Shown here: positions 1 through 64,000 of the stretch, piece by piece
How the letters are laid out: every line of letters begins with the position of its first letter
Numbering within the stretch: the first letter of the stretch is position 1
Source of the DNA: Candidatus Woesebacteria bacterium
GTDB taxonomy: Bacteria; Patescibacteriota; Microgenomatia; UBA8517
NCBI GenBank assembly: GCA_963716475.1
Contig: OY970314.1
Coordinates: forward strand, 918,508 to 982,507
Length of the DNA: 64,000 nt
Direction: 5' to 3'
The notes under the pieces: model-generated
Database searches by the model: none
Seen by the model: the letters and a program-made list of their open reading frames with translations, nothing else
What the model was told of the DNA's origin: nothing
Made by a program: the position numbers and the translations under genes

Positions 1-815
1 ATCACAGAAGGATAGGAATTGGCGGGGTAGGATGGGCTGAAGTATTGGCGCGCCTTGAAATACCATATGACTCACCAGAAGCGTCGTCTCTGGCGGAAAA
101 GTTAGTTAAAACGATGTATACGTCGGCTTTCGAAGCTTCTACTGCGTTAGCCAAAGAAAAGGGGTCTTTTCCGTTGGTAAAAAATTCGATATGGGCCAAT
201 ACCAAAAACAAGCCCAGAAATGTTGCATTATTAACATTTCCCCCATCAAGCGGTAACGCTGTTATCTGCGAGACGACATTTGGAATTGAACCCTACTTTG
301 CACTTGCGTATGAGCAAAACGTAATGGAAGGTATGAGGCTAAAAACCGTTGTGCCGCTTCTAATAGACAAGTTAAAAGAAGCCGGTATTTATTCTGAAGA
401 GTTAATACAAAAAATAATTGATAATCATGGAAGTATACAGGGAATTTCGGAAATTCCGGAGAAAATAAGGAAAGTTTTTAAGGTGGCCCATGACATTTCT
501 TGGCAGAACCATATAAAAATGCAGGCTGCGTTTCAAAAATGGACAGATAACGCGATAACAAAAACTATAAATATGAATTCTGATGTGACTCCAAATGACG
601 TTAAAGAAGCATATATAATGGCGTGGAAGTTGAGGTGTAAGGGTCTTACTGTTTATCGGGATCATGCAAAGAAAGACCAGGTGTTCGAGTTTGGTAATGG
701 CGAGGTTCAGAACGGTAACGTGATTAAACTATGCCCCAATTGCGATATTCCGTTGAAACGAGACAAAAAATGTTTGAAATGTGAGCGTTGCGGTTTCTCT
801 ACATGTGAGTTGTAA
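1..815 (+). CDS. nrdJ: Class II (adenosylcobalamin-dependent) ribonucleotide reductase, C-terminal part. The 5' end lies outside the window.
   Basis: The frame is open from the window edge. The C-terminus has a zinc-ribbon (CPNCD...CLKCERCGFSTC) typical of NrdJ. A PduO-type B12 adenosyltransferase is adjacent. Confidence 0.7.
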   Translation, partial: HRRIGIGGVGWAEVLARLEIPYDSPEASSLAEKLVKTMYTSAFEASTALAKEKGSFPLVKNSIWANTKNKPRNVALLTFPPSSGNAVICETTFGIEPYFALAYEQNVMEGMRLKTVVPLLIDKLKEAGIYSEELIQKIIDNHGSIQGISEIPEKIRKVFKVAHDISWQNHIKMQAAFQKWTDNAITKTINMNSDVTPNDVKEAYIMAWKLRCKGLTVYRDHAKKDQVFEFGNGEVQNGNVIKLCPNCDIPLKRDKKCLKCERCGFSTCEL

Positions 816-820
816 TTTTA

Positions 821-1336
821 ATGGCGATTTATACAAAAATAGGGGATAAAGGGGAAACAAGAGTTTTTGATCCGAAAACCAAAAGACTAGTGGTTATTTC
901 CAAGTCTTCGATAAAAATCGAAACAATCGGGAATATTGATGAGTTAAACTCACTTCTTGGCGTCATAGGGGGACTAACGGGCATTCAAAATGATCTTTTT
1001 ACAATGAATTCAATATTGGCAGGAACCAAGCTCGGCTTTGGTAAAGCAAAAACCAAAAAACTCGAAAAAGAAATTGACGCACTTGAGAAAATATTGCCGG
1101 TTCAGAAAAACTTTATTTATTACGGGGGGGACCCGAAAGCCTCACTTTTTTTCCTTGCACGGGCGGTTGTAAGACGTGCCGAGAGGTCTTTGGTGTCCTT
1201 AACCAAAGAAGAAAAAATTCCTGAGGCAATTCTCGTTTATCTTAACCGCCTGTCTGATTACTTATTTATAAAGGCAAGGGAAATAAATTTCGAATCAAGC
1301 TTCAAAGAAAAGGCTTGGATGGGAAAGACATTCTGA
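821..1336 (+). CDS. PduO-type ATP:cob(I)alamin adenosyltransferase
   Basis: N-terminus MAIYTKIGDKGETR and the segment IGNIDELNSLLGVIGG match the PduO family signature (MKIYTRTGDKGxT...VDELNSxIG). Confidence 0.75.
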   Translation: MAIYTKIGDKGETRVFDPKTKRLVVISKSSIKIETIGNIDELNSLLGVIGGLTGIQNDLFTMNSILAGTKLGFGKAKTKKLEKEIDALEKILPVQKNFIYYGGDPKASLFFLARAVVRRAERSLVSLTKEEKIPEAILVYLNRLSDYLFIKAREINFESSFKEKAWMGKTF

Positions 1337-1353
1337 TATACAATGGTCTTACC

Positions 1354-1686
1354 ATGGCGTCAACACCGGAAATTTTAAGACCCGAGCCTGAGGTGCGGGA
1401 AGTAAATAAAGAGGCTGAATTTATTGTTCCCGAAACACTAAGCCAGTCTGTTAAAGTAGTCCAAAAAAATTTTACTGCGCAGGTTAAGGATGACAAAGGC
1501 CAGCCCTTAATTCAAACTCCGCCGACACAGGTAATTACGGTGCAGCCCCCTGCGGATAGTACGACGCTTACTACATGGTCAAAGGGGTCAGTTACCTCAT
1601 CTTTAACATGGTTGGGAATGTTTTGGATCCGAGTTATTAAGAAGGCCTTGTATTTTGGTTGGCGCGTAATAGGAAAAACTCAGTAA
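1354..1686 (+). CDS. Hypothetical small protein with a hydrophobic C-terminus. The start is uncertain (the ORF track begins at 1315 and overlaps the PduO end).
   Basis: ORF only. No recognisable motif. Confidence 0.3.
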   Translation: MASTPEILRPEPEVREVNKEAEFIVPETLSQSVKVVQKNFTAQVKDDKGQPLIQTPPTQVITVQPPADSTTLTTWSKGSVTSSLTWLGMFWIRVIKKALYFGWRVIGKTQ

Positions 1687-1687
1687 C

Positions 1688-4021
1688 ATGCTTTTGGATT
1701 CAATTAATTTTACCGGCATAATATTTGCGGCGGTCGCAGTAGGCGTATTCATTATTTTGCTTGTTGCTTTGGCTTACGCGGTCTTTAATTATTTTAAAAA
1801 TAGGGACAGGGAGGCAAACTCGATTGACTCAGTTCTTCTTCAGGTGGCGGTTCCCAGAAATAACGAAATAAAAATAGACGTTATGGAGCAGCTTTTTGCA
1901 TCACTATATTCGATGAAAAGAGGGGGCTGGAAGCAAAAGTTTTCAGTTCAGCCGGCGATCTCCTTTGAAATAGTTGCCAAGCTTGAAGATATTCGTTTTT
2001 ATGTTTGGGCTCCAAAAGAACTTAAGGATTCAGTAGAAAAGCAAATAAACGGGCAATATCCGGACGCAGAAATTATTGAAGTTGATGAATACAATGTTTT
2101 TGGGAGTGAGGGACGGGTTGCCTATAAATCTTTTCAGTTGGGTAAGAGCAATTTTTACCCTATCAAGACTTTTAAGGATCTGCCAACCGATCCGATGCTG
2201 GGGATTACATCTGCTCTTGCCAAAATGGGACCCGGGGAAGCGGCTGTTATACAGGTGCTTGTTTCTCCGGCGGAATCCGATTGGCAAAGGGAGGGGGGTA
2301 AATTTATAGGTGATACTAAAAAACAGGAGAGCGATCCGGAAAAAGCAAGGTTTTCCACATCCGCCAAGACTCTGGAGGCAATTGAAGGAAAGATCGGAAA
2401 GCCCGGTTTTGAAACCTCAATCCGTGTGATTGCAGTTTCTGAAAACGAAGAATCTGCCAAAAACCATGTGGCGAATATAGGCAGCTCGCTGGCTCAGTTT
2501 GCGGGAGAACTTAACTCTTTCAAAAGCCGCAAAATCCATAGAAAATCTGCATTTATGGAAGATTTCCTTTATAGATATCAGCCAATGTTTAATCTCTTGG
2601 GTAACCACATCTCGGTTCTTAATTCTGAAGAGTTGGCAACAATTTTTCACTTTCCGAATAAGCAAATCACCACTCCTCACATCTTTTGGCTGAATTCAAA
2701 AACCGCTCCTGCCCCAAGCCAAATTCCGTCTGAGGGGCTTTACCTGGGCCTAAGCGCTTATAGGGGAATTAAGAGGCAAGTCTATATCGGTAACGAAGAC
2801 AGGATGAGGCATGTTTATGTTATCGGAAAAACAGGTACAGGGAAATCAGAACTTCTCAAAAGCCTGATTTTGCAGGATATTAGGGAAGGTAAGGGTCTGT
2901 GCTTTATGGATCCTCACGGAGATGCGATCGAGGACATTTTAAAACTTATTCCGCCGGAGCGTGCCGAAGACGTAATTTATTTTAACCCTTCCGACACGCA
3001 GCGCCCTCTCGGACTTAATCTTCTTGAGGCCAAAACCGAGGACGAAAAGCATTTTGCGGCAACCGCGGTAATAAATATGATGTACAAGCTTTTTGATCCT
3101 TATAAAACGGGAATTGTCGGGCCGCGTTTTGAACACGCCGTAAGGAACGCCATGCTTACCGCCATGTATGAACCGGGAAGTACTTTCGTGGAAATCATGA
3201 GAATTTTAACTGATGCCAGATTTGTCCAGGAGCTTCTTCCTAAAGTAACTGACCCGATAATCAGAAGATACTGGACGGACCAGATTGCCCAGACCTCTGA
3301 CTTTCATAAATCAGAAGTTCTGGATTACATCACATCAAAATTTGGAAGATTTGTTACGAATAAACTGATCAGAAATATCATCGGTCAATCCCAAAGCTCA
3401 TTTGACTTAAGAAATGTAATGGATGAGGGCAAGATACTTCTCATTAATTTAGCGAAGGGAAGTTTAGGCGAGGAAAACAGCAATTTTCTGGGCCTAATCC
3501 TCGTTCCCCGGGTTTTGATGGCCGCGATGAGCAGAGTTGATGTCGATATGGATAAGAGGCGCGACTTTTATTTCTATGTTGATGAGTTCCAGAATTTTGC
3601 CACACCCGATTTTGCCGTGATCCTTTCCGAGGCCAGGAAATATCGGCTTGGCCTATGTGTTGCCAATCAGTTTATCGGTCAGGTTGAAGAGGAAGTCAAA
3701 AATGCAGTATTTGGCAATGTCGGAACGATTGTTGCCTATAGAGTAGGAGTGAGTGACGCAAGCTACCTTGCTCACGAATATACCCCTGTTTTTGGGGAAG
3801 ACGATCTTCTGAATGTTGAAAGATATCACGCCTACATTAAAACGATTGTTAATAATGAGCCGGTTCCGCCATTTTCTCTCGATACGACTAAGGATTTAAG
3901 TAAAATTAAAGCTATGGAAAGCCCGAGAGTTGCCGAAATTATTAAGGAAATGAGCAGACTTAAGTACGGTCGAGACGAAAAACTTGTCGAAGCGGAGATT
4001 GCAAGGAGGGCCAAGCTCTGA
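1688..4021 (+). CDS. Membrane-anchored P-loop ATPase, VirD4/TraG/HerA-like (type IV coupling protein family)
   Basis: One N-terminal TM helix. Walker A is VIGKTGTGKSEL, followed by DPHGD. Walker B (FYFYVDEFQNFA) lies about 250 aa downstream. Confidence 0.5.
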   Translation: MLLDSINFTGIIFAAVAVGVFIILLVALAYAVFNYFKNRDREANSIDSVLLQVAVPRNNEIKIDVMEQLFASLYSMKRGGWKQKFSVQPAISFEIVAKLEDIRFYVWAPKELKDSVEKQINGQYPDAEIIEVDEYNVFGSEGRVAYKSFQLGKSNFYPIKTFKDLPTDPMLGITSALAKMGPGEAAVIQVLVSPAESDWQREGGKFIGDTKKQESDPEKARFSTSAKTLEAIEGKIGKPGFETSIRVIAVSENEESAKNHVANIGSSLAQFAGELNSFKSRKIHRKSAFMEDFLYRYQPMFNLLGNHISVLNSEELATIFHFPNKQITTPHIFWLNSKTAPAPSQIPSEGLYLGLSAYRGIKRQVYIGNEDRMRHVYVIGKTGTGKSELLKSLILQDIREGKGLCFMDPHGDAIEDILKLIPPERAEDVIYFNPSDTQRPLGLNLLEAKTEDEKHFAATAVINMMYKLFDPYKTGIVGPRFEHAVRNAMLTAMYEPGSTFVEIMRILTDARFVQELLPKVTDPIIRRYWTDQIAQTSDFHKSEVLDYITSKFGRFVTNKLIRNIIGQSQSSFDLRNVMDEGKILLINLAKGSLGEENSNFLGLILVPRVLMAAMSRVDVDMDKRRDFYFYVDEFQNFATPDFAVILSEARKYRLGLCVANQFIGQVEEEVKNAVFGNVGTIVAYRVGVSDASYLAHEYTPVFGEDDLLNVERYHAYIKTIVNNEPVPPFSLDTTKDLSKIKAMESPRVAEIIKEMSRLKYGRDEKLVEAEIARRAKL

Positions 4022-4034
4022 TATTCTTCAAACT

Positions 4035-4880
4035 ATGAATATTGGTGTCATTGGCTACGGCTATGTTGGGCGGGCGACAGGGGAGGGGTTTGCAACAAGT
4101 CCGGCAAATAAAATCTTCTGGTTTGATAAATTTAAGAAAAGTCCAAATACACTTTCGGAAGTAATAGATAAAAGCGACTTCATCTTTATCTGTGTTCCAA
4201 CCCCAATCTTTGAGGATTATTCCGGAATGGATATGAGTATTGTTGAAGGAGTAATCGGTCAAGTGGCCCCCAAAGTTTCGGGAACTGACAAGATTCTGAT
4301 TATTAAATCAACTTCTTTGCCGGGGACAACCAAAAAGATGGCCGAAAAGTATCCCGGAGTTAATTTTGTTATGAATCCGGAGTTTTTAACACAAAAAAAC
4401 GCCAATGCGGATTTCCTCAAGCCATTTAGGACCGTAATCGGATGCGACAACACCGACGTAGGCCTTAGGGTTCAAAAACTTTATGAAACGATTCTTCCTA
4501 AAGGACAGCCGTATTTTATTATCAGTTCGACCAGTGCCGAGCTGGTTAAATATATGAGTAATCTTGTCTTGGCATCAAAAATACTCCTTGCTAACGAATT
4601 TTACGATCTTGCCCAAAAGGTTGGCGCTAATTATCAGGATGTTAGAGCGGCTGTTGAGGCAGACCCGAGAATCGGAAAACACCTGGGGGTTCCCGGGCCG
4701 GATGGGGACAGGGGGTTCGGGGGAGCGTGCTTTCCCAAAGATATGGTGGGGATACTTGGCCTTGCCAAGGATTTGAAAGTTGACGTATCGGCACTTGATG
4801 CTGTCTGGAAGAAAAACCTCAAAATCAGGGAAAATAGGGATTGGGAAGCACTTCCTCAGGCTTTCAAGAAAGCAAAATAA
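4035..4880 (+). CDS. UDP-glucose/GDP-mannose dehydrogenase family protein, short form lacking the C-terminal UDP-binding domain
   Basis: N-terminal Rossmann motif GVIGYGYVGR. Catalytic motif GGACFPKD. Only about 45 aa follow the catalytic Cys, and the repeat element begins immediately after the stop. Confidence 0.6.
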   Translation: MNIGVIGYGYVGRATGEGFATSPANKIFWFDKFKKSPNTLSEVIDKSDFIFICVPTPIFEDYSGMDMSIVEGVIGQVAPKVSGTDKILIIKSTSLPGTTKKMAEKYPGVNFVMNPEFLTQKNANADFLKPFRTVIGCDNTDVGLRVQKLYETILPKGQPYFIISSTSAELVKYMSNLVLASKILLANEFYDLAQKVGANYQDVRAAVEADPRIGKHLGVPGPDGDRGFGGACFPKDMVGILGLAKDLKVDVSALDAVWKKNLKIRENRDWEALPQAFKKAK

Positions 4881-4894
4881 GTTTTCTTGCTTTG

Positions 4895-5160
4895 TCCAAG
4901 CAGATAATTTCAGTACTTCTTTACTTGTTTAAGAAACGGCTTGTCAATTTCTTGCTTCTCCAAGAAGTTGACGAAAGAAGGAGCCGCCGAAAGAATTTGA
5001 TGGCAACTCGTTTCGTTCATATCATGCAAAAGAACTCCCGGCGTATACACTTGGTCGGACTGCTTTTGCTTCCAATTAGAATTCACTCAACTTGCTGAAA
5101 TCAAATTCTTTAAGGCGATAAGAAAACCAAGGTTAAAAGAGCCAGAGTGGATTTATGGTA
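4895..5160. repeat. Structured intergenic repeat, type 1, copy A
   Basis: Near-identical core to copies at 24588-24805, 54996-55245 and 56078-56290. Contains a hairpin gtcaatttcttg/caagaagttgac. Confidence 0.8.
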
Positions 5161-5247
5161 ACAAAGGGGAATTTGGTATAATTGCGACAGTTGGCAAATT
5201 TTGACCCTTCGTTCATCGGCTAGGACGGGTCTCTTATGACAGAAAAT

Positions 5248-5319
5248 GGGTGCGTAGCTCAGCGGTAGAGCGCTACTCTTATAAAGTAGATGTCCATGGT
5301 TCGAATCCATGCGCACCCA
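5248..5319 (+). tRNA. tRNA-Ile, anticodon UAU
   Basis: Cloverleaf: acceptor GGGTGCG/CGCACCC, D-arm GCTC-AGCGGTA-GAGC, anticodon stem CTACT/AGTAG with loop CTTATAA, T-arm CATGG-TTCGAAT-CCATG. Confidence 0.75.
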
Positions 5320-5322
5320 CAC

Positions 5323-6186
5323 TTACAGCTCAATGAGGGATTGCTTTTTGCCGGGTTCGGTTATTTGGGCAAGCTCCAGATATCTTTCGGTTGTCGAAAG
5401 ACGCTTGTGGCCCGAAACCTGGGAAAGAAGAACAATATCAACTCCAGCCTTCAAATTTTCAACAATAAAGGTAGTCCTGAGATCATTTACCGAATAATTG
5501 GGAAGTTCTGCTTTTTGGACATATCTGGCGATTGAAGCTCTGATATTCCTGACGGCCAGGGGTTTACCGTTTTTGCTGATGAACACATAGGGAGAATCTG
5601 CCTTGGGCCTAATTGCCATGTAAGAAGCAAGAACATCAGAAGCAGGTTTATTTACGGGGACGTTTCTTTCCGGTTGTGTAGCGTAAGCCTCAATTTTCAT
5701 TGAATCCGCACCGACATTGGCGGTCTTAAGGCTGGCAACTTCAGAAATCCTAAGCCCCGTCTGAAGGATAAGTTCAATAATTGCAGCGATTCTGATATCA
5801 CTCCTAACGACATCCCTCAAGGCTCTGTATTCCATTTGGGAAAGAAACTTGGGAAGGGTGTTTTCGATTTTAGGATGCGCAACCGAGGCAGAAACGTCGG
5901 AAGTAATGATATTTTCCGAGATCATCCATCTGAAGAACGTTTTAACAGCATTTAGTTTTCTACTTACCGACTTCGGCGTGTATTTGTCCGCCAAAAGGGT
6001 ATCACGGAAGGAATCAAGATCGTCCGGCCTGACCTGTTCCGGCAAGACTCTTTGCCTTTTGATCAGGAAGTCTACAAGCTGTTCAAGGTCGCTTCTGTAG
6101 GCCAGTAAGGTCGCAGGGGAGCGCCCCTTCGCTTTAAGGGACTCAATGAACTTGGGAAACAGGTTTTTGATCGGTTCTTGTGTCAT
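5323..6186 (-). CDS. Tyrosine recombinase/integrase, XerC/XerD family
   Basis: Catalytic R in GLRISE and HKRLSTTERY (H-x-x-R...Y). The stop lies 4 nt from the tRNA-Ile 3' end. An alternative start is at 6219. Confidence 0.8.
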   Translation of the reverse strand: MTQEPIKNLFPKFIESLKAKGRSPATLLAYRSDLEQLVDFLIKRQRVLPEQVRPDDLDSFRDTLLADKYTPKSVSRKLNAVKTFFRWMISENIITSDVSASVAHPKIENTLPKFLSQMEYRALRDVVRSDIRIAAIIELILQTGLRISEVASLKTANVGADSMKIEAYATQPERNVPVNKPASDVLASYMAIRPKADSPYVFISKNGKPLAVRNIRASIARYVQKAELPNYSVNDLRTTFIVENLKAGVDIVLLSQVSGHKRLSTTERYLELAQITEPGKKQSLIEL

Positions 6187-6283
6187 AATCAAAGAAATTA
6201 TTATTTGGCTGCCAGGCACCCAAATCTAATAGCAAGGCTATTATAGCCTAAATTATAGAGTTGTCAACGTATTACAGGATGAT

Positions 6284-6670
6284 ATGAATAAAGTAATGGA
6301 AAATGTCAAAACTAAGGCAAAAAAGCTTTCCGGTATAGCAATATGGGTTTTTGTCATTCTTCTTCTTATTTCGACAATTAAAAACATAGGCAGAGTGAGG
6401 AGTATTAACGATGCGGTTCAGGCAGAGAAAGGCAAAGTAGAGAAGATGAAGCAGGAGAATGCTCAACTTGAGGCACAAATTGCCCAAACTCAAGGATCGG
6501 CATTCATAGAAAAACAAATTAGGGATAAACTTGGCCTGGCCAAAGCGGGTGAGGCAATTGTGGTTTTGCCGAGTGCAGATATTCTAAGAAAGCTTGCCCC
6601 TCAGATTCCGGTAGAGCAAAACTCGCTTCCCGACCCGAATTGGAAGCAGTGGCTGAAGCTGTTTATATGA
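6284..6670 (+). CDS. Septum formation initiator (FtsB/DivIC-like)
   Basis: N-terminal TM, a coiled coil (KMKQENAQLEAQIAQ), then a FIEKQIRDKLGLAKAGE-type segment. Confidence 0.55.
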   Translation: MNKVMENVKTKAKKLSGIAIWVFVILLLISTIKNIGRVRSINDAVQAEKGKVEKMKQENAQLEAQIAQTQGSAFIEKQIRDKLGLAKAGEAIVVLPSADILRKLAPQIPVEQNSLPDPNWKQWLKLFI

Positions 6671-6692
6671 TATAATCAGTCGTTCGTCTATA

Positions 6693-6762
6693 TGCGGGGT
6701 AGTGTACGGCTGCACGTGAGGCTCATAATCTCGCAGGCTGGGTTCAACTCCCAGCCCCGCAA
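6693..6762 (+). tRNA. tRNA with CAU anticodon, probably elongator Met or Ile2
   Basis: Acceptor TGCGGGG/CCCCGCA, anticodon loop CTCATAA, T-arm CTGGG-TTCAACT-CCCAG. The D-arm is short. Lacks initiator hallmarks. Confidence 0.55.
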
Positions 6763-6787
6763 CACGAATCGGAGCTATTTCTGAGGA

Positions 6788-6861
6788 GCCGGCGTAGCTC
6801 AGTCGGTTAGAGCGTGGCAATCATAACGCTAAGGTCACAGGTTCGATTCCTGTCGCCGGCA
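6788..6861 (+). tRNA. tRNA with CAU anticodon, Met or Ile2
   Basis: Acceptor GCCGGCG/CGCCGGC, D-arm GCTC-AGTCGGTTA-GAGC, anticodon loop ATCATAA, T-arm ACAGG-TTCGATT-CCTGT. Confidence 0.7.
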
Positions 6862-6879
6862 CAAATTTGACATCTGGTA

Positions 6880-7155
6880 ATCAGTTTGCTATAGTTCCTA
6901 TAGTTAAATAAAAGCTTTGATCCGGAGGGATGGAACCGGTGAGCTGGGGCCCAAATAACCCACAGAGGCGAAACTGTAAAAAGGCCAGCAACGAGTGTCG
7001 GAAACGGAGCTCGTCAAGAATAAGGTTTCCTTATCTTAACGATCTCGCTTTGGCGAGATTTTTTGGTTAAGGCGACGAAACAAGGTGGCAAAGCCAGTTT
7101 GCAGGCCCTTGTGAGAAAGTCACGTTTTGTGGCTGTCTTGCAAGGGCTTTTTTTA
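6880..7155 (+). ncRNA. Putative small structured RNA of unknown family between tRNAs
   Basis: About 280 nt with no credible ORF. Two intrinsic-terminator-like hairpins with T-runs (ctcgctttggcgagatttttt near 7043, and gcccttg...caagggcttttttt at 7105-7154). Confidence 0.25.
7105..7154 (+). terminator. Rho-independent terminator
   Basis: GC stem gcccttg/caagggc followed by TTTTTTT. Confidence 0.5.
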
Positions 7156-7157
7156 AT

Positions 7158-7229
7158 GGGAATGTAGCTTAAGGGTAGAGCACCTGTCTCCAAAACGGGT
7201 GATTGAGGGTTCAAGTCCCTCCATTCCCA
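7158..7229 (+). tRNA. tRNA-Trp, anticodon CCA
   Basis: Acceptor GGGAATG/CATTCCC, anticodon stem CCTGT/ACGGG with loop CTCCAAA, T-arm GAGGG-TTCAAGT-CCCTC. Confidence 0.85.
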
Positions 7230-7305
7230 CTTATGGAACGAGTTAAATATATTACACCAGCAGATCTGGTTAGAAAGGAACCCCTACCCACGGGGTTAGT
7301 TTGGC

Positions 7306-8694
7306 ATGACAATGTTTGGAATTAATGTGTCCTTGAGCGGTATCAGGGAAGATAATTCGAATATTGATAATGAAGTTCGGGCCGACTTGAGGAGAAATGA
7401 CGAGCGAAAAACCTTTAACAAGTTCTTGGTTTCAAGAACCTCAGTCGGTAGCCTTGTTATAGACAAAATTATCGAATCGGCAAAGGAAAGAGCAAGCAGT
7501 CTGTTGGAAAATGGCGAATCTATTCCCAACCAAACACTATTTGATTATGCCGTATTGAGATTAAAAACAAGGTTAAGTGGAAATTTGAGTGTTTATGATT
7601 CTGTTATAAGAAAAATAATTGAAGACCAAAACCCGGAGTTTAAGAGTCTTCACAGAGAGGTAGACAGGGGGACGTTTGACGGAAAACTGCCATTTGGATA
7701 CCCTGATGCCAGCAAGAACGCTGCGGGTATTTTAGAAGCAAAAATTAAAGATAAACTACCTACAGTTAAAGACTCCTTTCTGGAACAAAAAGTGGTTGCA
7801 GAAAAGATTAGGGAATTGACAAGGAAGATGTTTTTTGGGGTTAACAAATTGGGATTATCCGGTGAAAACCTAGTTAATTATCTAGGGATATTATTTGAAT
7901 TAGAGTCGATTCAAACCGCCCCAGTTGAAGGGTTTGATTTACTGACGAAATATATATCTAGCGGATGCCAGAATGCGCTACCAATAGAGTTTTACTATAT
8001 TAAATGTTTGAGGTTTTCTTATCCAAACGGTGCCCGTTTGAAAATTATTACTCATTTAGGAGCCGAGGATGTCAGAGATAAGCTGGGAGGCATATTCCTA
8101 TCAACGGATGAAACAGGGATGTCGAAGTCGATTGGTGATTTTGAAAGAATCTTTATAAATCGAGGACTTCGGGTTAGATCGACCATCTTAGTGGCAGATA
8201 ATGATCTATCGGATAACTTTCCGGGAGACTTTGGAGACATCATACCAGGGGAGGATGTAAAAAGAGCTGATCACGATGCGGAAATATATTTAGACAATCT
8301 AAAGGCAAATCTTAAAAACAGCAAAGTGATAAGGTTAACAAGTCTAATTGACGAACTTGGTAAAAGGAGGGAGTACGAAAATATAAGAACTACGGTAATG
8401 AGTAGTTTAAGACACGGCGATGGAAAGTTTGTTAGTGAGAAAGTAATTGAGGGTTTGATAGAATATCGTTTTGATAGAGACAAAGCCATTTTTGAAAAGT
8501 CTACACGCGAGATTGCCCGTGAACGTGTTTATCGTAAAATGGCTAGTCAAATTGCCATACAAGTTTTGGCGTCGGAGGGAAGGTTATTGGTAACAAATTC
8601 TCATGGTAATGAAAATGGTTTAATAGCAGGAAATAGAATGCCGATTATATTCACGGATATTTATAGAGAGGAAAAAGTCTTTGAGAATGTATAA
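7306..8694 (+). CDS. Hypothetical 462-aa soluble protein with no recognised domain
   Basis: Long intact ORF between tRNA-Trp and trpS. No TM segment and no motif I can assign. Confidence 0.55.
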
Positions 8695-8702
8695 TAAATA
8701 AT

Positions 8703-9707
8703 ATGGAAGACAAAAAACGCATTTTAACGGGGGATAGGCCTACAGGCAGAATGCACCTGGGTCATTATGTGGGAAGCTTGAAAAATAGGGTAAAGCTTCA
8801 GGATTCTTATGACCAATTTGTAATGATTGCCGATGTTCAGGCTTTGACTGATAATTTCGAAGATCCTGAAAAAGTCAGAAACAACATCAAAGAAGTCCTT
8901 TTGGACTATTTGGCGGTCGGAATTGATCCTAAAAAAACCACAATTTTAGTCCAATCTATGATCCCCGAAATTGCAGAGCTTACCGTTTTTTATCTGAATC
9001 TTGTAACTCTCGAAAGGGTTCTCAGAAACCCCACCGTAAAGGATGAAATCAAGCAAAAAGGCTTTGGACAACAGATCCCGGCAGGCTTTGCCATGTACCC
9101 GGTTTCTCAGGCTGCCGATATAACCATTTTTAATGCCAGTTTAGTGCCTGTTGGCGAGGATCAGCTACCCATGATTGAACAAACACGCGAAATTGTCAGG
9201 AAGTTCAACTCACTTTACGGCGAGGTTTTTGTCGAACCGGAAGCTTTAGTAGGAGAAGTTAAAAGACTTCCCGGAATTGACGGCAACACCAAAATGAGTA
9301 AGAGCCTGGAGAATGCAATTTATTTGTCGGACGGCGAGGAAGAGCTTAAAAAGAAAGTCATGAGTATGTATACTGACCCGAGCCGCATTCATGCGACGGA
9401 TCCCGGTAAAGTTGAGGGCAACCCCGTATTTATATACCATGACATTTTCAATCCCGATAAAGCAGAAGTTGCCGATCTTAAAAAGAGATATAAAGAAGGC
9501 AAAGTGGGGGATATTGAGGTTAAAGAAAAGCTTTTTGTGGCTCTAAATATCTTTTTGGCTCCGATCAGGGAGAAAAGAAAAGAATTTGAGGGTAAAGATG
9601 AAATTCTTGATCAAATATTACTCGAGGGAACCGCAAAAGCCCGCGAAGTTGCCAAAGAAACAATGAAGAAAGTCCGGCAGGCAATGAAAATTGATTACTT
9701 CGAATAG
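8703..9707 (+). CDS. trpS: Tryptophan--tRNA ligase
   Basis: HIGH-type motif [13 protein letters not shown] motif, typical TrpRS length. Confidence 0.9.
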
Positions 9708-10058
9708 ATGGACAACATTACATTCAACCAATTTTCAGCAGTCGATATTAGAATGGGGACCGTTACCAAGGCTGATGTCCCTGAATGGAGTCATTGGGTC
9801 ATAAGGATGGAGGTTGACCTAGGTCCAGAAATCGGGAAGAAGAAAGCTTTTTCCGGCATAATGAAATTTTTTAAGCCTGAGGACCTGGAAGGAAAGCAAT
9901 TTCCTTTCGTTGTAAACCTGGAGCCTAAAAAAATAGGACCCGAGCGGGAACTTTCGGAAGTGATGATGATAATGGCGGTTCCTAAGGAGGATGAAGAAAC
10001 CCCAACGGTCCTTTTTAAACTTCAGAAAAAAGTTCCCAACGGGACAAAGGTGAGGTAA
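9708..10058 (+). CDS. tRNA-binding domain protein (Trbp111/CsaA/EMAP-like)
   Basis: FSAVDIRMGTV and EVDLGPE are typical of the Myf/tRNA_bind OB-fold. Starts immediately after the trpS TAG stop. Confidence 0.7.
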   Translation: MDNITFNQFSAVDIRMGTVTKADVPEWSHWVIRMEVDLGPEIGKKKAFSGIMKFFKPEDLEGKQFPFVVNLEPKKIGPERELSEVMMIMAVPKEDEETPTVLFKLQKKVPNGTKVR

Positions 10059-10077
10059 TAGTGTAGAATTCTCTCGT

Positions 10078-11958
10078 ATGGATCCAACAAAATTTTTAAA
10101 CAGAGAACCAGATAAAAAATCGGGAAAAGGGAAAAAACAGTTTCAATTTAAGCTGAAACTTAATCTGTGGACAATAGCCCTTACGTTTTTTGTTATATTT
10201 TTCGTAATACCCGGTATAATCGCGGCTTTTCAAACTTTTGGCAACTCCAGTAAAGAAAATGTTTCACAAGTTCTGACAGATATTAAAGCCGGAAAGGTAG
10301 ACAAGGTAACCGTTGACAGTACAAAGCTTACAGTAACGTATAAAGACGGAAGTTTAAAACTTTCTACTAAGGAAGACACAGAAAGCTTTTCAGATCTTCT
10401 GAAAAATGCCGGGATTGATCCGTCGAGCGTAAACTACGACGTTATTGATCAGTCTCTTTCGAAAGTTATCGGCGATGTTCTGGGAATAGTTTTACCGATC
10501 CTTCTTATGGTAGGGTTTTTCTACTTTATATTGAGGGCTCAGAATAAGGGAGCGCAGGATATTTTCTCATTCGGTAGAAGTAAGGCCAAAGTTTTTGCCA
10601 AGGGCAGGCAAAGCATCACTTTTGCGGACGTTGCCGGAGTGGATGAAGCCAAAAAGGAACTGGAAGAACTGGTAGATTTTCTTAAAAACCCCGCAAAGTA
10701 TAGAAAAATCGGCGCAAGGACTCCTAAGGGAGCACTTTTGGTCGGTCCCTCAGGTGTAGGTAAAACTCTTTTGGCAAAAGCTGTGGCAGGGGAGGCCGGA
10801 GTGCCATTTTTCTCCATGGCAGGAAGCGAATTTATGGAAATGCTTGTAGGAGTGGGCGCCTCCCGGGCCCGTGATCTTTTCGCCCAAGCCAAAGCCGCTG
10901 CCCCGTCAATTATTTTTATCGATGAAATAGACGCAATCGGACGTCAGAGAGGGAAAGGACTTATGGGTGGGCATGATGAAAGGGAGCAAACTTTGAATCA
11001 GATTTTGGTTGAAATGGACGGCTTTACTCCCAATGATAACGTTATTGTAGTTGCGGCAACAAATAGAGGAGATTTGCTTGATCCGGCGCTTCTTAGGCCC
11101 GGAAGATTTGACAGAAGGATTGTACTAGATATGCCGGATAAAGAGGGAAGACTGGCTATTCTTCATATTCACGCCCGCGGCAAGAAATTTGCCAAGGGGG
11201 TCGATTGGGGCAAGATTGCCGACAGAACAGTGGGCTTTTCCGGTGCCGACCTGGAGAACATGTTAAATGAGGCCGCAATCGGTGCCGCAAGAGTTGACCA
11301 TGATGAAATCTCAATGGCCGATCTGGAAGAAAGCGCAACCAAAGTTAAACTCGGGCCTGCCAAAAAGAGACTCCAAAGCGACGAAGATAAAAAGCTTACC
11401 GCATATCATGAGGCCGGGCATGCGGTTGTTACACATTTTCTTAAAAATATGGATCCTGTTCATAGGATCTCAATAGTTGCCCGTGGAATGAGCTTGGGAC
11501 ACACCCTGATTCCTCCCGCAGGAGACAGGACTCACGAGACAAAATCTCGATTATTAGAGCAAATTACAGCGATGCTCGGAGGGCGTGCCGCCGAGGAGGT
11601 TGTATTTAACGAAATGACCTCAGGAGCCGCAAATGATATCGCCCAAGCAACGAAAATTGCAAAAGCCATGGTTATTGAATTTGGGATGAGTGAGCTTGGA
11701 CCGATCAACCTGGGGCCGGATATGGGAATGGGGGATTTCGGACAAATGGAGTGGTATGAACAGGCTCAAAACTCCCCTGTATTTATGGAGAAAATTGATA
11801 CTGAAACAAAGAGAATTTTGGATGTGGGGTATAAGACTGCGGTAAAAATGATTAAAGAAAAAAGGAAACTCCTGGATAAAGTCAGCGAAGCCCTACTTGA
11901 AAAGGAAACTCTCGATAGGGACGACTTCGAAAAGATTGTTGGTACAAAGTACCAATAG
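10078..11958 (+). CDS. ftsH: ATP-dependent zinc metalloprotease FtsH
   Basis: N-terminal TM helices, AAA Walker A GPSGVGKT, Walker B IIFIDEID, zinc motif HEAGHA. Confidence 0.9.
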   Translation: MDPTKFLNREPDKKSGKGKKQFQFKLKLNLWTIALTFFVIFFVIPGIIAAFQTFGNSSKENVSQVLTDIKAGKVDKVTVDSTKLTVTYKDGSLKLSTKEDTESFSDLLKNAGIDPSSVNYDVIDQSLSKVIGDVLGIVLPILLMVGFFYFILRAQNKGAQDIFSFGRSKAKVFAKGRQSITFADVAGVDEAKKELEELVDFLKNPAKYRKIGARTPKGALLVGPSGVGKTLLAKAVAGEAGVPFFSMAGSEFMEMLVGVGASRARDLFAQAKAAAPSIIFIDEIDAIGRQRGKGLMGGHDEREQTLNQILVEMDGFTPNDNVIVVAATNRGDLLDPALLRPGRFDRRIVLDMPDKEGRLAILHIHARGKKFAKGVDWGKIADRTVGFSGADLENMLNEAAIGAARVDHDEISMADLEESATKVKLGPAKKRLQSDEDKKLTAYHEAGHAVVTHFLKNMDPVHRISIVARGMSLGHTLIPPAGDRTHETKSRLLEQITAMLGGRAAEEVVFNEMTSGAANDIAQATKIAKAMVIEFGMSELGPINLGPDMGMGDFGQMEWYEQAQNSPVFMEKIDTETKRILDVGYKTAVKMIKEKRKLLDKVSEALLEKETLDRDDFEKIVGTKYQ

Positions 11959-12872
11959 TGAGTTACAATAGGCACATGGGTAAGCTGGTTCTCATCGACG
12001 GAAACGCCATACTTCATAGGGCCTTCCATGCTATGCCACCGCTCACTACAAGGAGTGGAGAGCCTATCAATGCGGTTTACGGGCTTGTATCAATGTTTCT
12101 CCGGGTTATACAGGATCTTAAGCCCGACGCCATTGCGGTAGCCTTTGACGAGAAGGAGCCGACTTTTAGGCACAAAGAATTCGGAGAGTATCAGTCTCAA
12201 AGACCACCCATGGCGGACGAACTTTCGTCCCAGTTTGAAAAGGCCCGTGATTTTTTTAAAGCCGCCAAAGTTCCGATTTATTCAATTCCGGGGTTTGAAG
12301 CGGATGATGTAATTGGAACAATTGCAGAAAAGTCAAAAGGGGATGTGGTAATTGTAACGGGGGACAAGGACATTCTGCAGTTGGTAGACGACAAGAAAGG
12401 GATCAAACTCTACATGCCGGTTGTGGGACTTACCAACGCTAAGCTTTTTGATGAGGCGGCAGCACATACGCGGATGGGGGTTCCTGCCGACAAAATTCCC
12501 GACTACAAAGCACTAGTTGGTGACCCCTCAGATAACTACCCGGGAGTTGCCGGAATCGGTCCGGTAACGGCGGAAAAGCTTTTGGAAAAATATGACAGCG
12601 TTGATCATATTTATGCTCATTTAATAGATATCGAACCGAATATACGGAAAAAATTGGAGGCCAAAAAAGACGATGCAAAACTCTTCCATAGGCTTGCAAC
12701 CATTGTCAGAGATGTCCCTATAAAAGTTGATTACCAGGACATGGAAAGGTGGAAAATTGACAGTTCGGACGTGATAAACCTTTTTGTGGAGTTTGGTTTT
12801 AAGACCCTAACGGAAAGAATCAAGAAAGTCGGAAAAGAAATTGACGGCCAAAAACAGACGTCACTTTTTTAA
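11958..12872 (+). CDS. Stand-alone 5'-3' exonuclease (Pol I N-terminal/FEN-like)
   Basis: LIDGNAILHRAFHA and acidic clusters. 304 aa with no polymerase domain. Confidence 0.8.
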   Translation: MSYNRHMGKLVLIDGNAILHRAFHAMPPLTTRSGEPINAVYGLVSMFLRVIQDLKPDAIAVAFDEKEPTFRHKEFGEYQSQRPPMADELSSQFEKARDFFKAAKVPIYSIPGFEADDVIGTIAEKSKGDVVIVTGDKDILQLVDDKKGIKLYMPVVGLTNAKLFDEAAAHTRMGVPADKIPDYKALVGDPSDNYPGVAGIGPVTAEKLLEKYDSVDHIYAHLIDIEPNIRKKLEAKKDDAKLFHRLATIVRDVPIKVDYQDMERWKIDSSDVINLFVEFGFKTLTERIKKVGKEIDGQKQTSLF

Positions 12873-12874
12873 AA

Positions 12875-13972
12875 ATGAAAATCGCAATAGTTCATGATTA
12901 TCTAATAGATTTCGGGGGAGCGGAACGGGTGCTTTTGGCACTTCATGAGATTTACCCGGAAGCTCCGATTTATGTTTCAATTTATAGGCAAAACCGTCTC
13001 GGAAAATTTGCCGGAAAATTTTCTGATGCAAAAATTATCCAGTCTTGGTTTGGTGAGATTCCCTTTGCCGATAAGTTAATTTCTCCCTTAAGATTTTTAA
13101 TTCCTGCGATTTGGAATGGTTTTAATCTAAAAGAATATGATCTGATAATTTCTTCAGCCAGCTGGGCAGTGGCGAAAGGCTTCGAAAAGAAGAAGGGGGC
13201 CATTGAAGTATGTTACTGCCACACACCCCCAAGGTATTTGTATGGTTATGATACTTCGAGAAGATTTGACGGATTAATGGGTAAGTTGGTTAGTTTTTAC
13301 GGACTTATTGTCAACCATTTTATGCTCCAATATGATTTCAAAAGGGCTCAGAAAGTCGATTATTTTATAGCCAATTCGGAGGAAGTTAAAAAACGGATTG
13401 CTAAATTTTACCGGAGGGACTCGACTGTTATTTATCCACCCGTAGAACTTCCAAAATCGGATACTTCAGCATTGGATAGGATTTACTATTTAACCGGAGG
13501 AAGACTAATGGCAGCGAAGAATTTTGACTTGATAATTAAGACTTTTAATAAACTAGGCCTGCCCCTTAAAATTTACGGTGCGGGGCCTTTGAAAAATAAT
13601 CTCAAGAGGATTGCTAAGGACAACATCGAGTTTTTGGGAAAGGTTGACGATGTCGAAATAGCAAGACTATATGCAGGTGCTAAAGCCTTTATTCTTGCCC
13701 AGGAGGACGAGGATTTCGGTATGACCGCGGTTGAGGCGATGTCTTTTGGTACTCCTGTAATCGCCTATAAAGGCGGCGGATACTTGGAGTCCGTAGTTGA
13801 GGGTAAAACAGGGCTATTTTTTGCCGGATTAAGTGTTGAAAGTTTATCTTCTGCGGTTAAGAAATTTGAAAAAGTTAAATTAAATTTGGCAGATTGTGTC
13901 AATCAGTCCAAAAAGTTTTCTAAAGAAAGATTCATCAAGGAAATAGTCGGATTTATTCATAGACATGCCTGA
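12875..13972 (+). CDS. Glycosyltransferase family 4 (GT4)
   Basis: N-terminal MKIAIVHDYL...GGAERV. C-terminal GT1/GT4 fold motifs (EDFG...E). Confidence 0.7.
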   Translation: MKIAIVHDYLIDFGGAERVLLALHEIYPEAPIYVSIYRQNRLGKFAGKFSDAKIIQSWFGEIPFADKLISPLRFLIPAIWNGFNLKEYDLIISSASWAVAKGFEKKKGAIEVCYCHTPPRYLYGYDTSRRFDGLMGKLVSFYGLIVNHFMLQYDFKRAQKVDYFIANSEEVKKRIAKFYRRDSTVIYPPVELPKSDTSALDRIYYLTGGRLMAAKNFDLIIKTFNKLGLPLKIYGAGPLKNNLKRIAKDNIEFLGKVDDVEIARLYAGAKAFILAQEDEDFGMTAVEAMSFGTPVIAYKGGGYLESVVEGKTGLFFAGLSVESLSSAVKKFEKVKLNLADCVNQSKKFSKERFIKEIVGFIHRHA

Positions 13973-14813
13973 ATTACCTGAGGTAGAAACAATGCGGTTG
14001 CAGTTGAAAAAGTATCTTGTGGGACACAGGATTACCTCGGTTGACGTTAGGAACCGTAAAACTTTTCAGGGGGATGAAGTCAAAATTATCGGCGGAAAAG
14101 TTACCGGCACTAGGCGCTTCGGCAAGGTTTCCGTAATCGATTTGGATAACGGTTACTCGATTTTAACTCACGTCAAGCTCACTGGGCAGTATATTTATAG
14201 AGGACCGAACCTTTCAAATCCCGGCGAACTATCGAAAAAAGTAATCGGGGGAATTCCCGGGCCGCACACATTGGTTATTTTTAGCCTCGACCGCGGAGGG
14301 GAACTATATTATAACGATGTTAGACGCTTCGGCTGGATCCGTATTGAAAAGACCGATGATGTTGAAAGCGAATCCTTCATCAAAAAGCTTGGCCCCGAAC
14401 CTCTCAAAGACTTAACTTTAGAAATCTTCGAATCAATTCTTTCAAAGTCGGGTAGACCGATTAAGATCGTCCTTATGGATCAGGAAAAAATGGGGGGAGT
14501 GGGAAATATCTACGCCAATGATGCACTCTGGCTGGCCAAAATCAACCCTAAAGCTCCCGCAAAAAGCTTGTATGGTCAACAAATAAAAGACCTTTATGAA
14601 GCAATACTTACGGTTCTAAAGGCGGGTATGAAGTATGGTGGGGCAAGTGAACTGGCTTTTGTTACGCCGGACGGAGCCGAAGGAGAGTATCAAAAACATA
14701 CTTTAGCTTACGGCAGGGACGGAGAACCTTGCGAAAGGTGCCACAAGTCTTTAATCAAAAAATTTTTCCTCGGCGGACGCGGAACATACTGGTGCCCTGT
14801 TTGTCAGAAGTAA
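13965..14813 (+). CDS. mutM: Formamidopyrimidine-DNA glycosylase (Fpg/Nei family)
   Basis: N-terminal MPELPEVE and C-terminal zinc finger CERCH...CPVCQ. Confidence 0.8.
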   Translation: MPELPEVETMRLQLKKYLVGHRITSVDVRNRKTFQGDEVKIIGGKVTGTRRFGKVSVIDLDNGYSILTHVKLTGQYIYRGPNLSNPGELSKKVIGGIPGPHTLVIFSLDRGGELYYNDVRRFGWIRIEKTDDVESESFIKKLGPEPLKDLTLEIFESILSKSGRPIKIVLMDQEKMGGVGNIYANDALWLAKINPKAPAKSLYGQQIKDLYEAILTVLKAGMKYGGASELAFVTPDGAEGEYQKHTLAYGRDGEPCERCHKSLIKKFFLGGRGTYWCPVCQK

Positions 14814-15546
14814 TGGTTCTTACTGCAGGGGCGGCACCTATCGTTTCTTTTTTAGTCAGACCGTTAACTATATAGCCGATGATTCTGTACCAGCCGTTAT
14901 AGATAAAAATGTTTCTTCCGACGGACTGGAGCCTTCGTCCGCTGGTAAAACAACGGACGCCGGGGTCGATTATGACTTTTCCGAGTCTGAAGAAACGGTG
15001 GAGAAGATATTGCTGATCTCCGAGTTCCACCAGGTGTTTCGGATATCCTCCGATAGCCTCAAGAGCGGACTTTCTAAAGGCAAGATTGGCTGCATAGGCG
15101 ATTGGAAATCTACCGGTATACTTTTCCAGAAAAAGATTTACCTCCTGACTAAAAGCGTTTAGAAGGTTAAAAATGGCTGGAGTCTTTGTGTAATAAATCC
15201 AACCGGTAACGGCAATCAAATCCCGGTTTTTATCAAAATCAGCCTTAATATTTTTTAGCCAATCTTGCGGGTAAACCGTGTCCGCATCGGCAGAAACGAT
15301 AATACTTCCTTTGGCCTTATCAACTCCTTTTTGTCTGGCCAAAACCACCGATTTCCTATTTTCTTCGATAACACGAGCCTTGTATTTTCTTGCAATTTTG
15401 GCGGTAGCATCTTTTGAAGCATTATCAATTACAATAACCTCGAATAATTTCTTATTTAAAGTTTGCTTTGACAGAGAGTCCAGACATTTTCCTATAAACG
15501 CCTCTTCGTTATGAGCGGGGACAATAACCGAAATGATTGGTGCCAT
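14755..15546 (-). CDS. Glycosyltransferase family 2 (GT2)
   Basis: MAPIISVIVPAHNEE, then DNASKD. The start was moved to the internal Met; the ORF track extends to 15720. Confidence 0.7.
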   Translation of the reverse strand: MAPIISVIVPAHNEEAFIGKCLDSLSKQTLNKKLFEVIVIDNASKDATAKIARKYKARVIEENRKSVVLARQKGVDKAKGSIIVSADADTVYPQDWLKNIKADFDKNRDLIAVTGWIYYTKTPAIFNLLNAFSQEVNLFLEKYTGRFPIAYAANLAFRKSALEAIGGYPKHLVELGDQQYLLHRFFRLGKVIIDPGVRCFTSGRRLQSVGRNIFIYNGWYRIIGYIVNGLTKKETIGAAPAVRTITSDKQGTSMFRVRRGKIF

Positions 15547-15578
15547 TTTTCCTATGTGAATGCTATTATAAGGCCTGA

Positions 15579-16484
15579 ATGGATCTAACCGAAGTACAAA
15601 AAAACATCCTGGAAACTGGTTGGCAGTCCTGGAGCCCGCGGAAAAGGAGTATATTGAGAATTCCTTCTTGGAATGATCCTCCCAGGAAAGACGACTTTCT
15701 GCCACAAAAATTGGGGACAAGAACCCTAAAAAAGCCCGTTAATGGATGGTGCTCTTGGTATGCATTTGGGCCGTTTATTACTCCAGAAAAGATAATGGCA
15801 CAGACTGCATGGTTTTCTAAACATAAAGAGATACCAGTTAAATATATCTTAATCGATGGAGGTTGGGAGAAATGGAAAGATGTAAATAAGGTGTTAACAG
15901 ATATCCCCAAAAAGATATCTGAGTTTGGTTTTGAGCCTGGTATTTGGCTTGCCCCATTTAATAAAAATAATAAATTTAAAATAGATGATTTACTTGAGCT
16001 GGGATTTAAGCTAATTAAACTAGATTTTCTTTATAGAGCTTATTCAATTCCTGGTATAACATGCCAGAAAGCCGGGGAACTGATTCGAAATATGCTCTTG
16101 AAAATAAAAGGAAAGTATCCGGATGTCTATACAATTGCTTGCGGTTGCCCGCTCCTGCCGGCAATAAATGTGGTTGATTCGATGAGAATCGGCCCTGACA
16201 CAATCGAGCCGATTACGGGTAGTATTCCAGTCTGGAATAGTTTAATAAACTCGTACAAGCTAAATTTGGTGGTAAATAATATTAAAAGGAGGTTGTGGAC
16301 AAAAAAGTTTTGGAATCTTGACCCTGATGTTTTTGTTTGCAGAGAATCCTTGGGTCTAAATGATAAACAGTTGTTTTTATTACAAAAGCATATAAAATTA
16401 GCCTCCGGCAATATCTTTTTGGGGGATGATATGACAAAACTTGGTGAGGATAGAATCAAAAAATTTGTTTTACCGCTTTTTTAG
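15579..16484 (+). CDS. Alpha-galactosidase-like glycoside hydrolase (GH27/GH36 melibiase fold), short
   Basis: GWCSWYAF and IDGGWEKW resemble the GWNSWN...DDGW catalytic-barrel motifs. Confidence 0.4.
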   Translation: MDLTEVQKNILETGWQSWSPRKRSILRIPSWNDPPRKDDFLPQKLGTRTLKKPVNGWCSWYAFGPFITPEKIMAQTAWFSKHKEIPVKYILIDGGWEKWKDVNKVLTDIPKKISEFGFEPGIWLAPFNKNNKFKIDDLLELGFKLIKLDFLYRAYSIPGITCQKAGELIRNMLLKIKGKYPDVYTIACGCPLLPAINVVDSMRIGPDTIEPITGSIPVWNSLINSYKLNLVVNNIKRRLWTKKFWNLDPDVFVCRESLGLNDKQLFLLQKHIKLASGNIFLGDDMTKLGEDRIKKFVLPLF

Positions 16485-16491
16485 TTGAACC

Positions 16492-17544
16492 ATGTCAATT
16501 GTCAAAATTCGGCTTTCTGACTTTAGAAATTTCAAAAAGAAAGTGGTTGAATTTTCCGATAAAGTGACATTGATTAATGGCCCCAACGCCTCGGGTAAAA
16601 CCAATATCATGGAGAGCCTTTTTCTTCTTTCTACTGGTAGAAGTTTCAAAGCCGGAGTGGAGGAGGAAATGGTTAATTACAAAAAGGACATGGCGCGGGT
16701 TAAAGGGCTTCTTGCCAATAAAATGGTTTTGGAGGCTGTAATAACTAGGGGACTAATTGATATTGGAGCAGAAAGACCCGAAAAAGTTGCACGAAAAAAG
16801 TTAACGGTTAACGGTGTTCCAAAACGGTTAATTGATTTTTCGGGAAACCTTAAAGCAGTTCTTTTCGGGCCCTGGGATATGGATCTTGTGACGGAATCGC
16901 CGTCCCTAAGGAGAAGGTTTTTGGATACGGTTTTATCACAGGTTGATAGAGAGTATAGAAGAAGTGTTCTCTCTTACGAAAAAGGAGTCAGGCAGCGTAA
17001 TAGGCTTCTTTTTAGGATCCGGGAAGAGGGAATCTCAAGAAGCCAGCTTTCTTTTTGGAACCAGCTTCTCATTAAAAACGGCGATTATATTACGGGAAAG
17101 AGAGAAGAGTTTATAGAATTTATAAATAAGCTGCATGGGTTAAACAGCCAGAATTTTCAACTTGAGTATGATCGTTCGGTTATAAGTGAAGGACGGCTGG
17201 AGCAATATAAGGAGGAGGAAGTTGCGGCGGCAACAACTTTGGTGGGACCTCACCGCGACGACTTTTCTTTTAAAGAAGAGTCACGTGACCTGTCCAGTTA
17301 TGGAAGTAGGGGGGAGCAGAGAATGGGAATTTTATGGCTGAAAATGGCGGAACTTGCTTTCATCGAAGAAAAATCAGGCGAGAAACCGACCCTTCTTCTT
17401 GATGATATTTTTTCGGAACTTGACCATGAACATAGGGATGTGGTTATTAATCTGACGAAAAATCAGCAAACAATAATCACAACGGCAGACCCTCACTTTG
17501 TAGGAAACTTGAAAAAAGTGAATAAAATTGAATTAATGAGTTAA
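16492..17544 (+). CDS. recF: DNA replication and repair protein RecF
   Basis: N-terminal L-DFRNF, Walker A GPNASGKTN, SMC-like ABC signature, and a Walker B LLLDD. Confidence 0.8.
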   Translation: MSIVKIRLSDFRNFKKKVVEFSDKVTLINGPNASGKTNIMESLFLLSTGRSFKAGVEEEMVNYKKDMARVKGLLANKMVLEAVITRGLIDIGAERPEKVARKKLTVNGVPKRLIDFSGNLKAVLFGPWDMDLVTESPSLRRRFLDTVLSQVDREYRRSVLSYEKGVRQRNRLLFRIREEGISRSQLSFWNQLLIKNGDYITGKREEFIEFINKLHGLNSQNFQLEYDRSVISEGRLEQYKEEEVAAATTLVGPHRDDFSFKEESRDLSSYGSRGEQRMGILWLKMAELAFIEEKSGEKPTLLLDDIFSELDHEHRDVVINLTKNQQTIITTADPHFVGNLKKVNKIELMS

Positions 17545-17553
17545 AATATACTT

Positions 17554-17868
17554 ATGGAAGAACAACACGATATGACCGCTGAGGAGATGAGGATTGCGGA
17601 AAAGGATTTTAATCTGAGACTAGACAAAGCTAGTGAACCAATACGAAACGCCTATTACGACTTTTTGCGAGATGAGCAGTTAAGATCAGCAAAGGAAAAC
17701 AGGGGAAAGCTTACGACTGTTTCGCTTGAGACCCGATCGAGATTATTATTTTTCGCTACCGACGGACGTGATGCGAAATTTGTCCAAAAAGCGTTAAAGA
17801 TGAGGAGAGATTTTGAAGCCAACACAAAGGGCGGTAGACGGCCCATGGGTGGAGCTGTCGACGATTAG
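17554..17868 (+). CDS. Hypothetical protein
   Basis: ORF only. Confidence 0.35.
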   Translation: MEEQHDMTAEEMRIAEKDFNLRLDKASEPIRNAYYDFLRDEQLRSAKENRGKLTTVSLETRSRLLFFATDGRDAKFVQKALKMRRDFEANTKGGRRPMGGAVDD

Positions 17869-17914
17869 TTTCTCCTTGTATTTTCCGCAAAAAGTGCGTT
17901 AATATAAAGGTAAT

Positions 17915-18979
17915 ATGTATTCTCCAAAGTATATAATCTCCAATACAATCCTTAAGAATATTGGTTCGATTGAGGCTAGTAAAGAGGTTATTGAAAACGC
18001 TCCTCTTGTCCCTTCATTTGCCAAACAGTTTGAATCGGATGCACAGGTCCGTACCATCCATCACGGAACCCATATTGAAGGGAATGATTTAACTCTTTTT
18101 CAAACCAAAAAGATTTTGGAAGGACAGGAAGTCTATGCCAGAGCCCGCGATATTCAGGAAGTGGTCAATTACAGGAATGTGATGCAGCTACTTGATGAGC
18201 TCGCGGTTAAAAGGGGAGGGTATGATCCTGATATGCTCAAGGATATTCATAGAGCCACAGTAGACAGGATTGTTATACCCGAAAAGATAGGAGTCTTTAG
18301 GACCACTGAGGTTGTAATTAAAGAAGAGGGAACTGGGAAGATTATTTTTCAACCGCCCCCTTCTCACGAAGTTCCTTACCTCCTTGACGATTTCTTCGAA
18401 TGGCTGAATGATTCTACCGCCCGCGAAACCCACGCAATCCTAAGGGCAGGAATCGCACATTATATTTTGGTGGCAATTCATCCGTTTGTGGAAGGAAACG
18501 GCAGGACGGTAAGGGCTTTTTGTTCCTTAATTTTAATGCGTGAGGGCTATAACATTAAGAAATTTTTCTCGCTTGAAGAGCACTTTGACGAAGACCCCGG
18601 ATCTTACTACGAGGCACTAAGTGCGGTTGACAGACAGTCCCCAAACATTGGAAGCCGGGAGGTTACTCCCTGGCTTGAATACTTTACGGGAGTGGTGGCG
18701 ATTGAGCTAACCAAAATTAAAGACAAAGTCAGGAAACTTTCTGTGGATTCCCGCCTCAGGGTTAAATTTGGTGAGCAGGTTGCTCTCACGGATAGGCAAA
18801 TGCGTTTGATTGAATATATTTCCGACCAGGGATCGGGTGGAATGAATGAACTTAAAAAAGTACTTTCCATGGTTTCGGAAGATACGATACTAAGAGAGCT
18901 TAGGGATTTACTAAATAAGGGTATAATCAAGAAACAGGGAAGCACAAAAGCAAGTAAGTACGTAATTGCAAACAAATGA
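17915..18979 (+). CDS. Fic family protein (Fido domain with C-terminal wHTH)
   Basis: Canonical Fic motif HPFVEGNGRTVR. Confidence 0.8.
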   Translation: MYSPKYIISNTILKNIGSIEASKEVIENAPLVPSFAKQFESDAQVRTIHHGTHIEGNDLTLFQTKKILEGQEVYARARDIQEVVNYRNVMQLLDELAVKRGGYDPDMLKDIHRATVDRIVIPEKIGVFRTTEVVIKEEGTGKIIFQPPPSHEVPYLLDDFFEWLNDSTARETHAILRAGIAHYILVAIHPFVEGNGRTVRAFCSLILMREGYNIKKFFSLEEHFDEDPGSYYEALSAVDRQSPNIGSREVTPWLEYFTGVVAIELTKIKDKVRKLSVDSRLRVKFGEQVALTDRQMRLIEYISDQGSGGMNELKKVLSMVSEDTILRELRDLLNKGIIKKQGSTKASKYVIANK

Positions 18980-19185
18980 GCAGCCTAGATCCACAGTTTT
19001 TGTACATGATTTTGGTTTTGCCAAGCCTTTTTGGACTTACGCTTCTTGGAGAAGGAATATACAAAATAGTTAATGAGGAAAGGGGCGGAATTGTTTCTGT
19101 GGTTTTTGGCTTTATGTTTATTGGAGTAGTAATTTTTGCCTATCTCTTCTTCTCGAGCTATTTGATAGTACATGGGGGAGTGTAA
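18976..19185 (+). CDS. Small two-TM membrane protein
   Basis: Two hydrophobic helices. Start overlaps the stop of the upstream gene. Confidence 0.3.
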   Translation: MSSLDPQFLYMILVLPSLFGLTLLGEGIYKIVNEERGGIVSVVFGFMFIGVVIFAYLFFSSYLIVHGGV

Positions 19186-19229
19186 GACTCTTCGCAATTT
19201 TCACTAAAACGCATATAATCTGAGTTGAC

Positions 19230-20927
19230 ATGAAGTTTCGGGAACTCGCAGAATATCTGGAAAGGTTGGAGGCCACTTCTTCACGCCTCGAAATCACAAG
19301 GATTTTAACTGAGCTTTTTAAGACTTCTTCCGTTTCTGAAATTGACAAGGTAGTTTACTTGTCACTCGGTATTTTGGCCCCGAATTACGAAAGCGTTATC
19401 TTAAATTTGGCGGAAAAAATGATGATACGTACGCTTGCGAAGGCTTATCAAAAAGAGGTGTCCGAGGTTCTCGCTTTATTCAAGAAAATTGGAGACATCG
19501 GGTCGGTGGCCCAGGAACTAGGCAAGGGGCATAAAATATCAGGCTCTACCTTATCAGTAACCGATGTTTATGAAAGACTTTTGGAAATTGCCAAAGATAG
19601 CGGCGGGGGAAGTGTGGAACGGAAAATCGAAAAGACCGCGAACCTACTTGGTAGCCTCGACCCGCTTTCTGTCCGTTTTGTTTCCAGGATTCCGGTAGGA
19701 CGCCTCAGGCTTGGGTTTTCGGAAAAGACGGTAATCGATGCTTTGGCGGGCCACGACGCAAAACTTCAGAAGGAGGTTGAGGAAGCTTATAACATCCGGC
19801 CGGATATCGGCTACATTGCCAAATTGGTTAAAGAAGGGAATCCAAAAGGTGCAAAGCCGCAAATCGGGGTGCCGGTGGTTCCAATGCTTGCACAGCGGCT
19901 GAATTCGACTACCGAAATGATCAAAAAAATGGGAGAGGTTTCGGTTGAGCCCAAATTTGACGGTCTTAGAATTTTTATTCACTACCGTAAAAAGGACAAT
20001 TTCCTCCGGATTTTTACAAGGAATATGAATGCAATTCCCCTGGAAACTTTTCCGGAACTTAAGGAAGTCGGGAAATACATAAAAGCCGAAGAAGTGATTC
20101 TTGATTCGGAGGCAATTGGGGTGGATCCCAAGCGCGAAATGTTTCTGGATTTCCAAAAAACGATTCAAAGGAGAAGAAAACATGATGTAGAAAAAACCGC
20201 AGGCGAAATTCCGCTTCAATTCCAGGTATTTGATCTGATACTTTTCGACGGGCAAAGTCTGATAAACACCCCTTACGTTCAAAGAAGAGAGTTACTTAAA
20301 AAAGCCGTAGTCAACGGAAGCTTACTTCGGGTCGATGAAAATACGGTCACATCCGATGCGGATGTGATAAAAAAGTTTCATCAGAAGTACCTGAAAATGG
20401 GGCTTGAAGGAGTCGTGGTTAAAAGAGCAAATGGGTTTTATGTCAGCGGGCGCGCCGGCTGGAATTGGGTAAAAATGAAAGAGGAAGAAGGACAGGAGGG
20501 CCGCCTTGCCGATACGGTTGACTGCGTGATCATGGGCTACACCACCGGAAAAGGCAAGAGAGTCGGCTTTGGAATGGGACAATTCCTGGCCGGGGTTGCC
20601 GATGGAGACACATTTAAGACTGTCACTAAGGTTGGAACGGGATTAACGGATGAACAATTCAGGGAATTGAAATCGAGACTCACAAAAATCGAGGTTAAGG
20701 AAAAGCCGAAAGAATATGAAGTCAATAAGGATTTATACCCTGATTTTTGGGTGGCACCGCAGGTTCTGATTGAACTTGCGGCCGATGAAATAACAGTCAG
20801 TCCCAAGCACACAGCCGGTCTGGCCTTGAGGTTCCCGCGTCTGATCCAATTCAGGGACGATAAAAGCGCCAAAGACGCAACGACAGTCAGCGAACTTCAC
20901 GATCTTTTTAAGCTACAAAAGGGCTAA
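19230..20927 (+). CDS. ATP-dependent DNA ligase
   Basis: Adenylation motif I EPKFDGLR (KxDG) and the downstream OB-fold region. Confidence 0.85.
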   Translation: MKFRELAEYLERLEATSSRLEITRILTELFKTSSVSEIDKVVYLSLGILAPNYESVILNLAEKMMIRTLAKAYQKEVSEVLALFKKIGDIGSVAQELGKGHKISGSTLSVTDVYERLLEIAKDSGGGSVERKIEKTANLLGSLDPLSVRFVSRIPVGRLRLGFSEKTVIDALAGHDAKLQKEVEEAYNIRPDIGYIAKLVKEGNPKGAKPQIGVPVVPMLAQRLNSTTEMIKKMGEVSVEPKFDGLRIFIHYRKKDNFLRIFTRNMNAIPLETFPELKEVGKYIKAEEVILDSEAIGVDPKREMFLDFQKTIQRRRKHDVEKTAGEIPLQFQVFDLILFDGQSLINTPYVQRRELLKKAVVNGSLLRVDENTVTSDADVIKKFHQKYLKMGLEGVVVKRANGFYVSGRAGWNWVKMKEEEGQEGRLADTVDCVIMGYTTGKGKRVGFGMGQFLAGVADGDTFKTVTKVGTGLTDEQFRELKSRLTKIEVKEKPKEYEVNKDLYPDFWVAPQVLIELAADEITVSPKHTAGLALRFPRLIQFRDDKSAKDATTVSELHDLFKLQKG

Positions 20928-21060
20928 TCGCTTCTTGACCAAGGTACCATTATTGTGAAAAGATAAACGTGTAGAAACTGTTTCAAAATTCGGCATAGCC
21001 TCATTTTGAGAGCTACGCTAGTTTATATGAACAGAATTCATAGGAAGAGGGTGAGTATTT

Positions 21061-21381
21061 ATGGCAGGAACAGGTTTGAAAAAAACAACGTCCGGAGCAC
21101 TAGCTTACGTTTTGGGTCCCGTAACAGGAATAATATTCCTGGTTATTGAAAAGGATCCTTTTGTCAGATTTCATGCAATGCAATCGACCGTGGTATTTGT
21201 GGTCCTTTTTGTATTGCAATGGGTTCTAGGAATAACAATAATTCTTTTTCCTTTGTCAGCACTTATCGGCATTATTGGTTTTGCTCTTTGGCTAATCCTA
21301 ATTTATAAGGCATGGCAGGGAGAAGAGTGGGAAGTCCCGGTGTTAGGCAAAATTGCCAGGAATTTAATTAAAAAAGTTTAA
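21061..21381 (+). CDS. Small membrane protein, DUF4870-like
   Basis: ALAYVLGPVTGIIFLVIEKDPFVRFHAMQS pattern and two or three TM segments. Confidence 0.5.
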   Translation: MAGTGLKKTTSGALAYVLGPVTGIIFLVIEKDPFVRFHAMQSTVVFVVLFVLQWVLGITIILFPLSALIGIIGFALWLILIYKAWQGEEWEVPVLGKIARNLIKKV

Positions 21382-21388
21382 ATTCTAT

Positions 21389-21868
21389 ATGAAACTAATC
21401 ATAGGGTTAGGCAACCCGGGGGGGGAGTATGTAGATACCAGGCATAATGCTGGTTTTTTAGTGGCTGATGAACTTCAGAAAGATAAACTTCCGGTAGGCG
21501 TTGTTGTCAGAAAATCCGATGTATTTATGAATGAATCGGGAAGCTTTGTAAAAAGTCTTGTCAATAAATTCCATCCCGATTTATCCGATCTCTTCATTAT
21601 TCATGACGACCTGGACGTCCCACTTGGGACCTATAAAATACAATTTGGAATCGGTCCCAAGGTTCACAACGGCGTCAATTCAGTTGAAACCGAATTGGGA
21701 ACAAAAGACTTTTGGAGAGTGAGAGTCGGAGTTGACAACAGAAAATCAGATGACAGGACCCAGGGGGAAGAATATGTGCTTCAAAATTTTACGGAAGAAG
21801 AGAGAAAGGTACTTGATTTAACAATCAAGAAAGTGTTAATTGACCTAATTGCTAAAATTGGGACATGA
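21389..21868 (+). CDS. pth: Peptidyl-tRNA hydrolase
   Basis: MKLIIGLGNPG...TRHNAGF is the canonical Pth N-terminus. Confidence 0.85.
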   Translation: MKLIIGLGNPGGEYVDTRHNAGFLVADELQKDKLPVGVVVRKSDVFMNESGSFVKSLVNKFHPDLSDLFIIHDDLDVPLGTYKIQFGIGPKVHNGVNSVETELGTKDFWRVRVGVDNRKSDDRTQGEEYVLQNFTEEERKVLDLTIKKVLIDLIAKIGT

Positions 21869-22170
21869 TAAGCAAGGCTAAACATTTAACTTCAGTAGGG
21901 GATATTCTAAGTAAATATAAGCTCGACGACACGGATAAATATATCAGTAAAGAGTTTCAGAAATATGCTTATGATCTGGCGCAAGAGTTGGGGGACATGG
22001 CCCATAAATCACTCTACATGAGGCTGGCCAAAGAAACTCCCAGAATCCTTCTTGAGAAATCCAGAAGTTTTGTCAAAGATGCCCAAAATGCGAGGAGTAA
22101 AGGACGGCTCTTCATGTGGAAACTACAACAACTGAAGAAAGAAGCGGAAGACAAAAATGCAAAAAAGTAA
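21865..22170 (+). CDS. Hypothetical protein
   Basis: ORF only. Overlaps pth and the downstream gene by 4 and 14 nt (operon). Confidence 0.35.
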   Translation: MISKAKHLTSVGDILSKYKLDDTDKYISKEFQKYAYDLAQELGDMAHKSLYMRLAKETPRILLEKSRSFVKDAQNARSKGRLFMWKLQQLKKEAEDKNAKK

Positions 22171-22468
22171 TTTTTTCGAACAGGTTTATGGTGTTGTAAA
22201 GGAAATTCCGGAAGGAATGGTAATGACTTATGGACAAGTAGCCGCGAGGCTCGGCACGAAAGACGCAAGGCGTGTTGGGCATGCTCTGCATGCGAATAAG
22301 GAAGGCTCAGGCGTCCCGTGCCACAGGGTGGTGAATAAAGACGGCCGGCTCGCTCCCTCTTATGCCTTTGGTGGCTACCATGAGCAAAGGAATAGACTCC
22401 TTGCTGAAGGGGTAAAATTTCTTGACGAACTACATGTGGATATGGATAAATGCGGATGCCGCAATTAG
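22157..22468 (+). CDS. Methylated-DNA--protein-cysteine methyltransferase DNA-binding/active-site domain (Ogt/MGMT family)
   Basis: Active-site motif VPCHRVV. Confidence 0.65.
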   Translation: MQKSNFFEQVYGVVKEIPEGMVMTYGQVAARLGTKDARRVGHALHANKEGSGVPCHRVVNKDGRLAPSYAFGGYHEQRNRLLAEGVKFLDELHVDMDKCGCRN

Positions 22469-22492
22469 TGTTAAAATAAATTAATACCGCAA

Positions 22493-23026
22493 ATGAAACG
22501 CGAGCTTTTTATCCATTTTGCTTTTTGGTTATCTTTCTTCATTTTAATTTCTATTTTCAAACACTTCCTGAGCTTAGGCTACTGGCCGTTCTGGCTCGGG
22601 GGAGCGATCGGAGTTCTTATGCCTGACCTGGATCACCTTATTTATGTTTTCTTTCTGGGCCCTCAGGAGCTTACTTCCCAAAGAGTCGGTTTTCTCTGGG
22701 AAAAGCGTGAGTATAAAAGGCTTATTGAGCTCCTTTATGAGACCAGAAGCGAAAGAAGGGGACTTATCTTTCATACCATATTCTTTCAGGCAATTTTTTT
22801 GATTCTAACTTTCTGGCTTATGAGTTCTTCTGCCTCACTTTTTGGAAAAGGCCTGGTTCTGTCATTTGCCCTCCACCTTTCCGTAGACCAGCTTGTCGAT
22901 TTGGTTGAAATGAAAAATTTAAGTAACTGGACAAAATTTCTGCCGATTAATCTTGATCTTAATAAATCAAAAATCTACTGGTCTGCAGGCATACTCCTGA
23001 CCCTTGCCATGGGTTTTTTTATGTAA
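22493..23026 (+). CDS. Membrane protein, possible DUF457/YdjM-like metal-dependent hydrolase
   Basis: Multiple TM segments and an LMPDLDH motif. Confidence 0.35.
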   Translation: MKRELFIHFAFWLSFFILISIFKHFLSLGYWPFWLGGAIGVLMPDLDHLIYVFFLGPQELTSQRVGFLWEKREYKRLIELLYETRSERRGLIFHTIFFQAIFLILTFWLMSSSASLFGKGLVLSFALHLSVDQLVDLVEMKNLSNWTKFLPINLDLNKSKIYWSAGILLTLAMGFFM

Positions 23027-23039
23027 TTGCATATTATTC

Positions 23040-23220
23040 ATTCTTTGCTTGCCCAAAGAATGAATCAAGAAAAGGCCCGCCGATGGAAATTACATAGTTC
23101 CTCGTCTCGTTCATTCATACAAAAGAACTTCTTCGCCATAAAGGCTCGTCAGACAGCTTTTGTTTCTTAAACGTATTCACTCGGCTCGTCAAAATGTAAT
23201 TTCCAAAGGCGCTGGGGCGG
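23040..23220. repeat. Degenerate copy of the structured intergenic repeat
   Basis: Hairpin cattctttgcttgcccaaagaatg, plus gaaaaggcccgccg and aaaagaact blocks collinear with the type-1 core. Confidence 0.5.
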
Positions 23221-23298
23221 GAAAATCGGATGACAACTCCAAGCGAATTGCAGGGAACCTTTAGGAAATCCTCAGCAATAATTAAGATTTGTAATATA

Positions 23299-24579
23299 AT
23301 GTTACGTCTTATGAACACAATGCTTGAAGCGGCACTTAATCAGATTAAAGACACTTCTCTAATTTTGGGGGAGGATTATCCTGACAAAAAGAGATTTAAA
23401 AAAGCGATTGATACAATTTTGGTTCCCCAAAGGGTGGTTAAGGGAAAAATCTCAATTAAAGGTAAAGACGGCAAAAGAAAGTCATTCCAGGCCTTTAGAA
23501 TCCAGCACAACGATGCCAGAGGACCTTTCAAGGGGGGAATAAGATTCCACCAGAATGTCAGCCAGGACGAAGTTCAGGCTTTGGCTACCCTGATGAGTCT
23601 TAAGTGCGCCGTGGCCGGAATTCCTTACGGTGGAGCCAAAGGGGGAGTAATTGTAGACCCTTCAACCTTGACTAAAGAGGAACTTAAAGATCTTTCTGTC
23701 GAATATGCAAAATTTATCGCGCCTTATATAGGTCCCTGGAAGGATGTTCCGGCGCCTGATGTAAATACAGACGGGCAAATTATGTCCTGGATTCTTGAAG
23801 CCTATGAAAAGAAACATGGAATGCAGGCTCCTGCCACCTTGACCGGAAAACCATTAGAGCTTGGAGGATCTTTGGGCCGTACTGAAGCTACAGGGCAGGG
23901 CGGAGTGTACGTTTTGGAAGCATATGCAAAAGTCAAAAAGATTAATCTCAAAACATCAACCGTAGCCGTTCAGGGATTCGGTAACGTCGGAAGCTATTTT
24001 GCCAAATTCGCATCCGAAGCCGGATTTAAGATTGTGGCAGTTTCGGATTCCTCAAGCGGAATTTACGACGCCAAGGGTTTGGATATAGCGGCACTAGGTA
24101 AATATAAGGAAAAAGGCGGATCTTTCAAAGACTATCCATTGGGGTCCGGCACGAAATTAATCACGAATGGCGAACTTTTGGAGCTTCCGGTTACCATTTT
24201 GGTACCTGCGGCTCTGGAAAATTCGATTACAAAGGAAAATATGCAAGATATCTCTGCAAAGGTGGTTTTTGAAATGGCCAACGGCCCGACCACCAGCGAG
24301 GCAGACAACTATTTACACGAAAAGGGAATAGACGTAATTCCTGATATTTTGACTAATTCCGGAGGGGTTACCGTAAGCTATTTTGAATGGGTACAGAACC
24401 TTAGTGGTTATTATTGGACTTTGAATAGAGTTAATGAAGAGCTTAAAAAGACAATTATTAAGGCCTTTAACGACATAGATAAAATTGTTAAAGAGAAACG
24501 CATTTCATACCGCCGTGCTGCAAATTACCTTTCGATCAAAAGAATAATCGATGCAATGATGCTCCGGGGGAGAGTGTAG
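23299..24579 (+). CDS. gdhA: Glutamate dehydrogenase (Glu/Leu/Phe/Val dehydrogenase family)
   Basis: KGGIRFH, catalytic GGAKGG, and the NAD(P) Rossmann motif GFGNVG. Confidence 0.85.
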   Translation: MLRLMNTMLEAALNQIKDTSLILGEDYPDKKRFKKAIDTILVPQRVVKGKISIKGKDGKRKSFQAFRIQHNDARGPFKGGIRFHQNVSQDEVQALATLMSLKCAVAGIPYGGAKGGVIVDPSTLTKEELKDLSVEYAKFIAPYIGPWKDVPAPDVNTDGQIMSWILEAYEKKHGMQAPATLTGKPLELGGSLGRTEATGQGGVYVLEAYAKVKKINLKTSTVAVQGFGNVGSYFAKFASEAGFKIVAVSDSSSGIYDAKGLDIAALGKYKEKGGSFKDYPLGSGTKLITNGELLELPVTILVPAALENSITKENMQDISAKVVFEMANGPTTSEADNYLHEKGIDVIPDILTNSGGVTVSYFEWVQNLSGYYWTLNRVNEELKKTIIKAFNDIDKIVKEKRISYRRAANYLSIKRIIDAMMLRGRV

Positions 24580-24587
24580 ACAACCTG

Positions 24588-24805
24588 TCTATTTCTTGCT
24601 TGCCCAAGAAATAGACGAAAGAAGGGCCCGCCGAAAGAATTTGATGGCAACTCGCTTCGTTCGTCTAGTGCAAAAGAACTCCCGGCGTATACACTTGGTC
24701 GGACTACTTTTGCATTCAGAGGAATTCACTCAGCTTGCTGAAATCAAATTCTTTAAGGCGATTTGAAATAGCTAAAAGAGCCAGAGTGGATTTGGGGGAA
24801 CAACT
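24588..24805. repeat. Structured intergenic repeat, type 1, copy B
   Basis: Hairpin gtctatttcttg/caagaaatagac and a core near-identical to copies A, C and D. Confidence 0.8.
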
Positions 24806-24821
24806 GTAAAAGTGGGATGCC

Positions 24822-25358
24822 TTATTCTTTGCAACAATCAACAGCTTTTTTGAAGATTTCGGTGAGTTTGTCAAAGGGGGATGTGGTTCCTTTTAATTTA
24901 ACTTCCTTTTCTCCGACAAAGTTAATGCTGCTGTCATCCATTGGGATGTCTCCGATATCAACAACTTTAAGATTAATTGCCCAGAAGAGGGAATAAAGCC
25001 TAAAGGATTTTTGGAATAGTTCCCAAGCCTCTTTTCTATTACCTTTCTTTTCTTCTTTAGTGCCGACTTCCATTAGGCGCATGGAGGCCGCCAGGAGGTG
25101 TTTACTAATACACCAAACCTCTCCTTCGTAGTCTTTAACTATCTTTTTGAGAAGTTCAGTACGCATGCCCCTAACTTCATTGAGAATATCCAGGTATTGG
25201 GGCTTTTCAGTTTTTTGAGCGGTAAAAAACAAATGCTCTTCAATCGAAATGAGATTCATGATGGCGATTGAGAGATCTTCACTTGAGGAAAGATCTACCT
25301 TACCTGTTTTGGTAACGTTTTCGACCTTCTTTATGAGGTCATTGTAGTTTTTAACCAT
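24822..25358 (-). CDS. Hypothetical protein
   Basis: ORF only. Confidence 0.4.
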   Translation of the reverse strand: MVKNYNDLIKKVENVTKTGKVDLSSSEDLSIAIMNLISIEEHLFFTAQKTEKPQYLDILNEVRGMRTELLKKIVKDYEGEVWCISKHLLAASMRLMEVGTKEEKKGNRKEAWELFQKSFRLYSLFWAINLKVVDIGDIPMDDSSINFVGEKEVKLKGTTSPFDKLTEIFKKAVDCCKE

Positions 25359-25435
25359 GAATGTATTTTAGCATTACTTACTTGCTTGGCCAAGCATGTA
25401 ATTTCCAATGGAGTTAAAACAGGAAGATTGGGGGT

Positions 25436-25876
25436 TCAGCGGGTTATGAAGTAGAAAATTAGGCTTGTAACGACCAATGCCAGGACGGGGAAGACAACTT
25501 TTTGGAACGGGAAGAAGATTTTTTTGAATTTCCCTCTCTGATATTTATCTGCCCGGGCCCCGGCAAGAAAAACAATTGAACCGATGATGATTCCAAAAAC
25601 AATCTTATCCATGCCCCAAATGGTATTAAGTTTAATACCGATTATATGGTCTAATTTAAACGGAATGAGCACAAATAAGTACATTAAAATGAAGGTTAGG
25701 AAATAGTAATATTTGGATTTTAACTTGGGCCATTTTTTGGCAATCCAAGCGATTGTTATAAAAGAGAAGGAGAGAATGAATCCTCCGATCCAAATAGAAG
25801 TAATCAAATCATCAATTCCCAAAAGTCGGGAAATACCTAGGCCCGCAATAACGGTGACTGTGCAAACAGGACACAT
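25436..25876 (-). CDS. Membrane protein in the copper operon, with N-terminal MCPVC
   Basis: Four TM segments and an N-terminal CxxC. Start is adjacent to the copZ stop. Confidence 0.45.
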   Translation of the reverse strand: MCPVCTVTVIAGLGISRLLGIDDLITSIWIGGFILSFSFITIAWIAKKWPKLKSKYYYFLTFILMYLFVLIPFKLDHIIGIKLNTIWGMDKIVFGIIIGSIVFLAGARADKYQRGKFKKIFFPFQKVVFPVLALVVTSLIFYFITR

Positions 25877-25878
25877 TT

Positions 25879-26070
25879 TTATGTAATTTTGAAGCCGGAT
25901 TTTTCAACGACCTTCTTAATATTAGCAAAATTTCCATCGCCTTCAACCTCCACGGTCGATTTTGGATAAGAACACTTAGCTTTTATACCGGCATCCTCCA
26001 GATCCAGCTCGAGAAGTGAAGCACAGCTCGGGCAATTCATTCCTTTAATTTTGTAAATTTTTGTGGTCAT
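25879..26070 (-). CDS. copZ: Copper chaperone CopZ (HMA domain)
   Basis: GMNCPSC metal-binding motif, 63 aa. Confidence 0.8.
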   Translation of the reverse strand: MTTKIYKIKGMNCPSCASLLELDLEDAGIKAKCSYPKSTVEVEGDGNFANIKKVVEKSGFKIT

Positions 26071-26094
26071 TTTATTAGATAAGTCAAGCTTTGC

Positions 26095-27096
26095 TTATTC
26101 AATTACATTAAACGATCCTGAGTACATTCCCATACTGCAAGTATAAGTTAAAAGCCCAGTTTTGGTCGGAGTGAACTCCATTGTCTCGGTTCCTGTTTGG
26201 GGTAGGAGTTTATATAAATTAAAAGCGGGAATTGTGAAGGCTCTTGAACAGCCGGCTACACCGTTGGTTACGAGTGTAAGTTTTACCGGTACACCAAGCT
26301 TCAATGTGTTTACGTTAGCCTTATATCCCCCGGATGTGACATTAATCGTGGCTTCCTGAACCCCGGAATTGACTTCCGCCAGAGTGCCTTTTGCTTCACT
26401 TTCGAAAGCAACCTTCCAGTAATTTTGAATTGTATGAAGGGAACCCCTAAGAACCTGTCCGCTATTAATAGAGATAATTCCCATGACAGCTACAACCCCC
26501 GCTGCCAAAACCGAAAGTGCTTTATGTTTAAAGAGTTCGTTGGCTGCCAGTCCGATCAGGAAAAATACCGGAATTGTTCCCAGAATAAAAGCAAACATGA
26601 TCGATGCGGAGATAACGGGGTTACTGGCAGAAACTGCCAAAAGCATCATAGCCTGAGTTACTCCGCAGGGGATAAGTATGGTTAAGGCTCCCAGAAAAAC
26701 CGGAGTAAAAAATGATTTAACTTTAGTTTGATTTCTTAGAATTCTGAATATGAATTTTGGGGGAGTAATCACAAAATGCTTAAAAAACGGGTGGAGGTTA
26801 AGTAAGTTTGCCGCGGTGATAATCATATAAATACCGATTACGATTTGCAGCCATCCTTGGATCCTTGGCGTGATAAGAAGTTTAGACCCGACCATCCCCA
26901 AGACGAATCCGAGAATGGTGTAGGCGATCAATTTGGAAATTACAAATGCTGTTAGCGCCCGGGCTCTTAAGCCTTTTGAAATGTTGATTTCTTCATCGGT
27001 CGCAAGAGCTGATGTCAGAAGTCCTCCTTGGACGGCAAAGCAGGAAATCCCGCCGGTGGTAAGACCCGTAAGAAACGCCAGCCAGTAGTTAGCCAT
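26095..27096 (-). CDS. Polytopic permease (DsbD_2/CcdA-like) fused to a C-terminal cupredoxin-like domain. Probable copper handling.
   Basis: TM1 contains GGISCFAVQGG. The C-terminal roughly 90 aa are beta-rich with Cys and Met (CSMGMYSG). Lies in an operon with copZ. Confidence 0.4.
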   Translation of the reverse strand: MANYWLAFLTGLTTGGISCFAVQGGLLTSALATDEEINISKGLRARALTAFVISKLIAYTILGFVLGMVGSKLLITPRIQGWLQIVIGIYMIITAANLLNLHPFFKHFVITPPKFIFRILRNQTKVKSFFTPVFLGALTILIPCGVTQAMMLLAVSASNPVISASIMFAFILGTIPVFFLIGLAANELFKHKALSVLAAGVVAVMGIISINSGQVLRGSLHTIQNYWKVAFESEAKGTLAEVNSGVQEATINVTSGGYKANVNTLKLGVPVKLTLVTNGVAGCSRAFTIPAFNLYKLLPQTGTETMEFTPTKTGLLTYTCSMGMYSGSFNVIE

Positions 27097-27159
27097 CTTG
27101 ACAATTAGGATAAAGGTAATTTATACTATTGTCAATCCCCCCCCAGGGGATATAAGTAA

Positions 27160-27417
27160 ATGTCAAATACTAAAAAAAGGATTTTGCATAGGTATCAAAT
27201 TGCCAGGGGGCATTTGGAAAAAGTAGTTTCAATGCTGGAAAGTGACGCCTACTGCATCGATATAGTCCATCAATCATTGGCGGTTCAGGCGGCTTTGAAA
27301 AAAGCAGATGACGAAGTATTGAAAAATCATCTTGAAACCTGCGTCTCCGATTCGATTAAAGCGGGGAATAGCAAGGAGGCGATAGGAGAGGTTATGCAGG
27401 TCCTCAAAAAGAGATGA
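27160..27417 (+). CDS. csoR: CsoR/RcnR-family metal-sensing repressor
   Basis: Cys-His-Cys ligand pattern (AYCIDIVHQ...C). 85 aa. Overlaps the copA start. Confidence 0.7.
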
Positions 27418-29405
27418 CTCAGAAAAAATCCTTTCCCATTATCGGAATGCACTGCGCTTCCTGTGCAAGGCTGATCGAAAGAAGACTTTCGAAGGTTCCC
27501 GGAGTAGTTTCATCCAGTGTTAATTATGGGAACGAAACTGCATACCTGGAGTTAAATGACAAGGAAATTGCGGATGGCGATATAGAAAAAGCAATTGAAG
27601 GTCTTGGGTATAAAGTCGGCAAGAATATTGAAGAGGAAAAGAAGAAAAAGCTTGCTGGCTTAAAGATTAAAGTAATTGCTTCAGTTATATTGGCCAGCTA
27701 TATCATGGTTTCGGGGTTTATCAAATTCCTTGATTTCAAATATCTAATTTTTATTTTTGCCACTATTGTCCAGTTTTGGGCAGGAAGTGAGTTTTATTTA
27801 GCTACTTGGAGCGGCATAAAAAATAGATCAACCAGTATGGATACATTGGTTGCTATAGGGACTTCAGCCGCGTACTTTTATTCTATATATACTCTAATTG
27901 TTGGCGGACCTTCATATTTCGATACATCTTCTGTAATTATTACTTTAATTCTTCTGGGGAGATTTTTGGAGGCTAAAGCAAAATCACACACCTCGGATGC
28001 CATTAAAAAACTTTTGGGTTTAACACCCAAAACAGCATATGTTTTACGGGGTAGGGAGTACGTCGAATTACCGATAAGCGAACTTGTTTTGGGGGATTTA
28101 GTCAGAGTACGACCCGGGGAGAGTATTGCGACCGACGGAGTAGTCGCAGAAGGTGACAGCTTTATCGACGAATCAATGTTAACAGGAGAGCCTATGCCGG
28201 TTAAAAAGGGAAAGGGAGACACGGTTACCGGAGCAACAATAAATAAAAACGGGAGTTTGGTTTTTAAAGTTACAAAAGTGGGCAAGGATACAATGCTTTC
28301 GCAGATTGTTAAAATGGTAGTAGAGGCGCAAGGAAGCCACGCCGATGTACAAAGATTTGCCGATAGCGTTTCTTCCTATTTTGTTCCGGCGGTGCTTGTA
28401 ATCGCTTTAATTACTTTTTTTACATTCGGACTAACTAATGCAATTGCGGTCCTTATTATTGCCTGCCCGTGTGCAATGGGACTTGCCACCCCAACCGCGA
28501 TCATGGTTGCGGTAGGCAGGGGTGCCAAAAACGGAATTTTGATTAAGGATGCCCAGAGTCTGGAGCTTCTTAATAAAATTAAAACAATTATTTTCGATAA
28601 AACAGGAACACTTACACTGGGTAAACCCGTACTTGTCAACCAGGTTGATAAAAAATATCTGCAGATTGCGGCATCTTTGGAATTTAATTCGGAGCATCCG
28701 ATCGGGGAAGCAATTGTAGCGAAAGCGAAAAGTGAGAAACTGAGAATGAACATCGTAAAAAGTTTCAGGGCAATTGAGGGTAAGGGGATTGAGGGGACTA
28801 TTGAAGGAATCAAATACTATTTGGGCAGACCCGGCATATCGCTTTTTGAGGGTAAGAAACTTTTGGCCGAATTTGAGGTTGAGGACAGTTTAAAACCGGG
28901 CGTTTCCGAAGTTATTGAGAACATAAACAAAAGGAAAATTAATGTTTGGATGGTAACGGGGGATAAGCGGTCGACTGCAGAAAAGATTGCAAAAGAGGCA
29001 CACATTATGAATGTGATGAGTGAAGTAATGCCTGGAGAAAAGTCCCAAAAAGTGAAAGAATTCAAATCGGTTGCCTTTGTGGGGGACGGAATTAATGACG
29101 CACCCGCTCTGGCCTCCGCCAATGTCGGAATTGCAATGGGAACGGGAACCGACGTAGCGATAGAATCTGCGGGAATAACGCTTCTGAATAAAAATATAGG
29201 TAGTGTTCTCTCGGCATTTAATCTATCCAAAAAGACCATGAATATAATACGACAGAACCTCTTTTGGGCGTTTGGTTACAATATTATTCTGATTCCCGTT
29301 GCGGCCCTGGGACTTCTTAACCCGATGCTGGCGGCAGGAGCAATGGCTGCCTCGTCAATTTCGGTAGTGAGTAATTCTTTAAGACTAAGAACGGTAAAAA
29401 TATAA
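27414..29405 (+). CDS. copA: Copper-translocating P1B-type ATPase
   Basis: N-terminal HMA GMHCASC, CPC motif [22 protein letters not shown]. Confidence 0.9.
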
Positions 29406-29430
29406 TATCCGATCATTTCTCCCTTTAGAT

Positions 29431-29460
29431 CTTGACGGGAGCACAGGAGCTTAGGTATAG
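29431..29460 (+). promoter_or_regulatory. Candidate sigma70-type promoter for trxA
   Basis: TTGACG, an 18-nt spacer, then TATAGT. Confidence 0.35.
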
Positions 29461-29486
29461 TGAGAACGTTAAGACGAAGACAAATT

Positions 29487-29813
29487 ATGGCGGTAACAAA
29501 TATCATAGATAAAGATTTTGATGCACAGGTTCTGGGTAACAAGACCCCCGTGCTTGTTGACTTTTGGGCCGAGTGGTGCGGGCCATGCAAAATGGCAGCG
29601 CCGGTTTTGGATGAACTGTCTGAAATTTATAAGGATAAAGTAATAGTAGTAAAATTAAACGTTGATGAGAACCCTGCCGCGCCGCAAAAATATGGAGTTA
29701 TGTCAATTCCCACCACCATTCTTTTTAAGGATGGTAAAGAAATCGGGCGCCAGGTCGGTTTTTCAGGAAAAGAAGCTTTTGAAGATTTAATGAAAAAGGG
29801 GGTGAATAGTTAA
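29487..29813 (+). CDS. trxA: Thioredoxin
   Basis: WCGPC active site. Confidence 0.85.
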   Translation: MAVTNIIDKDFDAQVLGNKTPVLVDFWAEWCGPCKMAAPVLDELSEIYKDKVIVVKLNVDENPAAPQKYGVMSIPTTILFKDGKEIGRQVGFSGKEAFEDLMKKGVNS

Positions 29814-30058
29814 TGGACCCAAATGCAAATTCTACTGATCCGGTAGTACCGGCAGATCCTAATGCAGGTGTTCAAACACCTTCGGTTCCCGTTGTCACTC
29901 CTCCGGCAGAGCCGGTTGTGACACCAGTCGAACCGGTAATGCCTTCTCCTACTCCATCCGTGGAGCCGGAGGCATCACCTTCTCCAGAGCCAGTTGTAGA
30001 ACAGCCGGCAGGAGATCAGTCGGGGACGGGAACACCTCCCGTGACGCCTACGGTTTAA
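29813..30058 (+). CDS. Pro/Thr/Val-rich low-complexity small protein, translationally coupled to trxA (TAATG overlap)
   Basis: Repeated PVVTP/PEPVV units. No signal peptide. Confidence 0.3.
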   Translation: MDPNANSTDPVVPADPNAGVQTPSVPVVTPPAEPVVTPVEPVMPSPTPSVEPEASPSPEPVVEQPAGDQSGTGTPPVTPTV

Positions 30059-30127
30059 TAGTTGAAAAAATGAAGATGAAAGAGTTCTGACCTCGGTCAG
30101 GATTCTTTCTTTGTCATATAATAAAGT

Positions 30128-31087
30128 ATGGAATCTCAAATCATTGCGCCTAAACCAACCGATCCGGGCGGACCCTGGGACACCGTGATTATCGGTTCCG
30201 GTCCGGCCGGACTTACCGCAGCAATTTATACAACCCGCGGTGCGGCTTCCACTCTAATTTTGGCCGGTGAGGTTTGGGGAGGTCAACTAATGTTAACAAC
30301 AACAGTTGATAACTTCCCGGGATTTCCCGGGGGGGTCTTGGGGCCAAAACTGATGGAAGACATGAAGGCCCAGGCCCAAAGGTTCGGAGCCGAGTTTCAA
30401 GCAGTTAGCGTCGGGTCGGTTGATTTAACTAAAAAGCCGTTTGAAATTACGGCAGGAGGAAAAAACTATCTTGCCAGATCTATTATTATTACCACAGGAG
30501 CACTGACGACATGGTTGGACGCCCCGGGAGTTAAAGAACTTATAGGCAGAGGGGTGTCCTCATGTGCTCCATGCGATGCGCCTTTTTTCAAAGGGAAAAA
30601 AGTTGCGGTGGTGGGCGGAGGGGACTCTGCTATGGAGGAAGCATCGGTTCTGACAAAGTATGCATCGGAGGTAACAATAATCCACAGGCGCGATGAATTT
30701 AGAGCCTCAGAAGCTATGCAGGAAAAGGTTAAGTCCGACCCAAAAATTAAGATCTTGTGGAATACAGAGGTGGTGAAAGCCGTCGGTGACGGGAAATTGG
30801 AAAAACTGGTTTTAAAAAATAACAATACAGGGGAAGTCTCAGAGCTTCCCGTCGACGGACTTTTTGTGGCAATCGGGCATAAACCCGCAAGCGATATTTT
30901 TGCCGGAAAGCTGGATTTGGACGAAAAAGGTTTTATAGAATCTAAAACTGACCACTGCGGAACATCCGTTAAAGGAGTGTTCGTCGCCGGGGATGTTATT
31001 GATAAAAAATTCAAGCAAGCAATAGTTGCGGCAGGTATGGGTTGTATGGCCGCCATGGAAGCTTTGAGATATCTGGAAGAAAATTAG
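30128..31087 (+). CDS. trxB: Thioredoxin-disulfide reductase
   Basis: FAD motif VIIGSGPAG, redox CAPC, NAD(P) motif VGGGDSA. Confidence 0.8.
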   Translation: MESQIIAPKPTDPGGPWDTVIIGSGPAGLTAAIYTTRGAASTLILAGEVWGGQLMLTTTVDNFPGFPGGVLGPKLMEDMKAQAQRFGAEFQAVSVGSVDLTKKPFEITAGGKNYLARSIIITTGALTTWLDAPGVKELIGRGVSSCAPCDAPFFKGKKVAVVGGGDSAMEEASVLTKYASEVTIIHRRDEFRASEAMQEKVKSDPKIKILWNTEVVKAVGDGKLEKLVLKNNNTGEVSELPVDGLFVAIGHKPASDIFAGKLDLDEKGFIESKTDHCGTSVKGVFVAGDVIDKKFKQAIVAAGMGCMAAMEALRYLEEN

Positions 31088-31150
31088 GAGGTTTGAAAGT
31101 TTCAAGACTTCTTGGTTGACATTTTCCTTATCTTCGTGCAGAATAGACAC

Positions 31151-31957
31151 ATGCCTGTAAAGCTAAAGGCCCCGAAAAATATCCAACAGTTTTTTGTTCC
31201 GGTACTTGTAGTCGTGGCAATTGGTCTTGCATTTTTTTCCGGAACCCTATGGCAGAAGGTGAAAAATTTGGAAAAAGGTGCAGCAACAACCGGTACAACG
31301 ACTCAACAAGCTCCAGCGGCAGTACCCGCTGTTTCCCTGAATACAATAAAAGGACTTTTCAGTAAGGATTTAATCAAGTTTGGGGATGCCTCACGAAAGG
31401 TTTTGTTTGTCGAGATGTCCGATCCTTCATGCCCCTACTGCCATGCAGCCGATGGTCAAGACCATGCAATATACAAGAGTCTTGGAGCCACATTCCAACT
31501 CGTCGCGGATGGTGGAAAGTATGTTTCTCCGACTGTAGAAATGAAGAAACTGGTCGATTCCGGACAGGCTTCTTTTGTCTATATTTATTATCCGGGTCAC
31601 GGTAATGGAGAAATGGGTATGAAGGCCCTTTACTGTGCCAACGAAAAAGGAAAATTCTGGGAAGCGCACAACTTAATTATGAATGATGCGGGTTATACTC
31701 TTATGAATACGACTGTTAAAAATGATAAGACGCAGTCGCAGGCTGTAGCCGATTTTCTTAAGTCCGTTGTCGATCCGAGTTTTATGAAGACATGTCTGGA
31801 TAGCGGTAAATACGATGCAAGGCTTCAGAGTGATCAAGCCCTAGCCACGTCCCTTTCGATTCAGGGAACACCGGATTTTTATGTAAATTCAACCAATTTT
31901 CCCGGAGCTTATAGTTATACCGACATGGCCTCGACAGTCACCTCTGCACTTAAATGA
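31151..31957 (+). CDS. DsbA/BdbD-like thiol-disulfide oxidoreductase, membrane-anchored
   Basis: N-terminal TM and a CPYC active site. Confidence 0.55.
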   Translation: MPVKLKAPKNIQQFFVPVLVVVAIGLAFFSGTLWQKVKNLEKGAATTGTTTQQAPAAVPAVSLNTIKGLFSKDLIKFGDASRKVLFVEMSDPSCPYCHAADGQDHAIYKSLGATFQLVADGGKYVSPTVEMKKLVDSGQASFVYIYYPGHGNGEMGMKALYCANEKGKFWEAHNLIMNDAGYTLMNTTVKNDKTQSQAVADFLKSVVDPSFMKTCLDSGKYDARLQSDQALATSLSIQGTPDFYVNSTNFPGAYSYTDMASTVTSALK

Positions 31958-32036
31958 GTTCATAGCAAATTCTATCAATAGATTTGGACGAGCTCACGCT
32001 CTCATAGGATGAATTTGGTATAATATTAAAAATATT

Positions 32037-32858
32037 ATGAAGAAACAGGGAAGTAAAATCGACGAGGCTTCGACCTCACAAATTAAAATTAACGTTCCCA
32101 CAGAGGGTAATCTTTTACTGGAAAAAGTTTTAAACCAGGTTAATTCTAACCGGGAAATAAAGACTCTCTGGAGAATAATAAACGTAAACGCGATAGAGCG
32201 TCTTGGTTTTACCGATCACGGACCGACCCATTTTAATCTGGTAGCAAACCATGGTCTTAAAATCGCGCGGATTTTGGAAAAAAGGGGAATTACCATGTCA
32301 ATTGTGCATGATTTTGGTCTGACCAATGATCATGCAGAGGTAGTAATTTTTTTGGGGTGCATAATGCATGACCTGGGAATGAGTATCCATAGGGAAAACC
32401 ATGAAATTTTTAGCCTTTTTATAGCTAGGGACTTTATGAAAGAAATTCTGAGCTTTATGCCCATTGAGGAAAGAACGGTCGTAATTTCCGAAACTCTCCA
32501 TGCAATCATAAGCCACAGCCACGGAAGCGCAGGCAAAACCTCAACCGTTGAAGGAGGAATCGTAAGAGTTGCGGACGCTCTCGATATGAGTAAAGGCCGT
32601 AGCAGGATCCCCTATAGAATGGGCAAGATTGATATTCACTCGGTTTCGGCAAACGCGATCGAGAGTGTGACGGTTAAGGAGGGGGAGGGAAAACCTGTTG
32701 ATATTGAGATTGTAATGACAACCGAAGCCGGAGTTTTTCAGGTTGACGATTTTATCGAGGAAAAATTAGAGACTTCGGGCTTAGCCAAATATGTTGATGT
32801 CAAATCATTTTTGAAGGAACACGGGAGTAAGAGGGTCTACAAGGATTACACTTCTTAA
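32037..32858 (+). CDS. HD domain phosphohydrolase
   Basis: H...HD...H metal ligands (TDHGPTHF, CIMHDLG). Confidence 0.6.
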   Translation: MKKQGSKIDEASTSQIKINVPTEGNLLLEKVLNQVNSNREIKTLWRIINVNAIERLGFTDHGPTHFNLVANHGLKIARILEKRGITMSIVHDFGLTNDHAEVVIFLGCIMHDLGMSIHRENHEIFSLFIARDFMKEILSFMPIEERTVVISETLHAIISHSHGSAGKTSTVEGGIVRVADALDMSKGRSRIPYRMGKIDIHSVSANAIESVTVKEGEGKPVDIEIVMTTEAGVFQVDDFIEEKLETSGLAKYVDVKSFLKEHGSKRVYKDYTS

Positions 32859-33232
32859 TCTGCCAAAATCAGCTTGACTTTCTCGGTAAGTTGATCCGGA
32901 TTGACGTCGGTTTTGAGGATGACATCTTTAGCTCCAAGACTAATGCCTTCTTTAAGAATCGGGTCGTGGGAGAGGTTTGTCAGAAGGAAGATATTTTTGT
33001 TAGGGACTTTAGGAGGAGTTTTTTTAAGCTCGCCAAGAAGCGCTATGCCATCCATTTTAGGAAGCATGACATCGAGAAGTACCAGATCATAGCCACCTTC
33101 CCGGCATTTAGTCAGTCCCTCAGCTCCGTCAACCGCCGCCTCCACCTTAAAACCTGCTTTTGTAAGAATTGTTTGGTAGAGGTTTCTGGTATTTTGATCG
33201 TCTTCTACAATCAAGATTCTTTTATTGCTCAT
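32855..33232 (-). CDS. Response regulator, receiver domain only
   Basis: ILIVEDD and LLDVMLPKMDG. The ORF track extends to 33337. Confidence 0.75.
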   Translation of the reverse strand: MSNKRILIVEDDQNTRNLYQTILTKAGFKVEAAVDGAEGLTKCREGGYDLVLLDVMLPKMDGIALLGELKKTPPKVPNKNIFLLTNLSHDPILKEGISLGAKDVILKTDVNPDQLTEKVKLILAD

Positions 33233-33251
33233 AATTGAACCTATTATACGC

Positions 33252-35375
33252 CTACACCGAAGGAAGTGTAAAGATAAATCTTGAACCTTGCCCAGGTGTA
33301 CTTTCCACCCAAATTTTACCTCCGGAAAGCTCGACAATGTTTTTACTGATATAAAGTCCCAAGCCGGTTCCCTGCGTGCTGGGTACGTTTGTTCCGCTTT
33401 CGAGTTTGCCGAATTTGGTGAAAAGCTTGTCCATATCCTCTTTTTTAATTCCGATACCGTTATCAGTTACAGATATCTCAATCATTTTTTCTTTCGCCAA
33501 TCCAGTTATGGTTACTTTGCCCTTTGCCGGAGTAAACTTAATTGCGTTTCCGGCTAAGTTGGTTATAACCTGGTGGATACGCTCTTTATCGGCCTTAACA
33601 AAAAGACCGCCCGAAACGGTCGAACTTAGATTGATTTGCTTATCACTTGCCTGTTTTTGGAGTTCCTCAACAATTAGGTCTGCTTCATGTTTGACATCCA
33701 ATTTTTCGGGATTGAGCTCAATTCTTCCGGCTTCGATCCTGCTTACGTCCAGCATATCAGCAACCAGGGAAATACCGTGTTCAGTTGATTCCAGGGCGAT
33801 TCCCAGGTCTTCCTTGGCTTTACCCTGTGCTTTTCCAAGTTCACTTCTTGCCAGCCAAATATAGTTTTTGACGGTTGCCATAGGGCTTCGAAGGTCATGA
33901 CTTGCGATTGAAATGAACTCGTCCTTGACCTGATCTAGTTTTTTAAGCTTTTCGTTTGCCGATTGCAGTTCACCGGTTGCCCGTTTTACTTCTTGCTGTA
34001 GGGTGACATTAAACCGGCTTATCTGCTCAAATCTCTGCGCATTCTCCAAAGCGATTGAAAGTTCCGGACCTAGAATTGAAAGAAAGTTAACATCCTGATC
34101 AAAAAAGATCTCTCCTGAAGACTTTTCTCCAAGAAGGAGAAGCCCCACGAAACGCTCTTTGGTTGAAAGGGGGAGTGCCAGGAAAATATCTTTTTCGCGC
34201 AAAAAATCTTTCAGCGGGCCCTCTTCCATTTCGTCAAGGATAAGTAATTTTTTAGGATCTGCCATTTTCCTGACGTCACCACTACTGATGTCTAAACGCT
34301 TACCTTGGTGTTGACTTTCAATAATGTATATTTCTTTACCATTAATAATTGCGAAGGCAGCTTTTGTGAGCCTGAGTTCTCTGGTTATGATCGTTAGCAC
34401 CCGGAGAGCAAGATCATCAAGAGTAAGCGACGTAGCCATAGTCTTTGATAGTTTATTAAGAACAACCTCGGTTTCATATCTTTCTTTAAAAAATATTTTA
34501 TCTGTTGTTTTTTCCAGTAGACCCCGGAGCGGTTGAAAAGTGTATGCAATGACCAGAGCAAGAATGGTTGAACTTATCAAACTTGAGGCGGGAGTTGATG
34601 TTTTTGTAATCAGACTGGAAACGATAAAAAGTCCGCTCGAATATATAACCCCAAGTATTATCAGAAGAAGTGAATAAGAGACTGACCTTGCGATAATTAA
34701 GCGGATATCAAAAAGCCTGTGTCTGACAATGGCGTAAGTCACGGCAACGATTAAGATGAGACTGTAATTGGGTCCCAGGAAAACCAAACTTGTGATCCTG
34801 AAGACGACAACGAAAGAAAATGTTGTTATAAAAGCTAAAACAAAAGCTATGATAAGTCCCAGAAGCATGAATTTAACCTGCTCTTTGACAACGCTGTTGC
34901 CCCGATGCAATTTTCTTAACAGGATAATCATGGTACCTATTAAATGGGAAGCACCATGAAGACCGAAAAGTAAGATTGCCGGCCCCGGCACCGGAGTTAT
35001 CTGACCGTTAGTCAGAATTGCGTGAGAGAAAATCAGCGGGGTAAGGCAAAAGAAAGTTATTACAGCAGTCCAAACGATATCAGAAAGTATAAATATTTTA
35101 TTTATTGAGGGACTGCTTTCCGGAAAATTAAGAGAAAAATGTAGGATAACAGTTAATAGGAGAGAAGTTGTAGCCATAATAATCCTGATCCAGAAAATGG
35201 CTTCTTCAGGATTAATAGTTTTTAAAGAAAAGTAATTGGCGACACTCCAAGCAGAAACAATAAATGTGAGGAGTATAAATAAAATGTTGGTTTTGCGTTT
35301 GGGATTTTTTAGGAATACAATGAGCCCGAGAATTAAGTTAGCAAAAACAGTAAATATGGTAACCGCGATATCCAT
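33252..35375 (-). CDS. Sensor histidine kinase with a polytopic N-terminal domain
   Basis: At least six N-terminal TM helices, a GAF-like middle region, HisKA ASHDLRSP, and HATPase GTGLGLYISK. Confidence 0.8.
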   Translation of the reverse strand: MDIAVTIFTVFANLILGLIVFLKNPKRKTNILFILLTFIVSAWSVANYFSLKTINPEEAIFWIRIIMATTSLLLTVILHFSLNFPESSPSINKIFILSDIVWTAVITFFCLTPLIFSHAILTNGQITPVPGPAILLFGLHGASHLIGTMIILLRKLHRGNSVVKEQVKFMLLGLIIAFVLAFITTFSFVVVFRITSLVFLGPNYSLILIVAVTYAIVRHRLFDIRLIIARSVSYSLLLIILGVIYSSGLFIVSSLITKTSTPASSLISSTILALVIAYTFQPLRGLLEKTTDKIFFKERYETEVVLNKLSKTMATSLTLDDLALRVLTIITRELRLTKAAFAIINGKEIYIIESQHQGKRLDISSGDVRKMADPKKLLILDEMEEGPLKDFLREKDIFLALPLSTKERFVGLLLLGEKSSGEIFFDQDVNFLSILGPELSIALENAQRFEQISRFNVTLQQEVKRATGELQSANEKLKKLDQVKDEFISIASHDLRSPMATVKNYIWLARSELGKAQGKAKEDLGIALESTEHGISLVADMLDVSRIEAGRIELNPEKLDVKHEADLIVEELQKQASDKQINLSSTVSGGLFVKADKERIHQVITNLAGNAIKFTPAKGKVTITGLAKEKMIEISVTDNGIGIKKEDMDKLFTKFGKLESGTNVPSTQGTGLGLYISKNIVELSGGKIWVESTPGQGSRFIFTLPSV

Positions 35376-35384
35376 AATTAATTT

Positions 35385-36647
35385 ATGATAGAAAGAGAAA
35401 ATAATAAAGACAATAGCCTAGGCATGTTTTCCCCCCGTATTTTTGACGCAAGAGATGCTTTTGATGGGGGGCAAATGGTTCGTGAGGGAGAAAATTACCG
35501 CATAAAACTTCCTGATGGTGAACAAACCATAACCTCGGATCATATCCATGACTTACTATCGGCAACGATGATGGGTATTAATGAAGCTTTTGTTGACGCG
35601 GAGTCAGGGATTGATTTAAGAGAAGAATATGAGCATGAGTCGGCTATTTATGATGCCTCGGTAATAGCAAATGGTGGAGACACTTATGGGACGTGGGTTT
35701 ATTACCCATATGATAAAGATTTAGTGCATTTTGCACCAAAAAGGCTTCACAAACTTGCCCTTCTTGCATGTAATTCATCGCTTTTAATGGATCCGGACCG
35801 AAATCTCGACTACAACCAAATAAGGAAAGTGTTTGATAACGTAGTTCCGGCGATAGCAGGCCTAAGTGTGGGGTCGAATATTGGGAAAGCGATTATAGCC
35901 GATATTCGTCCGGATGCTGTCAAAGTGTCCGATCCCGCACCCTTTAAACTTACCAATGCCAATCGAGTAGCCGGTTTGGGTTACACCGACTTGGTTACTT
36001 CCAGAGGCAATATGGGGTCAAATTTGGGAAGTTTAAACGGATCGAGAGAGAAACAACAAGTTTTTACCTTGGACATACTATCCCAGGACCCTTACATGAA
36101 CGTATTTTCCTATAAAGGTATTGACGGGAGTAATGTTAAGGAATTCCTAGGCGGGGGAAGTAAGGAACCTAAAGCAACCGTAGCCATAGATGTTTGCGAT
36201 AGTATAGATGTTAAGATGCAGTTGGCTGTAGAGGCGAGAAAGCAGGGGATAAGGTTTCTGCGTTTTACTGATGCAGGTTCTACGGTTAGAGTCGATATAC
36301 GTCCTTTTGACACGAACCCGGAAGCTTCTTTGGCCTATGGAATTACTGATGAGGAACTGTTTGATCTGCTAGCCAAAGCCGGAACTTCAAAGTCGGGTTT
36401 CTATAAATTTGGAAGCGCCCTGATTGGTAAAGATTCTCTTGAAAGAGGGGATGAATTTGGAGGTTTAGTAAGAGGAGAAATTTCTAAACAGTACTCCAGT
36501 GTTCCACAGCTAGGTTCAACAGCCATGGTAGCCGGTGGACTCGCAGGAGAAATCGTTGCAAGAATGGCATTAGGTTATAAATACCCGGAAAGATTTGTGG
36601 TGGATTTAGTAAATCTCAAATTTGAGTCTTGGGGTGAACAGGTTTAA
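35385..36647 (+). CDS. E1-like (ThiF/MoeB/MccB family) adenylyltransferase-fold protein with a ~130-aa N-terminal extension
   Basis: Rossmann-like AGLSVGSNIG, then VKVSDPAPFKLTNANR (E1 D-x-D...N-R). C-terminal AGGLAGEIVARMALG pattern. Confidence 0.5.
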   Translation: MIERENNKDNSLGMFSPRIFDARDAFDGGQMVREGENYRIKLPDGEQTITSDHIHDLLSATMMGINEAFVDAESGIDLREEYEHESAIYDASVIANGGDTYGTWVYYPYDKDLVHFAPKRLHKLALLACNSSLLMDPDRNLDYNQIRKVFDNVVPAIAGLSVGSNIGKAIIADIRPDAVKVSDPAPFKLTNANRVAGLGYTDLVTSRGNMGSNLGSLNGSREKQQVFTLDILSQDPYMNVFSYKGIDGSNVKEFLGGGSKEPKATVAIDVCDSIDVKMQLAVEARKQGIRFLRFTDAGSTVRVDIRPFDTNPEASLAYGITDEELFDLLAKAGTSKSGFYKFGSALIGKDSLERGDEFGGLVRGEISKQYSSVPQLGSTAMVAGGLAGEIVARMALGYKYPERFVVDLVNLKFESWGEQV

Positions 36648-37776
36648 TTAACACTTCTTCAATTGGAAGTCTGGGTGAATGAGGAGGAATTTCAAGATCC
36701 GGTCTTGGGTAACCTGCCCTAAAAAGTATCGCGGGAGTACCGTGCCATAATGATATTGCAGAAAGACCAAATCTAGTGAGGGAAACTTCAGCCAAACCCG
36801 CATGAACTGCATAAGACAATCCTTGTGAGGTAAGTTTAAGCCCTATCTTACCAAGAAGCTCGCCGCTTTTTAGCCAATATTCCGGCGTATCTTTGTCAAC
36901 TGTTATCATACCCGTTATCGCCGATGAACGAATACCCAATATAGAACCCCTTGAAAAGGCAGAAATATCATCAGCTTCCAGTTTTTCTTTTCCTAAAAGT
37001 GCGTTCTTGGTATGTCTGGCTTGTGTGTCGTCCATGCCGAATGTATCACCAGGCATTCCCAACGGATCTTTAGTGTTGTTTTCCTGAAGCCAGTCACCAA
37101 GCTCACGGCGGAAGGATTTGAGATTAGCCACAACCGTGTCGGCTGCCCCCTGAAATTCTGCAATCGTAGGGATTATTGGATCACCCGCTTTAAGTAAAAA
37201 TAAACGTGTCCCATCACCTTCCAAAGCCCCTATTTCCGTGAGTAATTCACCAGGGATTGTTTTGGACGTATCGGTTATATTTCTGTTGACCCTTCTTGTG
37301 AATATCGATGCAAAAAGATCTTTATCAGAAGCGGCAACCGAAGGATTAAAACCGATTTGACATAGTTTTACATAACGGTTTTTGTCGTCCGGTTGTTTAT
37401 AGGGTAGAACCTGTGACGGATCAACCTGTTCATTTTCGGTGGTGGCTTCGAGACCAAAGTGAGACGCTGCCACCTGGACATTAGTTAAAGCCGCCCCGAC
37501 ACTTATTACAGCCTGTCTGCCTCTTACATCAGATGCAGGAAGAACCCGATCTCTGTCGAGATAAAGTGTGATAGAGGAATCTTTTTCATCCGGTGAAAAT
37601 GCCCATGGCTGAGTGTTATGAGAACTTGGAGCCATGTGTGCAAGGGTTGTAAAATATATAAGCTTTTCTCCTACAGGAAGTGACTCAAATTGTTCATGAG
37701 TTAAGTTTGGAGTGCGCCAGATATCATAGTTAGGGCCATCTTTAATGTCGATTGAGTCGTTTCGTTCTATGGTCAT
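36616..37776 (-). CDS. Nitroreductase-superfamily (FMN-dependent, SagB/McbC-like fold) protein, 386 aa
   Basis: Hallmark APSSHNTQPW. About twice the length of simple nitroreductases. Confidence 0.55.
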   Translation of the reverse strand: MTIERNDSIDIKDGPNYDIWRTPNLTHEQFESLPVGEKLIYFTTLAHMAPSSHNTQPWAFSPDEKDSSITLYLDRDRVLPASDVRGRQAVISVGAALTNVQVAASHFGLEATTENEQVDPSQVLPYKQPDDKNRYVKLCQIGFNPSVAASDKDLFASIFTRRVNRNITDTSKTIPGELLTEIGALEGDGTRLFLLKAGDPIIPTIAEFQGAADTVVANLKSFRRELGDWLQENNTKDPLGMPGDTFGMDDTQARHTKNALLGKEKLEADDISAFSRGSILGIRSSAITGMITVDKDTPEYWLKSGELLGKIGLKLTSQGLSYAVHAGLAEVSLTRFGLSAISLWHGTPAILFRAGYPRPDLEIPPHSPRLPIEEVLIKPVHPKTQI

Positions 37777-38489
37777 GCTTTGTTATTAGGAACAACTCTA
37801 TAAAGGGCAGACCCGGTTGTCCAATATCCGGGAAATGTTTCAAAAACCGATTTGGCGTAAAGGTCATCAGTTGACTCATTCGCTTCGGATATCCTGATGA
37901 TAGTAGCTCCGGAATCTTCACCAAACTTGGCGACATGCGGAGCCATAATTGTAAAGATTTGATCGGAGAATCCCTCTTTTGATGCTAAAGTGTATGAGGT
38001 GCTGAGGATATCCTTAAGAATTTCCAGACGCGTTTGTTTTGGGAGTAGGGGGTTGATTGTAAGTGAAGCGATTGAACCAACCATGGCATCAGTCGGCCAG
38101 GAATGATTTTTAGTTAATACCATAGCCTCAATGGGTAAATTTTCTCCTGGTTTATACATACCCCATTCAAGTTTAAAAAAACCTGCCAAATTTTTGTAAT
38201 TCCTCAATTCAGGTTCAATCTTTTTCAAATGTTCAGTTGCCGGAGATTTAAAAAGACGCTCGGCATCTCCCGTTGCGGTAATGTAGACATTTTTTTTGTC
38301 GGACTCTTGATACAGTTTGGATAGTAGGCTTGACTCACGGGGAGCAACCGGTTGTGGAATTCCATTATTAGTATAAGTGGAGTAGACAAGTTCCTGCAAC
38401 CTCTCCGATGAAGGGGTTAAACTTGCGAATTCGTCCGAAGACAAAATTTTAACCTCAAATTTTGACGGTTGAAGCGACTCCGGTGACAT
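37773..38489 (-). CDS. Hypothetical protein, co-operonic with the nitroreductase-like gene (4-nt overlap)
   Basis: ORF only. Confidence 0.45.
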   Translation of the reverse strand: MSPESLQPSKFEVKILSSDEFASLTPSSERLQELVYSTYTNNGIPQPVAPRESSLLSKLYQESDKKNVYITATGDAERLFKSPATEHLKKIEPELRNYKNLAGFFKLEWGMYKPGENLPIEAMVLTKNHSWPTDAMVGSIASLTINPLLPKQTRLEILKDILSTSYTLASKEGFSDQIFTIMAPHVAKFGEDSGATIIRISEANESTDDLYAKSVFETFPGYWTTGSALYRVVPNNKA

Positions 38490-38584
38490 ACGTAATAGAA
38501 TATCATTTAACTGTTATTGCACAAGTGGGGGATCAAGCACTTTATTTATATTTATTCCGCCTTCTTTGGATGTTACAATGAGAT

Positions 38585-40279
38585 ATGCCCCTGACTGAAA
38601 ATCAGATAATTAGTTTAGTTAAAAAAAGCGGCCTGCTTCTCTTGGATGAAAGTACGATTGCCAAAGCCGAGGCCTATGCTGCCAACACGAAAACAACAAG
38701 TCTCCTGACATCTCTCATAGAATGCGGAGCCGTTACCGAAGATCAACTTTCAGCCGTAATAGCCGGATATTACAAGGTCCCCTATATAACTCTATCGAAA
38801 GTTTCCATACCTGAAGATGTTGCCCATATAATTCCGGAAAGAGTAGCCAGAAAACAGAAGGCAATAGCTTTTGCCCGAGATGAGACGGGGGTAAAAGTTG
38901 CCATGAATGATCCTACCAACCAGACAATTGTCTCCCTAGTTTCCCGGAAAACCGGGATGAAAGTGACGGTTTACTATGCGGGCAGCTCAGACATAGAGGG
39001 AACGATTCAACTTTATAAAAAGGCACTTCAAAAAACTATCGACGAGCTTCTTAAAGAGTATGTAAAACAGGCAACACTTTATCAGGGAGACTTACCCATA
39101 ATTAAAGTAGTTGATGTTCTTGTAAACACCGCCTATCAGGACAGAGCCAGCGATATTCATATCGAACCTGAAGAAAAAACTTCCCTAATCCGTTTTAGAA
39201 TAGACGGGGTTTTGCAAGATGTCCTCAGGGTTCCGAAGGAGATTCACGACAGGGTAATTTCGAGAATAAAAGTTTTATCAAACCTTAGGACGGATGAGCA
39301 TCTTAGTGCCCAGGACGGCAAAATGGTTGAGAAACTGGAGGAGGAGAATTTGGATATCCGTGTCTCAATTATTCCGGTAACCGAGGGAGAAAAAGCCGTT
39401 TTAAGACTTCTTTCGGGACACTCCCGGGAATATACACTAAGTGATCTGGGGATGAATCCCGGCGATTTGCAAAAAGTTACAAATGCATTCAACAGGAGCT
39501 ATGGGATGATTCTTTCAACCGGACCGACCGGGAGTGGAAAAACTACGTCAATTTATGCGATTTTAAAAATTTTAAATACCCGTGAGAAAAACATCATGAC
39601 TATTGAGGATCCTGTAGAATACAGAATTCTTGGGGCGAACCAGGTGCAGGTTAATGCCAAGACGAATTTAACTTTTGCCAATGGGCTACGGTCAATTCTG
39701 AGGCAAGACCCGAATGTTATTTTTGTCGGTGAGATCAGGGACAGCGAAACTGCCGGAATTGCAGTCAATGCAGCCCTAACGGGGCATCTTGTACTGTCTA
39801 CCCTGCATACGAATGACGCAGCAACGGCAATTCCGCGTTTAACTGATATGAAAGTTGAGCCGTTTCTCGTCGCCTCGACGGTGAACATAATTATTGCTCA
39901 AAGATTAGTAAGGCAGATATGTTCTTCCTGTAAGGTTGAGGAAAAAATAACTATTTCCGAGATCAAAAAGCACTTTCCGCAAAATCTTGTTCAGAAATAT
40001 TTTGGTACGACAGGTGAGGTAACAATTCATAAAGGAAAAGGGTGTAAGATCTGTAGGCAAACAGGATATTTGGGCCGGGTCGGACTTTTTGAAGTTTTGG
40101 AAGTGACCAAAAATATAAGGAAACTATTGTCAGAGAAAGTTGACTCGGATATCATTGCCCAGGCGGCTATTCAAGAGGGGATGCAGACGATGCTTGAAGA
40201 CGGTTTGGAAAAGATAACCACAGGGTTAACCACGGTCGAAGAGGTTATCAGAGTGACAAAGGTAGAGACTTTACAATAG
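38585..40279 (+). CDS. pilB: Type IV pilus assembly ATPase PilB (GspE family)
   Basis: GspE_N region, Walker A GPTGSGKTT, Asp/His boxes, and a tetracysteine motif. Confidence 0.85.
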   Translation: MPLTENQIISLVKKSGLLLLDESTIAKAEAYAANTKTTSLLTSLIECGAVTEDQLSAVIAGYYKVPYITLSKVSIPEDVAHIIPERVARKQKAIAFARDETGVKVAMNDPTNQTIVSLVSRKTGMKVTVYYAGSSDIEGTIQLYKKALQKTIDELLKEYVKQATLYQGDLPIIKVVDVLVNTAYQDRASDIHIEPEEKTSLIRFRIDGVLQDVLRVPKEIHDRVISRIKVLSNLRTDEHLSAQDGKMVEKLEEENLDIRVSIIPVTEGEKAVLRLLSGHSREYTLSDLGMNPGDLQKVTNAFNRSYGMILSTGPTGSGKTTSIYAILKILNTREKNIMTIEDPVEYRILGANQVQVNAKTNLTFANGLRSILRQDPNVIFVGEIRDSETAGIAVNAALTGHLVLSTLHTNDAATAIPRLTDMKVEPFLVASTVNIIIAQRLVRQICSSCKVEEKITISEIKKHFPQNLVQKYFGTTGEVTIHKGKGCKICRQTGYLGRVGLFEVLEVTKNIRKLLSEKVDSDIIAQAAIQEGMQTMLEDGLEKITTGLTTVEEVIRVTKVETLQ

Positions 40280-40280
40280 T

Positions 40281-41342
40281 ATGAAGGATAAGAATAAAGG
40301 AATAAGGCTAAGTAGCAGTGAAAAGATTGCTTTAATCAGCAATTTAAGCACAATGCTTACGGCAGGGATTCCAATTCTGGACGCCGTAAGTAATCTTTTG
40401 GAGGATGCCAAGGGAAATCAGAAAAAGATACTGGATACTCTCAGCGACGATCTGACACAGGGGCACCAGGTAAATTACACCCTGGCACGGTTTCCCAATG
40501 TATTTGATAAAGTCACGGTAAATGTCGTCCGGGCCTCAGAAACTGCAGGGACACTGGATGTTATCTTGAAGGATCTAAGAGAGAATTTAAGAAAACAAAA
40601 TGAATTTAGTGACAAGATAAAATCTGCGCTTCTTTATCCGATATTTATCATTTCGGTTTTCATTTTGGTGCTTCTCATTAATTTAATCTTTGTTATACCA
40701 AAAGTCGCCCAGGTATTTAAGAGTCTTAGAGTTCCGCTTCCACTACCCACAAAGATACTGATATTTGCTTCCGATCTGATGGTTAAAAATACTATTCCTT
40801 TCCTTTTTGGCGTAGGAGCAATAGTTCTGGTTCTAATTTATTTATTTACCCAAAAGAGGTCGATGATTTTAAATGTGTTTTATTCTCTTCCTGTGGTTTC
40901 AGACACAATCAAACTAATTGACGTGACTCAGTTTTCCAGAAGCCTCTATCTTCTTATTAACTCCGGAATCTCGATAGTTTCAGCCTTGGAATTAACGGAG
41001 GATATAGCCATGCGCCGCCAAACAAAGCAGGTCATAGAGACCTCCAAAAATATGATATTGGGAGGAAAAACTTTTTCGGAAGGCCTCCGAACAGGGAAGG
41101 GCTATTTCCCGATACTTATGATAAAACTTGTGGAAACCGGAGAGAAAACCGGGACTCTCGATAAGTCTCTCAATGATATTGCCGAATATTTTGACTACGA
41201 AGTGACGAATAAATTAAAGACTCTGACTGCTCTTTTGGAACCGATCATGCTTGTTGTAGTCGGGATATGTGTAGGGGGGATGATGATTGCAATAATTGCA
41301 CCAATATATTCCCTGATTAGCCAAGTGGGAACTGTTCACTAA
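40281..41342 (+). CDS. pilC: Type IV pilus platform protein PilC (GspF family)
   Basis: Two T2SS_F repeats and three TM segments. Confidence 0.8.
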   Translation: MKDKNKGIRLSSSEKIALISNLSTMLTAGIPILDAVSNLLEDAKGNQKKILDTLSDDLTQGHQVNYTLARFPNVFDKVTVNVVRASETAGTLDVILKDLRENLRKQNEFSDKIKSALLYPIFIISVFILVLLINLIFVIPKVAQVFKSLRVPLPLPTKILIFASDLMVKNTIPFLFGVGAIVLVLIYLFTQKRSMILNVFYSLPVVSDTIKLIDVTQFSRSLYLLINSGISIVSALELTEDIAMRRQTKQVIETSKNMILGGKTFSEGLRTGKGYFPILMIKLVETGEKTGTLDKSLNDIAEYFDYEVTNKLKTLTALLEPIMLVVVGICVGGMMIAIIAPIYSLISQVGTVH

Positions 41343-41806
41343 TGAAAAAAGGCTTCACTATTATTGAGCTACTTGTGTCCATCGGAATTCTAACGATTCT
41401 TTTTGCGCTTACTACTATTAATATAACCAGACTTCCTTCAAGCGCCTCCCAGAGCTCAAGCTATGACAGACTTATATCGGACCTGAGGGGTCAGCAAACC
41501 AAAGCCATGGCCGGATTTAATCCTGCCACAGGAGCCACGACAGGAAGTGCTTTCGGGGTATATTTTGATGCAACTACCAATAGCTACACTCTTTTTACCG
41601 GATCAAATTACTCTGCGGGTGATGCGAACAATTTCAAAGTTGATTTGGATCCAAACCTGACGTTTACAAATATAACATTTCCAAGTTCGCAGGTTGTTTT
41701 TGCGGCAGGTTCCGGAGACACGGTTAGCGGCGGCGCGTCGATAACAAATACACTTACCGGGGATGTCAAAATCCTAAAACTAAATATATATGGAGCGACA
41801 GAATAA
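41342..41806 (+). CDS. Prepilin-type minor pilin
   Basis: MKKG|FTIIELLV class III signal with Glu at +5. Confidence 0.65.
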   Translation: MKKGFTIIELLVSIGILTILFALTTINITRLPSSASQSSSYDRLISDLRGQQTKAMAGFNPATGATTGSAFGVYFDATTNSYTLFTGSNYSAGDANNFKVDLDPNLTFTNITFPSSQVVFAAGSGDTVSGGASITNTLTGDVKILKLNIYGATE

Positions 41807-43613
41807 CAAAGGACAGGTAATAGTAGAGCTCTTGGTTGCGTTTGGGCTGGCCGGGGTTCTTCTTCCGGCGCTTCTCACAGGTCTTATTGCTTCCCAAAAC
41901 GGGAAAGTGCAGCAGGAGCAAAGAATTGTGGCTGTAGGACTTCTAAGGGAAGGGGAGGAGGCGGTAAGAAGCGTCAGAGAAGCAGACTGGGCGTATATTG
42001 CCGCCTTAGACAGTACCAAAACTTATCACCCCGTTGCCGGTGCAACAAGTTGGAGCCTGCAGCTTAATTCCGAAACAATCGGGGACTTTACAAGATCAAT
42101 TAAAGTCAGCGATGTTAGCCCGACAGACCCTTCTTTAAGAAAGATTACCGTAACCGTTCACTGGAGCAGTATTTTACCGACTGATGCTACCTCTACATTT
42201 TTTCTGTCACGCTGGAAAAATTTAACAAGCGATCTTATAGCTTCGGGGACTTTAATTAATCAGGGTAATGGAGACTGGTGTACGCCCTCTCTAACACTTG
42301 GGAGCGTGGATTTGGGTAATGCAACAGCTAAATCAATTAGTGCTATTCAAGGCCGTATTGCAACAGGCACAGGAGGCGCTGCGGCTGGCTATACTTTTGC
42401 TAATGTCGACCTTACCGATCCTCCTGCACCGGCTACACCTTCAGGTACAACCACAGTTTACAATGGTCCAGATAAGACAAACGATGTATTTACTCTGCAA
42501 AATTATGCATTTATTGCGACAGATAGTCATACAAAAGATATTGATATTATAAATTTGGGTAGCACATCCGGAGGACAATATGTAGAAGCCGGCTTTTTTA
42601 ATTCCCCAAATAACGGAAGTGCTAATGCAGGTACTGTTGTTGCCAACCCGACTGTTGGTTATATGACAATCGGAAACATGCTTTATGACTTCTCGTTATC
42701 CGGTTTGCCGAACGCTTTGGTATCTCGAACTGCGGTTCATCCGGCCGGTTTACAGCTTCCGGCGCCTGCAACCAAAATGGTTATTTTAGGTAACAGACTT
42801 TATATTTCGACATCCGGCACGACTTATCAATTAGTTGTAGTAGATGCTACTACTTTAACTTTTATTTCAAAACCAACATTAACCCCAGGCAAGATCCATG
42901 TCAACGGTCTGGGAGGCAAGTCTGTTTATGTTGATCCGCTTACAGGAACGCGCGCTTATTTGGCGACAGCAAACTCAGCAACCCTTAAAGAGATGTTTAT
43001 TATTAACACTGATGAAACATCAGCGGGTTATGGACAAACTGTGGGGTCATATGATACGGGTGCGATGAACCCAACAGGTATAGTTCTTGTGAATTTGCCA
43101 ATTGTTGTTATTGTCGGAACAGGGGGAGAACAGTATCAGGTAGTTAGGGTAGACAATGAGGCCAGCCCGGTAAGATGCAACCCCAGTGGATTAAATACAG
43201 GAGATCTTAACGGTATCGCAACAGTGTTTACAGCTGCCCAGCGTGCCTATTCGTATATTATTACGGATGCCAATAACAACCAGGTTAAGATAATTGAGGG
43301 AGGACCCGGAGGAAGCGGAACCGGGGGAGGGGTAACCGTTGAATCCCCAATACTTGATGCGGGCCACACATCGACATTTAACAGAATTTCGATAACTAGC
43401 CTCACCCCTGAAGGAATAACCGCGATTTATCAGGTGGCCGTATCAACCGATTGCTTAACTTTTAACTATACGGGAAGCTACACTTCCGCGGGTGGACCAA
43501 TACCTTTAAGTATTAATCCGGGAAGGTGTTTCAGATATAAAGTAACTTTTAGCGGAGGGTCGGGTGTCGGAACAGTAGCATCGACGACGGTTAAGGTAAA
43601 TTATTCCCCGTAG
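41790..43613 (+). CDS. Large (607-aa) pilin-like protein, putative pilus tip adhesin
   Basis: Prepilin N-terminus KG|QVIVELLV with Glu at +5, followed by a roughly 550-aa beta-rich Gly/Thr-rich domain. Confidence 0.55.
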   Translation: MERQNNKGQVIVELLVAFGLAGVLLPALLTGLIASQNGKVQQEQRIVAVGLLREGEEAVRSVREADWAYIAALDSTKTYHPVAGATSWSLQLNSETIGDFTRSIKVSDVSPTDPSLRKITVTVHWSSILPTDATSTFFLSRWKNLTSDLIASGTLINQGNGDWCTPSLTLGSVDLGNATAKSISAIQGRIATGTGGAAAGYTFANVDLTDPPAPATPSGTTTVYNGPDKTNDVFTLQNYAFIATDSHTKDIDIINLGSTSGGQYVEAGFFNSPNNGSANAGTVVANPTVGYMTIGNMLYDFSLSGLPNALVSRTAVHPAGLQLPAPATKMVILGNRLYISTSGTTYQLVVVDATTLTFISKPTLTPGKIHVNGLGGKSVYVDPLTGTRAYLATANSATLKEMFIINTDETSAGYGQTVGSYDTGAMNPTGIVLVNLPIVVIVGTGGEQYQVVRVDNEASPVRCNPSGLNTGDLNGIATVFTAAQRAYSYIITDANNNQVKIIEGGPGGSGTGGGVTVESPILDAGHTSTFNRISITSLTPEGITAIYQVAVSTDCLTFNYTGSYTSAGGPIPLSINPGRCFRYKVTFSGGSGVGTVASTTVKVNYSP

Positions 43614-43634
43614 AACGGGGCAAGCACCATTGTT

Positions 43635-44084
43635 ATGAATACTAACAAATATAAACGACAAAAAGGAGTCACAATTGTTGAACTCATTGTTTATATCGGC
43701 CTTCTTTCAATTTTTATGCTTGTCCTTGTCGATGTTTTTGTGACAATTCTTAACGCCAAACTTGAGAGTGAAAGCACATCAACCTTAAACCAGGACGCGC
43801 GCTATGTTTATTCAAAAATGGCTTATGATGTTGCGAATGCAAGTTCATTTACTGTTCCAAATCCGACCACGCTTGTAATAGGGCCAAAAACTTATACTTT
43901 AAGTGGCGGCGACCTAACGCTTAATTCTATAAAACTCAACGGTCTCGATACAAAAATTGACAGTATTAATTTCACCAAGATTGGGAATACGGTAAAAACA
44001 ACTTTTACAATTGAATCTCTGGTTAAATTACAGTCTGGGGTTCAAACCAGAACTGTCGATACGACTTTCGGACTAAGACCATGA
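43635..44084 (+). CDS. Prepilin-type minor pilin
   Basis: KG|VTIVELIVYIGLL. Confidence 0.6.
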   Translation: MNTNKYKRQKGVTIVELIVYIGLLSIFMLVLVDVFVTILNAKLESESTSTLNQDARYVYSKMAYDVANASSFTVPNPTTLVIGPKTYTLSGGDLTLNSIKLNGLDTKIDSINFTKIGNTVKTTFTIESLVKLQSGVQTRTVDTTFGLRP

Positions 44085-44494
44085 AAAATAAAAATCTTTC
44101 AGCGAGCTCAGGACAGGCCCTTATAATGCTGCTATTTTTTGTCATGATCGGAATTACGATTACGACCACCGCAATTATTATCATCGCGGGCAATTCTTTG
44201 GCGGCAAACGATGTTCAGCAGGAGGAAATAACACGTGAGATGGCGGAAACAGGGGCAGAAAAGGGGATTCTTCAGGTTTTGAGGAACGGGAACACATATT
44301 CCGGTGAAACCCTGACAAATGCAAATATTTCCAATTGGGAAAGCGGATGGAATGTTGTAATTACGGTAAGTGGAACCACCACACTGACCATCGATTCGAA
44401 AGCTACAGCCGGTAACTATGTTAAAAAAGTTGAAGTTACTGCCGGATATGTTGATAATGAATTAACGTTAAATACATGGAAGGAGATAAATTAA
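44081..44494 (+). CDS. PilX/pseudopilin-like membrane-anchored protein
   Basis: SG|QALIMLLFFVMIG hydrophobic N-terminus without Glu at +5. Confidence 0.4.
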   Translation: MKNKNLSASSGQALIMLLFFVMIGITITTTAIIIIAGNSLAANDVQQEEITREMAETGAEKGILQVLRNGNTYSGETLTNANISNWESGWNVVITVSGTTTLTIDSKATAGNYVKKVEVTAGYVDNELTLNTWKEIN

Positions 44495-45157
44495 ATGGCT
44501 GATGGAGGACGGGAGGCGTTAATATTTTTAGATAAGAACCGTGTTTTTGTCTATGACGGCAATGGGATTTTAAGGCTTGATATTCCGGAAACCGTAATCA
44601 GGGACGTTGATATTATTGATAAAAGCGGATTTGACAGCTTGGTTGACAGCTTTATAAAGACCAGAAAACTGGCTCCGAGTCAGGTTTGGCTGGTTTTGGC
44701 AGACGGAATATGTTTTAGTAAAGATATCGTCGAAACCGATCCTTTGAAAATTGAGGGTGACGTTAAAGATTTTCTTGAGGCTGTTCCTTTTGATAAGGTT
44801 ATATCAAAAAGATACAGATCAGGAACGGGGATCAGGGTAATAGCTACTAATTTGGAATATATTGAAGCTCTGGTAGAGATTTTTGATAAAGACGGGTTTG
44901 TGACGGAGGGGATCGTGCCGGGCGCGATGTTTCCGGGATTTGCCACCAGAAAAGTCCTAGACGCAGATTTTGCCAGGTATATTCTTGGAAACAAAAGCCT
45001 GATGAGGACTGGCAACATGCTTACAAAAATTGCCTTACCGGTTAGTACTCCCGAAGCCCCGGAGGCTCATAAAAAGAGCAAGCTTTTGCCATACCTTATT
45101 GGCGGATTTACAATACTTCTTATTATTCTGGTTGTGGTGATCATGAGGGGAAAGTAA
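44495..45157 (+). CDS. Pilus assembly protein, PilM-like N-terminal domain with a C-terminal TM anchor
   Basis: Position within the pilus operon, a C-terminal TM, and weak PilM-like N-terminal pattern. Confidence 0.3.
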   Translation: MADGGREALIFLDKNRVFVYDGNGILRLDIPETVIRDVDIIDKSGFDSLVDSFIKTRKLAPSQVWLVLADGICFSKDIVETDPLKIEGDVKDFLEAVPFDKVISKRYRSGTGIRVIATNLEYIEALVEIFDKDGFVTEGIVPGAMFPGFATRKVLDADFARYILGNKSLMRTGNMLTKIALPVSTPEAPEAHKKSKLLPYLIGGFTILLIILVVVIMRGK

Positions 45158-45213
45158 AGTTGATCCGGAAAATACCACTTGACATGATATTTGTAATGCT
45201 CTAACTTAGATTA

Positions 45214-45684
45214 ATGCCTAAGAAATACTCCGGTTTTACATTAATAGAACTTCTGGTAGTTATCGGAATCTTGGGTATTCTTCTTGCGATTGTCCTTATT
45301 GCCATTAACCCGGCCAGGCAGTTTGCCCAAGCGAATAACACGGCCAGGAGAAGTGATGTTACAACCCTTCTTAACGCGATTCATCAATATGCCGCTGATA
45401 ATAAAGGTAATTTGCCGACCCACATGCCGAAAGCGGCAGACGGCGTAGTAGCGATCGCGACCGGTGGCACAGCGAGCGTTGGCGACATTTGTAAGGACAT
45501 TTCTCCCACCTATGTTTCTGCGCTACCCACTGATCCGTCGTTGAATACTTCGGCCGTTACTGATTGTACTACTTATGCGACCGGGTATAGTGTGGCAGTA
45601 GATTCGGCCGGAAGAGTGACTGTATCTGCTCCGTCTGCCGAAAAGATTGGAGACACAACTCCGGTAATCTCGGTAACAAGGTAA
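45214..45684 (+). CDS. pilA: Major type IV pilin
   Basis: SG|FTLIELLVVIGILGIL canonical prepilin N-terminus, followed by a strong terminator. Confidence 0.8.
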   Translation: MPKKYSGFTLIELLVVIGILGILLAIVLIAINPARQFAQANNTARRSDVTTLLNAIHQYAADNKGNLPTHMPKAADGVVAIATGGTASVGDICKDISPTYVSALPTDPSLNTSAVTDCTTYATGYSVAVDSAGRVTVSAPSAEKIGDTTPVISVTR

Positions 45685-45698
45685 TAAAGTATTGAGGC

Positions 45699-45723
45699 AA
45701 GCCGCCGAGAGGCGGTTTTTTTA
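45699..45723 (+). terminator. Rho-independent terminator after pilA
   Basis: Stem gccgcc-gaga-ggcggt followed by T8. Confidence 0.7.
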
Positions 45724-45759
45724 TGGTCTAAAAAAGGTTTTCCGTCGGCCTATTTATAC

Positions 45760-46090
45760 CACCACTTGGACAAGCAAGAAATAGACATATTACCTTTGCT
45801 TACCTAAGAAACCATTTCAATACTTCTTTGCTTCTCCAAAGAAGTATTGGGAAGAAAGGAGCCCCCGATTGTCCTTACCAATAATTTCTTAACGTGATTT
45901 GTTGAGGAATGATTACCTTCCGGAATTCACCTTCGACTCCGCTCAGATTCAGTTCCGGCTTTCCTTCCAACAAATCACTAAAGTTATTAGGAGCGGACAA
46001 AAGGGGCTTGTGGGAATAAAAACGTAACCAACTTCGTTGTCAAATTCTTTAAGGCGTTTGAGGCGAATACTAAAGATTTCCAAGGTCTTG
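45760..46090. repeat. Structured intergenic repeat, type 2 copy
   Basis: Shares long collinear blocks with 63280-63700 (hairpin caatacttctttgcttctccaaagaagtattg, attaggagcggacaaaagggg, aacgtaaccaacttcgttgtcaaattctttaaggcgtt). Confidence 0.75.
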
Positions 46091-46098
46091 GTGTTTTA

Positions 46099-46665
46099 CT
46101 ACAGAGCCTTTCTCCGGGGACGGTAGGGCTTAAAGATTAAAGACTCAATTGCTTTATAAGCAATGATTGCAGCCGACCCCCAAACGTTAAATGACTTATT
46201 TACGCCAAACATCGGAAGTTCAACGATTGTGTCGGCAATATCCAGAACCTCTTTACTTATCCCATCGGTTTCATTGCCGATAACAATTGCCATGGGGAAT
46301 CTTGCATGCATACCAAGGAGAGAAAAGGGGATAGACCGCGGATCTTGTTCAACACAAACGATTTGAACCCCTTCTGATTTTAGCTTTTTAACTATCGAGA
46401 CGGTCAAATCTACCTTTTCCCAGGGAACCCACTCCTCGGTGCCTACTGCGGCCTTGTGGATACGGCTACCTGGGGGATACTCCGTATCGCCGCAGATATA
46501 CAGCTTTTCGGCGGCAATAGCATCCGCAAGTCTAAATAGGGAACCGATATTATACGTATCGATAACACAATCCAAAACCAGGTAGATCGGATTTCTTTTG
46601 ATTGTGCCGAAAGACTCAGGGGTAGGACGGGTATGCCTTAAGTCTTTAGCTCCTAGTTTAACCAT
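46099..46665 (-). CDS. SpoU/TrmH-family RNA 2'-O-methyltransferase
   Basis: NIGSLFRLADA and GNETDGIS motifs. Confidence 0.8.
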   Translation of the reverse strand: MVKLGAKDLRHTRPTPESFGTIKRNPIYLVLDCVIDTYNIGSLFRLADAIAAEKLYICGDTEYPPGSRIHKAAVGTEEWVPWEKVDLTVSIVKKLKSEGVQIVCVEQDPRSIPFSLLGMHARFPMAIVIGNETDGISKEVLDIADTIVELPMFGVNKSFNVWGSAAIIAYKAIESLIFKPYRPRRKAL

Positions 46666-46710
46666 ACTGCAATTATATCTGATTTTCTGAAATTTTGACT
46701 TTGGGGGGGT

Positions 46711-48300
46711 TTGAAGCTATTCTTTGAGGTACCAATGGGAAATCTTAATCAAAACGGATCCGATTTCGTGCGTGGGGTAAATTTTGCCCTCGAAAAGACC
46801 GACAGCAGCGAGGAAACGATAAAAACCTCGACCGCAGCCTCGACTTTGGCTGTTGTTTATGAGGCTGCGAGGAATGCGGTTGAATTTAGATCTGATCACT
46901 TGATCCGGCAGGCTGCAATTGTCAGGATCTTGCGGAGGCGGCTTTTTTTGGGGCAAAAGAGCGAAAGGCTTGCTCCGCTTCTAATCCGGGAACTTATTTG
47001 GGCAAGGTATTTGAAGGATGACTTTGTAGGAGTCAGCAAAATAGACGACATTGAGGAAGTCATAAATAAGTACAAAATGGCTTTTTCGCTGACCAGTGAT
47101 AAATTACTGAGCGAGTGGCTGCTGGAACTGGCCGGATGCGAGATAGAAGAAAGTTTGGTTTTCAACCCCTATCCGCAGCTTCTTATTAATTTCGTTTCGG
47201 GGAGCATGCAATCCAGAATAAAAATTTTCGGTGAAGAGGACGATAGGGTCAGGGATATTCAGGTTTATATTGCAACCGAGCGGGTATTTGCCAAAAACAG
47301 TGAGATTTTTATTACATACCACCTTCTAAAAGCGATGCTTCCCGACTGGTTTGGCAAAAAGGCAGATGAAGCTGCCAGGATTTTTCCGGTTCTTTTATCC
47401 ACGAAAAGAGAAATAGACCACGATTTACAGTACCCTCTTGGACCTGATGTAAAAAGGGAGATAACCAAATATACCGCTCCCTTTAATGTAATCCGCGAAA
47501 TGGTTATAAGAAGCCCCGAAAACTTTGAAGAAAGTGTGGCCGATAGGGAAGCGTTCAATGAGCTTGCGGAAGAAACTTTGGAGGAGCTTTACAAAGAGAA
47601 TAGGGGACGTCTTATGAGAGCTTCAACCAGAAGTATAATTTATATTTTCTTAACAAAAATGGTTTTCGGGCTGGCACTTGAGTTGCCTTTTGACATATTT
47701 GTCGGAACGACTAATTACGTCGCTCTTGTTATCAATCTGATTTTTCCTCCTTCTTTAATGTTTTTACTGAACGCAGGAATAAGAGTCCCGGGCAGAGAAA
47801 ATACCAGGAGAATTTTGGAAAAAGTTGACGAGTATCTTTATGATGAGAGTGTACCAAGAGTTTTCGAGGTGGGGAAAAGGCAGAGGGCGAAAAGTGTATT
47901 CGAGAGGATTTTCCTCGGGATTTACAGCATTCTTTTTGTGGGAGTCTTTGTATTTATTGTCTGGGGACTGAACCTTTTGCATTTTAACCCTGTCAGCCAG
48001 GCTATTTTCCTCTTCTTCCTTTGTGTAGTTTCTTTTTTTGCGTTCAGGGTAAAAAGCATTTCCCGGGATTATGTCTATCAGGAGGAAAGAATCGGTTTTT
48101 TTGCATCTCTCGTTGATTTTCTGTTTTTACCGGTAGTCAGAGTCGGGCAGTGGCTTTCGGTTCAAATTTCAAAATTGAACGTACTTGGCTTTATATTTGA
48201 TTTTATAATTGAGGCACCTCTTAAAGCCTTCCTGGAGGTAATAGAGGAATGGGTACGGTTTGTGAGAAGTAAGAAAGAGGAGATCTTCACACAGAGTTAA
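46711..48300 (+). CDS. Hypothetical membrane protein (soluble N-terminal ~300 aa and at least four C-terminal TM segments)
   Basis: ORF and hydrophobicity only. Confidence 0.45.
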   Translation: MKLFFEVPMGNLNQNGSDFVRGVNFALEKTDSSEETIKTSTAASTLAVVYEAARNAVEFRSDHLIRQAAIVRILRRRLFLGQKSERLAPLLIRELIWARYLKDDFVGVSKIDDIEEVINKYKMAFSLTSDKLLSEWLLELAGCEIEESLVFNPYPQLLINFVSGSMQSRIKIFGEEDDRVRDIQVYIATERVFAKNSEIFITYHLLKAMLPDWFGKKADEAARIFPVLLSTKREIDHDLQYPLGPDVKREITKYTAPFNVIREMVIRSPENFEESVADREAFNELAEETLEELYKENRGRLMRASTRSIIYIFLTKMVFGLALELPFDIFVGTTNYVALVINLIFPPSLMFLLNAGIRVPGRENTRRILEKVDEYLYDESVPRVFEVGKRQRAKSVFERIFLGIYSILFVGVFVFIVWGLNLLHFNPVSQAIFLFFLCVVSFFAFRVKSISRDYVYQEERIGFFASLVDFLFLPVVRVGQWLSVQISKLNVLGFIFDFIIEAPLKAFLEVIEEWVRFVRSKKEEIFTQS

Positions 48301-48572
48301 TATTATTTATTTTTCCGATATTCCAACCTTTTGTCTAATTGCCGCCATAATCAGATCTGTTTCCTCCTCGGCAACTGCATGAAATTCAGCAGAATGATTT
48401 GGATTTTTCGCTAGTTCACTTGCGGCATGCAGAAAACGATGATAAAAAGACTCCTCTGCCGGTAAATTGGTTCTTTCTGTTGTCATTTTTCTATTGTGAC
48501 CCCATTGGGACTCGTGTGCAAAGGATACTACCCGAGCGCTTTGAGTCACAAGGGGGAACGAGCGAAGTGAAG

Positions 48573-48645
48573 TGACCCCATTGGGACTCGAACCCAAGTT
48601 AGAAGGCTGAAAACCTCCTGTCCTAGACCGCTAGACGATGGGGCC
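48573..48645 (-). tRNA. tRNA-Glu, anticodon UUC
   Basis: The reverse complement folds as GGCCCCA...anticodon loop TTTTCAG...TTGGG-TTCGAGT-CCCAA...TGGGGTC. Confidence 0.8.
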
Positions 48646-48656
48646 AAGAAAATGTG

Positions 48657-48728
48657 TGAGCCCGCTGGGACTCGAACCCAGAACCGCTTCCTTAAAAGGG
48701 AATTGCTCTACCATTGAGCTACGGGCCC
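48657..48728 (-). tRNA. tRNA-Lys, anticodon UUU
   Basis: The reverse complement folds as GGGCCCG-TA-GCTC-AATGGTA-GAGC, anticodon loop CTTTTAA, CTGGG-TTCGAGT-CCCAG. Confidence 0.85.
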
Positions 48729-48772
48729 TTGAGCTGCTGCGAAAGGACCGTGGCTAAATGGCCAAGATTTTT

Positions 48773-48797
48773 CTTACCATTGAGCTACGGGCCCGCG
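48773..48797 (-). pseudogene. Fragment duplicating the 5' acceptor and D-arm of tRNA-Lys
   Basis: cttaccattgagctacgggcccgcg closely matches 48707-48728 (mismatches at both ends), with no remaining tRNA body. Confidence 0.4.
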
Positions 48798-48934
48798 TAA
48801 GCTCATATTTTACTCGTTTAGCTGTAATTCCTCAAGCTTATTTGGTAAAATACACGTGTTAGGTAAATATTGGGGAGTCGTCCCTGCCCGCATTGCTACG
48901 CAAAGCGTTGCAGGCGGGTAATGGTTTTTTATAA

Positions 48935-48981
48935 TGGGGGATCGTCTAACGGTAAGGAAACCTTGGCCGTTAGCCTCCCAA
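48935..48981 (+). pseudogene. tRNA-Gln 5' fragment / mini tRNA-like element
   Basis: The first 20 nt are identical to tRNA-Gln 48999-49018. It then diverges into a hairpin (aacgg...ccgtt) and a CCTCCCA acceptor-like 3' end. Confidence 0.4.
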
Positions 48982-48998
48982 TTTGTAGTTTGATATTT

Positions 48999-49069
48999 TG
49001 GGGGATCGTCTAACGGTAGGACAGCAGCCTTTGGAGCTGTTTACTCAGGTTCGAATCCTGGTCCCCCAG
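48999..49069 (+). tRNA. tRNA-Gln, anticodon UUG
   Basis: U1-A72 acceptor TGGGGGA/TCCCCCA, anticodon loop CTTTGGA, T-arm TCAGG-TTCGAAT-CCTGG. Confidence 0.85.
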
Positions 49070-49083
49070 CTCGTATGACTCGC
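49067..49083 (+). repeat. att-like direct repeat, left copy, overlapping the tRNA-Gln 3' end
   Basis: cagctcgtatgactcgc, versus 50120-50136 cagctcgaatgactcgc (16/17). Confidence 0.5.
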
Positions 49084-49132
49084 CGGGTTTCCAGTCTTCG
49101 AAGCACGAAATATTGAAGGGTATTATGTGCGG

Positions 49133-49152
49133 CGAATCCTGGTCCTCCAGCT
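49133..49152 (+). repeat. Duplicated tRNA-Gln 3'-end fragment
   Basis: cgaatcctggtcctccagct versus tRNA 49052-49071 cgaatcctggtcccccagct (19/20). Confidence 0.5.
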
Positions 49153-49159
49153 AAAATAA

Positions 49160-49615
49160 ATGAACAAAATTAAAGAAATCTTTGAATCGAAAATCGGCAA
49201 TATTATTTTTGTAGGAAGTGCATTAATTTTTAATTTAGCAGTAAGTGGCGTGTACATCACATCAAAAATTGGTAACCAAGCTTTTTTAAAGATTTTCGGC
49301 GCATTTGTCGTTTTTTTAATAATCCCGTTTACCATTTCCCTGATAAGATATATAAAGGCAAAGGCGAAAAAAAAGATAATTATCTCACATATTATTATCC
49401 TTCTTTATCTCCTTCTGGAAGTGTTATTAGACTATGTTTTAAAAATTCCATTCAGAGAAATATTAGTAATTCATGTGCCTTATATTATTGTCTTTTACGC
49501 TGCTACATTTAGTATGATTGGTGTCTCCCGCACCATTAGTAAAAAGGCGGGGATGTTGGTTATATCGACATTTTTAGTATTGATAGGCTGCCTGATTTAT
49601 AACCTTCTCGGTTAA
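49160..49615 (+). CDS. Hypothetical membrane protein (4-5 TM segments) inside the att-flanked insert
   Basis: ORF and hydrophobicity. Confidence 0.45.
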   Translation: MNKIKEIFESKIGNIIFVGSALIFNLAVSGVYITSKIGNQAFLKIFGAFVVFLIIPFTISLIRYIKAKAKKKIIISHIIILLYLLLEVLLDYVLKIPFREILVIHVPYIIVFYAATFSMIGVSRTISKKAGMLVISTFLVLIGCLIYNLLG

Positions 49616-49817
49616 ATTACGAACACAAAAGTCATGTAAGGCATTGGTTATAAAATAGGTCCGAAGTCTGTCCACGGTTCGCAGCCCACTTCGTTCGTTG
49701 TGTCATCAGGATTTGAAGTACATCGGGTATTTCATACTTTGCACACGAATCCCAGCTCCCCAGCATTAGGTTGCTGTTGGAGTATAATCTCTGAGCGAAA
49801 GGAAAGTTTATAAAAAT

Positions 49818-50081
49818 ATGCCAATTTCAATTGATGGCGATGGAATGTGGGTTGGTGACGGTCATGGTGGAATGAAGCTCGTTCAACCAACAGTAACCCA
49901 CATAGAACTTGAAGTTCCCGGCAGGGAACATATCGTTATTGATGATCCAAACGGAATAAATATAGAAAAAGATTCGGAAACTGGTATGCCGATTGTTCAC
50001 GCCGAATCAATAACTATTGCTTCTGAGGCAAAACCAAAAAACATTTGGCAACGATTGTTTAGGCATAAAGAAAGAGAATAG
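49818..50081 (+). CDS. Hypothetical small protein inside the att-flanked insert
   Basis: ORF only. Confidence 0.35.
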   Translation: MPISIDGDGMWVGDGHGGMKLVQPTVTHIELEVPGREHIVIDDPNGINIEKDSETGMPIVHAESITIASEAKPKNIWQRLFRHKERE

Positions 50082-50119
50082 TATTGTCATGGGATCGTAA
50101 GGTTCTAGACCGTGATGCT

Positions 50120-50136
50120 CAGCTCGAATGACTCGC
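50120..50136 (+). repeat. att-like direct repeat, right copy
   Basis: See 49067-49083. Confidence 0.5.
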
Positions 50137-50163
50137 TTTGTTACCTGTCTTTCAATAGACCTC

Positions 50164-51999
50164 TTAATGTAGAGAATAAAGGTAAACAGTCTTTCCGTCC
50201 GGAAGAAGGTATGTTTTTTCTATTTGGGCATAAGGGTGGATATTTAAATCCGGCGGCTTAATTACTTTAAAAGAACAACCCCATTCGCAGTAAATTTTAG
50301 CAGGTCCCGTGATTTGGTTCTCGTCTGTTATAGGACCCTGGTCATTTATTTGTATGTCACTTACCGTTTGCAGAATTTCACTGTCCTTGACATAACAAGT
50401 GGTTTTCTTGGGGGCCGGAGATGCTTGAAAGGCATTACAGGCAACCCTGGTATCATGCAAAACAAATTCTCTTAATTGGATTAAAGCCTCCTTATTTCGA
50501 AGAAATTCTGTACCGACGTCGATGGGAGACATCAGAATGTAATCGTCATACTGAAGATATTTTGCAATTGCCGCATCATTCGGGAAGGTGTCACTTTGAA
50601 AGCTGGACCTGAGAAAATATATATCGGGAGTATTAAGATAAATATTACTCATAAGCCCCCGGTATTGTCTGGCATATAAGTATAGCTGTAGGGTAGCGGG
50701 GCTAAGATGTTCGTCTTCAATTGCAACCTGTACACCGATATCTTTCCCATTGGAAAGGCTCTCCATGTCGTCCAAAACGGAACTAACTGACCAGTCGCTT
50801 TCGTCATACTTTTTGGCTAATCGGTCATTTAGGTCAACAACATCAGTGCGGCCAAAGCGATGCCAATCAATAGATATATATGTTCCCTCCAAGCTTAACG
50901 GCCTGATGGTCAATAACAAATAATAAACAACCGACATAAGAATTAAACAAAACGTGAGACCATTGGCCAGTAATTTGAATCTGGTGCCTATTTTTTCCAA
51001 AACCGAGGTGATCACTAAAGCAACAAAGGGGAGGTAGGCCATGGTGTAACGCGAATCTTTATTACTAATGAGGGAAAAAATAATATAATTGCCGATAATC
51101 ATGAGTAATATGAACCATTTTCTCGGATTTTTTTGAAATATGAAAAACGGGAGACTTATGAAAAAAGACATAGCAACCCAAAAATTAGCCTGGAAGTTGA
51201 AAAGTTGATAAAAATAGAGGCTGAGACTTTGAAAACTTAAAACATTTGATGGTTTGGCACCTGCTTCTCCTATTATGTTAATCCTTGATTGAAACAAAAG
51301 ACTTTGGAAATTGACAAGATACCATGGCAGAATAACTACCAGGAACAGCACGATCCCGATTGCAAGATTAATCCATATTTTCCCAAACTCTTTCTTTTCC
51401 AATATTAAAATAAACGTAAAAATGGCCGGAACGACCAGGAACAACATTCCCGTCCATTTGGTCATCATCAAGAGCCCTGAGCTAATAAAAAAGTAAGTTG
51501 TATATCCACGCCTTGTCCAATTTTCTGATTTTTCTAGGAAATATAAGGCTAGAAAAAGGACTCCTACGGTCGGGATATCAAGCATAAGCCATCTGGAAGC
51601 GTTGAAGACTACGGGGAAAAAGGAAAATATGGCAGTTGTGACAAAACTTGTTTTTTTATTTCCGGTGATAAGAAATATGTATCTGTAAATAAAAACCAGT
51701 GTTAAGAGAAAAATCAAAGTAGCGGTTATCTGGGTCAGTTTTGGCAGAGGTCCGAAGAGTAGAATGGGAATCGAAGCCAGGGTGTGAATAAAAATAGGAT
51801 AGTAATTTGAAGCTCCAAAAATACTTAAAAAGTGACCATTCCTGAGAGCATCGGCTATACGCAGAACTATAGTAGAATGGGCTGCCTGATCCCAGGGAAA
51901 GGGGGCATTATTCAGGTAAATCCAAATACTGTTCCAAAACAGATGAAACGATAAAAGCCCGGCCAGCCATTTATCCCAAGGGGATGTCTTTCTTAACAT
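50164..51999 (-). CDS. Polytopic membrane glycosyltransferase, GT39/GT83 (PMT/ArnT-like)
   Basis: At least 10 TM helices, a first-loop acidic motif (PWDQAAHS), and a soluble C-terminal domain. Confidence 0.5.
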   Translation of the reverse strand: MLRKTSPWDKWLAGLLSFHLFWNSIWIYLNNAPFPWDQAAHSTIVLRIADALRNGHFLSIFGASNYYPIFIHTLASIPILLFGPLPKLTQITATLIFLLTLVFIYRYIFLITGNKKTSFVTTAIFSFFPVVFNASRWLMLDIPTVGVLFLALYFLEKSENWTRRGYTTYFFISSGLLMMTKWTGMLFLVVPAIFTFILILEKKEFGKIWINLAIGIVLFLVVILPWYLVNFQSLLFQSRINIIGEAGAKPSNVLSFQSLSLYFYQLFNFQANFWVAMSFFISLPFFIFQKNPRKWFILLMIIGNYIIFSLISNKDSRYTMAYLPFVALVITSVLEKIGTRFKLLANGLTFCLILMSVVYYLLLTIRPLSLEGTYISIDWHRFGRTDVVDLNDRLAKKYDESDWSVSSVLDDMESLSNGKDIGVQVAIEDEHLSPATLQLYLYARQYRGLMSNIYLNTPDIYFLRSSFQSDTFPNDAAIAKYLQYDDYILMSPIDVGTEFLRNKEALIQLREFVLHDTRVACNAFQASPAPKKTTCYVKDSEILQTVSDIQINDQGPITDENQITGPAKIYCEWGCSFKVIKPPDLNIHPYAQIEKTYLLPDGKTVYLYSLH

Positions 52000-52002
52000 A
52001 TC

Positions 52003-52602
52003 TCAAATCTTCCTGAGAAGGTTTTTTGAAAACCGCTTTACAAAATAGTTAACAGCTATGATAAGAAGGGTAAGGGCGAAAATTCCCAAAATAGTAAGAT
52101 TGACGTACTTGTTGTAATTGTTGATTGTGCTCCCAAGTAGATATCCGACCATGATAAATATCAAAGATTTGGGAACGGTGGCAAGAAAATTGTACCAGAT
52201 GAACTCAGGAAGGGGGATTTTAGCATGACCCGCGGCCATTAAGATTGGCACCCCGAATATATGGGACAGTTTTCCAAGAAACAGCACTTTGCCTTTATTT
52301 GTTCTTAAGTCTCCCTCCAGTTTGTCAATTATTTTTGGATTTACTTTAAAAAGGTTTGTCAATTTTGTTAGTGCTGACGTAAGCCACCATCTGCCGAGGG
52401 AGTAATAAAAGACATCTCCGGTAAGATCTGCCACAACGATGGTCAGAAATGTTGGAATCAGGCTGAAAACCCCGACTGATGACAAAAAACCGGCGATTAC
52501 GGTTACAACGGGACCTTCGAGAACGACCAGGGGAAAGAGAATAAAATCTCCGTAGGCGTTAAGCAGGATGAATATCTCCCGGATTACGTGGTTTGAGTGC
52601 AT
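52003..52602 (-). CDS. DedA/TVP38 family membrane protein
   Basis: Characteristic EGPVVTVIAGFL...G pattern. Confidence 0.7.
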   Translation of the reverse strand: MHSNHVIREIFILLNAYGDFILFPLVVLEGPVVTVIAGFLSSVGVFSLIPTFLTIVVADLTGDVFYYSLGRWWLTSALTKLTNLFKVNPKIIDKLEGDLRTNKGKVLFLGKLSHIFGVPILMAAGHAKIPLPEFIWYNFLATVPKSLIFIMVGYLLGSTINNYNKYVNLTILGIFALTLLIIAVNYFVKRFSKNLLRKI

Positions 52603-52657
52603 GGCCAGGTAAATTATATCAGCATTTAATGTATAATTTTTATAGAGCCATCCTCAA

Positions 52658-53809
52658 ATGAATATTCTCTTTGTAACCGAAACCTATCTTCCTTTTATTG
52701 CCGGAGTTTCTTCTTCTTCCGATTCTATTGCCCGCTACATGGTATCCCGGGGACACAGGGTCGTCCTGGTTAATCCCAGACCGGTAATTGATAAGAAAGT
52801 TGAAGTACCGCCCAATTTGGAGCTTATCTACACTCCTTCAATCCCGGACCTTTTTTATAGAGGTAAACCCCAGACAATTTTTCCCCTGGGGATGCCGGTA
52901 ATTAATAAAATTATCCGGGAAAATAAATTTGACGTTATCCATATTCAGGAACCCGGATCTTTGGGAGTAAGCGCCCTAATTCTTTCCAAGATTTATAGAA
53001 TTCCGACTGTAGGAATGCTTCATTTCACCCCTGAGCAGGTCGGAAGAATGCTTCCGGGTAAGCCAGAATTTTTGGCAAAACCGGTAATGGAGGCCTACAT
53101 TAAATTTATTTACAATAAATACACAGCAATAGCCGTTCCGACGCAGACATTTGTGGACTTTCTTAAGTCTGTCGGGGTGACTAAACCCATTGAGGTAGTT
53201 TCAAACGGAGTAGATACAAACATATTTCACCGGGGAGTTATGAATATGAAGCTTCGGGAGGAGTATGGTATTTCCGAAAATGATGTGGTATTTTTCTTCC
53301 TGGGACGTCTCGATGGCGATAAAAACGCTGCTACCTTGGTCAAAGCCATGCCATTTGCAGACAGTAATGTCAAACTGGTGATCGTGGGGAACGGGAAACT
53401 TAAAGTAAGTCTGCACAAGCTTGCCGAAGATTTAGGGGTGTCGGGGAAAATCATTTGGCTGGAACACATAACCGATGCCGAGATGCCGAATTTTTACCAC
53501 TTGGCGGATGTATTTACGATAGTTTCACCCTATGAAGTCCAGAGCATAGTTACTTTGCAGGCAATAGCTTCCGGCCTACCCGTAATCTGTGCGGATAGAG
53601 GAGCCCTTCCCGAGCTTTGTCATGATAGAGCCAACGGATTTCTGGTTGATGCTTATGATGCAAAAACTCTTGCCGGCAGAATGAATATTCTGGCAAAAGA
53701 TAAAAATTTGAGAGCGAAGTTTGGGGAAGAGAGTAGAAAAATAAGCTTGGCACACCACAAACCGGACGTTCTGCATAAACTGGAGCTTTTATACGAAAAA
53801 GTGAAGTAA
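52658..53809 (+). CDS. Glycosyltransferase family 4
   Basis: MNILFVTETYLP...GVSS, plus the C-terminal GT4 fold. Confidence 0.75.
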   Translation: MNILFVTETYLPFIAGVSSSSDSIARYMVSRGHRVVLVNPRPVIDKKVEVPPNLELIYTPSIPDLFYRGKPQTIFPLGMPVINKIIRENKFDVIHIQEPGSLGVSALILSKIYRIPTVGMLHFTPEQVGRMLPGKPEFLAKPVMEAYIKFIYNKYTAIAVPTQTFVDFLKSVGVTKPIEVVSNGVDTNIFHRGVMNMKLREEYGISENDVVFFFLGRLDGDKNAATLVKAMPFADSNVKLVIVGNGKLKVSLHKLAEDLGVSGKIIWLEHITDAEMPNFYHLADVFTIVSPYEVQSIVTLQAIASGLPVICADRGALPELCHDRANGFLVDAYDAKTLAGRMNILAKDKNLRAKFGEESRKISLAHHKPDVLHKLELLYEKVK

Positions 53810-53849
53810 AGTCTTGCGTTTTGAGTGGAAATGGTGTAACAATATCATC

Positions 53850-54290
53850 ATGCCAAAAAGGGTAACAAGCTTAATTGTCGGGGGTGTGGCCGTAGTTGCA
53901 GTTTTGATTTTGGTTTACTTTTTTGTTACCAAAGGCTATTCGGGAAGGGGAATTAATCTGAATCCGACTGCACAGAATCCGACCTCCGGCGGTGCCTCGG
54001 AAATTGTAAATCAGGAAACGGGAGCCGTTACGTCCAATAATATTTCCTTAACAATAACTTCTCCTGTGAATGGTGGCACACTTGCTTCGACGGACGCGAC
54101 GGTGAAAGGCAAAACCGCCCCCGGCGCTGACGTATTTGTTAATGACCAGTCGGGGAAAGCCGATGCAAACGGCAATTTTTCGATCAGCCTCGGGCTTGAT
54201 GAGGGAATCAATCAAATCGTGGTTTCGGCAAACGACGCGGATGGCAATGCAGCTCAGCAAAATCTCAGCGTTACGGTAGTATCGTTCTAG
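53850..54290 (+). CDS. Membrane-anchored Ig-like/beta-sandwich surface protein
   Basis: N-terminal TM, then a Thr/Asn/Gly-rich beta domain. Confidence 0.4.
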   Translation: MPKRVTSLIVGGVAVVAVLILVYFFVTKGYSGRGINLNPTAQNPTSGGASEIVNQETGAVTSNNISLTITSPVNGGTLASTDATVKGKTAPGADVFVNDQSGKADANGNFSISLGLDEGINQIVVSANDADGNAAQQNLSVTVVSF

Positions 54291-54294
54291 TCAA

Positions 54295-54993
54295 ATGAAA
54301 AACAGTAAATTCATAAACTTATTTGTGGCGGGACTATTCATCATGCCGGTAGTCAGCTTGCAAAGGAATATAAATCCGAACTTGATAATAGCAAGTCCGA
54401 TACCGACAGCTACTCCATCGATTAAACTAATTAATCCCGGCCTTATCAAGAAAATTGTCCCGGTTGAACTTATATTTACCAACAAGCGCGGCCAGCTGGA
54501 GAATGTCAAAGTAACCGCTAAAGACGCCACAAGCATTACGGTTGATAACGGGGGAACGAGTGTAAAAGTTGACATTAATACAAACACTCATTTTAGAAGG
54601 AGGTTCTGGGGTAAAAGCACCCTGGCCGAGATCTCGATCGGGGACAGCGTCGATGTGGTCGGAAGGTGGACCAACGAAGCTAAAACTGAGATAAATGCAG
54701 TGGTAATCAGAGATCTTTCGATTCAGAAAAGATTTGGAGTATTTTTTGGCACAGTTAAGACGATTACAGATACGGGGTTTGTGATGACAACAATTCAAAG
54801 GGGAGAGGAAACCGTTGCTCTCGGATCTGCTAAGCTTATCAGCAGAAAGGAACAGACAATTACGGCATCCGACATTCAGATCGGGCACCGCATAAGGGTA
54901 AGAGGGCTTTGGGATAGCACAAACTTTACAGTAACCGAGGTTACGGAAGTTAAAGATTTCAGCATTCCCGTGATGCCTACGGCAACCCCATAA
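54295..54993 (+). CDS. Secreted hypothetical protein with a signal peptide
   Basis: N-terminal signal sequence. Repeated beta-rich modules. Confidence 0.45.
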   Translation: MKNSKFINLFVAGLFIMPVVSLQRNINPNLIIASPIPTATPSIKLINPGLIKKIVPVELIFTNKRGQLENVKVTAKDATSITVDNGGTSVKVDINTNTHFRRRFWGKSTLAEISIGDSVDVVGRWTNEAKTEINAVVIRDLSIQKRFGVFFGTVKTITDTGFVMTTIQRGEETVALGSAKLISRKEQTITASDIQIGHRIRVRGLWDSTNFTVTEVTEVKDFSIPVMPTATP

Positions 54994-54995
54994 GA

Positions 54996-55245
54996 CTACT
55001 TCTCAGTTGCACAAGAAGCCTACTCAATACTTCTTTGCTTGTCCAAAGATAGCTTGTCTATTTCTTGCTTGTCCAAGAAATAGACGAAAGAAGGACCCGC
55101 CGAAAGAATTTGATAGCAACCCGCTTCGTTCATACCATGCAAAAGAACTCCCGGCGTATACACTTGGTCGGACTACTTTTGCATTCAGAGGAATTCACTC
55201 AGCTTGCTGAAATCAAATTCTTTAAGGCGTTTGGGGAAACAGGAT
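54996..55245. repeat. Structured intergenic repeat, type 1, copy C
   Basis: Hairpins aatacttcttt/aaagat and gtctatttcttg/caagaaatagac, plus the conserved core. Confidence 0.8.
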
Positions 55246-55257
55246 ACAATGTTGATT

Positions 55258-56070
55258 CTAAACGTTGGAGGCTGTTTTAATAGCCCGAATAGCCACGAAG
55301 AGAGGAATTTCGGAACGGGACCTGTTTTCCATTCTGGCGGCCCGGCCTTCAGACTCCTTATCGCTTGTCCATTCCTCGATTAGATCTATGGAAAACCCCG
55401 CATCCTTTAACATTTTGGAGTAAGCGGAAAGGGGGTGGTGATAACTCATGGTGATGGGGGAGTTCCTGTCGCTTGGATTCATGTTTATAGGAATTTGCAT
55501 GGGACTCATATATTTATCGACTCTTCTATATTGGATTTTCCTTCCCTCATCAATTCCCCAGGAGGATTGACGAGGAATTCTGAAGGCCGGATGATTTAAA
55601 ACTATCACCAGAGTACCCCCTTTTGTGAGATGTTGCGATACATTATGTATTACATTGATAGGATCTTGTATATTCTGGAGGGCGAGAATAATCGCCGAAT
55701 GGCTAAAGTCTGACGGAACATCCAGGTGTTTGGTAATATCTGCAATTAAATACTTATGACTCCGGTTTCTGTCGGTACTTTTTGCTTCATTGATAAGAGA
55801 CGGGGCACTATCGATTCCCAAATAACCAACGTTATCGGGAATTGCTTTTGCCAGGACTCCATTGCCGCAGGCAAGATCCAAAAGAGTTGAATCCAGAGAC
55901 AGAGACAGCAGATTTAAAACTCCCGGAATGACTACATGCTGGTGGTAATAGTGGCCCTGCCCGCGCTCTGTAATCCGATTGTACCAGGGGGCCACTTTTT
56001 GCCAGGAATTGCCTCTGAATTTTTGTTTCATACGCCTATTATATATGAAAAGTAGGTTATTCCTTTCCAA
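55258..56070 (-). CDS. Class I SAM-dependent methyltransferase
   Basis: Motif I LDLACGNG and the downstream GIDSAP. Confidence 0.75.
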   Translation of the reverse strand: MERNNLLFIYNRRMKQKFRGNSWQKVAPWYNRITERGQGHYYHQHVVIPGVLNLLSLSLDSTLLDLACGNGVLAKAIPDNVGYLGIDSAPSLINEAKSTDRNRSHKYLIADITKHLDVPSDFSHSAIILALQNIQDPINVIHNVSQHLTKGGTLVIVLNHPAFRIPRQSSWGIDEGRKIQYRRVDKYMSPMQIPINMNPSDRNSPITMSYHHPLSAYSKMLKDAGFSIDLIEEWTSDKESEGRAARMENRSRSEIPLFVAIRAIKTASNV

Positions 56071-56077
56071 AACTTGA

Positions 56078-56290
56078 TTTCAGTACTTCTTTTCTCACCT
56101 AAAGAATGCCAGTCTATTTCTTGCTTGCCCAAGAAATAGATGAAAGAAGGGCCCGCCGAAAGAATTTGATGGCAACTCGTTTCGTTCATATCATGCAAAA
56201 GAACTCCCGGCGTATACACTTGGTCGGACTGCTTTTGCTTCCAGTGGAATTCACTTAACTCATTGAAATCAAATTCTTTAAGGCGATTTA
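56078..56290. repeat. Structured intergenic repeat, type 1, copy D
   Basis: Near-identical to copy A. Confidence 0.8.
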
Positions 56291-56353
56291 GGGACAAACG
56301 AGGATAAAAATTATGACGGTTTAAGTGGGGTAGAATCGTAATATAATAGTTTT

Positions 56354-58180
56354 GTGAAGAGAGTCGCATTATTCATTTTCTTAGCTGCAATTACTTTTTT
56401 GTTTCCGTCCACAATTTCGGCGAAGGATTATTCGATAAAATCAGCAGATATTACTGCTGAAATTACAACCACAGGCTCGGCTAATGTGACGGAAACCAGA
56501 GTCTACGATTTTTCCGGCAGCTACTCATGGGCAGATGAAAATATAAATCTTGCTCCGAACTATAAAATTTTCAATGTAACCTTAAGCGGGGGAGGAGAGA
56601 AGTATCTTGAAACAAGTTCCGGAACTCCGGGGACATTTCAAATGAACAATGACGGTAGCAACCTTTACATTAAATGGTTTTATACGGCGCTTGATTCCGA
56701 AAAAACTTTTACGCTTTCCTACACCGTTCAAAATGCCCTTACAAATCAAAAAGATATTTCAGAGTTCTATTGGCAGCTAATTGGAGATCAGTGGGCCAAG
56801 GGGGTAGGAAGGGTCACGGCAAGGGTAATTTTGCCTTACCCGGCTCCCAATAATCAGATTTGGGCTTTTGGGCACGGTCCATTAAACGGAAAAGTTAATA
56901 TAGTAAGCAATACTGAGGCAGATTTTAGTGCAGCAAATCTTTCGGCAAACACCTTTTTTGAAGTCAGAGTACTTTTTCCGACAAATCCGTCCTTTATTAA
57001 CGCTCAGACGGGGAATAAAACTCTGGCCTCGATTTTAAACGAAGAAAAAGCATTTGGGGTCAAAACCAAGACACAGAGTCTGGCTTTACTTATTGGGGTT
57101 ATTCTAATCGCGCTCCTGGTTATTTGGCGGATGATTGTTTGGGTTATTCGCTGGTACAAAATTGGGCGTGACGAACCCTTACCTGAGGTTAATTTAGCAG
57201 GAACTCTCCATGAACCCCCGGGTGATTTGGCGTCGGCATTGGTCGAAACGATGTTAAAAGGAAGCCCAACCGGAAAATCAATAGTTGCAACAATATTGGA
57301 GTTGACCAGGCGTAAAATTCTGGCAATTGAGTTTGTAAAAGGAGGAAAAAAGACTTTCTTTGGCTCCCGTGATCAGTACCTTCTTGTTTTGAAAAGTACA
57401 GATTATAAAAAAGCAACCTCGGAAATGGAAAGTGACTTGATTGACTTCCTTTTTACAAGTAGTTCAATAACAATAACAAAAACCGATCTCAAAATAGACT
57501 TTGAAGACATAAAAGACTTTGCCAAAAACAGGCCAACTTCAACCAATTCTTTTTGGCTAAAGTGGAAAGAGGATGCAAGCGACGGTCTTGAAAGTTTGGG
57601 TTTTTATGAACAGGAAAGTTTGGATATACAAAAGAAAGCTACCGCCGAGATGTATGTACCTATGTTTATAGTTGTATTTTCTATTGTCTTCTTTGCAAAA
57701 TTGACGGCACTAAATATAGGACTTCTTGGATTTATCATTTTGGGGATAGTGTTTCTGTATACCATATTTATGGTAGTTATTTGTTCAGCAATGCCCAAAA
57801 AGAGCAAATGGGGAGGAGAGGAAGTGGCTGAATGGCTGGCCTTTAAGAAGTGGCTTGAGGAGTATTCGGTTACCAAAAATTACCCGATCGATTCCGTAAT
57901 CCTTTGGGAAAAATATCTGGTGTACGGAGCAGTACTTGGGATTTCGGTTAAAGCACTGAGCCAACTTCCCGTTAACTTTTCCGAAGTGGTGCAGCAAAGC
58001 TCCGGAGTATATGCAGCATTTTATCTGGGGGGAAGTGGAGGTTTCGGAAATTTTGAGTCGTCATTCTCCGCGCTTTCTTCATCTTTTGGAAGCTACGGAG
58101 CGGCAGGTGTAGGAGGAAGTGGAGGATTTTCCGGCGGAGGCGGAGGAGGCGGTGGGGGCGGTGGGGGCGGAGCCGGTTAG
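56354..58180 (+). CDS. DUF2207-like membrane protein with a Gly-rich C-terminal tail
   Basis: Signal peptide, extracellular domain, several TM segments, and a GGSGGFSGGGGGGGGGGGG tail. Confidence 0.6.
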   Translation: MKRVALFIFLAAITFLFPSTISAKDYSIKSADITAEITTTGSANVTETRVYDFSGSYSWADENINLAPNYKIFNVTLSGGGEKYLETSSGTPGTFQMNNDGSNLYIKWFYTALDSEKTFTLSYTVQNALTNQKDISEFYWQLIGDQWAKGVGRVTARVILPYPAPNNQIWAFGHGPLNGKVNIVSNTEADFSAANLSANTFFEVRVLFPTNPSFINAQTGNKTLASILNEEKAFGVKTKTQSLALLIGVILIALLVIWRMIVWVIRWYKIGRDEPLPEVNLAGTLHEPPGDLASALVETMLKGSPTGKSIVATILELTRRKILAIEFVKGGKKTFFGSRDQYLLVLKSTDYKKATSEMESDLIDFLFTSSSITITKTDLKIDFEDIKDFAKNRPTSTNSFWLKWKEDASDGLESLGFYEQESLDIQKKATAEMYVPMFIVVFSIVFFAKLTALNIGLLGFIILGIVFLYTIFMVVICSAMPKKSKWGGEEVAEWLAFKKWLEEYSVTKNYPIDSVILWEKYLVYGAVLGISVKALSQLPVNFSEVVQQSSGVYAAFYLGGSGGFGNFESSFSALSSSFGSYGAAGVGGSGGFSGGGGGGGGGGGGGAG

Positions 58181-58191
58181 ATTAAATTAAA

Positions 58192-58584
58192 ATGGACGCA
58201 ACAGAAGAACAAAAAGAGACAGCAATTCGGGATTCCCAGATCGAAAACATGTATAGTAGTTGGCTCAAACATTACCATACAGAGGGTTTGAACGGCATTG
58301 AAGCCAAAAGACAGGCACTTGAGCAAACTCTACACAAAGGAAATTTAATGGAAATGAAGGAGTGGGATGAGGATATTACTCCCGGGCAAATTGCTGACTT
58401 TATTCTTAAAACCGCTCCCGAGGAGGTTGATTGGTGGCTTCATAGACGGAATGACAGCTTAAGAAAATTTCTTGAGCAAAACGAGTCCGATCCGGGTTTT
58501 AGGCGAGTTTCCAGTGTAAAAAGAGAGCTTGAGGAGAAAAACAAAAATAAACCATCGGTTGAAGCTGATTTGCATCAGTCTTAG
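58192..58584 (+). CDS. Hypothetical protein
   Basis: ORF only. Confidence 0.35.
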   Translation: MDATEEQKETAIRDSQIENMYSSWLKHYHTEGLNGIEAKRQALEQTLHKGNLMEMKEWDEDITPGQIADFILKTAPEEVDWWLHRRNDSLRKFLEQNESDPGFRRVSSVKRELEEKNKNKPSVEADLHQS

Positions 58585-59250
58585 GAATTAGCCTTGATTC
58601 TCAGGGCTTTCTTCCTCCTTTTTCTCCGCCGGCTGAGTTTGAGCTTTCTTGAATTTGTCCGGATCAACCTCATTGCCCTTAATAAACGGTATTATGATGG
58701 CCGGCTCTTTGGATCGGCCATAGCCTCCTGTATGAGGGATTTCCGGGAGCCTGGCTAATAGCTTTGTCGAATCCGTGCTCCACTCGTCCTTGTTCTCAAG
58801 CGTCATATTTTTTTCACCTCCTTTCCAAAAAATGAAAAAAGGAGCCTCCCGGCTCCTGGTGAAGTAGTTAAGAGAAACTCAAGACTTGTAGTCAAGTTCC
58901 CCATGCCTTTCTTTGGGTAGGCACCCCTCATTATACTCTGAAACTGCAAATCTTGGGGTTTTTTGAAATGGTAAAACATAGTATATTCGTAGTTATAGAT
59001 GGGCTGTGAGATTCTCGATATGGCCAGAGTAGCTAAAAAGAACCGGAGACTCGCTTGTCCTAAAGTGTGCGGAGCGGAAGCGGACTGTCCGTTTATTGAT
59101 GATGACCAAGTTTTTCCTCCGACCGATATACCTCCGATAAGTACGAATAAATTTGTTTTGAAGAATATCCAAGAGGATTAGCTAGTCATTGAGAATAAAA
59201 GTATTGAATTTGGGGGTTGAACTACCAAAAATATGGAACTAGGATAAGAC

Positions 59251-59550
59251 GTGGTTGAAGCGGATTTATCAACAAAAGAAAAATCTCTTCCTGGAGAAGA
59301 GTCTCCATTAGCAGAAAAAAAGCCACAGGACGTAGACCATCGGCTGGAATTTAGGACAACAGATTCTTTTGGGGCTGACTGCCGGGAGCTTTCCCAAAAA
59401 CTGGGGTGTACATTGGAGACTCTTGTCGGTGATATATTAAGTGCAGGTTACAAATCGATTAAAGTCCTATCTAACGGAAATAAGCAAGCCGCTGTTTCGA
59501 TAAAAGATCATAAGATAGTTGTTGAAGGTCTCAAGAATAGTCGGGATTAG
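59251..59550 (+). CDS. Hypothetical small protein (GTG start)
   Basis: ORF with an AGGA RBS 8 nt upstream. Confidence 0.3.
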   Translation: MVEADLSTKEKSLPGEESPLAEKKPQDVDHRLEFRTTDSFGADCRELSQKLGCTLETLVGDILSAGYKSIKVLSNGNKQAAVSIKDHKIVVEGLKNSRD

Positions 59551-59584
59551 GTTAGGATAAGTATGATAAAATAGCCTCATTCTT

Positions 59585-59836
59585 ATGGGTAGTGAAAGGG
59601 ACGAAGAACTCAAGTTCGTATTCGATGAGCTATATACTTTGGGTGACTATATTCGGAGGTTTCAGCAATTTAAGGAACTGAGAAAAGATAACCCCGAATT
59701 TGTAAGACAGATGGATGAGGTGATTGAAGAAGCGAGAAAATTTCCTCCCGGAACAATGGTGGGTTTCATCAAAAAGCCTGATGGTGAAATTATCCCCAGG
59801 TTTGCAATTCCATCCAAGCCGGGGCCTGTTTTGTAA
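59585..59836 (+). CDS. Hypothetical small protein
   Basis: ORF only. Confidence 0.3.
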   Translation: MGSERDEELKFVFDELYTLGDYIRRFQQFKELRKDNPEFVRQMDEVIEEARKFPPGTMVGFIKKPDGEIIPRFAIPSKPGPVL

Positions 59837-59847
59837 AAATAAACACC

Positions 59848-60246
59848 ATGAAGGCTTCTGAAATTCAAAGGGCCTTTGGCCACAAGTTGATTGGCACACG
59901 ACTAATGAAACGGATGGTTGTGCAGGCTCTACGCCGGATGCCTGATGAAACCATCGAAAAAGTCACAAAACACTGCTGGTTTGTGAGCTCATTTGAGGAC
60001 GGATGGGCATTTACGCTAAGGCATAACGATTTAAAAAGAGGGGAGTATCTGATTTTTTTAAGCGACGAACTTTTACGGGAGGATGAAAACCAGATTATTT
60101 GGACCATTACCCACGAAATCGGGCATGTAATCCTGGGGCACAGAAATTCAATCGGAGTAGTCCAAAGTAAAGCGGAGATTAGGAAGCAGGAAAAAGAAGC
60201 AGACGAGTTTGCAATAAGGTTCTTGAGGGATCGGGGAGAAATTTGA
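59848..60246 (+). CDS. ImmA/IrrE-family (COG2856-like) zinc metallopeptidase domain protein
   Basis: HEIGHVILGH (HExxH plus a downstream His). Confidence 0.5.
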   Translation: MKASEIQRAFGHKLIGTRLMKRMVVQALRRMPDETIEKVTKHCWFVSSFEDGWAFTLRHNDLKRGEYLIFLSDELLREDENQIIWTITHEIGHVILGHRNSIGVVQSKAEIRKQEKEADEFAIRFLRDRGEI

Positions 60247-60277
60247 CGATTGCTTCTTTAGATTGTATTCTTCGCGC

Positions 60278-60634
60278 ATGAAAGGTGAAAGGATATTGGT
60301 TGCAGATGACCAGGAGACTTACAGGGAAAGCCTCTGCATGGTAATTAAGCTTTTTGGAGAAGAGGATGGCCACCAGATAGTTGGGGAAGCAGCCTCAAAG
60401 GAAGAAGTGGAAGCCCTTCTTAAAGGGGGACTCAGGCCCAGCATTGCCCTCGTAGACGGAAAATTTCCGGAGTACGGTGATGGTGAGCGGGCTGCTTCGG
60501 TAATTAGAAAGCTTTCCCCTGAAACTTTCATTATTTCTCTTTCTTCTGATCTGCAGACCTGGGGCGATAAAAATATGGTTAAAAATTTCGCTGGCAAAGA
60601 TCTTGTGGAATTTTTAACCAATCTTCAGCATTAA
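60278..60634 (+). CDS. Orphan response-regulator receiver domain
   Basis: ILVADDQ acidic pocket and a CheY-like fold pattern. No output domain. Confidence 0.55.
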   Translation: MKGERILVADDQETYRESLCMVIKLFGEEDGHQIVGEAASKEEVEALLKGGLRPSIALVDGKFPEYGDGERAASVIRKLSPETFIISLSSDLQTWGDKNMVKNFAGKDLVEFLTNLQH

Positions 60635-60697
60635 ATTCTACAGGGAGAAATTTGACGGCGATTGCTTGTTACCCCGGTCTTCGTATAATAGATTGTA

Positions 60698-60952
60698 ATG
60701 GGAGTTTGCGAATTCCACGGAAATTACACGGAGTTTCTGAATAATCGAATAACAGCTGAATTGGACAATCCGGTCCTTGGCAAACAAGACTTAGGGAGAG
60801 CTTGGAGTGTTGTCCAAAATGTCGCATTTTGTCAGAGATTAGGTAACATATCTCCGGAAGAGGCTAAGATTGTTTACAATAGAGTTTTTGATCTATATCC
60901 CCAGTTCAAAGAAGATCTGGAAGCGGAATTAGAGAAAAATCATCTTGGTTAA
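60698..60952 (+). CDS. Hypothetical small protein
   Basis: ORF only. Confidence 0.3.
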   Translation: MGVCEFHGNYTEFLNNRITAELDNPVLGKQDLGRAWSVVQNVAFCQRLGNISPEEAKIVYNRVFDLYPQFKEDLEAELEKNHLG

Positions 60953-61025
60953 ATTGATGGAGAAATTTAACGGGTTGAAAGTGGAGAAGAAGACTTGTTT
61001 ACCCTGTGTGTTAAAATGAAGAGTA

Positions 61026-61334
61026 ATGGTTGCAATAATTGTTATATTATTTCTGCTTTGGCTCATGGGTTACGGACCTTTTACCGTACTTCATATAATT
61101 TTATTCAGATTCAACGGGCTGACCGTAACTATTTGGGATCTTCTGATTTTCTTTGTTTTAATCTGGCTGGTGGGGAGCCTGCCCAGTCCCTTCAGACAAA
61201 TTGCGGTGGTGTTCATTTTGATTTGGATTTTGTCGCTTCTGGGGGTAATTGCTGTAGCCGGGCTTTCCAGCATCCTGGTTATTGCGATTATTGTGGGAGT
61301 TCTTCTTTATGTGTTAAGCGGTGGGGGAAGATAG
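61026..61334 (+). CDS. Small membrane protein with three internal hydrophobic repeats
   Basis: Three TM segments each carrying an LIWL/LWLMG-like motif. Confidence 0.4.
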   Translation: MVAIIVILFLLWLMGYGPFTVLHIILFRFNGLTVTIWDLLIFFVLIWLVGSLPSPFRQIAVVFILIWILSLLGVIAVAGLSSILVIAIIVGVLLYVLSGGGR

Positions 61335-62114
61335 TACTTCAGGGAGAAATTTGACAGTTTTCTACAGTACAATCGGTGGATTGGATAGGTCAGTGGGTGG
61401 CAGCGCTTTCCATTCCTCAAAATTCATTGCGGGACCCTGCATAAAACGAGGATGTTCAGAATGTTCTTTTAAGTATGAAACGTACTCTCGATGGAGATCA
61501 AGTTCCCGGCCGAAATCATAATTTTGTTCAGGCGCTGCCGAAGTACCAGGCTCACTTGGTCTACCGTTTTCCATTTGGCTCTATTGTAAACAGGAGTTAA
61601 AAAAAGTGCAACTGGTGAGGAGAAATTTGTCCTTCTGCAAGCTCAGGACTATAGACGATTCGAGCCTGCAAGGCGAGGCCTTGCGAAGTTAAAAAGCCAT
61701 TGGGGTGGTGGTATAATTAAAATATACAAGGGATATACCCGCAAAGGAGGCGGGTATTTTTTTTGAAAAACGTATAAGAACTTGACAATTTCTCAGTAAA
61801 ATTAAATAGAAGAAGTTGAAAACCCTTTAGCATGGGTATCACAATTTGCCTATAAATAGTTTTGTCTGAAAGAATTAAGTATGGATAGAGCAGTAGACCT
61901 GTTAATTGGTATTTTGAACCTGGTCATTCTTGGGCCAGATCCAATTTGGACAAAAATTGTGCTTGTGGTAGGCCTGTTTGTTTGGTTCATTGTTTCGGTA
62001 GGAGTAGTTTGCTTTGTGATCGCATTTGTAACAATTGAGGCAAAACGTTTTTCCTCCCGGATACACAGTCGATAGTGTAGATTTTAAGAGGGAAGGGGAG
62101 TAAGATACTTCAAA

Positions 62115-62624
62115 ATGGAAAAAGTTCTGAGAACGGAAGGGGAATTAATAAAGGCTCTTCAAGATCAATTACATATTTTAAAAGAGGCGATCGAAAGGGT
62201 TAAAACGGGCGACTTTGCCTATACGAAGGTAATAGCCGCCTCCTTAAGGGTTTTGGTTTTAAAGACAACAAAAAATAAACCACTTCTTTTAAACTTAGCC
62301 AAAAAGTATGATTTTCCCTTGATAATTACAAGAGATGTCCCTCCGTTTAAGCCTGCTACGATATCGATTCAAGACCTTTTAGATGAATTGTATTTTGCAA
62401 GCGGTACTGAACATGTGAAGATAACCAAAAGAGAATTGATTGCAAAGTCTGCCCAACAAGAAGGTTTATCTCACGAGGATGAAAGCCTCGATAAAGATTA
62501 TTTAATATCTAAACCAAAAGGATTATATATTGGAGGCTTACCTCCAGACGTAAGGGCATTATTGGGACTAGGTCAATGTATTTATCAGGCTGGAAATAAT
62601 TTGCTTGTTAAACTTTTGGGATGA
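62115..62624 (+). CDS. Hypothetical protein
   Basis: ORF only. Confidence 0.35.
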   Translation: MEKVLRTEGELIKALQDQLHILKEAIERVKTGDFAYTKVIAASLRVLVLKTTKNKPLLLNLAKKYDFPLIITRDVPPFKPATISIQDLLDELYFASGTEHVKITKRELIAKSAQQEGLSHEDESLDKDYLISKPKGLYIGGLPPDVRALLGLGQCIYQAGNNLLVKLLG

Positions 62625-62646
62625 GGGTGTTGACCAAACTGAGACT

Positions 62647-63231
62647 TCATTTGGGAGACAAAAGACGAGCCTCATATTTTAGGGGACCACGATCCTGATA
62701 ACTGACGGGTACGGCTAGCTTCGTTTTTACTAATTCCTCATTAACCAATTTTCCTTTTTTACACCCTTCGGGATTATCGATTAGGCCGGGATTACTTTCC
62801 CGATCGGATTTGTGCATGTAGTCAGCGGGCAAAAATTGGGGAGTGGATTCGCAACCGATCCAGACCCAGGCCAGGACACGGCCGTATTTATCGTCCTGAT
62901 AACGATCGTACTCCAGGAAAACTTTCTTTCCCGAAATCTCATCGGTTAGTTCTTTTGTTGCCTCGGAATAGTTTTTCTGCCCGCGCTCGGGAGTATTTAT
63001 GCCTATCAAACGCACTTTTACACCGCTAGCGAGGGTGAAAGTGTCGCCGTCTTCTACCATCGAGACAATTCCGGAAGAGGGGAAGAGAGCCTTCATTTGA
63101 TAGTAATTTTGGATTTTATCAAGTGCACCGGTTTTCCAACCGAGGGCGGCGGCGGCAAGGAGGCCGGGAATGAGGATATAAGGGACTCCTTTTTTAATCA
63201 ATTCTTTGGCAGAAAGTCTCTTCTTGCTCAT
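62647..63231 (-). CDS. Membrane-anchored thermonuclease (SNase/micrococcal nuclease family)
   Basis: VEDGDTF...VRLIGINTPE catalytic/Ca-binding signature and an N-terminal TM. Confidence 0.8.
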   Translation of the reverse strand: MSKKRLSAKELIKKGVPYILIPGLLAAAALGWKTGALDKIQNYYQMKALFPSSGIVSMVEDGDTFTLASGVKVRLIGINTPERGQKNYSEATKELTDEISGKKVFLEYDRYQDDKYGRVLAWVWIGCESTPQFLPADYMHKSDRESNPGLIDNPEGCKKGKLVNEELVKTKLAVPVSYQDRGPLKYEARLLSPK

Positions 63232-63279
63232 AATTAATATTAATACTTAATGGGGTTTCTGAGAAACCACAAAGATGTC

Positions 63280-63700
63280 AACTTCTTACTCGTCTAAGAA
63301 ACACTTTTTCAGTACTTCTTTGCTTCTCCAAAGAAGTACTGGGAAGAAAAGAGCCCCCGATTGTCCTTACCAATAATTTCTTAACGTGCGAAACCGGGGG
63401 ATTAGTTCCCTCTGGAATTCCTTTCAGTCAGTTCCAGTTTCCCCTTCGGTTTCGCACTAAAATTATTAGGAGCGGACAAAAGGGGTTTTGGGGAGCGAAA
63501 ACGTAACCAACTTCGTTGTCAAATTCTTTAAGGCGTTAAGAAAAACAGGGCTAAAAAGCCAGAGTGGGTTGAGTGGAACAAATCACTTCAAATTTCAGGA
63601 GCGTATTCAAATGGGTTTATGGGAACAAAGAACTAAAATTATTAGGAGCGGACAAGAGGGGTTTTAAAAGCGGTTTGGGGAGAATGTAATTGTGATACAA
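63280..63700. repeat. Structured intergenic repeat, type 2 copy, with internal duplication
   Basis: Collinear with 45760-46090. attaggagcggacaa[a/g]agggg occurs twice (63462, 63639). The tail aaaaagccagagtgggtt resembles the type-1 tail. Confidence 0.75.
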
Positions 63701-63711
63701 TCCCAGTAATT

Positions 63712-63993
63712 ATGGTTGAAAAAGAGGTTAAAGTAGAGGTTGATGAGGAGCTACCGAAAAATTCCGGACAACCCTACCTGGTGGCCGAAATGCTTGTTAG
63801 AGGTGTAATACAAGAGCGGATAGCTTTTGATAGAAAAGCAAGTCCTGAGGCTATTTCCAAATTTTTTTACAAGACAGGCTGTGCAATTAAAACTGATCCG
63901 TGGAGAGGATTGCCGATAGAGAAAAGGCAATTTATAGGAGATTTGTATATTGAAGCTTCATTTGTTGTCCCCGGGCTTGAGAACCGGACCTAA
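63712..63993 (+). CDS. Hypothetical small protein
   Basis: ORF only. Confidence 0.3.
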   Translation: MVEKEVKVEVDEELPKNSGQPYLVAEMLVRGVIQERIAFDRKASPEAISKFFYKTGCAIKTDPWRGLPIEKRQFIGDLYIEASFVVPGLENRT

Positions 63994-64000
63994 GTGTGTT

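Follow-up and report, generated by a model that had tools for sequence, protein, structure and literature searches.

The window, that is, the whole stretch of 64 kb of DNA that was analysed, contains seven copies of an intergenic repeat, all on the + strand. Five copies are of type 1 (one of them degenerate) and two are of type 2. The copies were relocated at the places where the first-pass annotation had put a multi-copy repeat. Its statement that all seven loci lie on the + strand was confirmed with a structure-based scanner, which found the 5′ module exactly seven times on the + strand and not once on the − strand. The invariant hairpin-loop motif TTGCTTNNCCAA occurs 11 times, where 0.27 occurrences are expected. 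The unit of about 250 bp has four parts: a hairpin (hp1), a purine linker, a rod and a tail. Across the family, hp1 is 12–14 bp long, with a pyrimidine-rich 5′ arm and a purine-rich 3′ arm, and the rod of about 135 nt has a covarying G+C closing helix of 4–5 bp and conserved unpaired blocks. The features are as follows (bit scores are from the covariance model).

4895..5180, + strand, copy A, type 1 (221 bits): hairpin remnants upstream 4895–4942, hp1 4943–4972, linker 4973–4984, rod 4985–5117, then the tail, with the right end not defined
23027..23278, + strand, degenerate type 1 copy (164 bits): hp1 23036–23065, linker 23066–23077, rod 23078–23211, tail up to 23278
24580..24823, + strand, copy B, type 1, the reference copy (225 bits): whole insertion, delimited by empty sites
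24587..24616, + strand, copy B hp1 (12 bp): GTCTATTTCTTG / loop CTTGCC / CAAGAAATAGAC
24617..24628, + strand, linker of copy B: GAAAGAAGGGCC
24629..24760, + strand, rod of copy B, an imperfect hairpin of 132 nt
24761..24823, + strand, tail of copy B: 3′ arm remnant of another variant (CTAAAAGAGCCAGAGTGGA) and the box TTTGGGGGAACAA
25370..25436, + strand, lone remnant: hairpin CATTACTTACTTGCTTGGCCAAGCATGTAATTT, the beginning of an hp1 and an end that resembles a tail
45755..45785, − strand, reverse-oriented, truncated remnant of a type 1 hairpin (19 bits)
45790..46098, + strand, type 2 copy a, T2a (43 bits): hp1 45819–45848, linker 45849–45861, rod 45862–46006 (CCCC...GGGG), then the tail
55020..55257, + strand, copy C, type 1 (227 bits): older hairpin remnant 55026–55047, hp1 55056–55085, linker 55086–55097, rod 55098–55229, then the tail
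56083..56353, + strand, copy D, type 1, between divergent genes (220 bits): remnant 56083–56111, hp1 56112–56141, linker 56142–56153, rod 56154–56285, then the tail
63275..63690, + strand, type 2 copy b, T2b (39 bits): hp1 63311–63340, linker 63341–63353, rod 63354–63485

Copy B fills the space between two convergent genes exactly, from stop codon to stop codon. Its hp1 has the pyrimidine-rich 5′ arm and the purine-rich 3′ arm of the family. In the linker, AAAGAA mirrors AAGAAA of the hp1 arm, and GGC pairs with GCC of the loop (the pseudoknot lock). The rod is closed by CGCC...GGCG, has an internal loop of G opposite AA, and contains the conserved blocks TCGTTCAT, AACTCC, CTYGTCRRAC, and GWATTCACT. 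The remnant arm in the tail is the arm that closes the rod in loci L053 and L059. Type 1 cores share 87–92% pairwise identity, and the degenerate copy shares 62–64% with them, which is less than the near-identity first reported. The elements are also longer than the copies of about 220–260 bp first placed. The limits given by the empty sites of copy B and of the degenerate copy show that a tail of 60–70 nt past the rod belongs to the insertion. The type 2 copies have the same 5′ module as type 1 and are hit by the covariance model (43 and 39 bits); type 2 is a member of the same superfamily.

The tail of T2a bears a type 1 3′-arm remnant that ends in AAGGCG at 46056, and there are four stacked 3′-arm remnants from different variants 3′ of the T2b rod. 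The reverse remnant at 45755–45785 directly follows an ordinary intrinsic terminator (45701–45722). The glutamate dehydrogenase (GDH) gene has a conserved promoter-like sequence, and the degenerate copy is located upstream of that sequence. The copies had been described as lying mostly 3′ of + strand genes. This holds for five of the seven, but D and T2b are between divergent genes, and B, C, and T2a are between convergent ones.

Fold, covariation and the mirror-repeat module

Covariation was evaluated on 32 full-length copies from the window and from metagenomes of the candidate phyla radiation (CPR). One structure fits all of these, with 88% of cells paired compared to 61% in shuffles. Double changes are found at 47 of the 51 modelled pairs, so the covariation that the first-pass annotation put forward as a check does hold. 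In a control with the partners slid along, just 37–48% of cells were paired. For hp1 alone, 11 of the 13 modelled pairs show two-sided changes and 97% of cells are paired. In the hairpin of copy A, both the compensatory change and the T·G wobble first noted are real. Independent single-sequence folds gave the same architecture, which is also predicted with DNA energy parameters. The folding z scores are −5.5 (+ strand) and −4.1 (− strand) as RNA, and −3.4 (+ strand) and −2.7 (− strand) as DNA. In these models, the element folds far beyond chance. The − strand has the lower minimum free energy as RNA in 26 of the 32 copies. In the model-aligned helices there are 99 G·U against 23 A·C on the + strand, a count that is biased since the alignment was fitted to the + strand. 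Over 44 distinct hairpins, T·G/G·T (6) and C·A (4) wobbles are about equal, and thus the hairpin wobbles do not identify the strand.

The repeats are non-coding, as had been proposed. A 32-residue reading frame in the rod, the only candidate for a small peptide, was rejected, as its ATG reads ATA in copy C. The element is a non-coding, multi-copy, structured sequence that is selected for its secondary structure.

The A-rich linker 3′ of hp1 mirrors the purine arm of the hairpin at 301 of 324 positions in 51 elements, and G positions are matched at 46 of 54. The mirror runs are AAGAAA, AAAGAAG, AAGAAAAA, and similar, and the two runs are in most cases 6 nt apart. After the mirror run, the 3′ end of the linker pairs with the 3′ half of the hp1 loop, and this pairing covaries too. 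Mirror run and loop pairing are contiguous over at least eight positions in 44 of the 51 elements, compared to 2% of shuffles and 25% of partner swaps. This contiguous-run test replaced a first triad scoring scheme, which failed to tell real elements and controls apart owing to the low complexity of the runs. On the + strand, the third strand begins only 1 nt after a 5-bp distal stem, which covaries. Non-Watson–Crick positions of the stem give no guide to the strand: there the third strand follows one residue in four cases and the other in three. The 5′ module is also present in Proteobacteria, Bacteroidota, and Desulfuromonadales; locus L010, for instance, is from Ectopseudomonas toyotomiensis JCM 15604. 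This spread, the pseudoknot/mirror module, the rod with its covarying helix, and the nesting described below go beyond the first-pass annotation.

The order of pyrimidine arm, purine arm, and purine third strand is that of the class II purine-motif intrastrand triplex, which was shown for E. coli BoxC/TM_ECO by CD and NMR (PMC4666352). The purine-motif triplex is stated not to form in RNA, while the pyrimidine-motif arrangement can form in RNA (PMC4666352). The module is compatible, on the + strand, with an intrastrand DNA triplex of the purine motif and, on the − strand, with an H-type pseudoknot bearing a U·A-U triple helix.

Several searches for a known family were made. With Rfam (release 15) at gathering thresholds, the whole window gave tRNAs only. 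Copy B gave a single chance miRNA match at E up to 10 on either strand, and twenty loci from other phyla gave nothing. The Rfam comparison suggested by the first-pass annotation thus turned up no matching family. There were zero matches for both patterns in viral contigs, and BLAST with a Pseudomonas member found no match in a plasmid collection. A full-text literature search for the loop sequence retrieved unrelated primers only. Nothing relevant was found in the literature on MITEs in CPR or on triple-helix pseudoknots in MITEs; the sole related work found was the intrastrand-triplex paper (PMC4666352). As far as these comparisons go, the fold appears to match no catalogued RNA family and no described repeat among those found. 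The − strand apex reads CUGACGA-stem-GAA, which resembles a hammerhead core, and a hammerhead ribozyme was therefore considered. It was ruled out: the motif has two helices only and no three-way junction, position 15.1 would be G where a hammerhead has an A15.1-U16.1 pair, and the Rfam search of copy B (E up to 10) hit none of the hammerhead models.

Insertion sites, nesting and orientation

Copy B and the degenerate copy are insertions of about 250 bp relative to empty sites. At the site of copy B there are 0–1 nt in the syntenic loci L026, L029, and L024, and the insertion of the degenerate copy is missing from L026 and L024. The flanks of both were inspected for target-site duplications, as had been recommended, and none was found against these empty sites. 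Terminal inverted repeats are absent as well: copy B ends in ACAACCTG... and ...GGGATGCC, and the ends of the degenerate copy are likewise not inverted. There is a strong hairpin 7–10 nt from the left end. At the two sites with a defined right end, nothing comparable to the left hairpin was recognised near the 3′ end. In most copies, the sequence that borders the left end belongs to an older hairpin and stops at CAAG, AAAG, or TAAG; it stops at TAG for copy B and at TAA(T) for the degenerate copy. This is suggestive of the fixed tetra- or pentanucleotide 3′ of which IS200/IS605-type elements insert, but the motif is not fixed.

Relatives differ sharply in copy number. Seven elements in the 64-kb window stand against none in 168 kb from ten related loci. 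The same sites are filled in genomes whose flanking proteins are only 45–60% identical. At one orthologous site there are full elements of different variants in L029 and L033, the remnant 25370–25436 in the window, and a spacer of only 9 nt in L026. At a site common to L055 and L058, the new-type copy of L058 lies inside the truncated hairpin of an L055-type copy. A truncated older hairpin is present on the left side of most of the 31 CPR copies listed. The copies are insertions of mobile DNA, and the element is self-targeting, with new copies placed within the truncated hairpins of older ones. A search with the DUF2207 protein for synteny around copies C and D gave homologues too distant to help. 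Several contigs of metagenome-assembled genomes (MAGs) end within the element.

By GC skew, which is a proxy for the lagging-strand template and on short contigs is confounded with gene-strand bias, the + strand of the element lies on the G-rich (leading) strand at 16 of 17 single-orientation CPR loci and for all seven window copies. About 38 CPR copies are available, and five of these are against the rule, namely L053 and, from each of the four inverted pairs, the second copy. The claim that orientation is always the same holds inside the window but not elsewhere, with inverted tail-to-tail pairs in L044, L049, L058, and L055. Genes next to the CPR copies point either way. Some copies lie antisense between genes (L029, L053, and L054), and others lie in divergent regions (D, T2b, L036, L040, and L061). 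In CPR, orientation tracks GC skew and is independent of the direction of neighbouring genes. In other phyla, no correlation between GC skew and orientation was found (13/23).

No transposase of any kind was detected by Pfam among the 40 window proteins scanned. None was seen in the lists of open reading frames around copies in other phyla, which are uninformative in high-GC DNA. An all-against-all BLAST of neighbours returned no recurrent protein family besides orthologous housekeeping neighbours.

Interpretation and relation to known repeats

We propose, with a probability of about 45%, that the repeats are a non-autonomous, self-targeting element of about 250 bp, which belongs to a wide family and is mobilised as single-stranded DNA (ssDNA). 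The element would travel in this single-stranded form. Its + strand, the lagging-strand template, would fold into the hairpin, a purine-motif intrastrand triplex, and the rod, the triplex being made of A·A-T and G·G-C triads and locked by the loop pairing. A trans-acting enzyme may recognise the folded + strand; candidates are an HUH-type transposase that recognises hairpins, as those of IS200/IS605 or RAYT do, or some other recombinase acting on ssDNA. Insertion would occur 3′ of a short AAG/TAG-like target, a motif that rests on two fully defined sites. The hairpin of the element itself would offer such a target, which would account for the nesting and for sites being occupied more than once. 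The lagging-strand-template orientation bias is that reported for IS200/IS605 elements. Several observations count against this proposal: no transposase was found near the copies among the 40 window proteins scanned, the right end lacks a hairpin like the left one, five CPR copies break the orientation rule, the GC-skew proxy is confounded and gives no correlation in other phyla, the − strand folds more stably as RNA and there the module reads as a textbook RNA pseudoknot, and for a + strand triplex the third strand would start only 1 nt past the covarying distal stem.

A broader claim is more tentative, the odds being somewhat against it. The module of hairpin, mirror run, and loop lock, together with the rod and its apical motif (AACTC...CTCAGACA), may be one fold that extends from CPR to Proteobacteria and Bacteroidota. 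It may serve as the recognition structure of a new class of mobile element, either as triplex-folded ssDNA or as an RNA with a terminal triple-helix pseudoknot.

The element could instead encode a structured RNA on the − strand, with the rod 5′ and an H-type pseudoknot 3′, and this RNA may be functional or be the mobile form. We consider this unlikely. A U-rich loop 1 would lie in the major groove of the stem, with U·A-U and C+·G-C triples, and the structure could serve as a 3′-end-protecting or protein-binding module. On this strand, the mirror repeat becomes the pyrimidine-motif arrangement, which is possible in RNA (PMC4666352). The module would have a stem 1 of 3–5 bp, a U-rich loop 1, a stem 2 of 12 bp, and a loop 3 of 3 nt, with one connecting nucleotide after five further base pairs. 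Its connectivity obeys the topology rules of H-type pseudoknots. The conserved blocks TCGTTCAT and ATTCACTC become 5′-GAGUGAAU/5′-AUGAACGA, a helix with two tandem G·A pairs, and the lower minimum free energy of the − strand also speaks for this reading. Against it, transcription would be head-on to replication in about 87% of copies, a bias for which the reading gives no reason. No promoter was found, the copies are dispensable in relatives, Rfam gave no match on either strand, and the (biased) excess of G·U over A·C favours the + strand.

One of the two explanations offered by the first-pass annotation was a structured ncRNA or 3′-UTR element. In this reading, a structured + strand RNA (3′-UTR, terminator, or small RNA) would be carried on a mobile repeat and read through from upstream genes. 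Copy B has only 7 nt upstream of its hairpin and so brings no promoter of its own. The strong covariation would be expected of such an RNA, the window copies are co-oriented with the majority of genes and with replication, and five of seven come after a + strand gene. In most copies, the G+C-rich rod base is followed by TTT(T), which is terminator-like. These U-tracts are short, however: the base (GTGGG or GGCG) is followed by 3–4 T only, and the rods were not called by a terminator consensus scan. The gene upstream of T2a already has a canonical terminator. In other loci, orientation ignores the adjacent genes, and copies occur antisense or in divergent promoter regions. The mirror repeat would be left with no known role, since RNA is reported to be unable to adopt the purine-motif triplex (PMC4666352). 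This reading, as first proposed, does not stand up well, and we think it improbable.

A host-level DNA signal on the lagging-strand template that recombination, and not a transposase of its own, would spread is very doubtful. Candidates are a signal for priming or of the primosome type, a promoter active on single strands, or a hotspot of recombination or instability. The link between orientation and GC skew would agree with this, as would the filling of the same sites in such diverged genomes. The rod with its conserved pyrimidine-rich bubble resembles single-strand origins and ssDNA promoters. A link between intrastrand triplex repeats and local instability of the genome has been described (PMC4666352). 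The nesting pattern is insertion-like, however, copy numbers are very different between relatives, and close relatives lack elements at the same sites, so that no essential role is attached to them. The remaining reading is a plain MITE that descends from an insertion sequence with a DDE transposase. It fits a short, non-coding, multi-copy (seven copies, about 250 bp), intergenic sequence that folds into a long hairpin, and the mobility first suggested stands; but with neither terminal inverted repeats nor target-site duplications at the two defined insertions, an inverted repeat that is internal rather than terminal, and a biased orientation, it is hardly tenable.

One close likeness to the proposed ssDNA element is seen in the PIT/BoxC/TM_ECO intrastrand triplex repeats, which occur in E. 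coli and other Proteobacteria (Hoyne et al. 2000; Holder et al. 2015, PMC4666352). Like the present element, these repeats are interspersed and intergenic, and they run through a pyrimidine arm, a loop, a purine arm, a short turn, and a purine mirror copy. Both are strain-variable, often occur as inverted pairs, and have no known function. TM_ECO is G/C-rich (CCCTCNCCC...GGGNGAGGG...GGGNGAGGG), with 9 triads, a 3-nt turn, and nothing further. The present triads, in contrast, are A/T-rich with one or two G's, the hairpin extends five base pairs past the triad run, and the third strand then pairs with the loop. A conserved rod of 135 nt and a tail are added. The present runs depart from the PIT/BoxC/TM_ECO consensus CCCTCNCCC-N3-6-GGGNGAGGG-N3-GGGNGAGGG. 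The element is like PIT/BoxC/TM_ECO in design and is not a member. G-rich BoxC-like motifs adjoin family members in L003 and L023, and thus both kinds of repeat coexist.

In their mode of spread, PATEs (non-autonomous elements derived from IS200/IS605) and REP/REPIN sequences, which RAYT (HUH Y1) transposases mobilise, are comparable. They have no terminal inverted repeats or target-site duplications, carry hairpins near their ends, use a short specific target, are oriented with the lagging-strand template, and rely on a trans-acting enzyme. The absence of both kinds of repeat, the near-end hairpin, the lagging-template orientation as judged by GC skew, and non-coding copies are shared with the present element. 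IS200/IS605 elements have a similar subterminal hairpin at the 3′ end also. Unlike PATEs and REPs, the present element has no TnpA or RAYT found in the window and no matching right-end hairpin. REP/REPIN sequences are palindromes of 20–40 nt with a conserved 5′ GTAG, whereas the unit here is about 250 nt with no conserved GTAG. Inverted doublets, which are frequent among REP/REPINs, do occur here (L044, L049, L058, and L014). The triplex/pseudoknot module and the rod have no counterpart in PATEs or REP/REPINs, and, in contrast to REPs, the 5′ module stays almost the same from phylum to phylum.

ERIC, Correia/NEMIS, pneumococcal BOX, and RUP are intergenic repeats of 100–250 bp with long hairpins, and may carry promoters or terminators. 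The present element resembles them in size, hairpin fold, modularity (BOX), and occasional nesting. ERIC, Correia, and RUP have terminal inverted repeats and usually TA duplications, while the present element has neither at its two defined sites. These families, BOX included, are confined to one genus or family, whereas the present 5′ module spans phyla. We know of no pseudoknot or triplex module in any of them.

H-type pseudoknots with a major-groove triple helix occur in telomerase RNA and in the SAM-II and preQ1-II riboswitches; there are also ENE-type triple helices. The present module, read on the − strand, has their connectivity, with a U-rich loop 1 parallel to the purine strand of stem 2, and shares the short stem 1 and the short loop 3. 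Such structures belong to functional RNAs present in single copy or to elements of viruses and lncRNAs, whereas the present module sits in a multi-copy mobile repeat.

Interspersed structured repeats and intrastrand triplex motifs are each known in bacteria. For the latter, there has been to our knowledge no evidence so far of selection on the triplex itself. Here, the third-strand G's track the arm G's (46/54) across dozens of variants and several phyla. Together with the covariation of the loop pairs, this is the kind of evidence that normally establishes an RNA structure. If the conserved triplex fold is true, it would be the first natural intrastrand triplex maintained by covariation across phyla. 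A DNA triplex would offer a testable natural substrate for triplex-dependent effects on transposition or replication; an RNA would be a new bacterial triple-helix pseudoknot. For annotation, the family accounts for unusually long intergenic regions and for contig breaks, and streamlined CPR genomes can be invaded by such repeats. Members are present in cultured Pseudomonas strains (L003, L004, L010, and L018), and experiments are thus feasible.

Repeat copies and the covarying rod

All the repeat copies claimed by the first-pass annotation are present in the window. The elements consist, from 5' to 3', of a hairpin, a purine linker, a rod and a tail. A dedicated scanner built for the 5' module (hairpin and linker) was run over both strands and found exactly seven modules, seven on the + strand and none on the - strand, as had been claimed.

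Approximate positions of the copies, with flanking genes; insertion lengths are from alignment to syntenic loci of relatives
4895-5180 (+), copy A, type 1; co-directional genes
23027-23278 (+), degenerate copy; co-directional genes; 252 bp insertion
24580-24823 (+), copy B, type 1; convergent genes; 244 bp insertion
45790-46098 (+), copy T2a, type 2; convergent genes
55020-55257 (+), copy C, type 1; convergent genes
56083-56353 (+), copy D, type 1; divergent genes
63275-63690 (+), copy T2b, type 2; divergent genes

Identity among the type 1 cores is 87-92%, falling to 62-64% between these and the degenerate copy. Common to all copies are an A/T-rich hairpin of 12-13 bp whose loop context, TTGCTTNNCCAA, is invariant (found 11 times in the window vs 0.27 expected), an A-rich linker and the end motif AAATTCTTTAAGGCG (six exact occurrences). 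The Rfam search of the window matched only tRNAs and returned no family for the repeats. Two type 1 rods (55110-55138 and 56166-56194, +) contain promoter-like TTGATA/TTGATG and TACCAT/TATCAT boxes 17 nt apart that match at 9/12 positions; the count in the region is not above shuffle expectation.

A covariance model trained on five window copies (four type 1 and the degenerate one) yielded 32 full-length copies. A metagenome scan with the conserved rod blocks as query gave about 20 true members on contigs of candidate phyla radiation (CPR) bacteria and a few chance matches. Compensatory changes had been proposed from the window hairpins, and the 32-copy alignment bears this out: 88% of cells are paired vs 61% in shuffles, both sides change in 47 of 51 pairs, and pairing falls to 37-48% when partners are slid by 1-3 columns. 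This alignment is fitted to the model; single-sequence folds made independently gave the same architecture. The helix that closes the rod covaries (CGCC/GGCG, CCCC/GGGG, CCCAC/GTGGG, CCCAT/ATGGG, CTCAC/GTGAG) and adjoins a small asymmetric internal loop, and the blocks TCGTTCAT, AACTCC, CTCGTCARAC and GWATTCACT are invariant. One member (L054, 5560-5669, -; L numbers denote loci in other genomes or metagenomes) has an additional G+C-rich hairpin, ccgccggccctgagagcctctggctcggagagggc, between linker and rod, which shows that this junction tolerates insertions. The rod apex (e.g. 24670-24715, -) resembles a hammerhead core, with (C/U)UGACGA, a 3-bp stem and GAA; it is incomplete and has no Rfam match, and this candidate was rejected. 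Deltaproteobacterial and Sedimenticola members (L006, L012, L019, L022) keep a related motif at the apex, AACTCG...CTCAGACA.

Mirror symmetry and loop pairing in the 5' module

A genome scan with the hairpin-plus-linker pattern found 23 loci in Pseudomonas, Dokdonella, Sedimenticola, Chitinophagaceae, Desulfuromonadales and others. Each shows the same hairpin with an A-rich linker and GGGCCCCCCGA, and then a second hairpin or a rod. Some are also matched by the CPR covariance model (L006 along its whole length, with 44 bits).

The set of 51 elements shows two relations. In the first, the purine runs of the linker and of the hairpin's 3' arm mirror each other and are not direct copies (AAGAAAAA with AAAAAGAA, AAAAAGA with AGAAAAA, AAAGAAG with GAAGAAA). 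In the second, the linker ends in 2-5 bases complementary to the loop's 3' half, and these pairs covary (GCC/GGC, GTC/GAC, CTC/GAG, CACC/GGTG, CGTC/GACG, GCACT/AGTGC). Both relations share one register, which is contiguous over at least eight positions in 44 of the 51 elements, vs 2% when linkers are shuffled and 25% when they are exchanged among elements. Mirror identity is 301/324 positions, with 46 of 54 G's matched. The runs are mostly 6 nt apart, corresponding to five further covarying hairpin base pairs and one nucleotide. Loop pairing exceeded all 500 shuffles on the model-fitted alignment, in which the linker is poorly aligned.

Insertion, nesting and orientation

The window copies are insertions in the genome of a CPR bacterium of Microgenomates type. 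We compared them with syntenic loci of relatives whose glutamate dehydrogenase (GDH) proteins are 86-89% identical. There, 0-1 nt separate the GDH gene from its convergent neighbor, and the spacer upstream of GDH is about 40 nt. In the alignments to these loci, neither duplicated flanking bases nor inverted termini were found at the copy B and degenerate insertions, and a classical MITE is the weakest of the rival explanations. Ten related loci (168 kb) hold no copy of the element. A third site between two - strand genes (25358-25436) occurs in three states: L029 and L033 have full elements there, each of a different variant, the window has a 78-nt remnant, and L026 has a 9-nt spacer. The 40 window proteins scanned include no transposase or reverse transcriptase.

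The elements are nested. To the left of most copies lies an older, truncated hairpin, with its 5' arm, loop and CAAG, AAAG or TAAG, followed by about 8-11 nt (CAGATAATTT-like) and the new hairpin. At one orthologous site, L055 carries an intact element; in L058 the hairpin of that variant breaks off after CAAG and a complete element of a different variant comes next. The tails consist of stacked 3'-arm ends from other variants, and every such end has a TTTGGGGAACAAA-like box; the tail of T2b holds four. Copies A and B carry the same remnant, so the master copy takes its remnants along. At several intergenic sites, elements are present in genomes that share only 45-90% identity in the flanking proteins. 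A signal in host DNA is one rival explanation of the family as a whole; self-targeting, presumably at a target motif, accounts for this shared occupancy and no function is needed. Eight contigs end in or next to an element (L001, L009, L012, L013, L016, L017, L020, L021), seven of them from MAGs and four from a single Sedimenticola MAG, which suggests a copy number high enough to break assemblies.

The first-pass annotation also held that orientation is always the same. This is true of the window (7/7), where GC skew is positive throughout and genes are mostly on the + strand, but not elsewhere. The + strand of the element is the G-rich strand in 16 of 17 single-orientation CPR loci and in all seven window copies. 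Adjacent genes run in either direction, and elements lie antisense between genes (L029, L054) or in divergent regions (L036, L040, L061). The exceptions to the skew rule are L053 and the second member of inverted tail-to-tail pairs in L044, L049, L058 and L055. In other phyla, where loci are short, no relation was seen (13/23). The inverted tail-to-tail pairs span 1067-1496 in L044, 1540-1934 in L049, 1262-1649 in L058 and ~2200-2500 in L014, where one complete unit and then its reverse complement stand in a row, much as in a REPIN.

Candidate folds, mobility and neighborhood

The repeats are best read as copies of a selfish, non-autonomous element that needs its fold in order to move. The G-rich leading strand serves as template for lagging-strand synthesis, and it is the one on which IS200/IS605 elements have their active strand. 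The element would be mobilized as single-stranded DNA on this template by an enzyme supplied in trans, for which the HUH type is the closest precedent.

A - strand RNA is the first rival. Read on this strand, the pyrimidine third strand is parallel to the purine arm (U.A-U, C+.G-C), and the module amounts to an H-type pseudoknot with a triple helix in the major groove, which RNA is known to form. RNA folding made the - strand more stable in 26 of 32 copies, and its invariant blocks are readable as a helix with tandem G.A pairs; with DNA parameters, both strands have good predicted folds. A + strand RNA element is a further rival. The hairpin wobbles favor neither strand (T.G in six cases vs C.A in four), and model-aligned helices have a + strand G.U excess (99 vs 23), a count biased by the model fit.

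The + strand order of pyrimidine arm, purine arm and purine mirror run is that of a class II purine-motif intrastrand triplex (A.A-T, G.G-C), which the selfish element may form, as in the E. coli BoxC/PIT/TM_ECO repeat. In that repeat the triplex was physically demonstrated for DNA, and purine-motif triplexes are reported not to form in RNA (PMC4666352). G-rich BoxC/TM_ECO-like motifs (e.g. CCCTCTCTATGGGAGAGGGACCGAGGGTGAGG) directly adjoin A-rich family members in one Pseudomonas genome (L003, ~2350-2400) and one Chitinophagales genome (L023, ~4460-4500 and ~4760-4800).

The family matches no Rfam model and nothing in the literature searched. The nearest described are the G-rich BoxC/TM_ECO triplex motifs and the HUH-mobilized REP and PATE elements. 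The family is set apart from both by its triad composition, loop lock, extended hairpin, conserved rod and a 5' module near-identical across phyla. The chance that it represents an undescribed mobilization system or RNA fold is substantial.

Copy A lies within a row of features that perhaps marks one edge of an integrated element.

Features around copy A
1688-4021, TraG/TrwB-like coupling protein
3984-4880, UDP-glucose dehydrogenase without C-terminal domain
5248-5320, tRNA-Ile(UAU), after copy A
5323-6219 (-), XerC/D-type tyrosine recombinase

TraG-like genes also adjoin members in L040 and L054. Two ORF-poor stretches of the window, 58584-59251 (~670 nt) and 61354-62115 (~760 nt), have no Rfam match; a clear intrinsic terminator lies at ~61738-61768 in the latter, with an extended -10-like TGGTATAAT at ~61709. 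In the complete CPR genome CP129472.1 (L063, 13455-16816), a gene-poor stretch downstream of a DUF2207 gene contains two LAGLIDADG genes, which probably mark an intron-bearing rRNA.

What the first reader, a model, noticed from the sequence alone, without database searches (positions are those of the whole stretch)
35385..38489. Orphan E1-like (ThiF/MccB-type) enzyme convergent with a large nitroreductase-fold protein plus an unknown partner. Candidate peptide or small-molecule modification system.
ORF 35385-36647 has the E1/ThiF signatures: Rossmann GLSVGSNIG, D-x-D...NANR, and a C-terminal AGGLAGEIVARMALG pattern. It also has an extra ~130-aa N-terminal domain like the peptide-clamp or RRE domains of MccB and McbB/SagC-type enzymes. 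Its 3' end overlaps, convergently, a 386-aa protein carrying the nitroreductase FMN-fold hallmark APSSHNTQPW, the fold used by SagB/McbC azoline dehydrogenases. That gene is co-operonic (ATGA overlap) with a 238-aa unknown. E1-like plus FMN dehydrogenase is two thirds of a TOMM/LAP cassette, but no YcaO and no precursor peptide gene is visible. This could be a novel YcaO-independent modification system, an MccB-like C-terminal adenylation system, or unrelated neighbours. It sits between a two-component system and the pilus operon.
Basis: partly seen in the sequence, partly recalled or inferred. Interest (0 to 1): 0.6.

Follow-up and report, generated by a model that had tools for sequence, protein, structure and literature searches.

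The report
Oxazolone-type lipid cassette wired to sensor kinase
The three genes are a split, highly divergent version of the known bacterial pathway that turns an N-acylated amino acid into an oxazolone (azlactone) lipid, and here and in dozens of related metagenomic loci it always travels with its own seven-helix membrane sensor kinase, which hints that these poorly understood molecules are signals.

Summary
The three ORFs are real and the motifs are present. The TOMM/MccB reading is not supported. The E1-like protein (35385-36647) and the 386-aa protein (36616-37776) match the N- and C-terminal halves of one NCBIfam model, Rv1355c/TrzS. TrzS is a ThiF-cyclase::flavin-oxidase fusion shown experimentally to make N-acyl oxazolones (TyzACB, TrzAS, OxzAB). 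The 238-aa protein belongs to a family of 123 cluster representatives. Its canonical branch hits Pfam FeeM (N-acyl amino acid synthase) and occurs naturally fused to this E1 family. The window's own branch has lost the Glu/Arg block and hits nothing directly. The locus is therefore best read as a split oxazolone / N-acyl-dehydroamino-acid cassette, a known kind not reported from CPR-like genomes. The new element is the neighbouring HisKA_7TM-GAF histidine kinase, here with a receiver-only regulator. It is co-inherited with the enzymes in all 10 other distinct neighbourhoods. In the reciprocal test, 30 of 37 loci chosen only by the kinase sensor domain carry the enzymes. The starter enzyme is interchangeable: NAS-like, PaaK-like ligase, or an unknown ~375-aa family. 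Product and signalling role are inferred, not shown.

The parts
32855..33232 (-). Receiver-only response regulator (125 aa), with no output domain. The maximal ORF from a TTG start reaches 33337, but the REC domain and the homologs begin at the ATG at 33232, 19 nt after the kinase stop.
   Evidence: Pfam Response_reg at 3e-24. Translation. Orthologs lie next to the kinase in 8 of 11 neighbourhoods and in 10 of 37 kinase-seeded loci under a strict threshold.
33252..35375 (-). Sensor histidine kinase (707 aa) with an N-terminal 7-TM sensor (HisKA_7TM, residues 6-224), a GAF-like region (about 318-445), HisKA and HATPase_c. It is divergent from the E1 gene, with only 9 nt between the two start codons.
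   Evidence: Pfam. Full-length orthologs, including the 7TM sensor, are adjacent to E1/FDO in all 10 other distinct neighbourhoods and are often better conserved than the enzymes. In the reciprocal test, 30 of 37 loci chosen by the sensor domain alone carry E1 and/or FDO.
35385..36647 (+). ThiF/E1-like ATP-dependent adenylating enzyme (420 aa) and predicted oxazolone-forming cyclase (counterpart of TyzB or the TrzS N-half). It carries a family-specific N-terminal domain of about 140 aa. Adenylation motifs are G159-L-S161-V-G163, D183, N191-A-N193-R194, K223 and D272. It has no CxxC motif.
   Evidence: NF005901 (Rv1355c family) positions 60-335 of 722 at 6e-20, with no MoeB/ThiF model hit. Model pLDDT 90.3. 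Foldseek hits ThiF 1zud at 1e-10 with TM 0.78 on the target. The family profile's best PDB sequence hit is TcdA, the oxazolone-forming t6A dehydratase, at 5e-13, with the motifs aligned. Invariant residues are listed.
36616..37776 (-). [quoted passage not shown] Conserved blocks are AxSxHNxQPW, LPxSD..GRQ, RRxNR, GMPG and HSPR.
   Evidence: NF047509 full length at 2.4e-53. NF005901 positions 379-646 of 722 at 1e-18. PDB 2ymv (MsAcg) full length at 3e-14. The same family is adjacent to every E1 homolog examined.
37773..38489 (-). 238-aa protein, a divergent member of a FeeM/LuxI-clan N-acyl amino acid synthase-like family and the predicted supplier of the N-acyl amino acid substrate. It belongs to a sub-branch in which the Glu and Arg of the 'G-E-x-G-R-F' block are replaced (G138-S-I-A-S-L). 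The gene is translationally coupled to the FDO gene through a 4-nt overlap.
   Evidence: The family has 123 representatives. FeeM or Acetyltransf_5 Pfam hits occur in 8 and 6 of the 46 strongest relatives but in 0 of 20 members of its own sub-branch. The sub-branches are homologous at hhalign 99.8%, E 1e-27. Natural NAS-like::E1 fusions are P0115 and P0130. The structure model is poor, pLDDT 49.
38490..38584 (.). A 95-nt intergenic region shared by the divergent 238-aa/FDO operon and the pilB operon. It is the only sizeable non-coding stretch in the cassette.
   Evidence: Sequence. No Rfam match. No convincing promoter-like site was called here.

Best explanation
The locus is a five-gene module. 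Three genes form a split version of the oxazolone (azlactone) / N-acyl-dehydroamino-acid pathway known from OxzAB, TyzACB and TrzAS.

Inferred chemistry:
1. The 238-aa FeeM-related protein N-acylates an amino acid.
2. The E1-like enzyme uses ATP to adenylate the free carboxylate. The amide oxygen then attacks to close a 5(4H)-oxazolone ring.
3. The Acg-type FMN oxidase introduces the alpha,beta double bond.
4. The oxazolone may persist or hydrolyse to an N-acyl-dehydroamino acid.

The divergently transcribed 7TM-GAF histidine kinase is a dedicated, co-inherited partner of the two enzymes. Here it comes with a receiver-only regulator. The most likely logic is that the kinase's membrane sensor detects the lipophilic product or its precursor. 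The alternative is that the kinase gates production of that molecule. Either way, the cassette would be a small-molecule signalling or stress circuit rather than bulk lipid synthesis.

Shown here: the homologies, the fusions and the co-inheritance. Inferred: the substrate, the product, the order of steps, and what the kinase senses.
For: 1. The E1-like protein and the FDO hit the two halves of one NCBIfam model, Rv1355c = TrzS. TrzS is experimentally a ThiF-cyclase::FDO oxazolone synthase (PMC12856293). The split form TyzB + TyzC + TyzA is also characterised (PMC10404671).
2. The E1 model is high confidence and has a ThiF fold. All adenylation motifs are invariant, including D272, the counterpart of the ThiF adenylation-motif Asp that was mutated in TrzS as D217A. 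The closest solved sequence relative is TcdA, itself an oxazolone-forming cyclodehydratase.
3. The FDO is a full-length Acg-type protein with conserved FMN-site blocks.
4. E1 and FDO are adjacent in 9 of the 10 other distinct neighbourhoods recovered through E1 homologs, at 26-53% E1 identity and with at least 5 different gene orders. The tenth is L007/L008, where the pair is also present; the further locus L020 is IS-disrupted and shows no FDO.
5. The 238-aa family is homologous to a canonical branch with FeeM/Acetyltransf_5 hits. That branch occurs fused to this same E1 family. Bona fide FeeM or Autoind_synth genes occupy the same position in L007 and L020.
6. For the kinase, full-length orthologs lie beside the enzymes in all 10 other neighbourhoods. 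In the reciprocal test, 30 of 37 loci seeded on the sensor domain carry E1 and/or FDO, and most of the negatives are contig-edge cases.
7. The papers themselves raise signalling as a possible role and call the physiological role unresolved.
Against: - No member of the window's own sub-branch of the 238-aa family hits FeeM directly (0 of 20). That sub-branch has also replaced the Glu/Arg block conserved in the canonical branch, so its acyltransferase activity is uncertain.
- Its structure model is poor (pLDDT 49), and the fold search gave nothing significant.
- The FDO scores best against the 'Acg family' model, which is named after FDO-B enzymes that the literature does not link to oxazolones. 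I could not place it in the FDO-A versus FDO-B subclusters.
- Characterised FDOs use O2 and characterised acyltransferases use acyl-CoA. From general knowledge, not tested here, CPR-type organisms are mostly anaerobic and lack fatty-acid synthesis, so donor and oxidant are unclear.
- In most related loci the starter gene is not NAS-like. It is a PaaK-like ligase or an unknown ~375-aa protein, so the common substrate class is not established.
- Some PaaK-type loci lack a detectable FDO (L032, L054, L057).
- Adjacency cannot distinguish 'the kinase senses the product' from 'the kinase regulates the pathway'.
- The regulator has no DNA-binding domain and is not universal in the related loci.
Confidence: 0.6

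Rival explanations
1. The E1-like enzyme and the Acg-type oxidase act on a different carboxylate substrate that is not an N-acyl amino acid. The 238-aa protein would be a non-catalytic or differently acting relic of the FeeM fold. The module would be a stress or redox-responsive pathway placed under two-component control, as acg/Rv3131 are under DosRS in M. tuberculosis.
For: The catalytic block is lost in the window's sub-branch, which has no direct FeeM hit. The FDO's best model is named for the Acg family. The paper describes the FDO-B genes as part of the two-component DosR regulon. The starter gene is interchangeable, and most loci carry non-NAS partners.
Against: Both enzymes hit the two halves of the TrzS model. 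Co-occurrence with ThiF is the stated hallmark of the oxazolone-type FDO-A group, not of FDO-B. NAS-like::E1 fusions exist. Canonical FeeM or Autoind_synth genes occupy the same slot in L007 and L020. The alternative partner, a PaaK-like ligase, is also an acyl-activating enzyme. The regulator lacks a DNA-binding output.
Confidence: 0.22
2. This is a RiPP-type system (TOMM/LAP-like or MccB-like). The E1-like protein would bind a ribosomal peptide through its N-terminal domain and adenylate or cyclodehydrate it, and the flavoprotein would oxidise the resulting heterocycle.
For: E1-like enzymes with N-terminal peptide-binding domains do exist (MccB, PaaA), and they appear among the structural hits at about 1e-9. 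The N-terminal domain of about 140 aa is unexplained.
Against: There is no YcaO and no precursor ORF, and the only intergenic gaps are 9 nt and 95 nt. No TOMM, SagB or cyclodehydratase NCBIfam model was hit at E<=1. The flavoprotein is Acg-type. MccB and PaaA are not closer than ThiF in fold, and TcdA is far closer in sequence. The partners are acyltransferase- or ligase-type genes, not peptides.
Confidence: 0.05
3. These are unrelated neighbours: a housekeeping MoeB/ThiF-type sulfur-carrier activating enzyme, a generic nitroreductase, and a two-component system that happens to be adjacent.
For: Some relatives are auto-annotated as 'molybdopterin/thiamine biosynthesis adenylyltransferase'.
Against: No MoeB/ThiF NCBIfam hit was found. 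The protein has no CxxC motif, and no ThiS/MoaD-like gene is annotated nearby. Adjacency is conserved through many rearrangements and down to 26% identity. The reciprocal kinase test was positive. Three kinds of natural fusion exist: E1::FDO, NAS-like::E1 and type C::E1.
Confidence: 0.03

Closest known systems
TyzACB of Mycobacterium tuberculosis (Rv2336 / Rv2337c / Rv2338c), N-acyl tyrazolone biosynthesis (Grigg et al. 2023, PMC10404671)
   Same: It has the same three-protein split architecture: a FeeM/AHL-synthase-fold N-acyltransferase, a single-domain Acg-like FDO of about 340-390 aa, and a stand-alone ThiF-like ATP-dependent cyclase. The acyltransferase gene sits beside the other two.
   Different: The window's E1-like protein is 420 aa, with an extra N-terminal domain of about 140 aa; TyzB is 318 aa. 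The acyltransferase-like protein is 238 aa (TyzA is 322 aa) and belongs to a divergent sub-branch lacking the Glu/Arg block. The E1 and FDO genes are convergent rather than co-operonic. A dedicated 7TM histidine kinase and a receiver-only regulator are attached. The host is a small-genome, CPR-like organism. The product is unknown.
TrzAS (Rv1356c / Rv1355c) and OxzAB (Pseudoalteromonas rubra), ThiF::FDO fusion oxazolone synthetases (PMC12856293; bioRxiv 10.1101/2020.06.11.147165)
   Same: The window's E1-like protein and FDO align to the N- and C-terminal halves of the Rv1355c family model. The adenylation Asp is conserved. The closest solved FDO is MsAcg 2ymv, as reported for TrzS.
   Different: Here the two domains are separate genes on opposite strands. 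Scores are far below the family cut-off (71 and 67 bits against 476), so these are distant relatives and not orthologs. No kinase association is described for trzAS; the authors note only neighbouring c-di-GMP genes.
NasY-ThiF-nitroreductase clusters for N-acyl-dehydrotyrosines (stieleriacines, thalassotalic and kyonggic acids; PMC12479983)
   Same: They have the same gene trio. They show that the end product may be the open-chain N-acyl-2,3-dehydroamino acid rather than the oxazolone.
   Different: These clusters are described from Planctomycetota, Pseudomonadota and Actinomycetota. They carry extra methyltransferases, and no kinase was mentioned in the passages I searched.
TcdA/CsdL, tRNA t6A dehydratase (PDB 4d7a)
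   Same: It is the closest solved sequence relative of the E1 family (5e-13). It is also a ThiF-like enzyme that closes an oxazolone ring by ATP-dependent dehydration.
   Different: TcdA acts on tRNA, has no FDO partner, and lacks the N-terminal extension. Only the Rossmann core aligns (profile positions 149-300).
LuxI/LuxR-type and LuxM/LuxN-type acyl-homoserine-lactone quorum sensing
   Same: Both pair a GNAT/LuxI-clan acyltransferase that makes a lipophilic, hydrolytically labile ring-containing acyl-amino-acid derivative with a dedicated receptor gene next door. In LuxN the receptor is a polytopic membrane histidine kinase (the LuxN comparison is from my own knowledge).
   Different: The chemistry differs (oxazolone versus homoserine lactone) and needs two extra enzymes. 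The sensor family differs (HisKA_7TM-GAF). There is no evidence yet that the product is secreted or sensed. This is an analogy, not a membership.

Membership tests
Oxazolone / N-acyl-dehydroamino-acid biosynthesis (OxzAB, TyzACB, TrzAS) | A ThiF-like ATP-dependent cyclase with an intact adenylation motif, including the Asp equivalent to TrzS D217. | tested here: met
   NF005901 N-half at 6e-20. ThiF fold. G159/S161/G163, D183, N191/N193/R194, K223 and D272 are invariant in the family and align to the TcdA/ThiF motifs.
Oxazolone / N-acyl-dehydroamino-acid biosynthesis (OxzAB, TyzACB, TrzAS) | A flavin-dependent oxidase (Acg-like, single-chain NTR fold) fused to or adjacent to the ThiF gene. | tested here: met
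   NF047509 at 2e-53, NF005901 C-half at 1e-18, and 2ymv at 3e-14. The FDO is adjacent in the window and in all ten other distinct neighbourhoods whose contig extends far enough.
Oxazolone / N-acyl-dehydroamino-acid biosynthesis (OxzAB, TyzACB, TrzAS) | An adjacent N-acyl amino acid synthase with a FeeM/AHL-synthase fold. | tested here: inconclusive
   Homology to a FeeM-positive branch is solid and is supported by fusions. However, the window's sub-branch has no direct FeeM hit and has lost the Glu/Arg block. Its model is too poor for a fold test.
Oxazolone / N-acyl-dehydroamino-acid biosynthesis (OxzAB, TyzACB, TrzAS) | The FDO belongs to the FDO-A group (subclusters A4, A8, A23) rather than FDO-B. 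The ThiF belongs to the TyzB/OxzB/TrzS similarity-network cluster. | not testable with these tools
   Reference sequences for TyzC, OxzB, Rv3131 and the others could not be fetched. Only indirect evidence is available: co-occurrence with ThiF is described as the FDO-A hallmark.
Oxazolone / N-acyl-dehydroamino-acid biosynthesis (OxzAB, TyzACB, TrzAS) | Production of an N-acyl oxazolone or N-acyl-dehydroamino acid. | not testable with these tools
   This requires expression and LC-MS.
TOMM / LAP (azoline-forming RiPP) cassette | A YcaO cyclodehydratase. | tested here: not met
   All genes from 32037 to 41806 are identified and none is a YcaO. No PF02624 appears among the called genes of the E1-seeded related loci.
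TOMM / LAP (azoline-forming RiPP) cassette | A SagB/McbC-type dehydrogenase and an Ocin-ThiF-like/RRE partner. | tested here: not met
   No TOMM-type NCBIfam model was hit at E<=1 by either protein, and the flavoprotein is Acg-type. The N-terminal domain has no RRE/PqqD similarity.
TOMM / LAP (azoline-forming RiPP) cassette | A precursor-peptide gene. | tested here: not met
   The only intergenic gaps are 9 nt and 95 nt. All ORFs of 40 aa or more in the region lie inside larger genes.
MoeB/ThiF housekeeping sulfur-carrier activation | Family-model match, Zn-binding CxxC pairs or a catalytic Cys, and a ThiS/MoaD partner. | tested here: not met
   No MoeB/ThiF NCBIfam model was hit at E<=1. The protein has only two Cys (C129, C271) and no CxxC. 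No small beta-grasp gene is annotated in the locus.
MccB-type peptide C-terminal adenylation | An N-terminal peptide-clamp domain and a heptapeptide substrate ending in Asn. | tested here: inconclusive
   No sequence similarity was found for the N-domain. MccB structures give TMq 0.40-0.43 at rmsd 15-17 A, no better than ThiF, which lacks the clamp (0.41-0.45). A 7-codon ORF cannot be excluded by ORF scanning, but nothing supports one.
HisKA_7TM sensor histidine kinases (Pfam PF16927) | An N-terminal 7-TM domain followed by HisKA and HATPase_c. | tested here: met
   PF16927 at 1.5e-12 (48.3 bits, cut-off 28.6), HisKA at 4e-11 and HATPase_c at 9e-32.

The most novel reading that the evidence does not exclude
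The module is a self-contained chemical signalling circuit. An interchangeable starter enzyme (NAS-like GNAT, PaaK-like aryl ligase, or the unknown ~375-aa family), the E1-like cyclase and, in most loci, the FDO desaturase would make an oxazolone or dehydro-N-acyl-amino-acid autoinducer. The dedicated 7TM-GAF histidine kinase would be its receptor. That would be the first receptor proposed for oxazolones, a new class of quorum- or host-sensing signal, and a rare example of cell-cell signalling in reduced CPR-type bacteria, here placed next to the type IV pilus genes.
Probability: 0.3. Interest if true: 0.8.

Novelty: new variant of a known kind. Interest (0 to 1): 0.55.

Why it matters
The papers that discovered bacterial oxazolones call their physiological role 'a major unresolved question' and only speculate about signalling (PMC12856293). 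This locus family offers a concrete, testable handle on that question. One specific 7TM sensor kinase is inherited together with the pathway across wide sequence divergence (E1 identity down to 26%, locus GC 31-64%), and it is often more conserved than the enzymes. If the kinase senses the product, oxazolones become a new signal class with a known receptor.

The finding also extends the pathway to CPR-type genomes. The closest organism-labelled locus is Candidatus Daviesbacteria. These organisms are thought to make few lipids or secondary metabolites.

It also reveals a modular design in which three unrelated starter enzymes feed the same E1/FDO core. One of them is an abundant family with no known function.

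Tried and rejected
- Pfam on the window proteins gave no usable hit for the E1-like or 238-aa proteins and only a sub-threshold nitroreductase hit. PADLOC defence models gave nothing.
- A single-sequence PDB search with the E1-like protein found nothing.
- The weak hit of the 238-aa protein to the MltG/YceG C-terminus (E 0.006-0.03) was rejected as noise. It is confined to residues 33-93, is not shared by relatives, and is inconsistent with the family profile.
- The weak Prok_Ub and PRTRC_C hits in the E1-like protein (E 0.02-0.11) were rejected as noise.
- The structure model of the 238-aa protein failed (pLDDT 49), and its Foldseek search gave nothing significant (best E 1.7). Many of the top 50 insignificant hits were GNAT acetyltransferases, which I count only as weak corroboration.
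- The GTDB genome scan returned only one locus, Candidatus Daviesbacteria.
- The ~375-aa accessory family has no Pfam, NCBIfam or PDB match and no hhalign relation to the NAS-like family or to FeeM.
- There was no Rfam match, and promoter-like sites were not enriched in 31-40 kb.
- The literature search for AclA, the top structural hit (PDB 9egb), found nothing relevant.

Full report
**1. Observation**

- 35385-36647 (+, 420 aa; here 'E1')
- 36616-37776 (-, 386 aa; 'FDO')
- 37773-38489 (-, 238 aa; 'P3')

E1 and FDO converge and overlap by 32 nt. The overlap comes from a C-terminal tail of about 9 residues on the FDO that its homologs lack. P3 and FDO overlap by 4 nt. The quoted motifs are present. 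The 'D-x-D' is actually S-D-P, with one Asp.

Pfam alone would have left the finding almost blank. E1 had no ThiF hit, the FDO had a sub-threshold nitroreductase hit, and P3 had nothing.

**2. What the two enzymes are**

NCBIfam gave the decisive lead.
- E1 matches positions 60-335, and the FDO positions 379-646, of the same 722-position model, NF005901 'Rv1355c family protein' (6e-20 and 1e-18).
- The FDO also matches the 'Acg family FMN-binding oxidoreductase' model end to end (2.4e-53).
- The FDO matches the solved MsAcg structure 2ymv over its full length (3e-14).

The E1 family comprises 45 proteins of about 400-440 aa, and most carry a Pfam ThiF hit.
- The window protein gave a high-confidence model (pLDDT 90.3, pTM 0.90).
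- The model matches ThiF 1zud at Foldseek E 1e-10 with TM 0.78 on the target. PaaA, MccB, UBA5 and MoeB all sit at about 1e-9.
- By sequence profile the closest solved protein is TcdA, the tRNA t6A dehydratase (4.7e-13, against 1.4e-5 for ThiF).
- In that alignment the Gly-rich loop (G159-L-S161-V-G163), D183, N191-A-N193-R194, K223 and D272 are all in register. These residues are invariant or nearly so in the family.
- According to the ThiF review (PMC12596934), TcdA is the ThiF-like enzyme that closes an oxazolone ring by ATP-dependent dehydration.
- E1 has no CxxC motif and no MoeB/ThiF family-model hit.

**3. Literature match**

Rv1355c is TrzS. [quoted passage not shown] Together with the N-acyltransferase TrzA it makes N-acyl tryptazolones. 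D217A, in the ThiF adenylation motif, abolishes cyclisation. R540A impairs desaturation (PMC12856293).

The split form is TyzACB of M. tuberculosis (PMC10404671):
- TyzA has a FeeM/AHL-synthase-like fold and N-acylates Tyr or Phe.
- TyzC is an Acg-like FDO and desaturates.
- TyzB is a ThiF homolog and cyclises with ATP.

The prototype is OxzAB of Pseudoalteromonas rubra (bioRxiv 10.1101/2020.06.11.147165). The same trio underlies N-acyl-dehydrotyrosines in Planctomycetota, Pseudomonadota and Actinomycetota (PMC12479983).

The window's E1 and FDO are therefore distant, split relatives of a characterised two-enzyme unit. They are not TOMM components.

**4. The 238-aa protein**

- The word-indexed search found only close relatives.
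- P3 is significantly similar to the unknown genes of about 250-290 aa that flank E1 in L002 and L005 (BLASTP 1e-5 and 3e-4).
- An exhaustive profile search found 123 cluster representatives.
- Scanning each member against Pfam gave FeeM (N-acyl amino acid synthase) in 12 of 121 and Acetyltransf_5 in 4. Among the 46 strongest relatives the counts were 8 and 6, and every other family was a single noise-level hit.
- The family profile's best PDB hit is the AHL synthase EsaI, at a marginal E of 0.013.

The family has two branches:
- A canonical branch (30 of 47) has a 'G-E-x-G-R-F...H-P' block.
- The window's branch (17 of 47) has the Glu and Arg replaced. In the window the block reads G138-S-I-A-S-L...N-P.
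- The branches are unambiguously homologous (hhalign 99.8%, E 1e-27).
- All FeeM hits lie in the canonical branch, with 0 of 20 in the window's branch.

P3 is thus a divergent offshoot of an N-acyl amino acid synthase-like family. Whether it is still a conventional acyltransferase is open. Its structure model was too poor to help (pLDDT 49).

Independent support for a functional link to E1 comes from two natural fusion proteins, P0115 and P0130. Each joins a canonical-branch domain to a C-terminal E1 of this same family, matching HMM positions 64-407 of 419 at E about 1e-24.

**5. Neighbourhood conservation**

I fetched contigs for ten E1 homologs with 26-53% identity to the window protein.
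- Every locus whose contig extends far enough has an Acg-family FDO beside E1. L020 is interrupted by an insertion element.
- At least five different gene orders occur, and the flanking genes are unrelated between loci.
- In L007 the gene upstream of E1 has true FeeM/Acetyltransf_5/Autoind_synth hits.
- In L020 the upstream gene has Autoind_synth/Acetyltransf_5 hits. L020 looks like Bacteroidota, judging by its Por_Secre_tail domains.
- Elsewhere the slot is filled by a PaaK-like aryl-CoA ligase (TIGR02155 at 2e-18), sometimes with an aromatic ammonia-lyase, as in L010 and L017.
- In other loci the slot holds a family of about 375 aa with no detectable relatives.
- That unknown family also occurs fused to E1, in L039/L043 (782 aa) and L048 (816 aa).

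**6. The kinase**

It is in fact the most faithful partner of the cassette.

The window kinase (33252-35375) has the architecture HisKA_7TM, a GAF-like region, HisKA and HATPase_c. In all ten other distinct neighbourhoods the adjacent kinase aligns to it over its full length, including the 7TM sensor. It is often better conserved than the enzymes. In L010 the kinase gives 2e-113, against 2e-23 for E1 and 4e-11 for the FDO.

For a reciprocal test I seeded a metagenome scan with the sensor domain alone, residues 1-450, and scored the 37 resulting loci with family HMMs.
- 30 loci carry E1 and/or the FDO next to the kinase.
- One more locus (L030) is truncated and shows only the PaaK-like gene.
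- Four of the six negatives have the kinase at a contig edge.
- The two genuine negatives (L033, L049) are the weakest kinase matches.
- Some loci are near-duplicates from different samples, so the number of independent cases is nearer 25.
- Locus GC content ranges from 31% to 64%, which suggests a broad host range.

A receiver-only regulator (125 aa in the window, 32855-33232) accompanies the kinase in 8 of 11 neighbourhoods. Under a strict threshold it is found in 10 of the 37 kinase-seeded loci.

In the window and in L001 the block of regulator, kinase, E1, FDO and P3 is intact, while the pilus operon lies on opposite sides of it. The block therefore moves as a unit, and the pilus adjacency is not conserved.

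**7. Mechanism proposed (inferred)**

1. P3, or an equivalent starter enzyme in other lineages, produces an N-acyl (or N-aryl-acyl) amino acid.
2. E1 adenylates its carboxylate, and the amide oxygen closes the oxazolone ring.
3. The FDO introduces the alpha,beta double bond.
4. The product persists or hydrolyses to the dehydro-N-acyl amino acid.
5. The 7TM sensor of the kinase is a plausible binding site for such a lipophilic, labile molecule. With a receiver-only regulator, the output would be through protein-protein interaction rather than transcription.

What is shown: the homologies, the conserved catalytic motifs, three classes of fusion (E1::FDO, NAS-like::E1, type C::E1), and bidirectional co-occurrence with the kinase.

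What is not shown: the substrate, the product, the oxidant, the activity of P3, and what the kinase senses.

**8. Caveats**

- The FDO could not be assigned to the FDO-A (oxazolone-linked) or FDO-B (Acg, DosR regulon) subclusters, because the reference sequences were not retrievable.
- P3's branch lacks the conserved Glu/Arg block.
- Characterised homologs use O2 and acyl-CoA. My own knowledge, untested here, is that CPR-type bacteria are mostly anaerobic and lack fatty-acid synthesis.
- The organism is inferred to be CPR-like from three observations. The source contig is 983 kb. Ca. Daviesbacteria is the closest organism-labelled locus. Accession numbers for the homolog P0010 are listed, and I recall (not verified here) that they belong to published CPR genome sets.
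- Some PaaK-type loci lack a detectable FDO (L032, L054, L057).

**9. Verdict**

It is wrong in its specific analogies (TOMM, MccB, RRE, 'orphan', 'YcaO-independent novelty').

The biosynthetic core is a new, very divergent member of a known kind. The hard-wired 7TM kinase and the interchangeable starter enzymes make it a new variant of that kind. It is a useful entry point to the unresolved question of what bacterial oxazolones are for.

Noticed in passing
L009:2597-3724, L012:4900-5997, L016:5760-6905, L018:5371-6489; fused forms at L039:4392-6737 and L048:12025-14472: A family of about 365-381 aa with no Pfam, NCBIfam or PDB match is the commonest accessory partner of the E1-FDO-kinase core (13 of the 37 kinase-seeded loci). 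It also occurs as a natural N-terminal fusion to the E1-like enzyme (782 and 816 aa). It is probably an unrecognised substrate-supplying enzyme.
   Followed up: partly
L010:2963-6014 and L017:2999-6014; also L026, L028, L030-L032, L047, L052, L054, L057: In a variant of the module the starter gene is a PaaK-like aryl-CoA ligase (TIGR02155 at 2e-18). In L010 and L017 it is preceded by an aromatic amino-acid ammonia-lyase (PF00221), which suggests an aryl-acyl rather than a fatty-acyl substrate. Some of these loci show no FDO.
   Followed up: partly
proteins P0115, P0130, P0148: These are natural fusions of the NAS-like domain. P0115 and P0130 are fused to the E1-like family. P0148 is fused to a FAD_binding_4 oxidase domain, which may be an alternative oxidase replacing the FDO.
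   Followed up: partly
window 5248-5320: A tRNA-Ile with anticodon TAT (UAU) lies next to two tRNA-Met(CAT) genes at 6693-6862. From my own knowledge, a UAU isoleucine tRNA is uncommon in bacteria, which usually read AUA with a lysidine-modified CAU tRNA.
   Followed up: no
L004:8497-10531: In assembly GCA_003516415.1 the orthologous kinase is split into two ORFs (492 + 189 aa), whereas it is intact (742 aa) in the near-identical L002 and L003. This may be a frameshift, a pseudogene or an assembly error.
   Followed up: no
window 41790-43613 and 46711-48300: Two large ORFs (607 aa, downstream of the pilin genes; and 529 aa, next to the SpoU methylase) have no Pfam hit. A 531-aa counterpart of the second sits in the same position in L001.
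   Followed up: no
window 38585-45684 compared with L001:1-3337: The type IV pilus operon (PilB, PilC, pilins) lies on the P3 side of the five-gene block in the window but on the regulator side in L001. The block is conserved as a unit while the pilus genes moved.
   Followed up: partly
window 35385-35800 (E1 residues 1-140): The N-terminal domain of the E1-like family is confidently folded (pLDDT mostly above 90) and is retained in the type C::E1 fusions. It has no detectable sequence relative in PDB or Pfam, and its role is unknown.
   Followed up: partly
PDB 9egb (AclA, Tenacibaculum discolor): The best structural match of the E1 model is a 2025 entry for a ThiF-type protein 'in complex with substrate'. 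I could not find its function in the paper library. It may be a closer functional analogue than ThiF.
   Followed up: partly
window 32037-32858: An HD-domain protein gene converges on the response-regulator gene and overlaps its 3' end by 4 nt. The regulator has no output domain, so an HD phosphohydrolase neighbour might be relevant. It is not conserved in the other loci I inspected.
   Followed up: no
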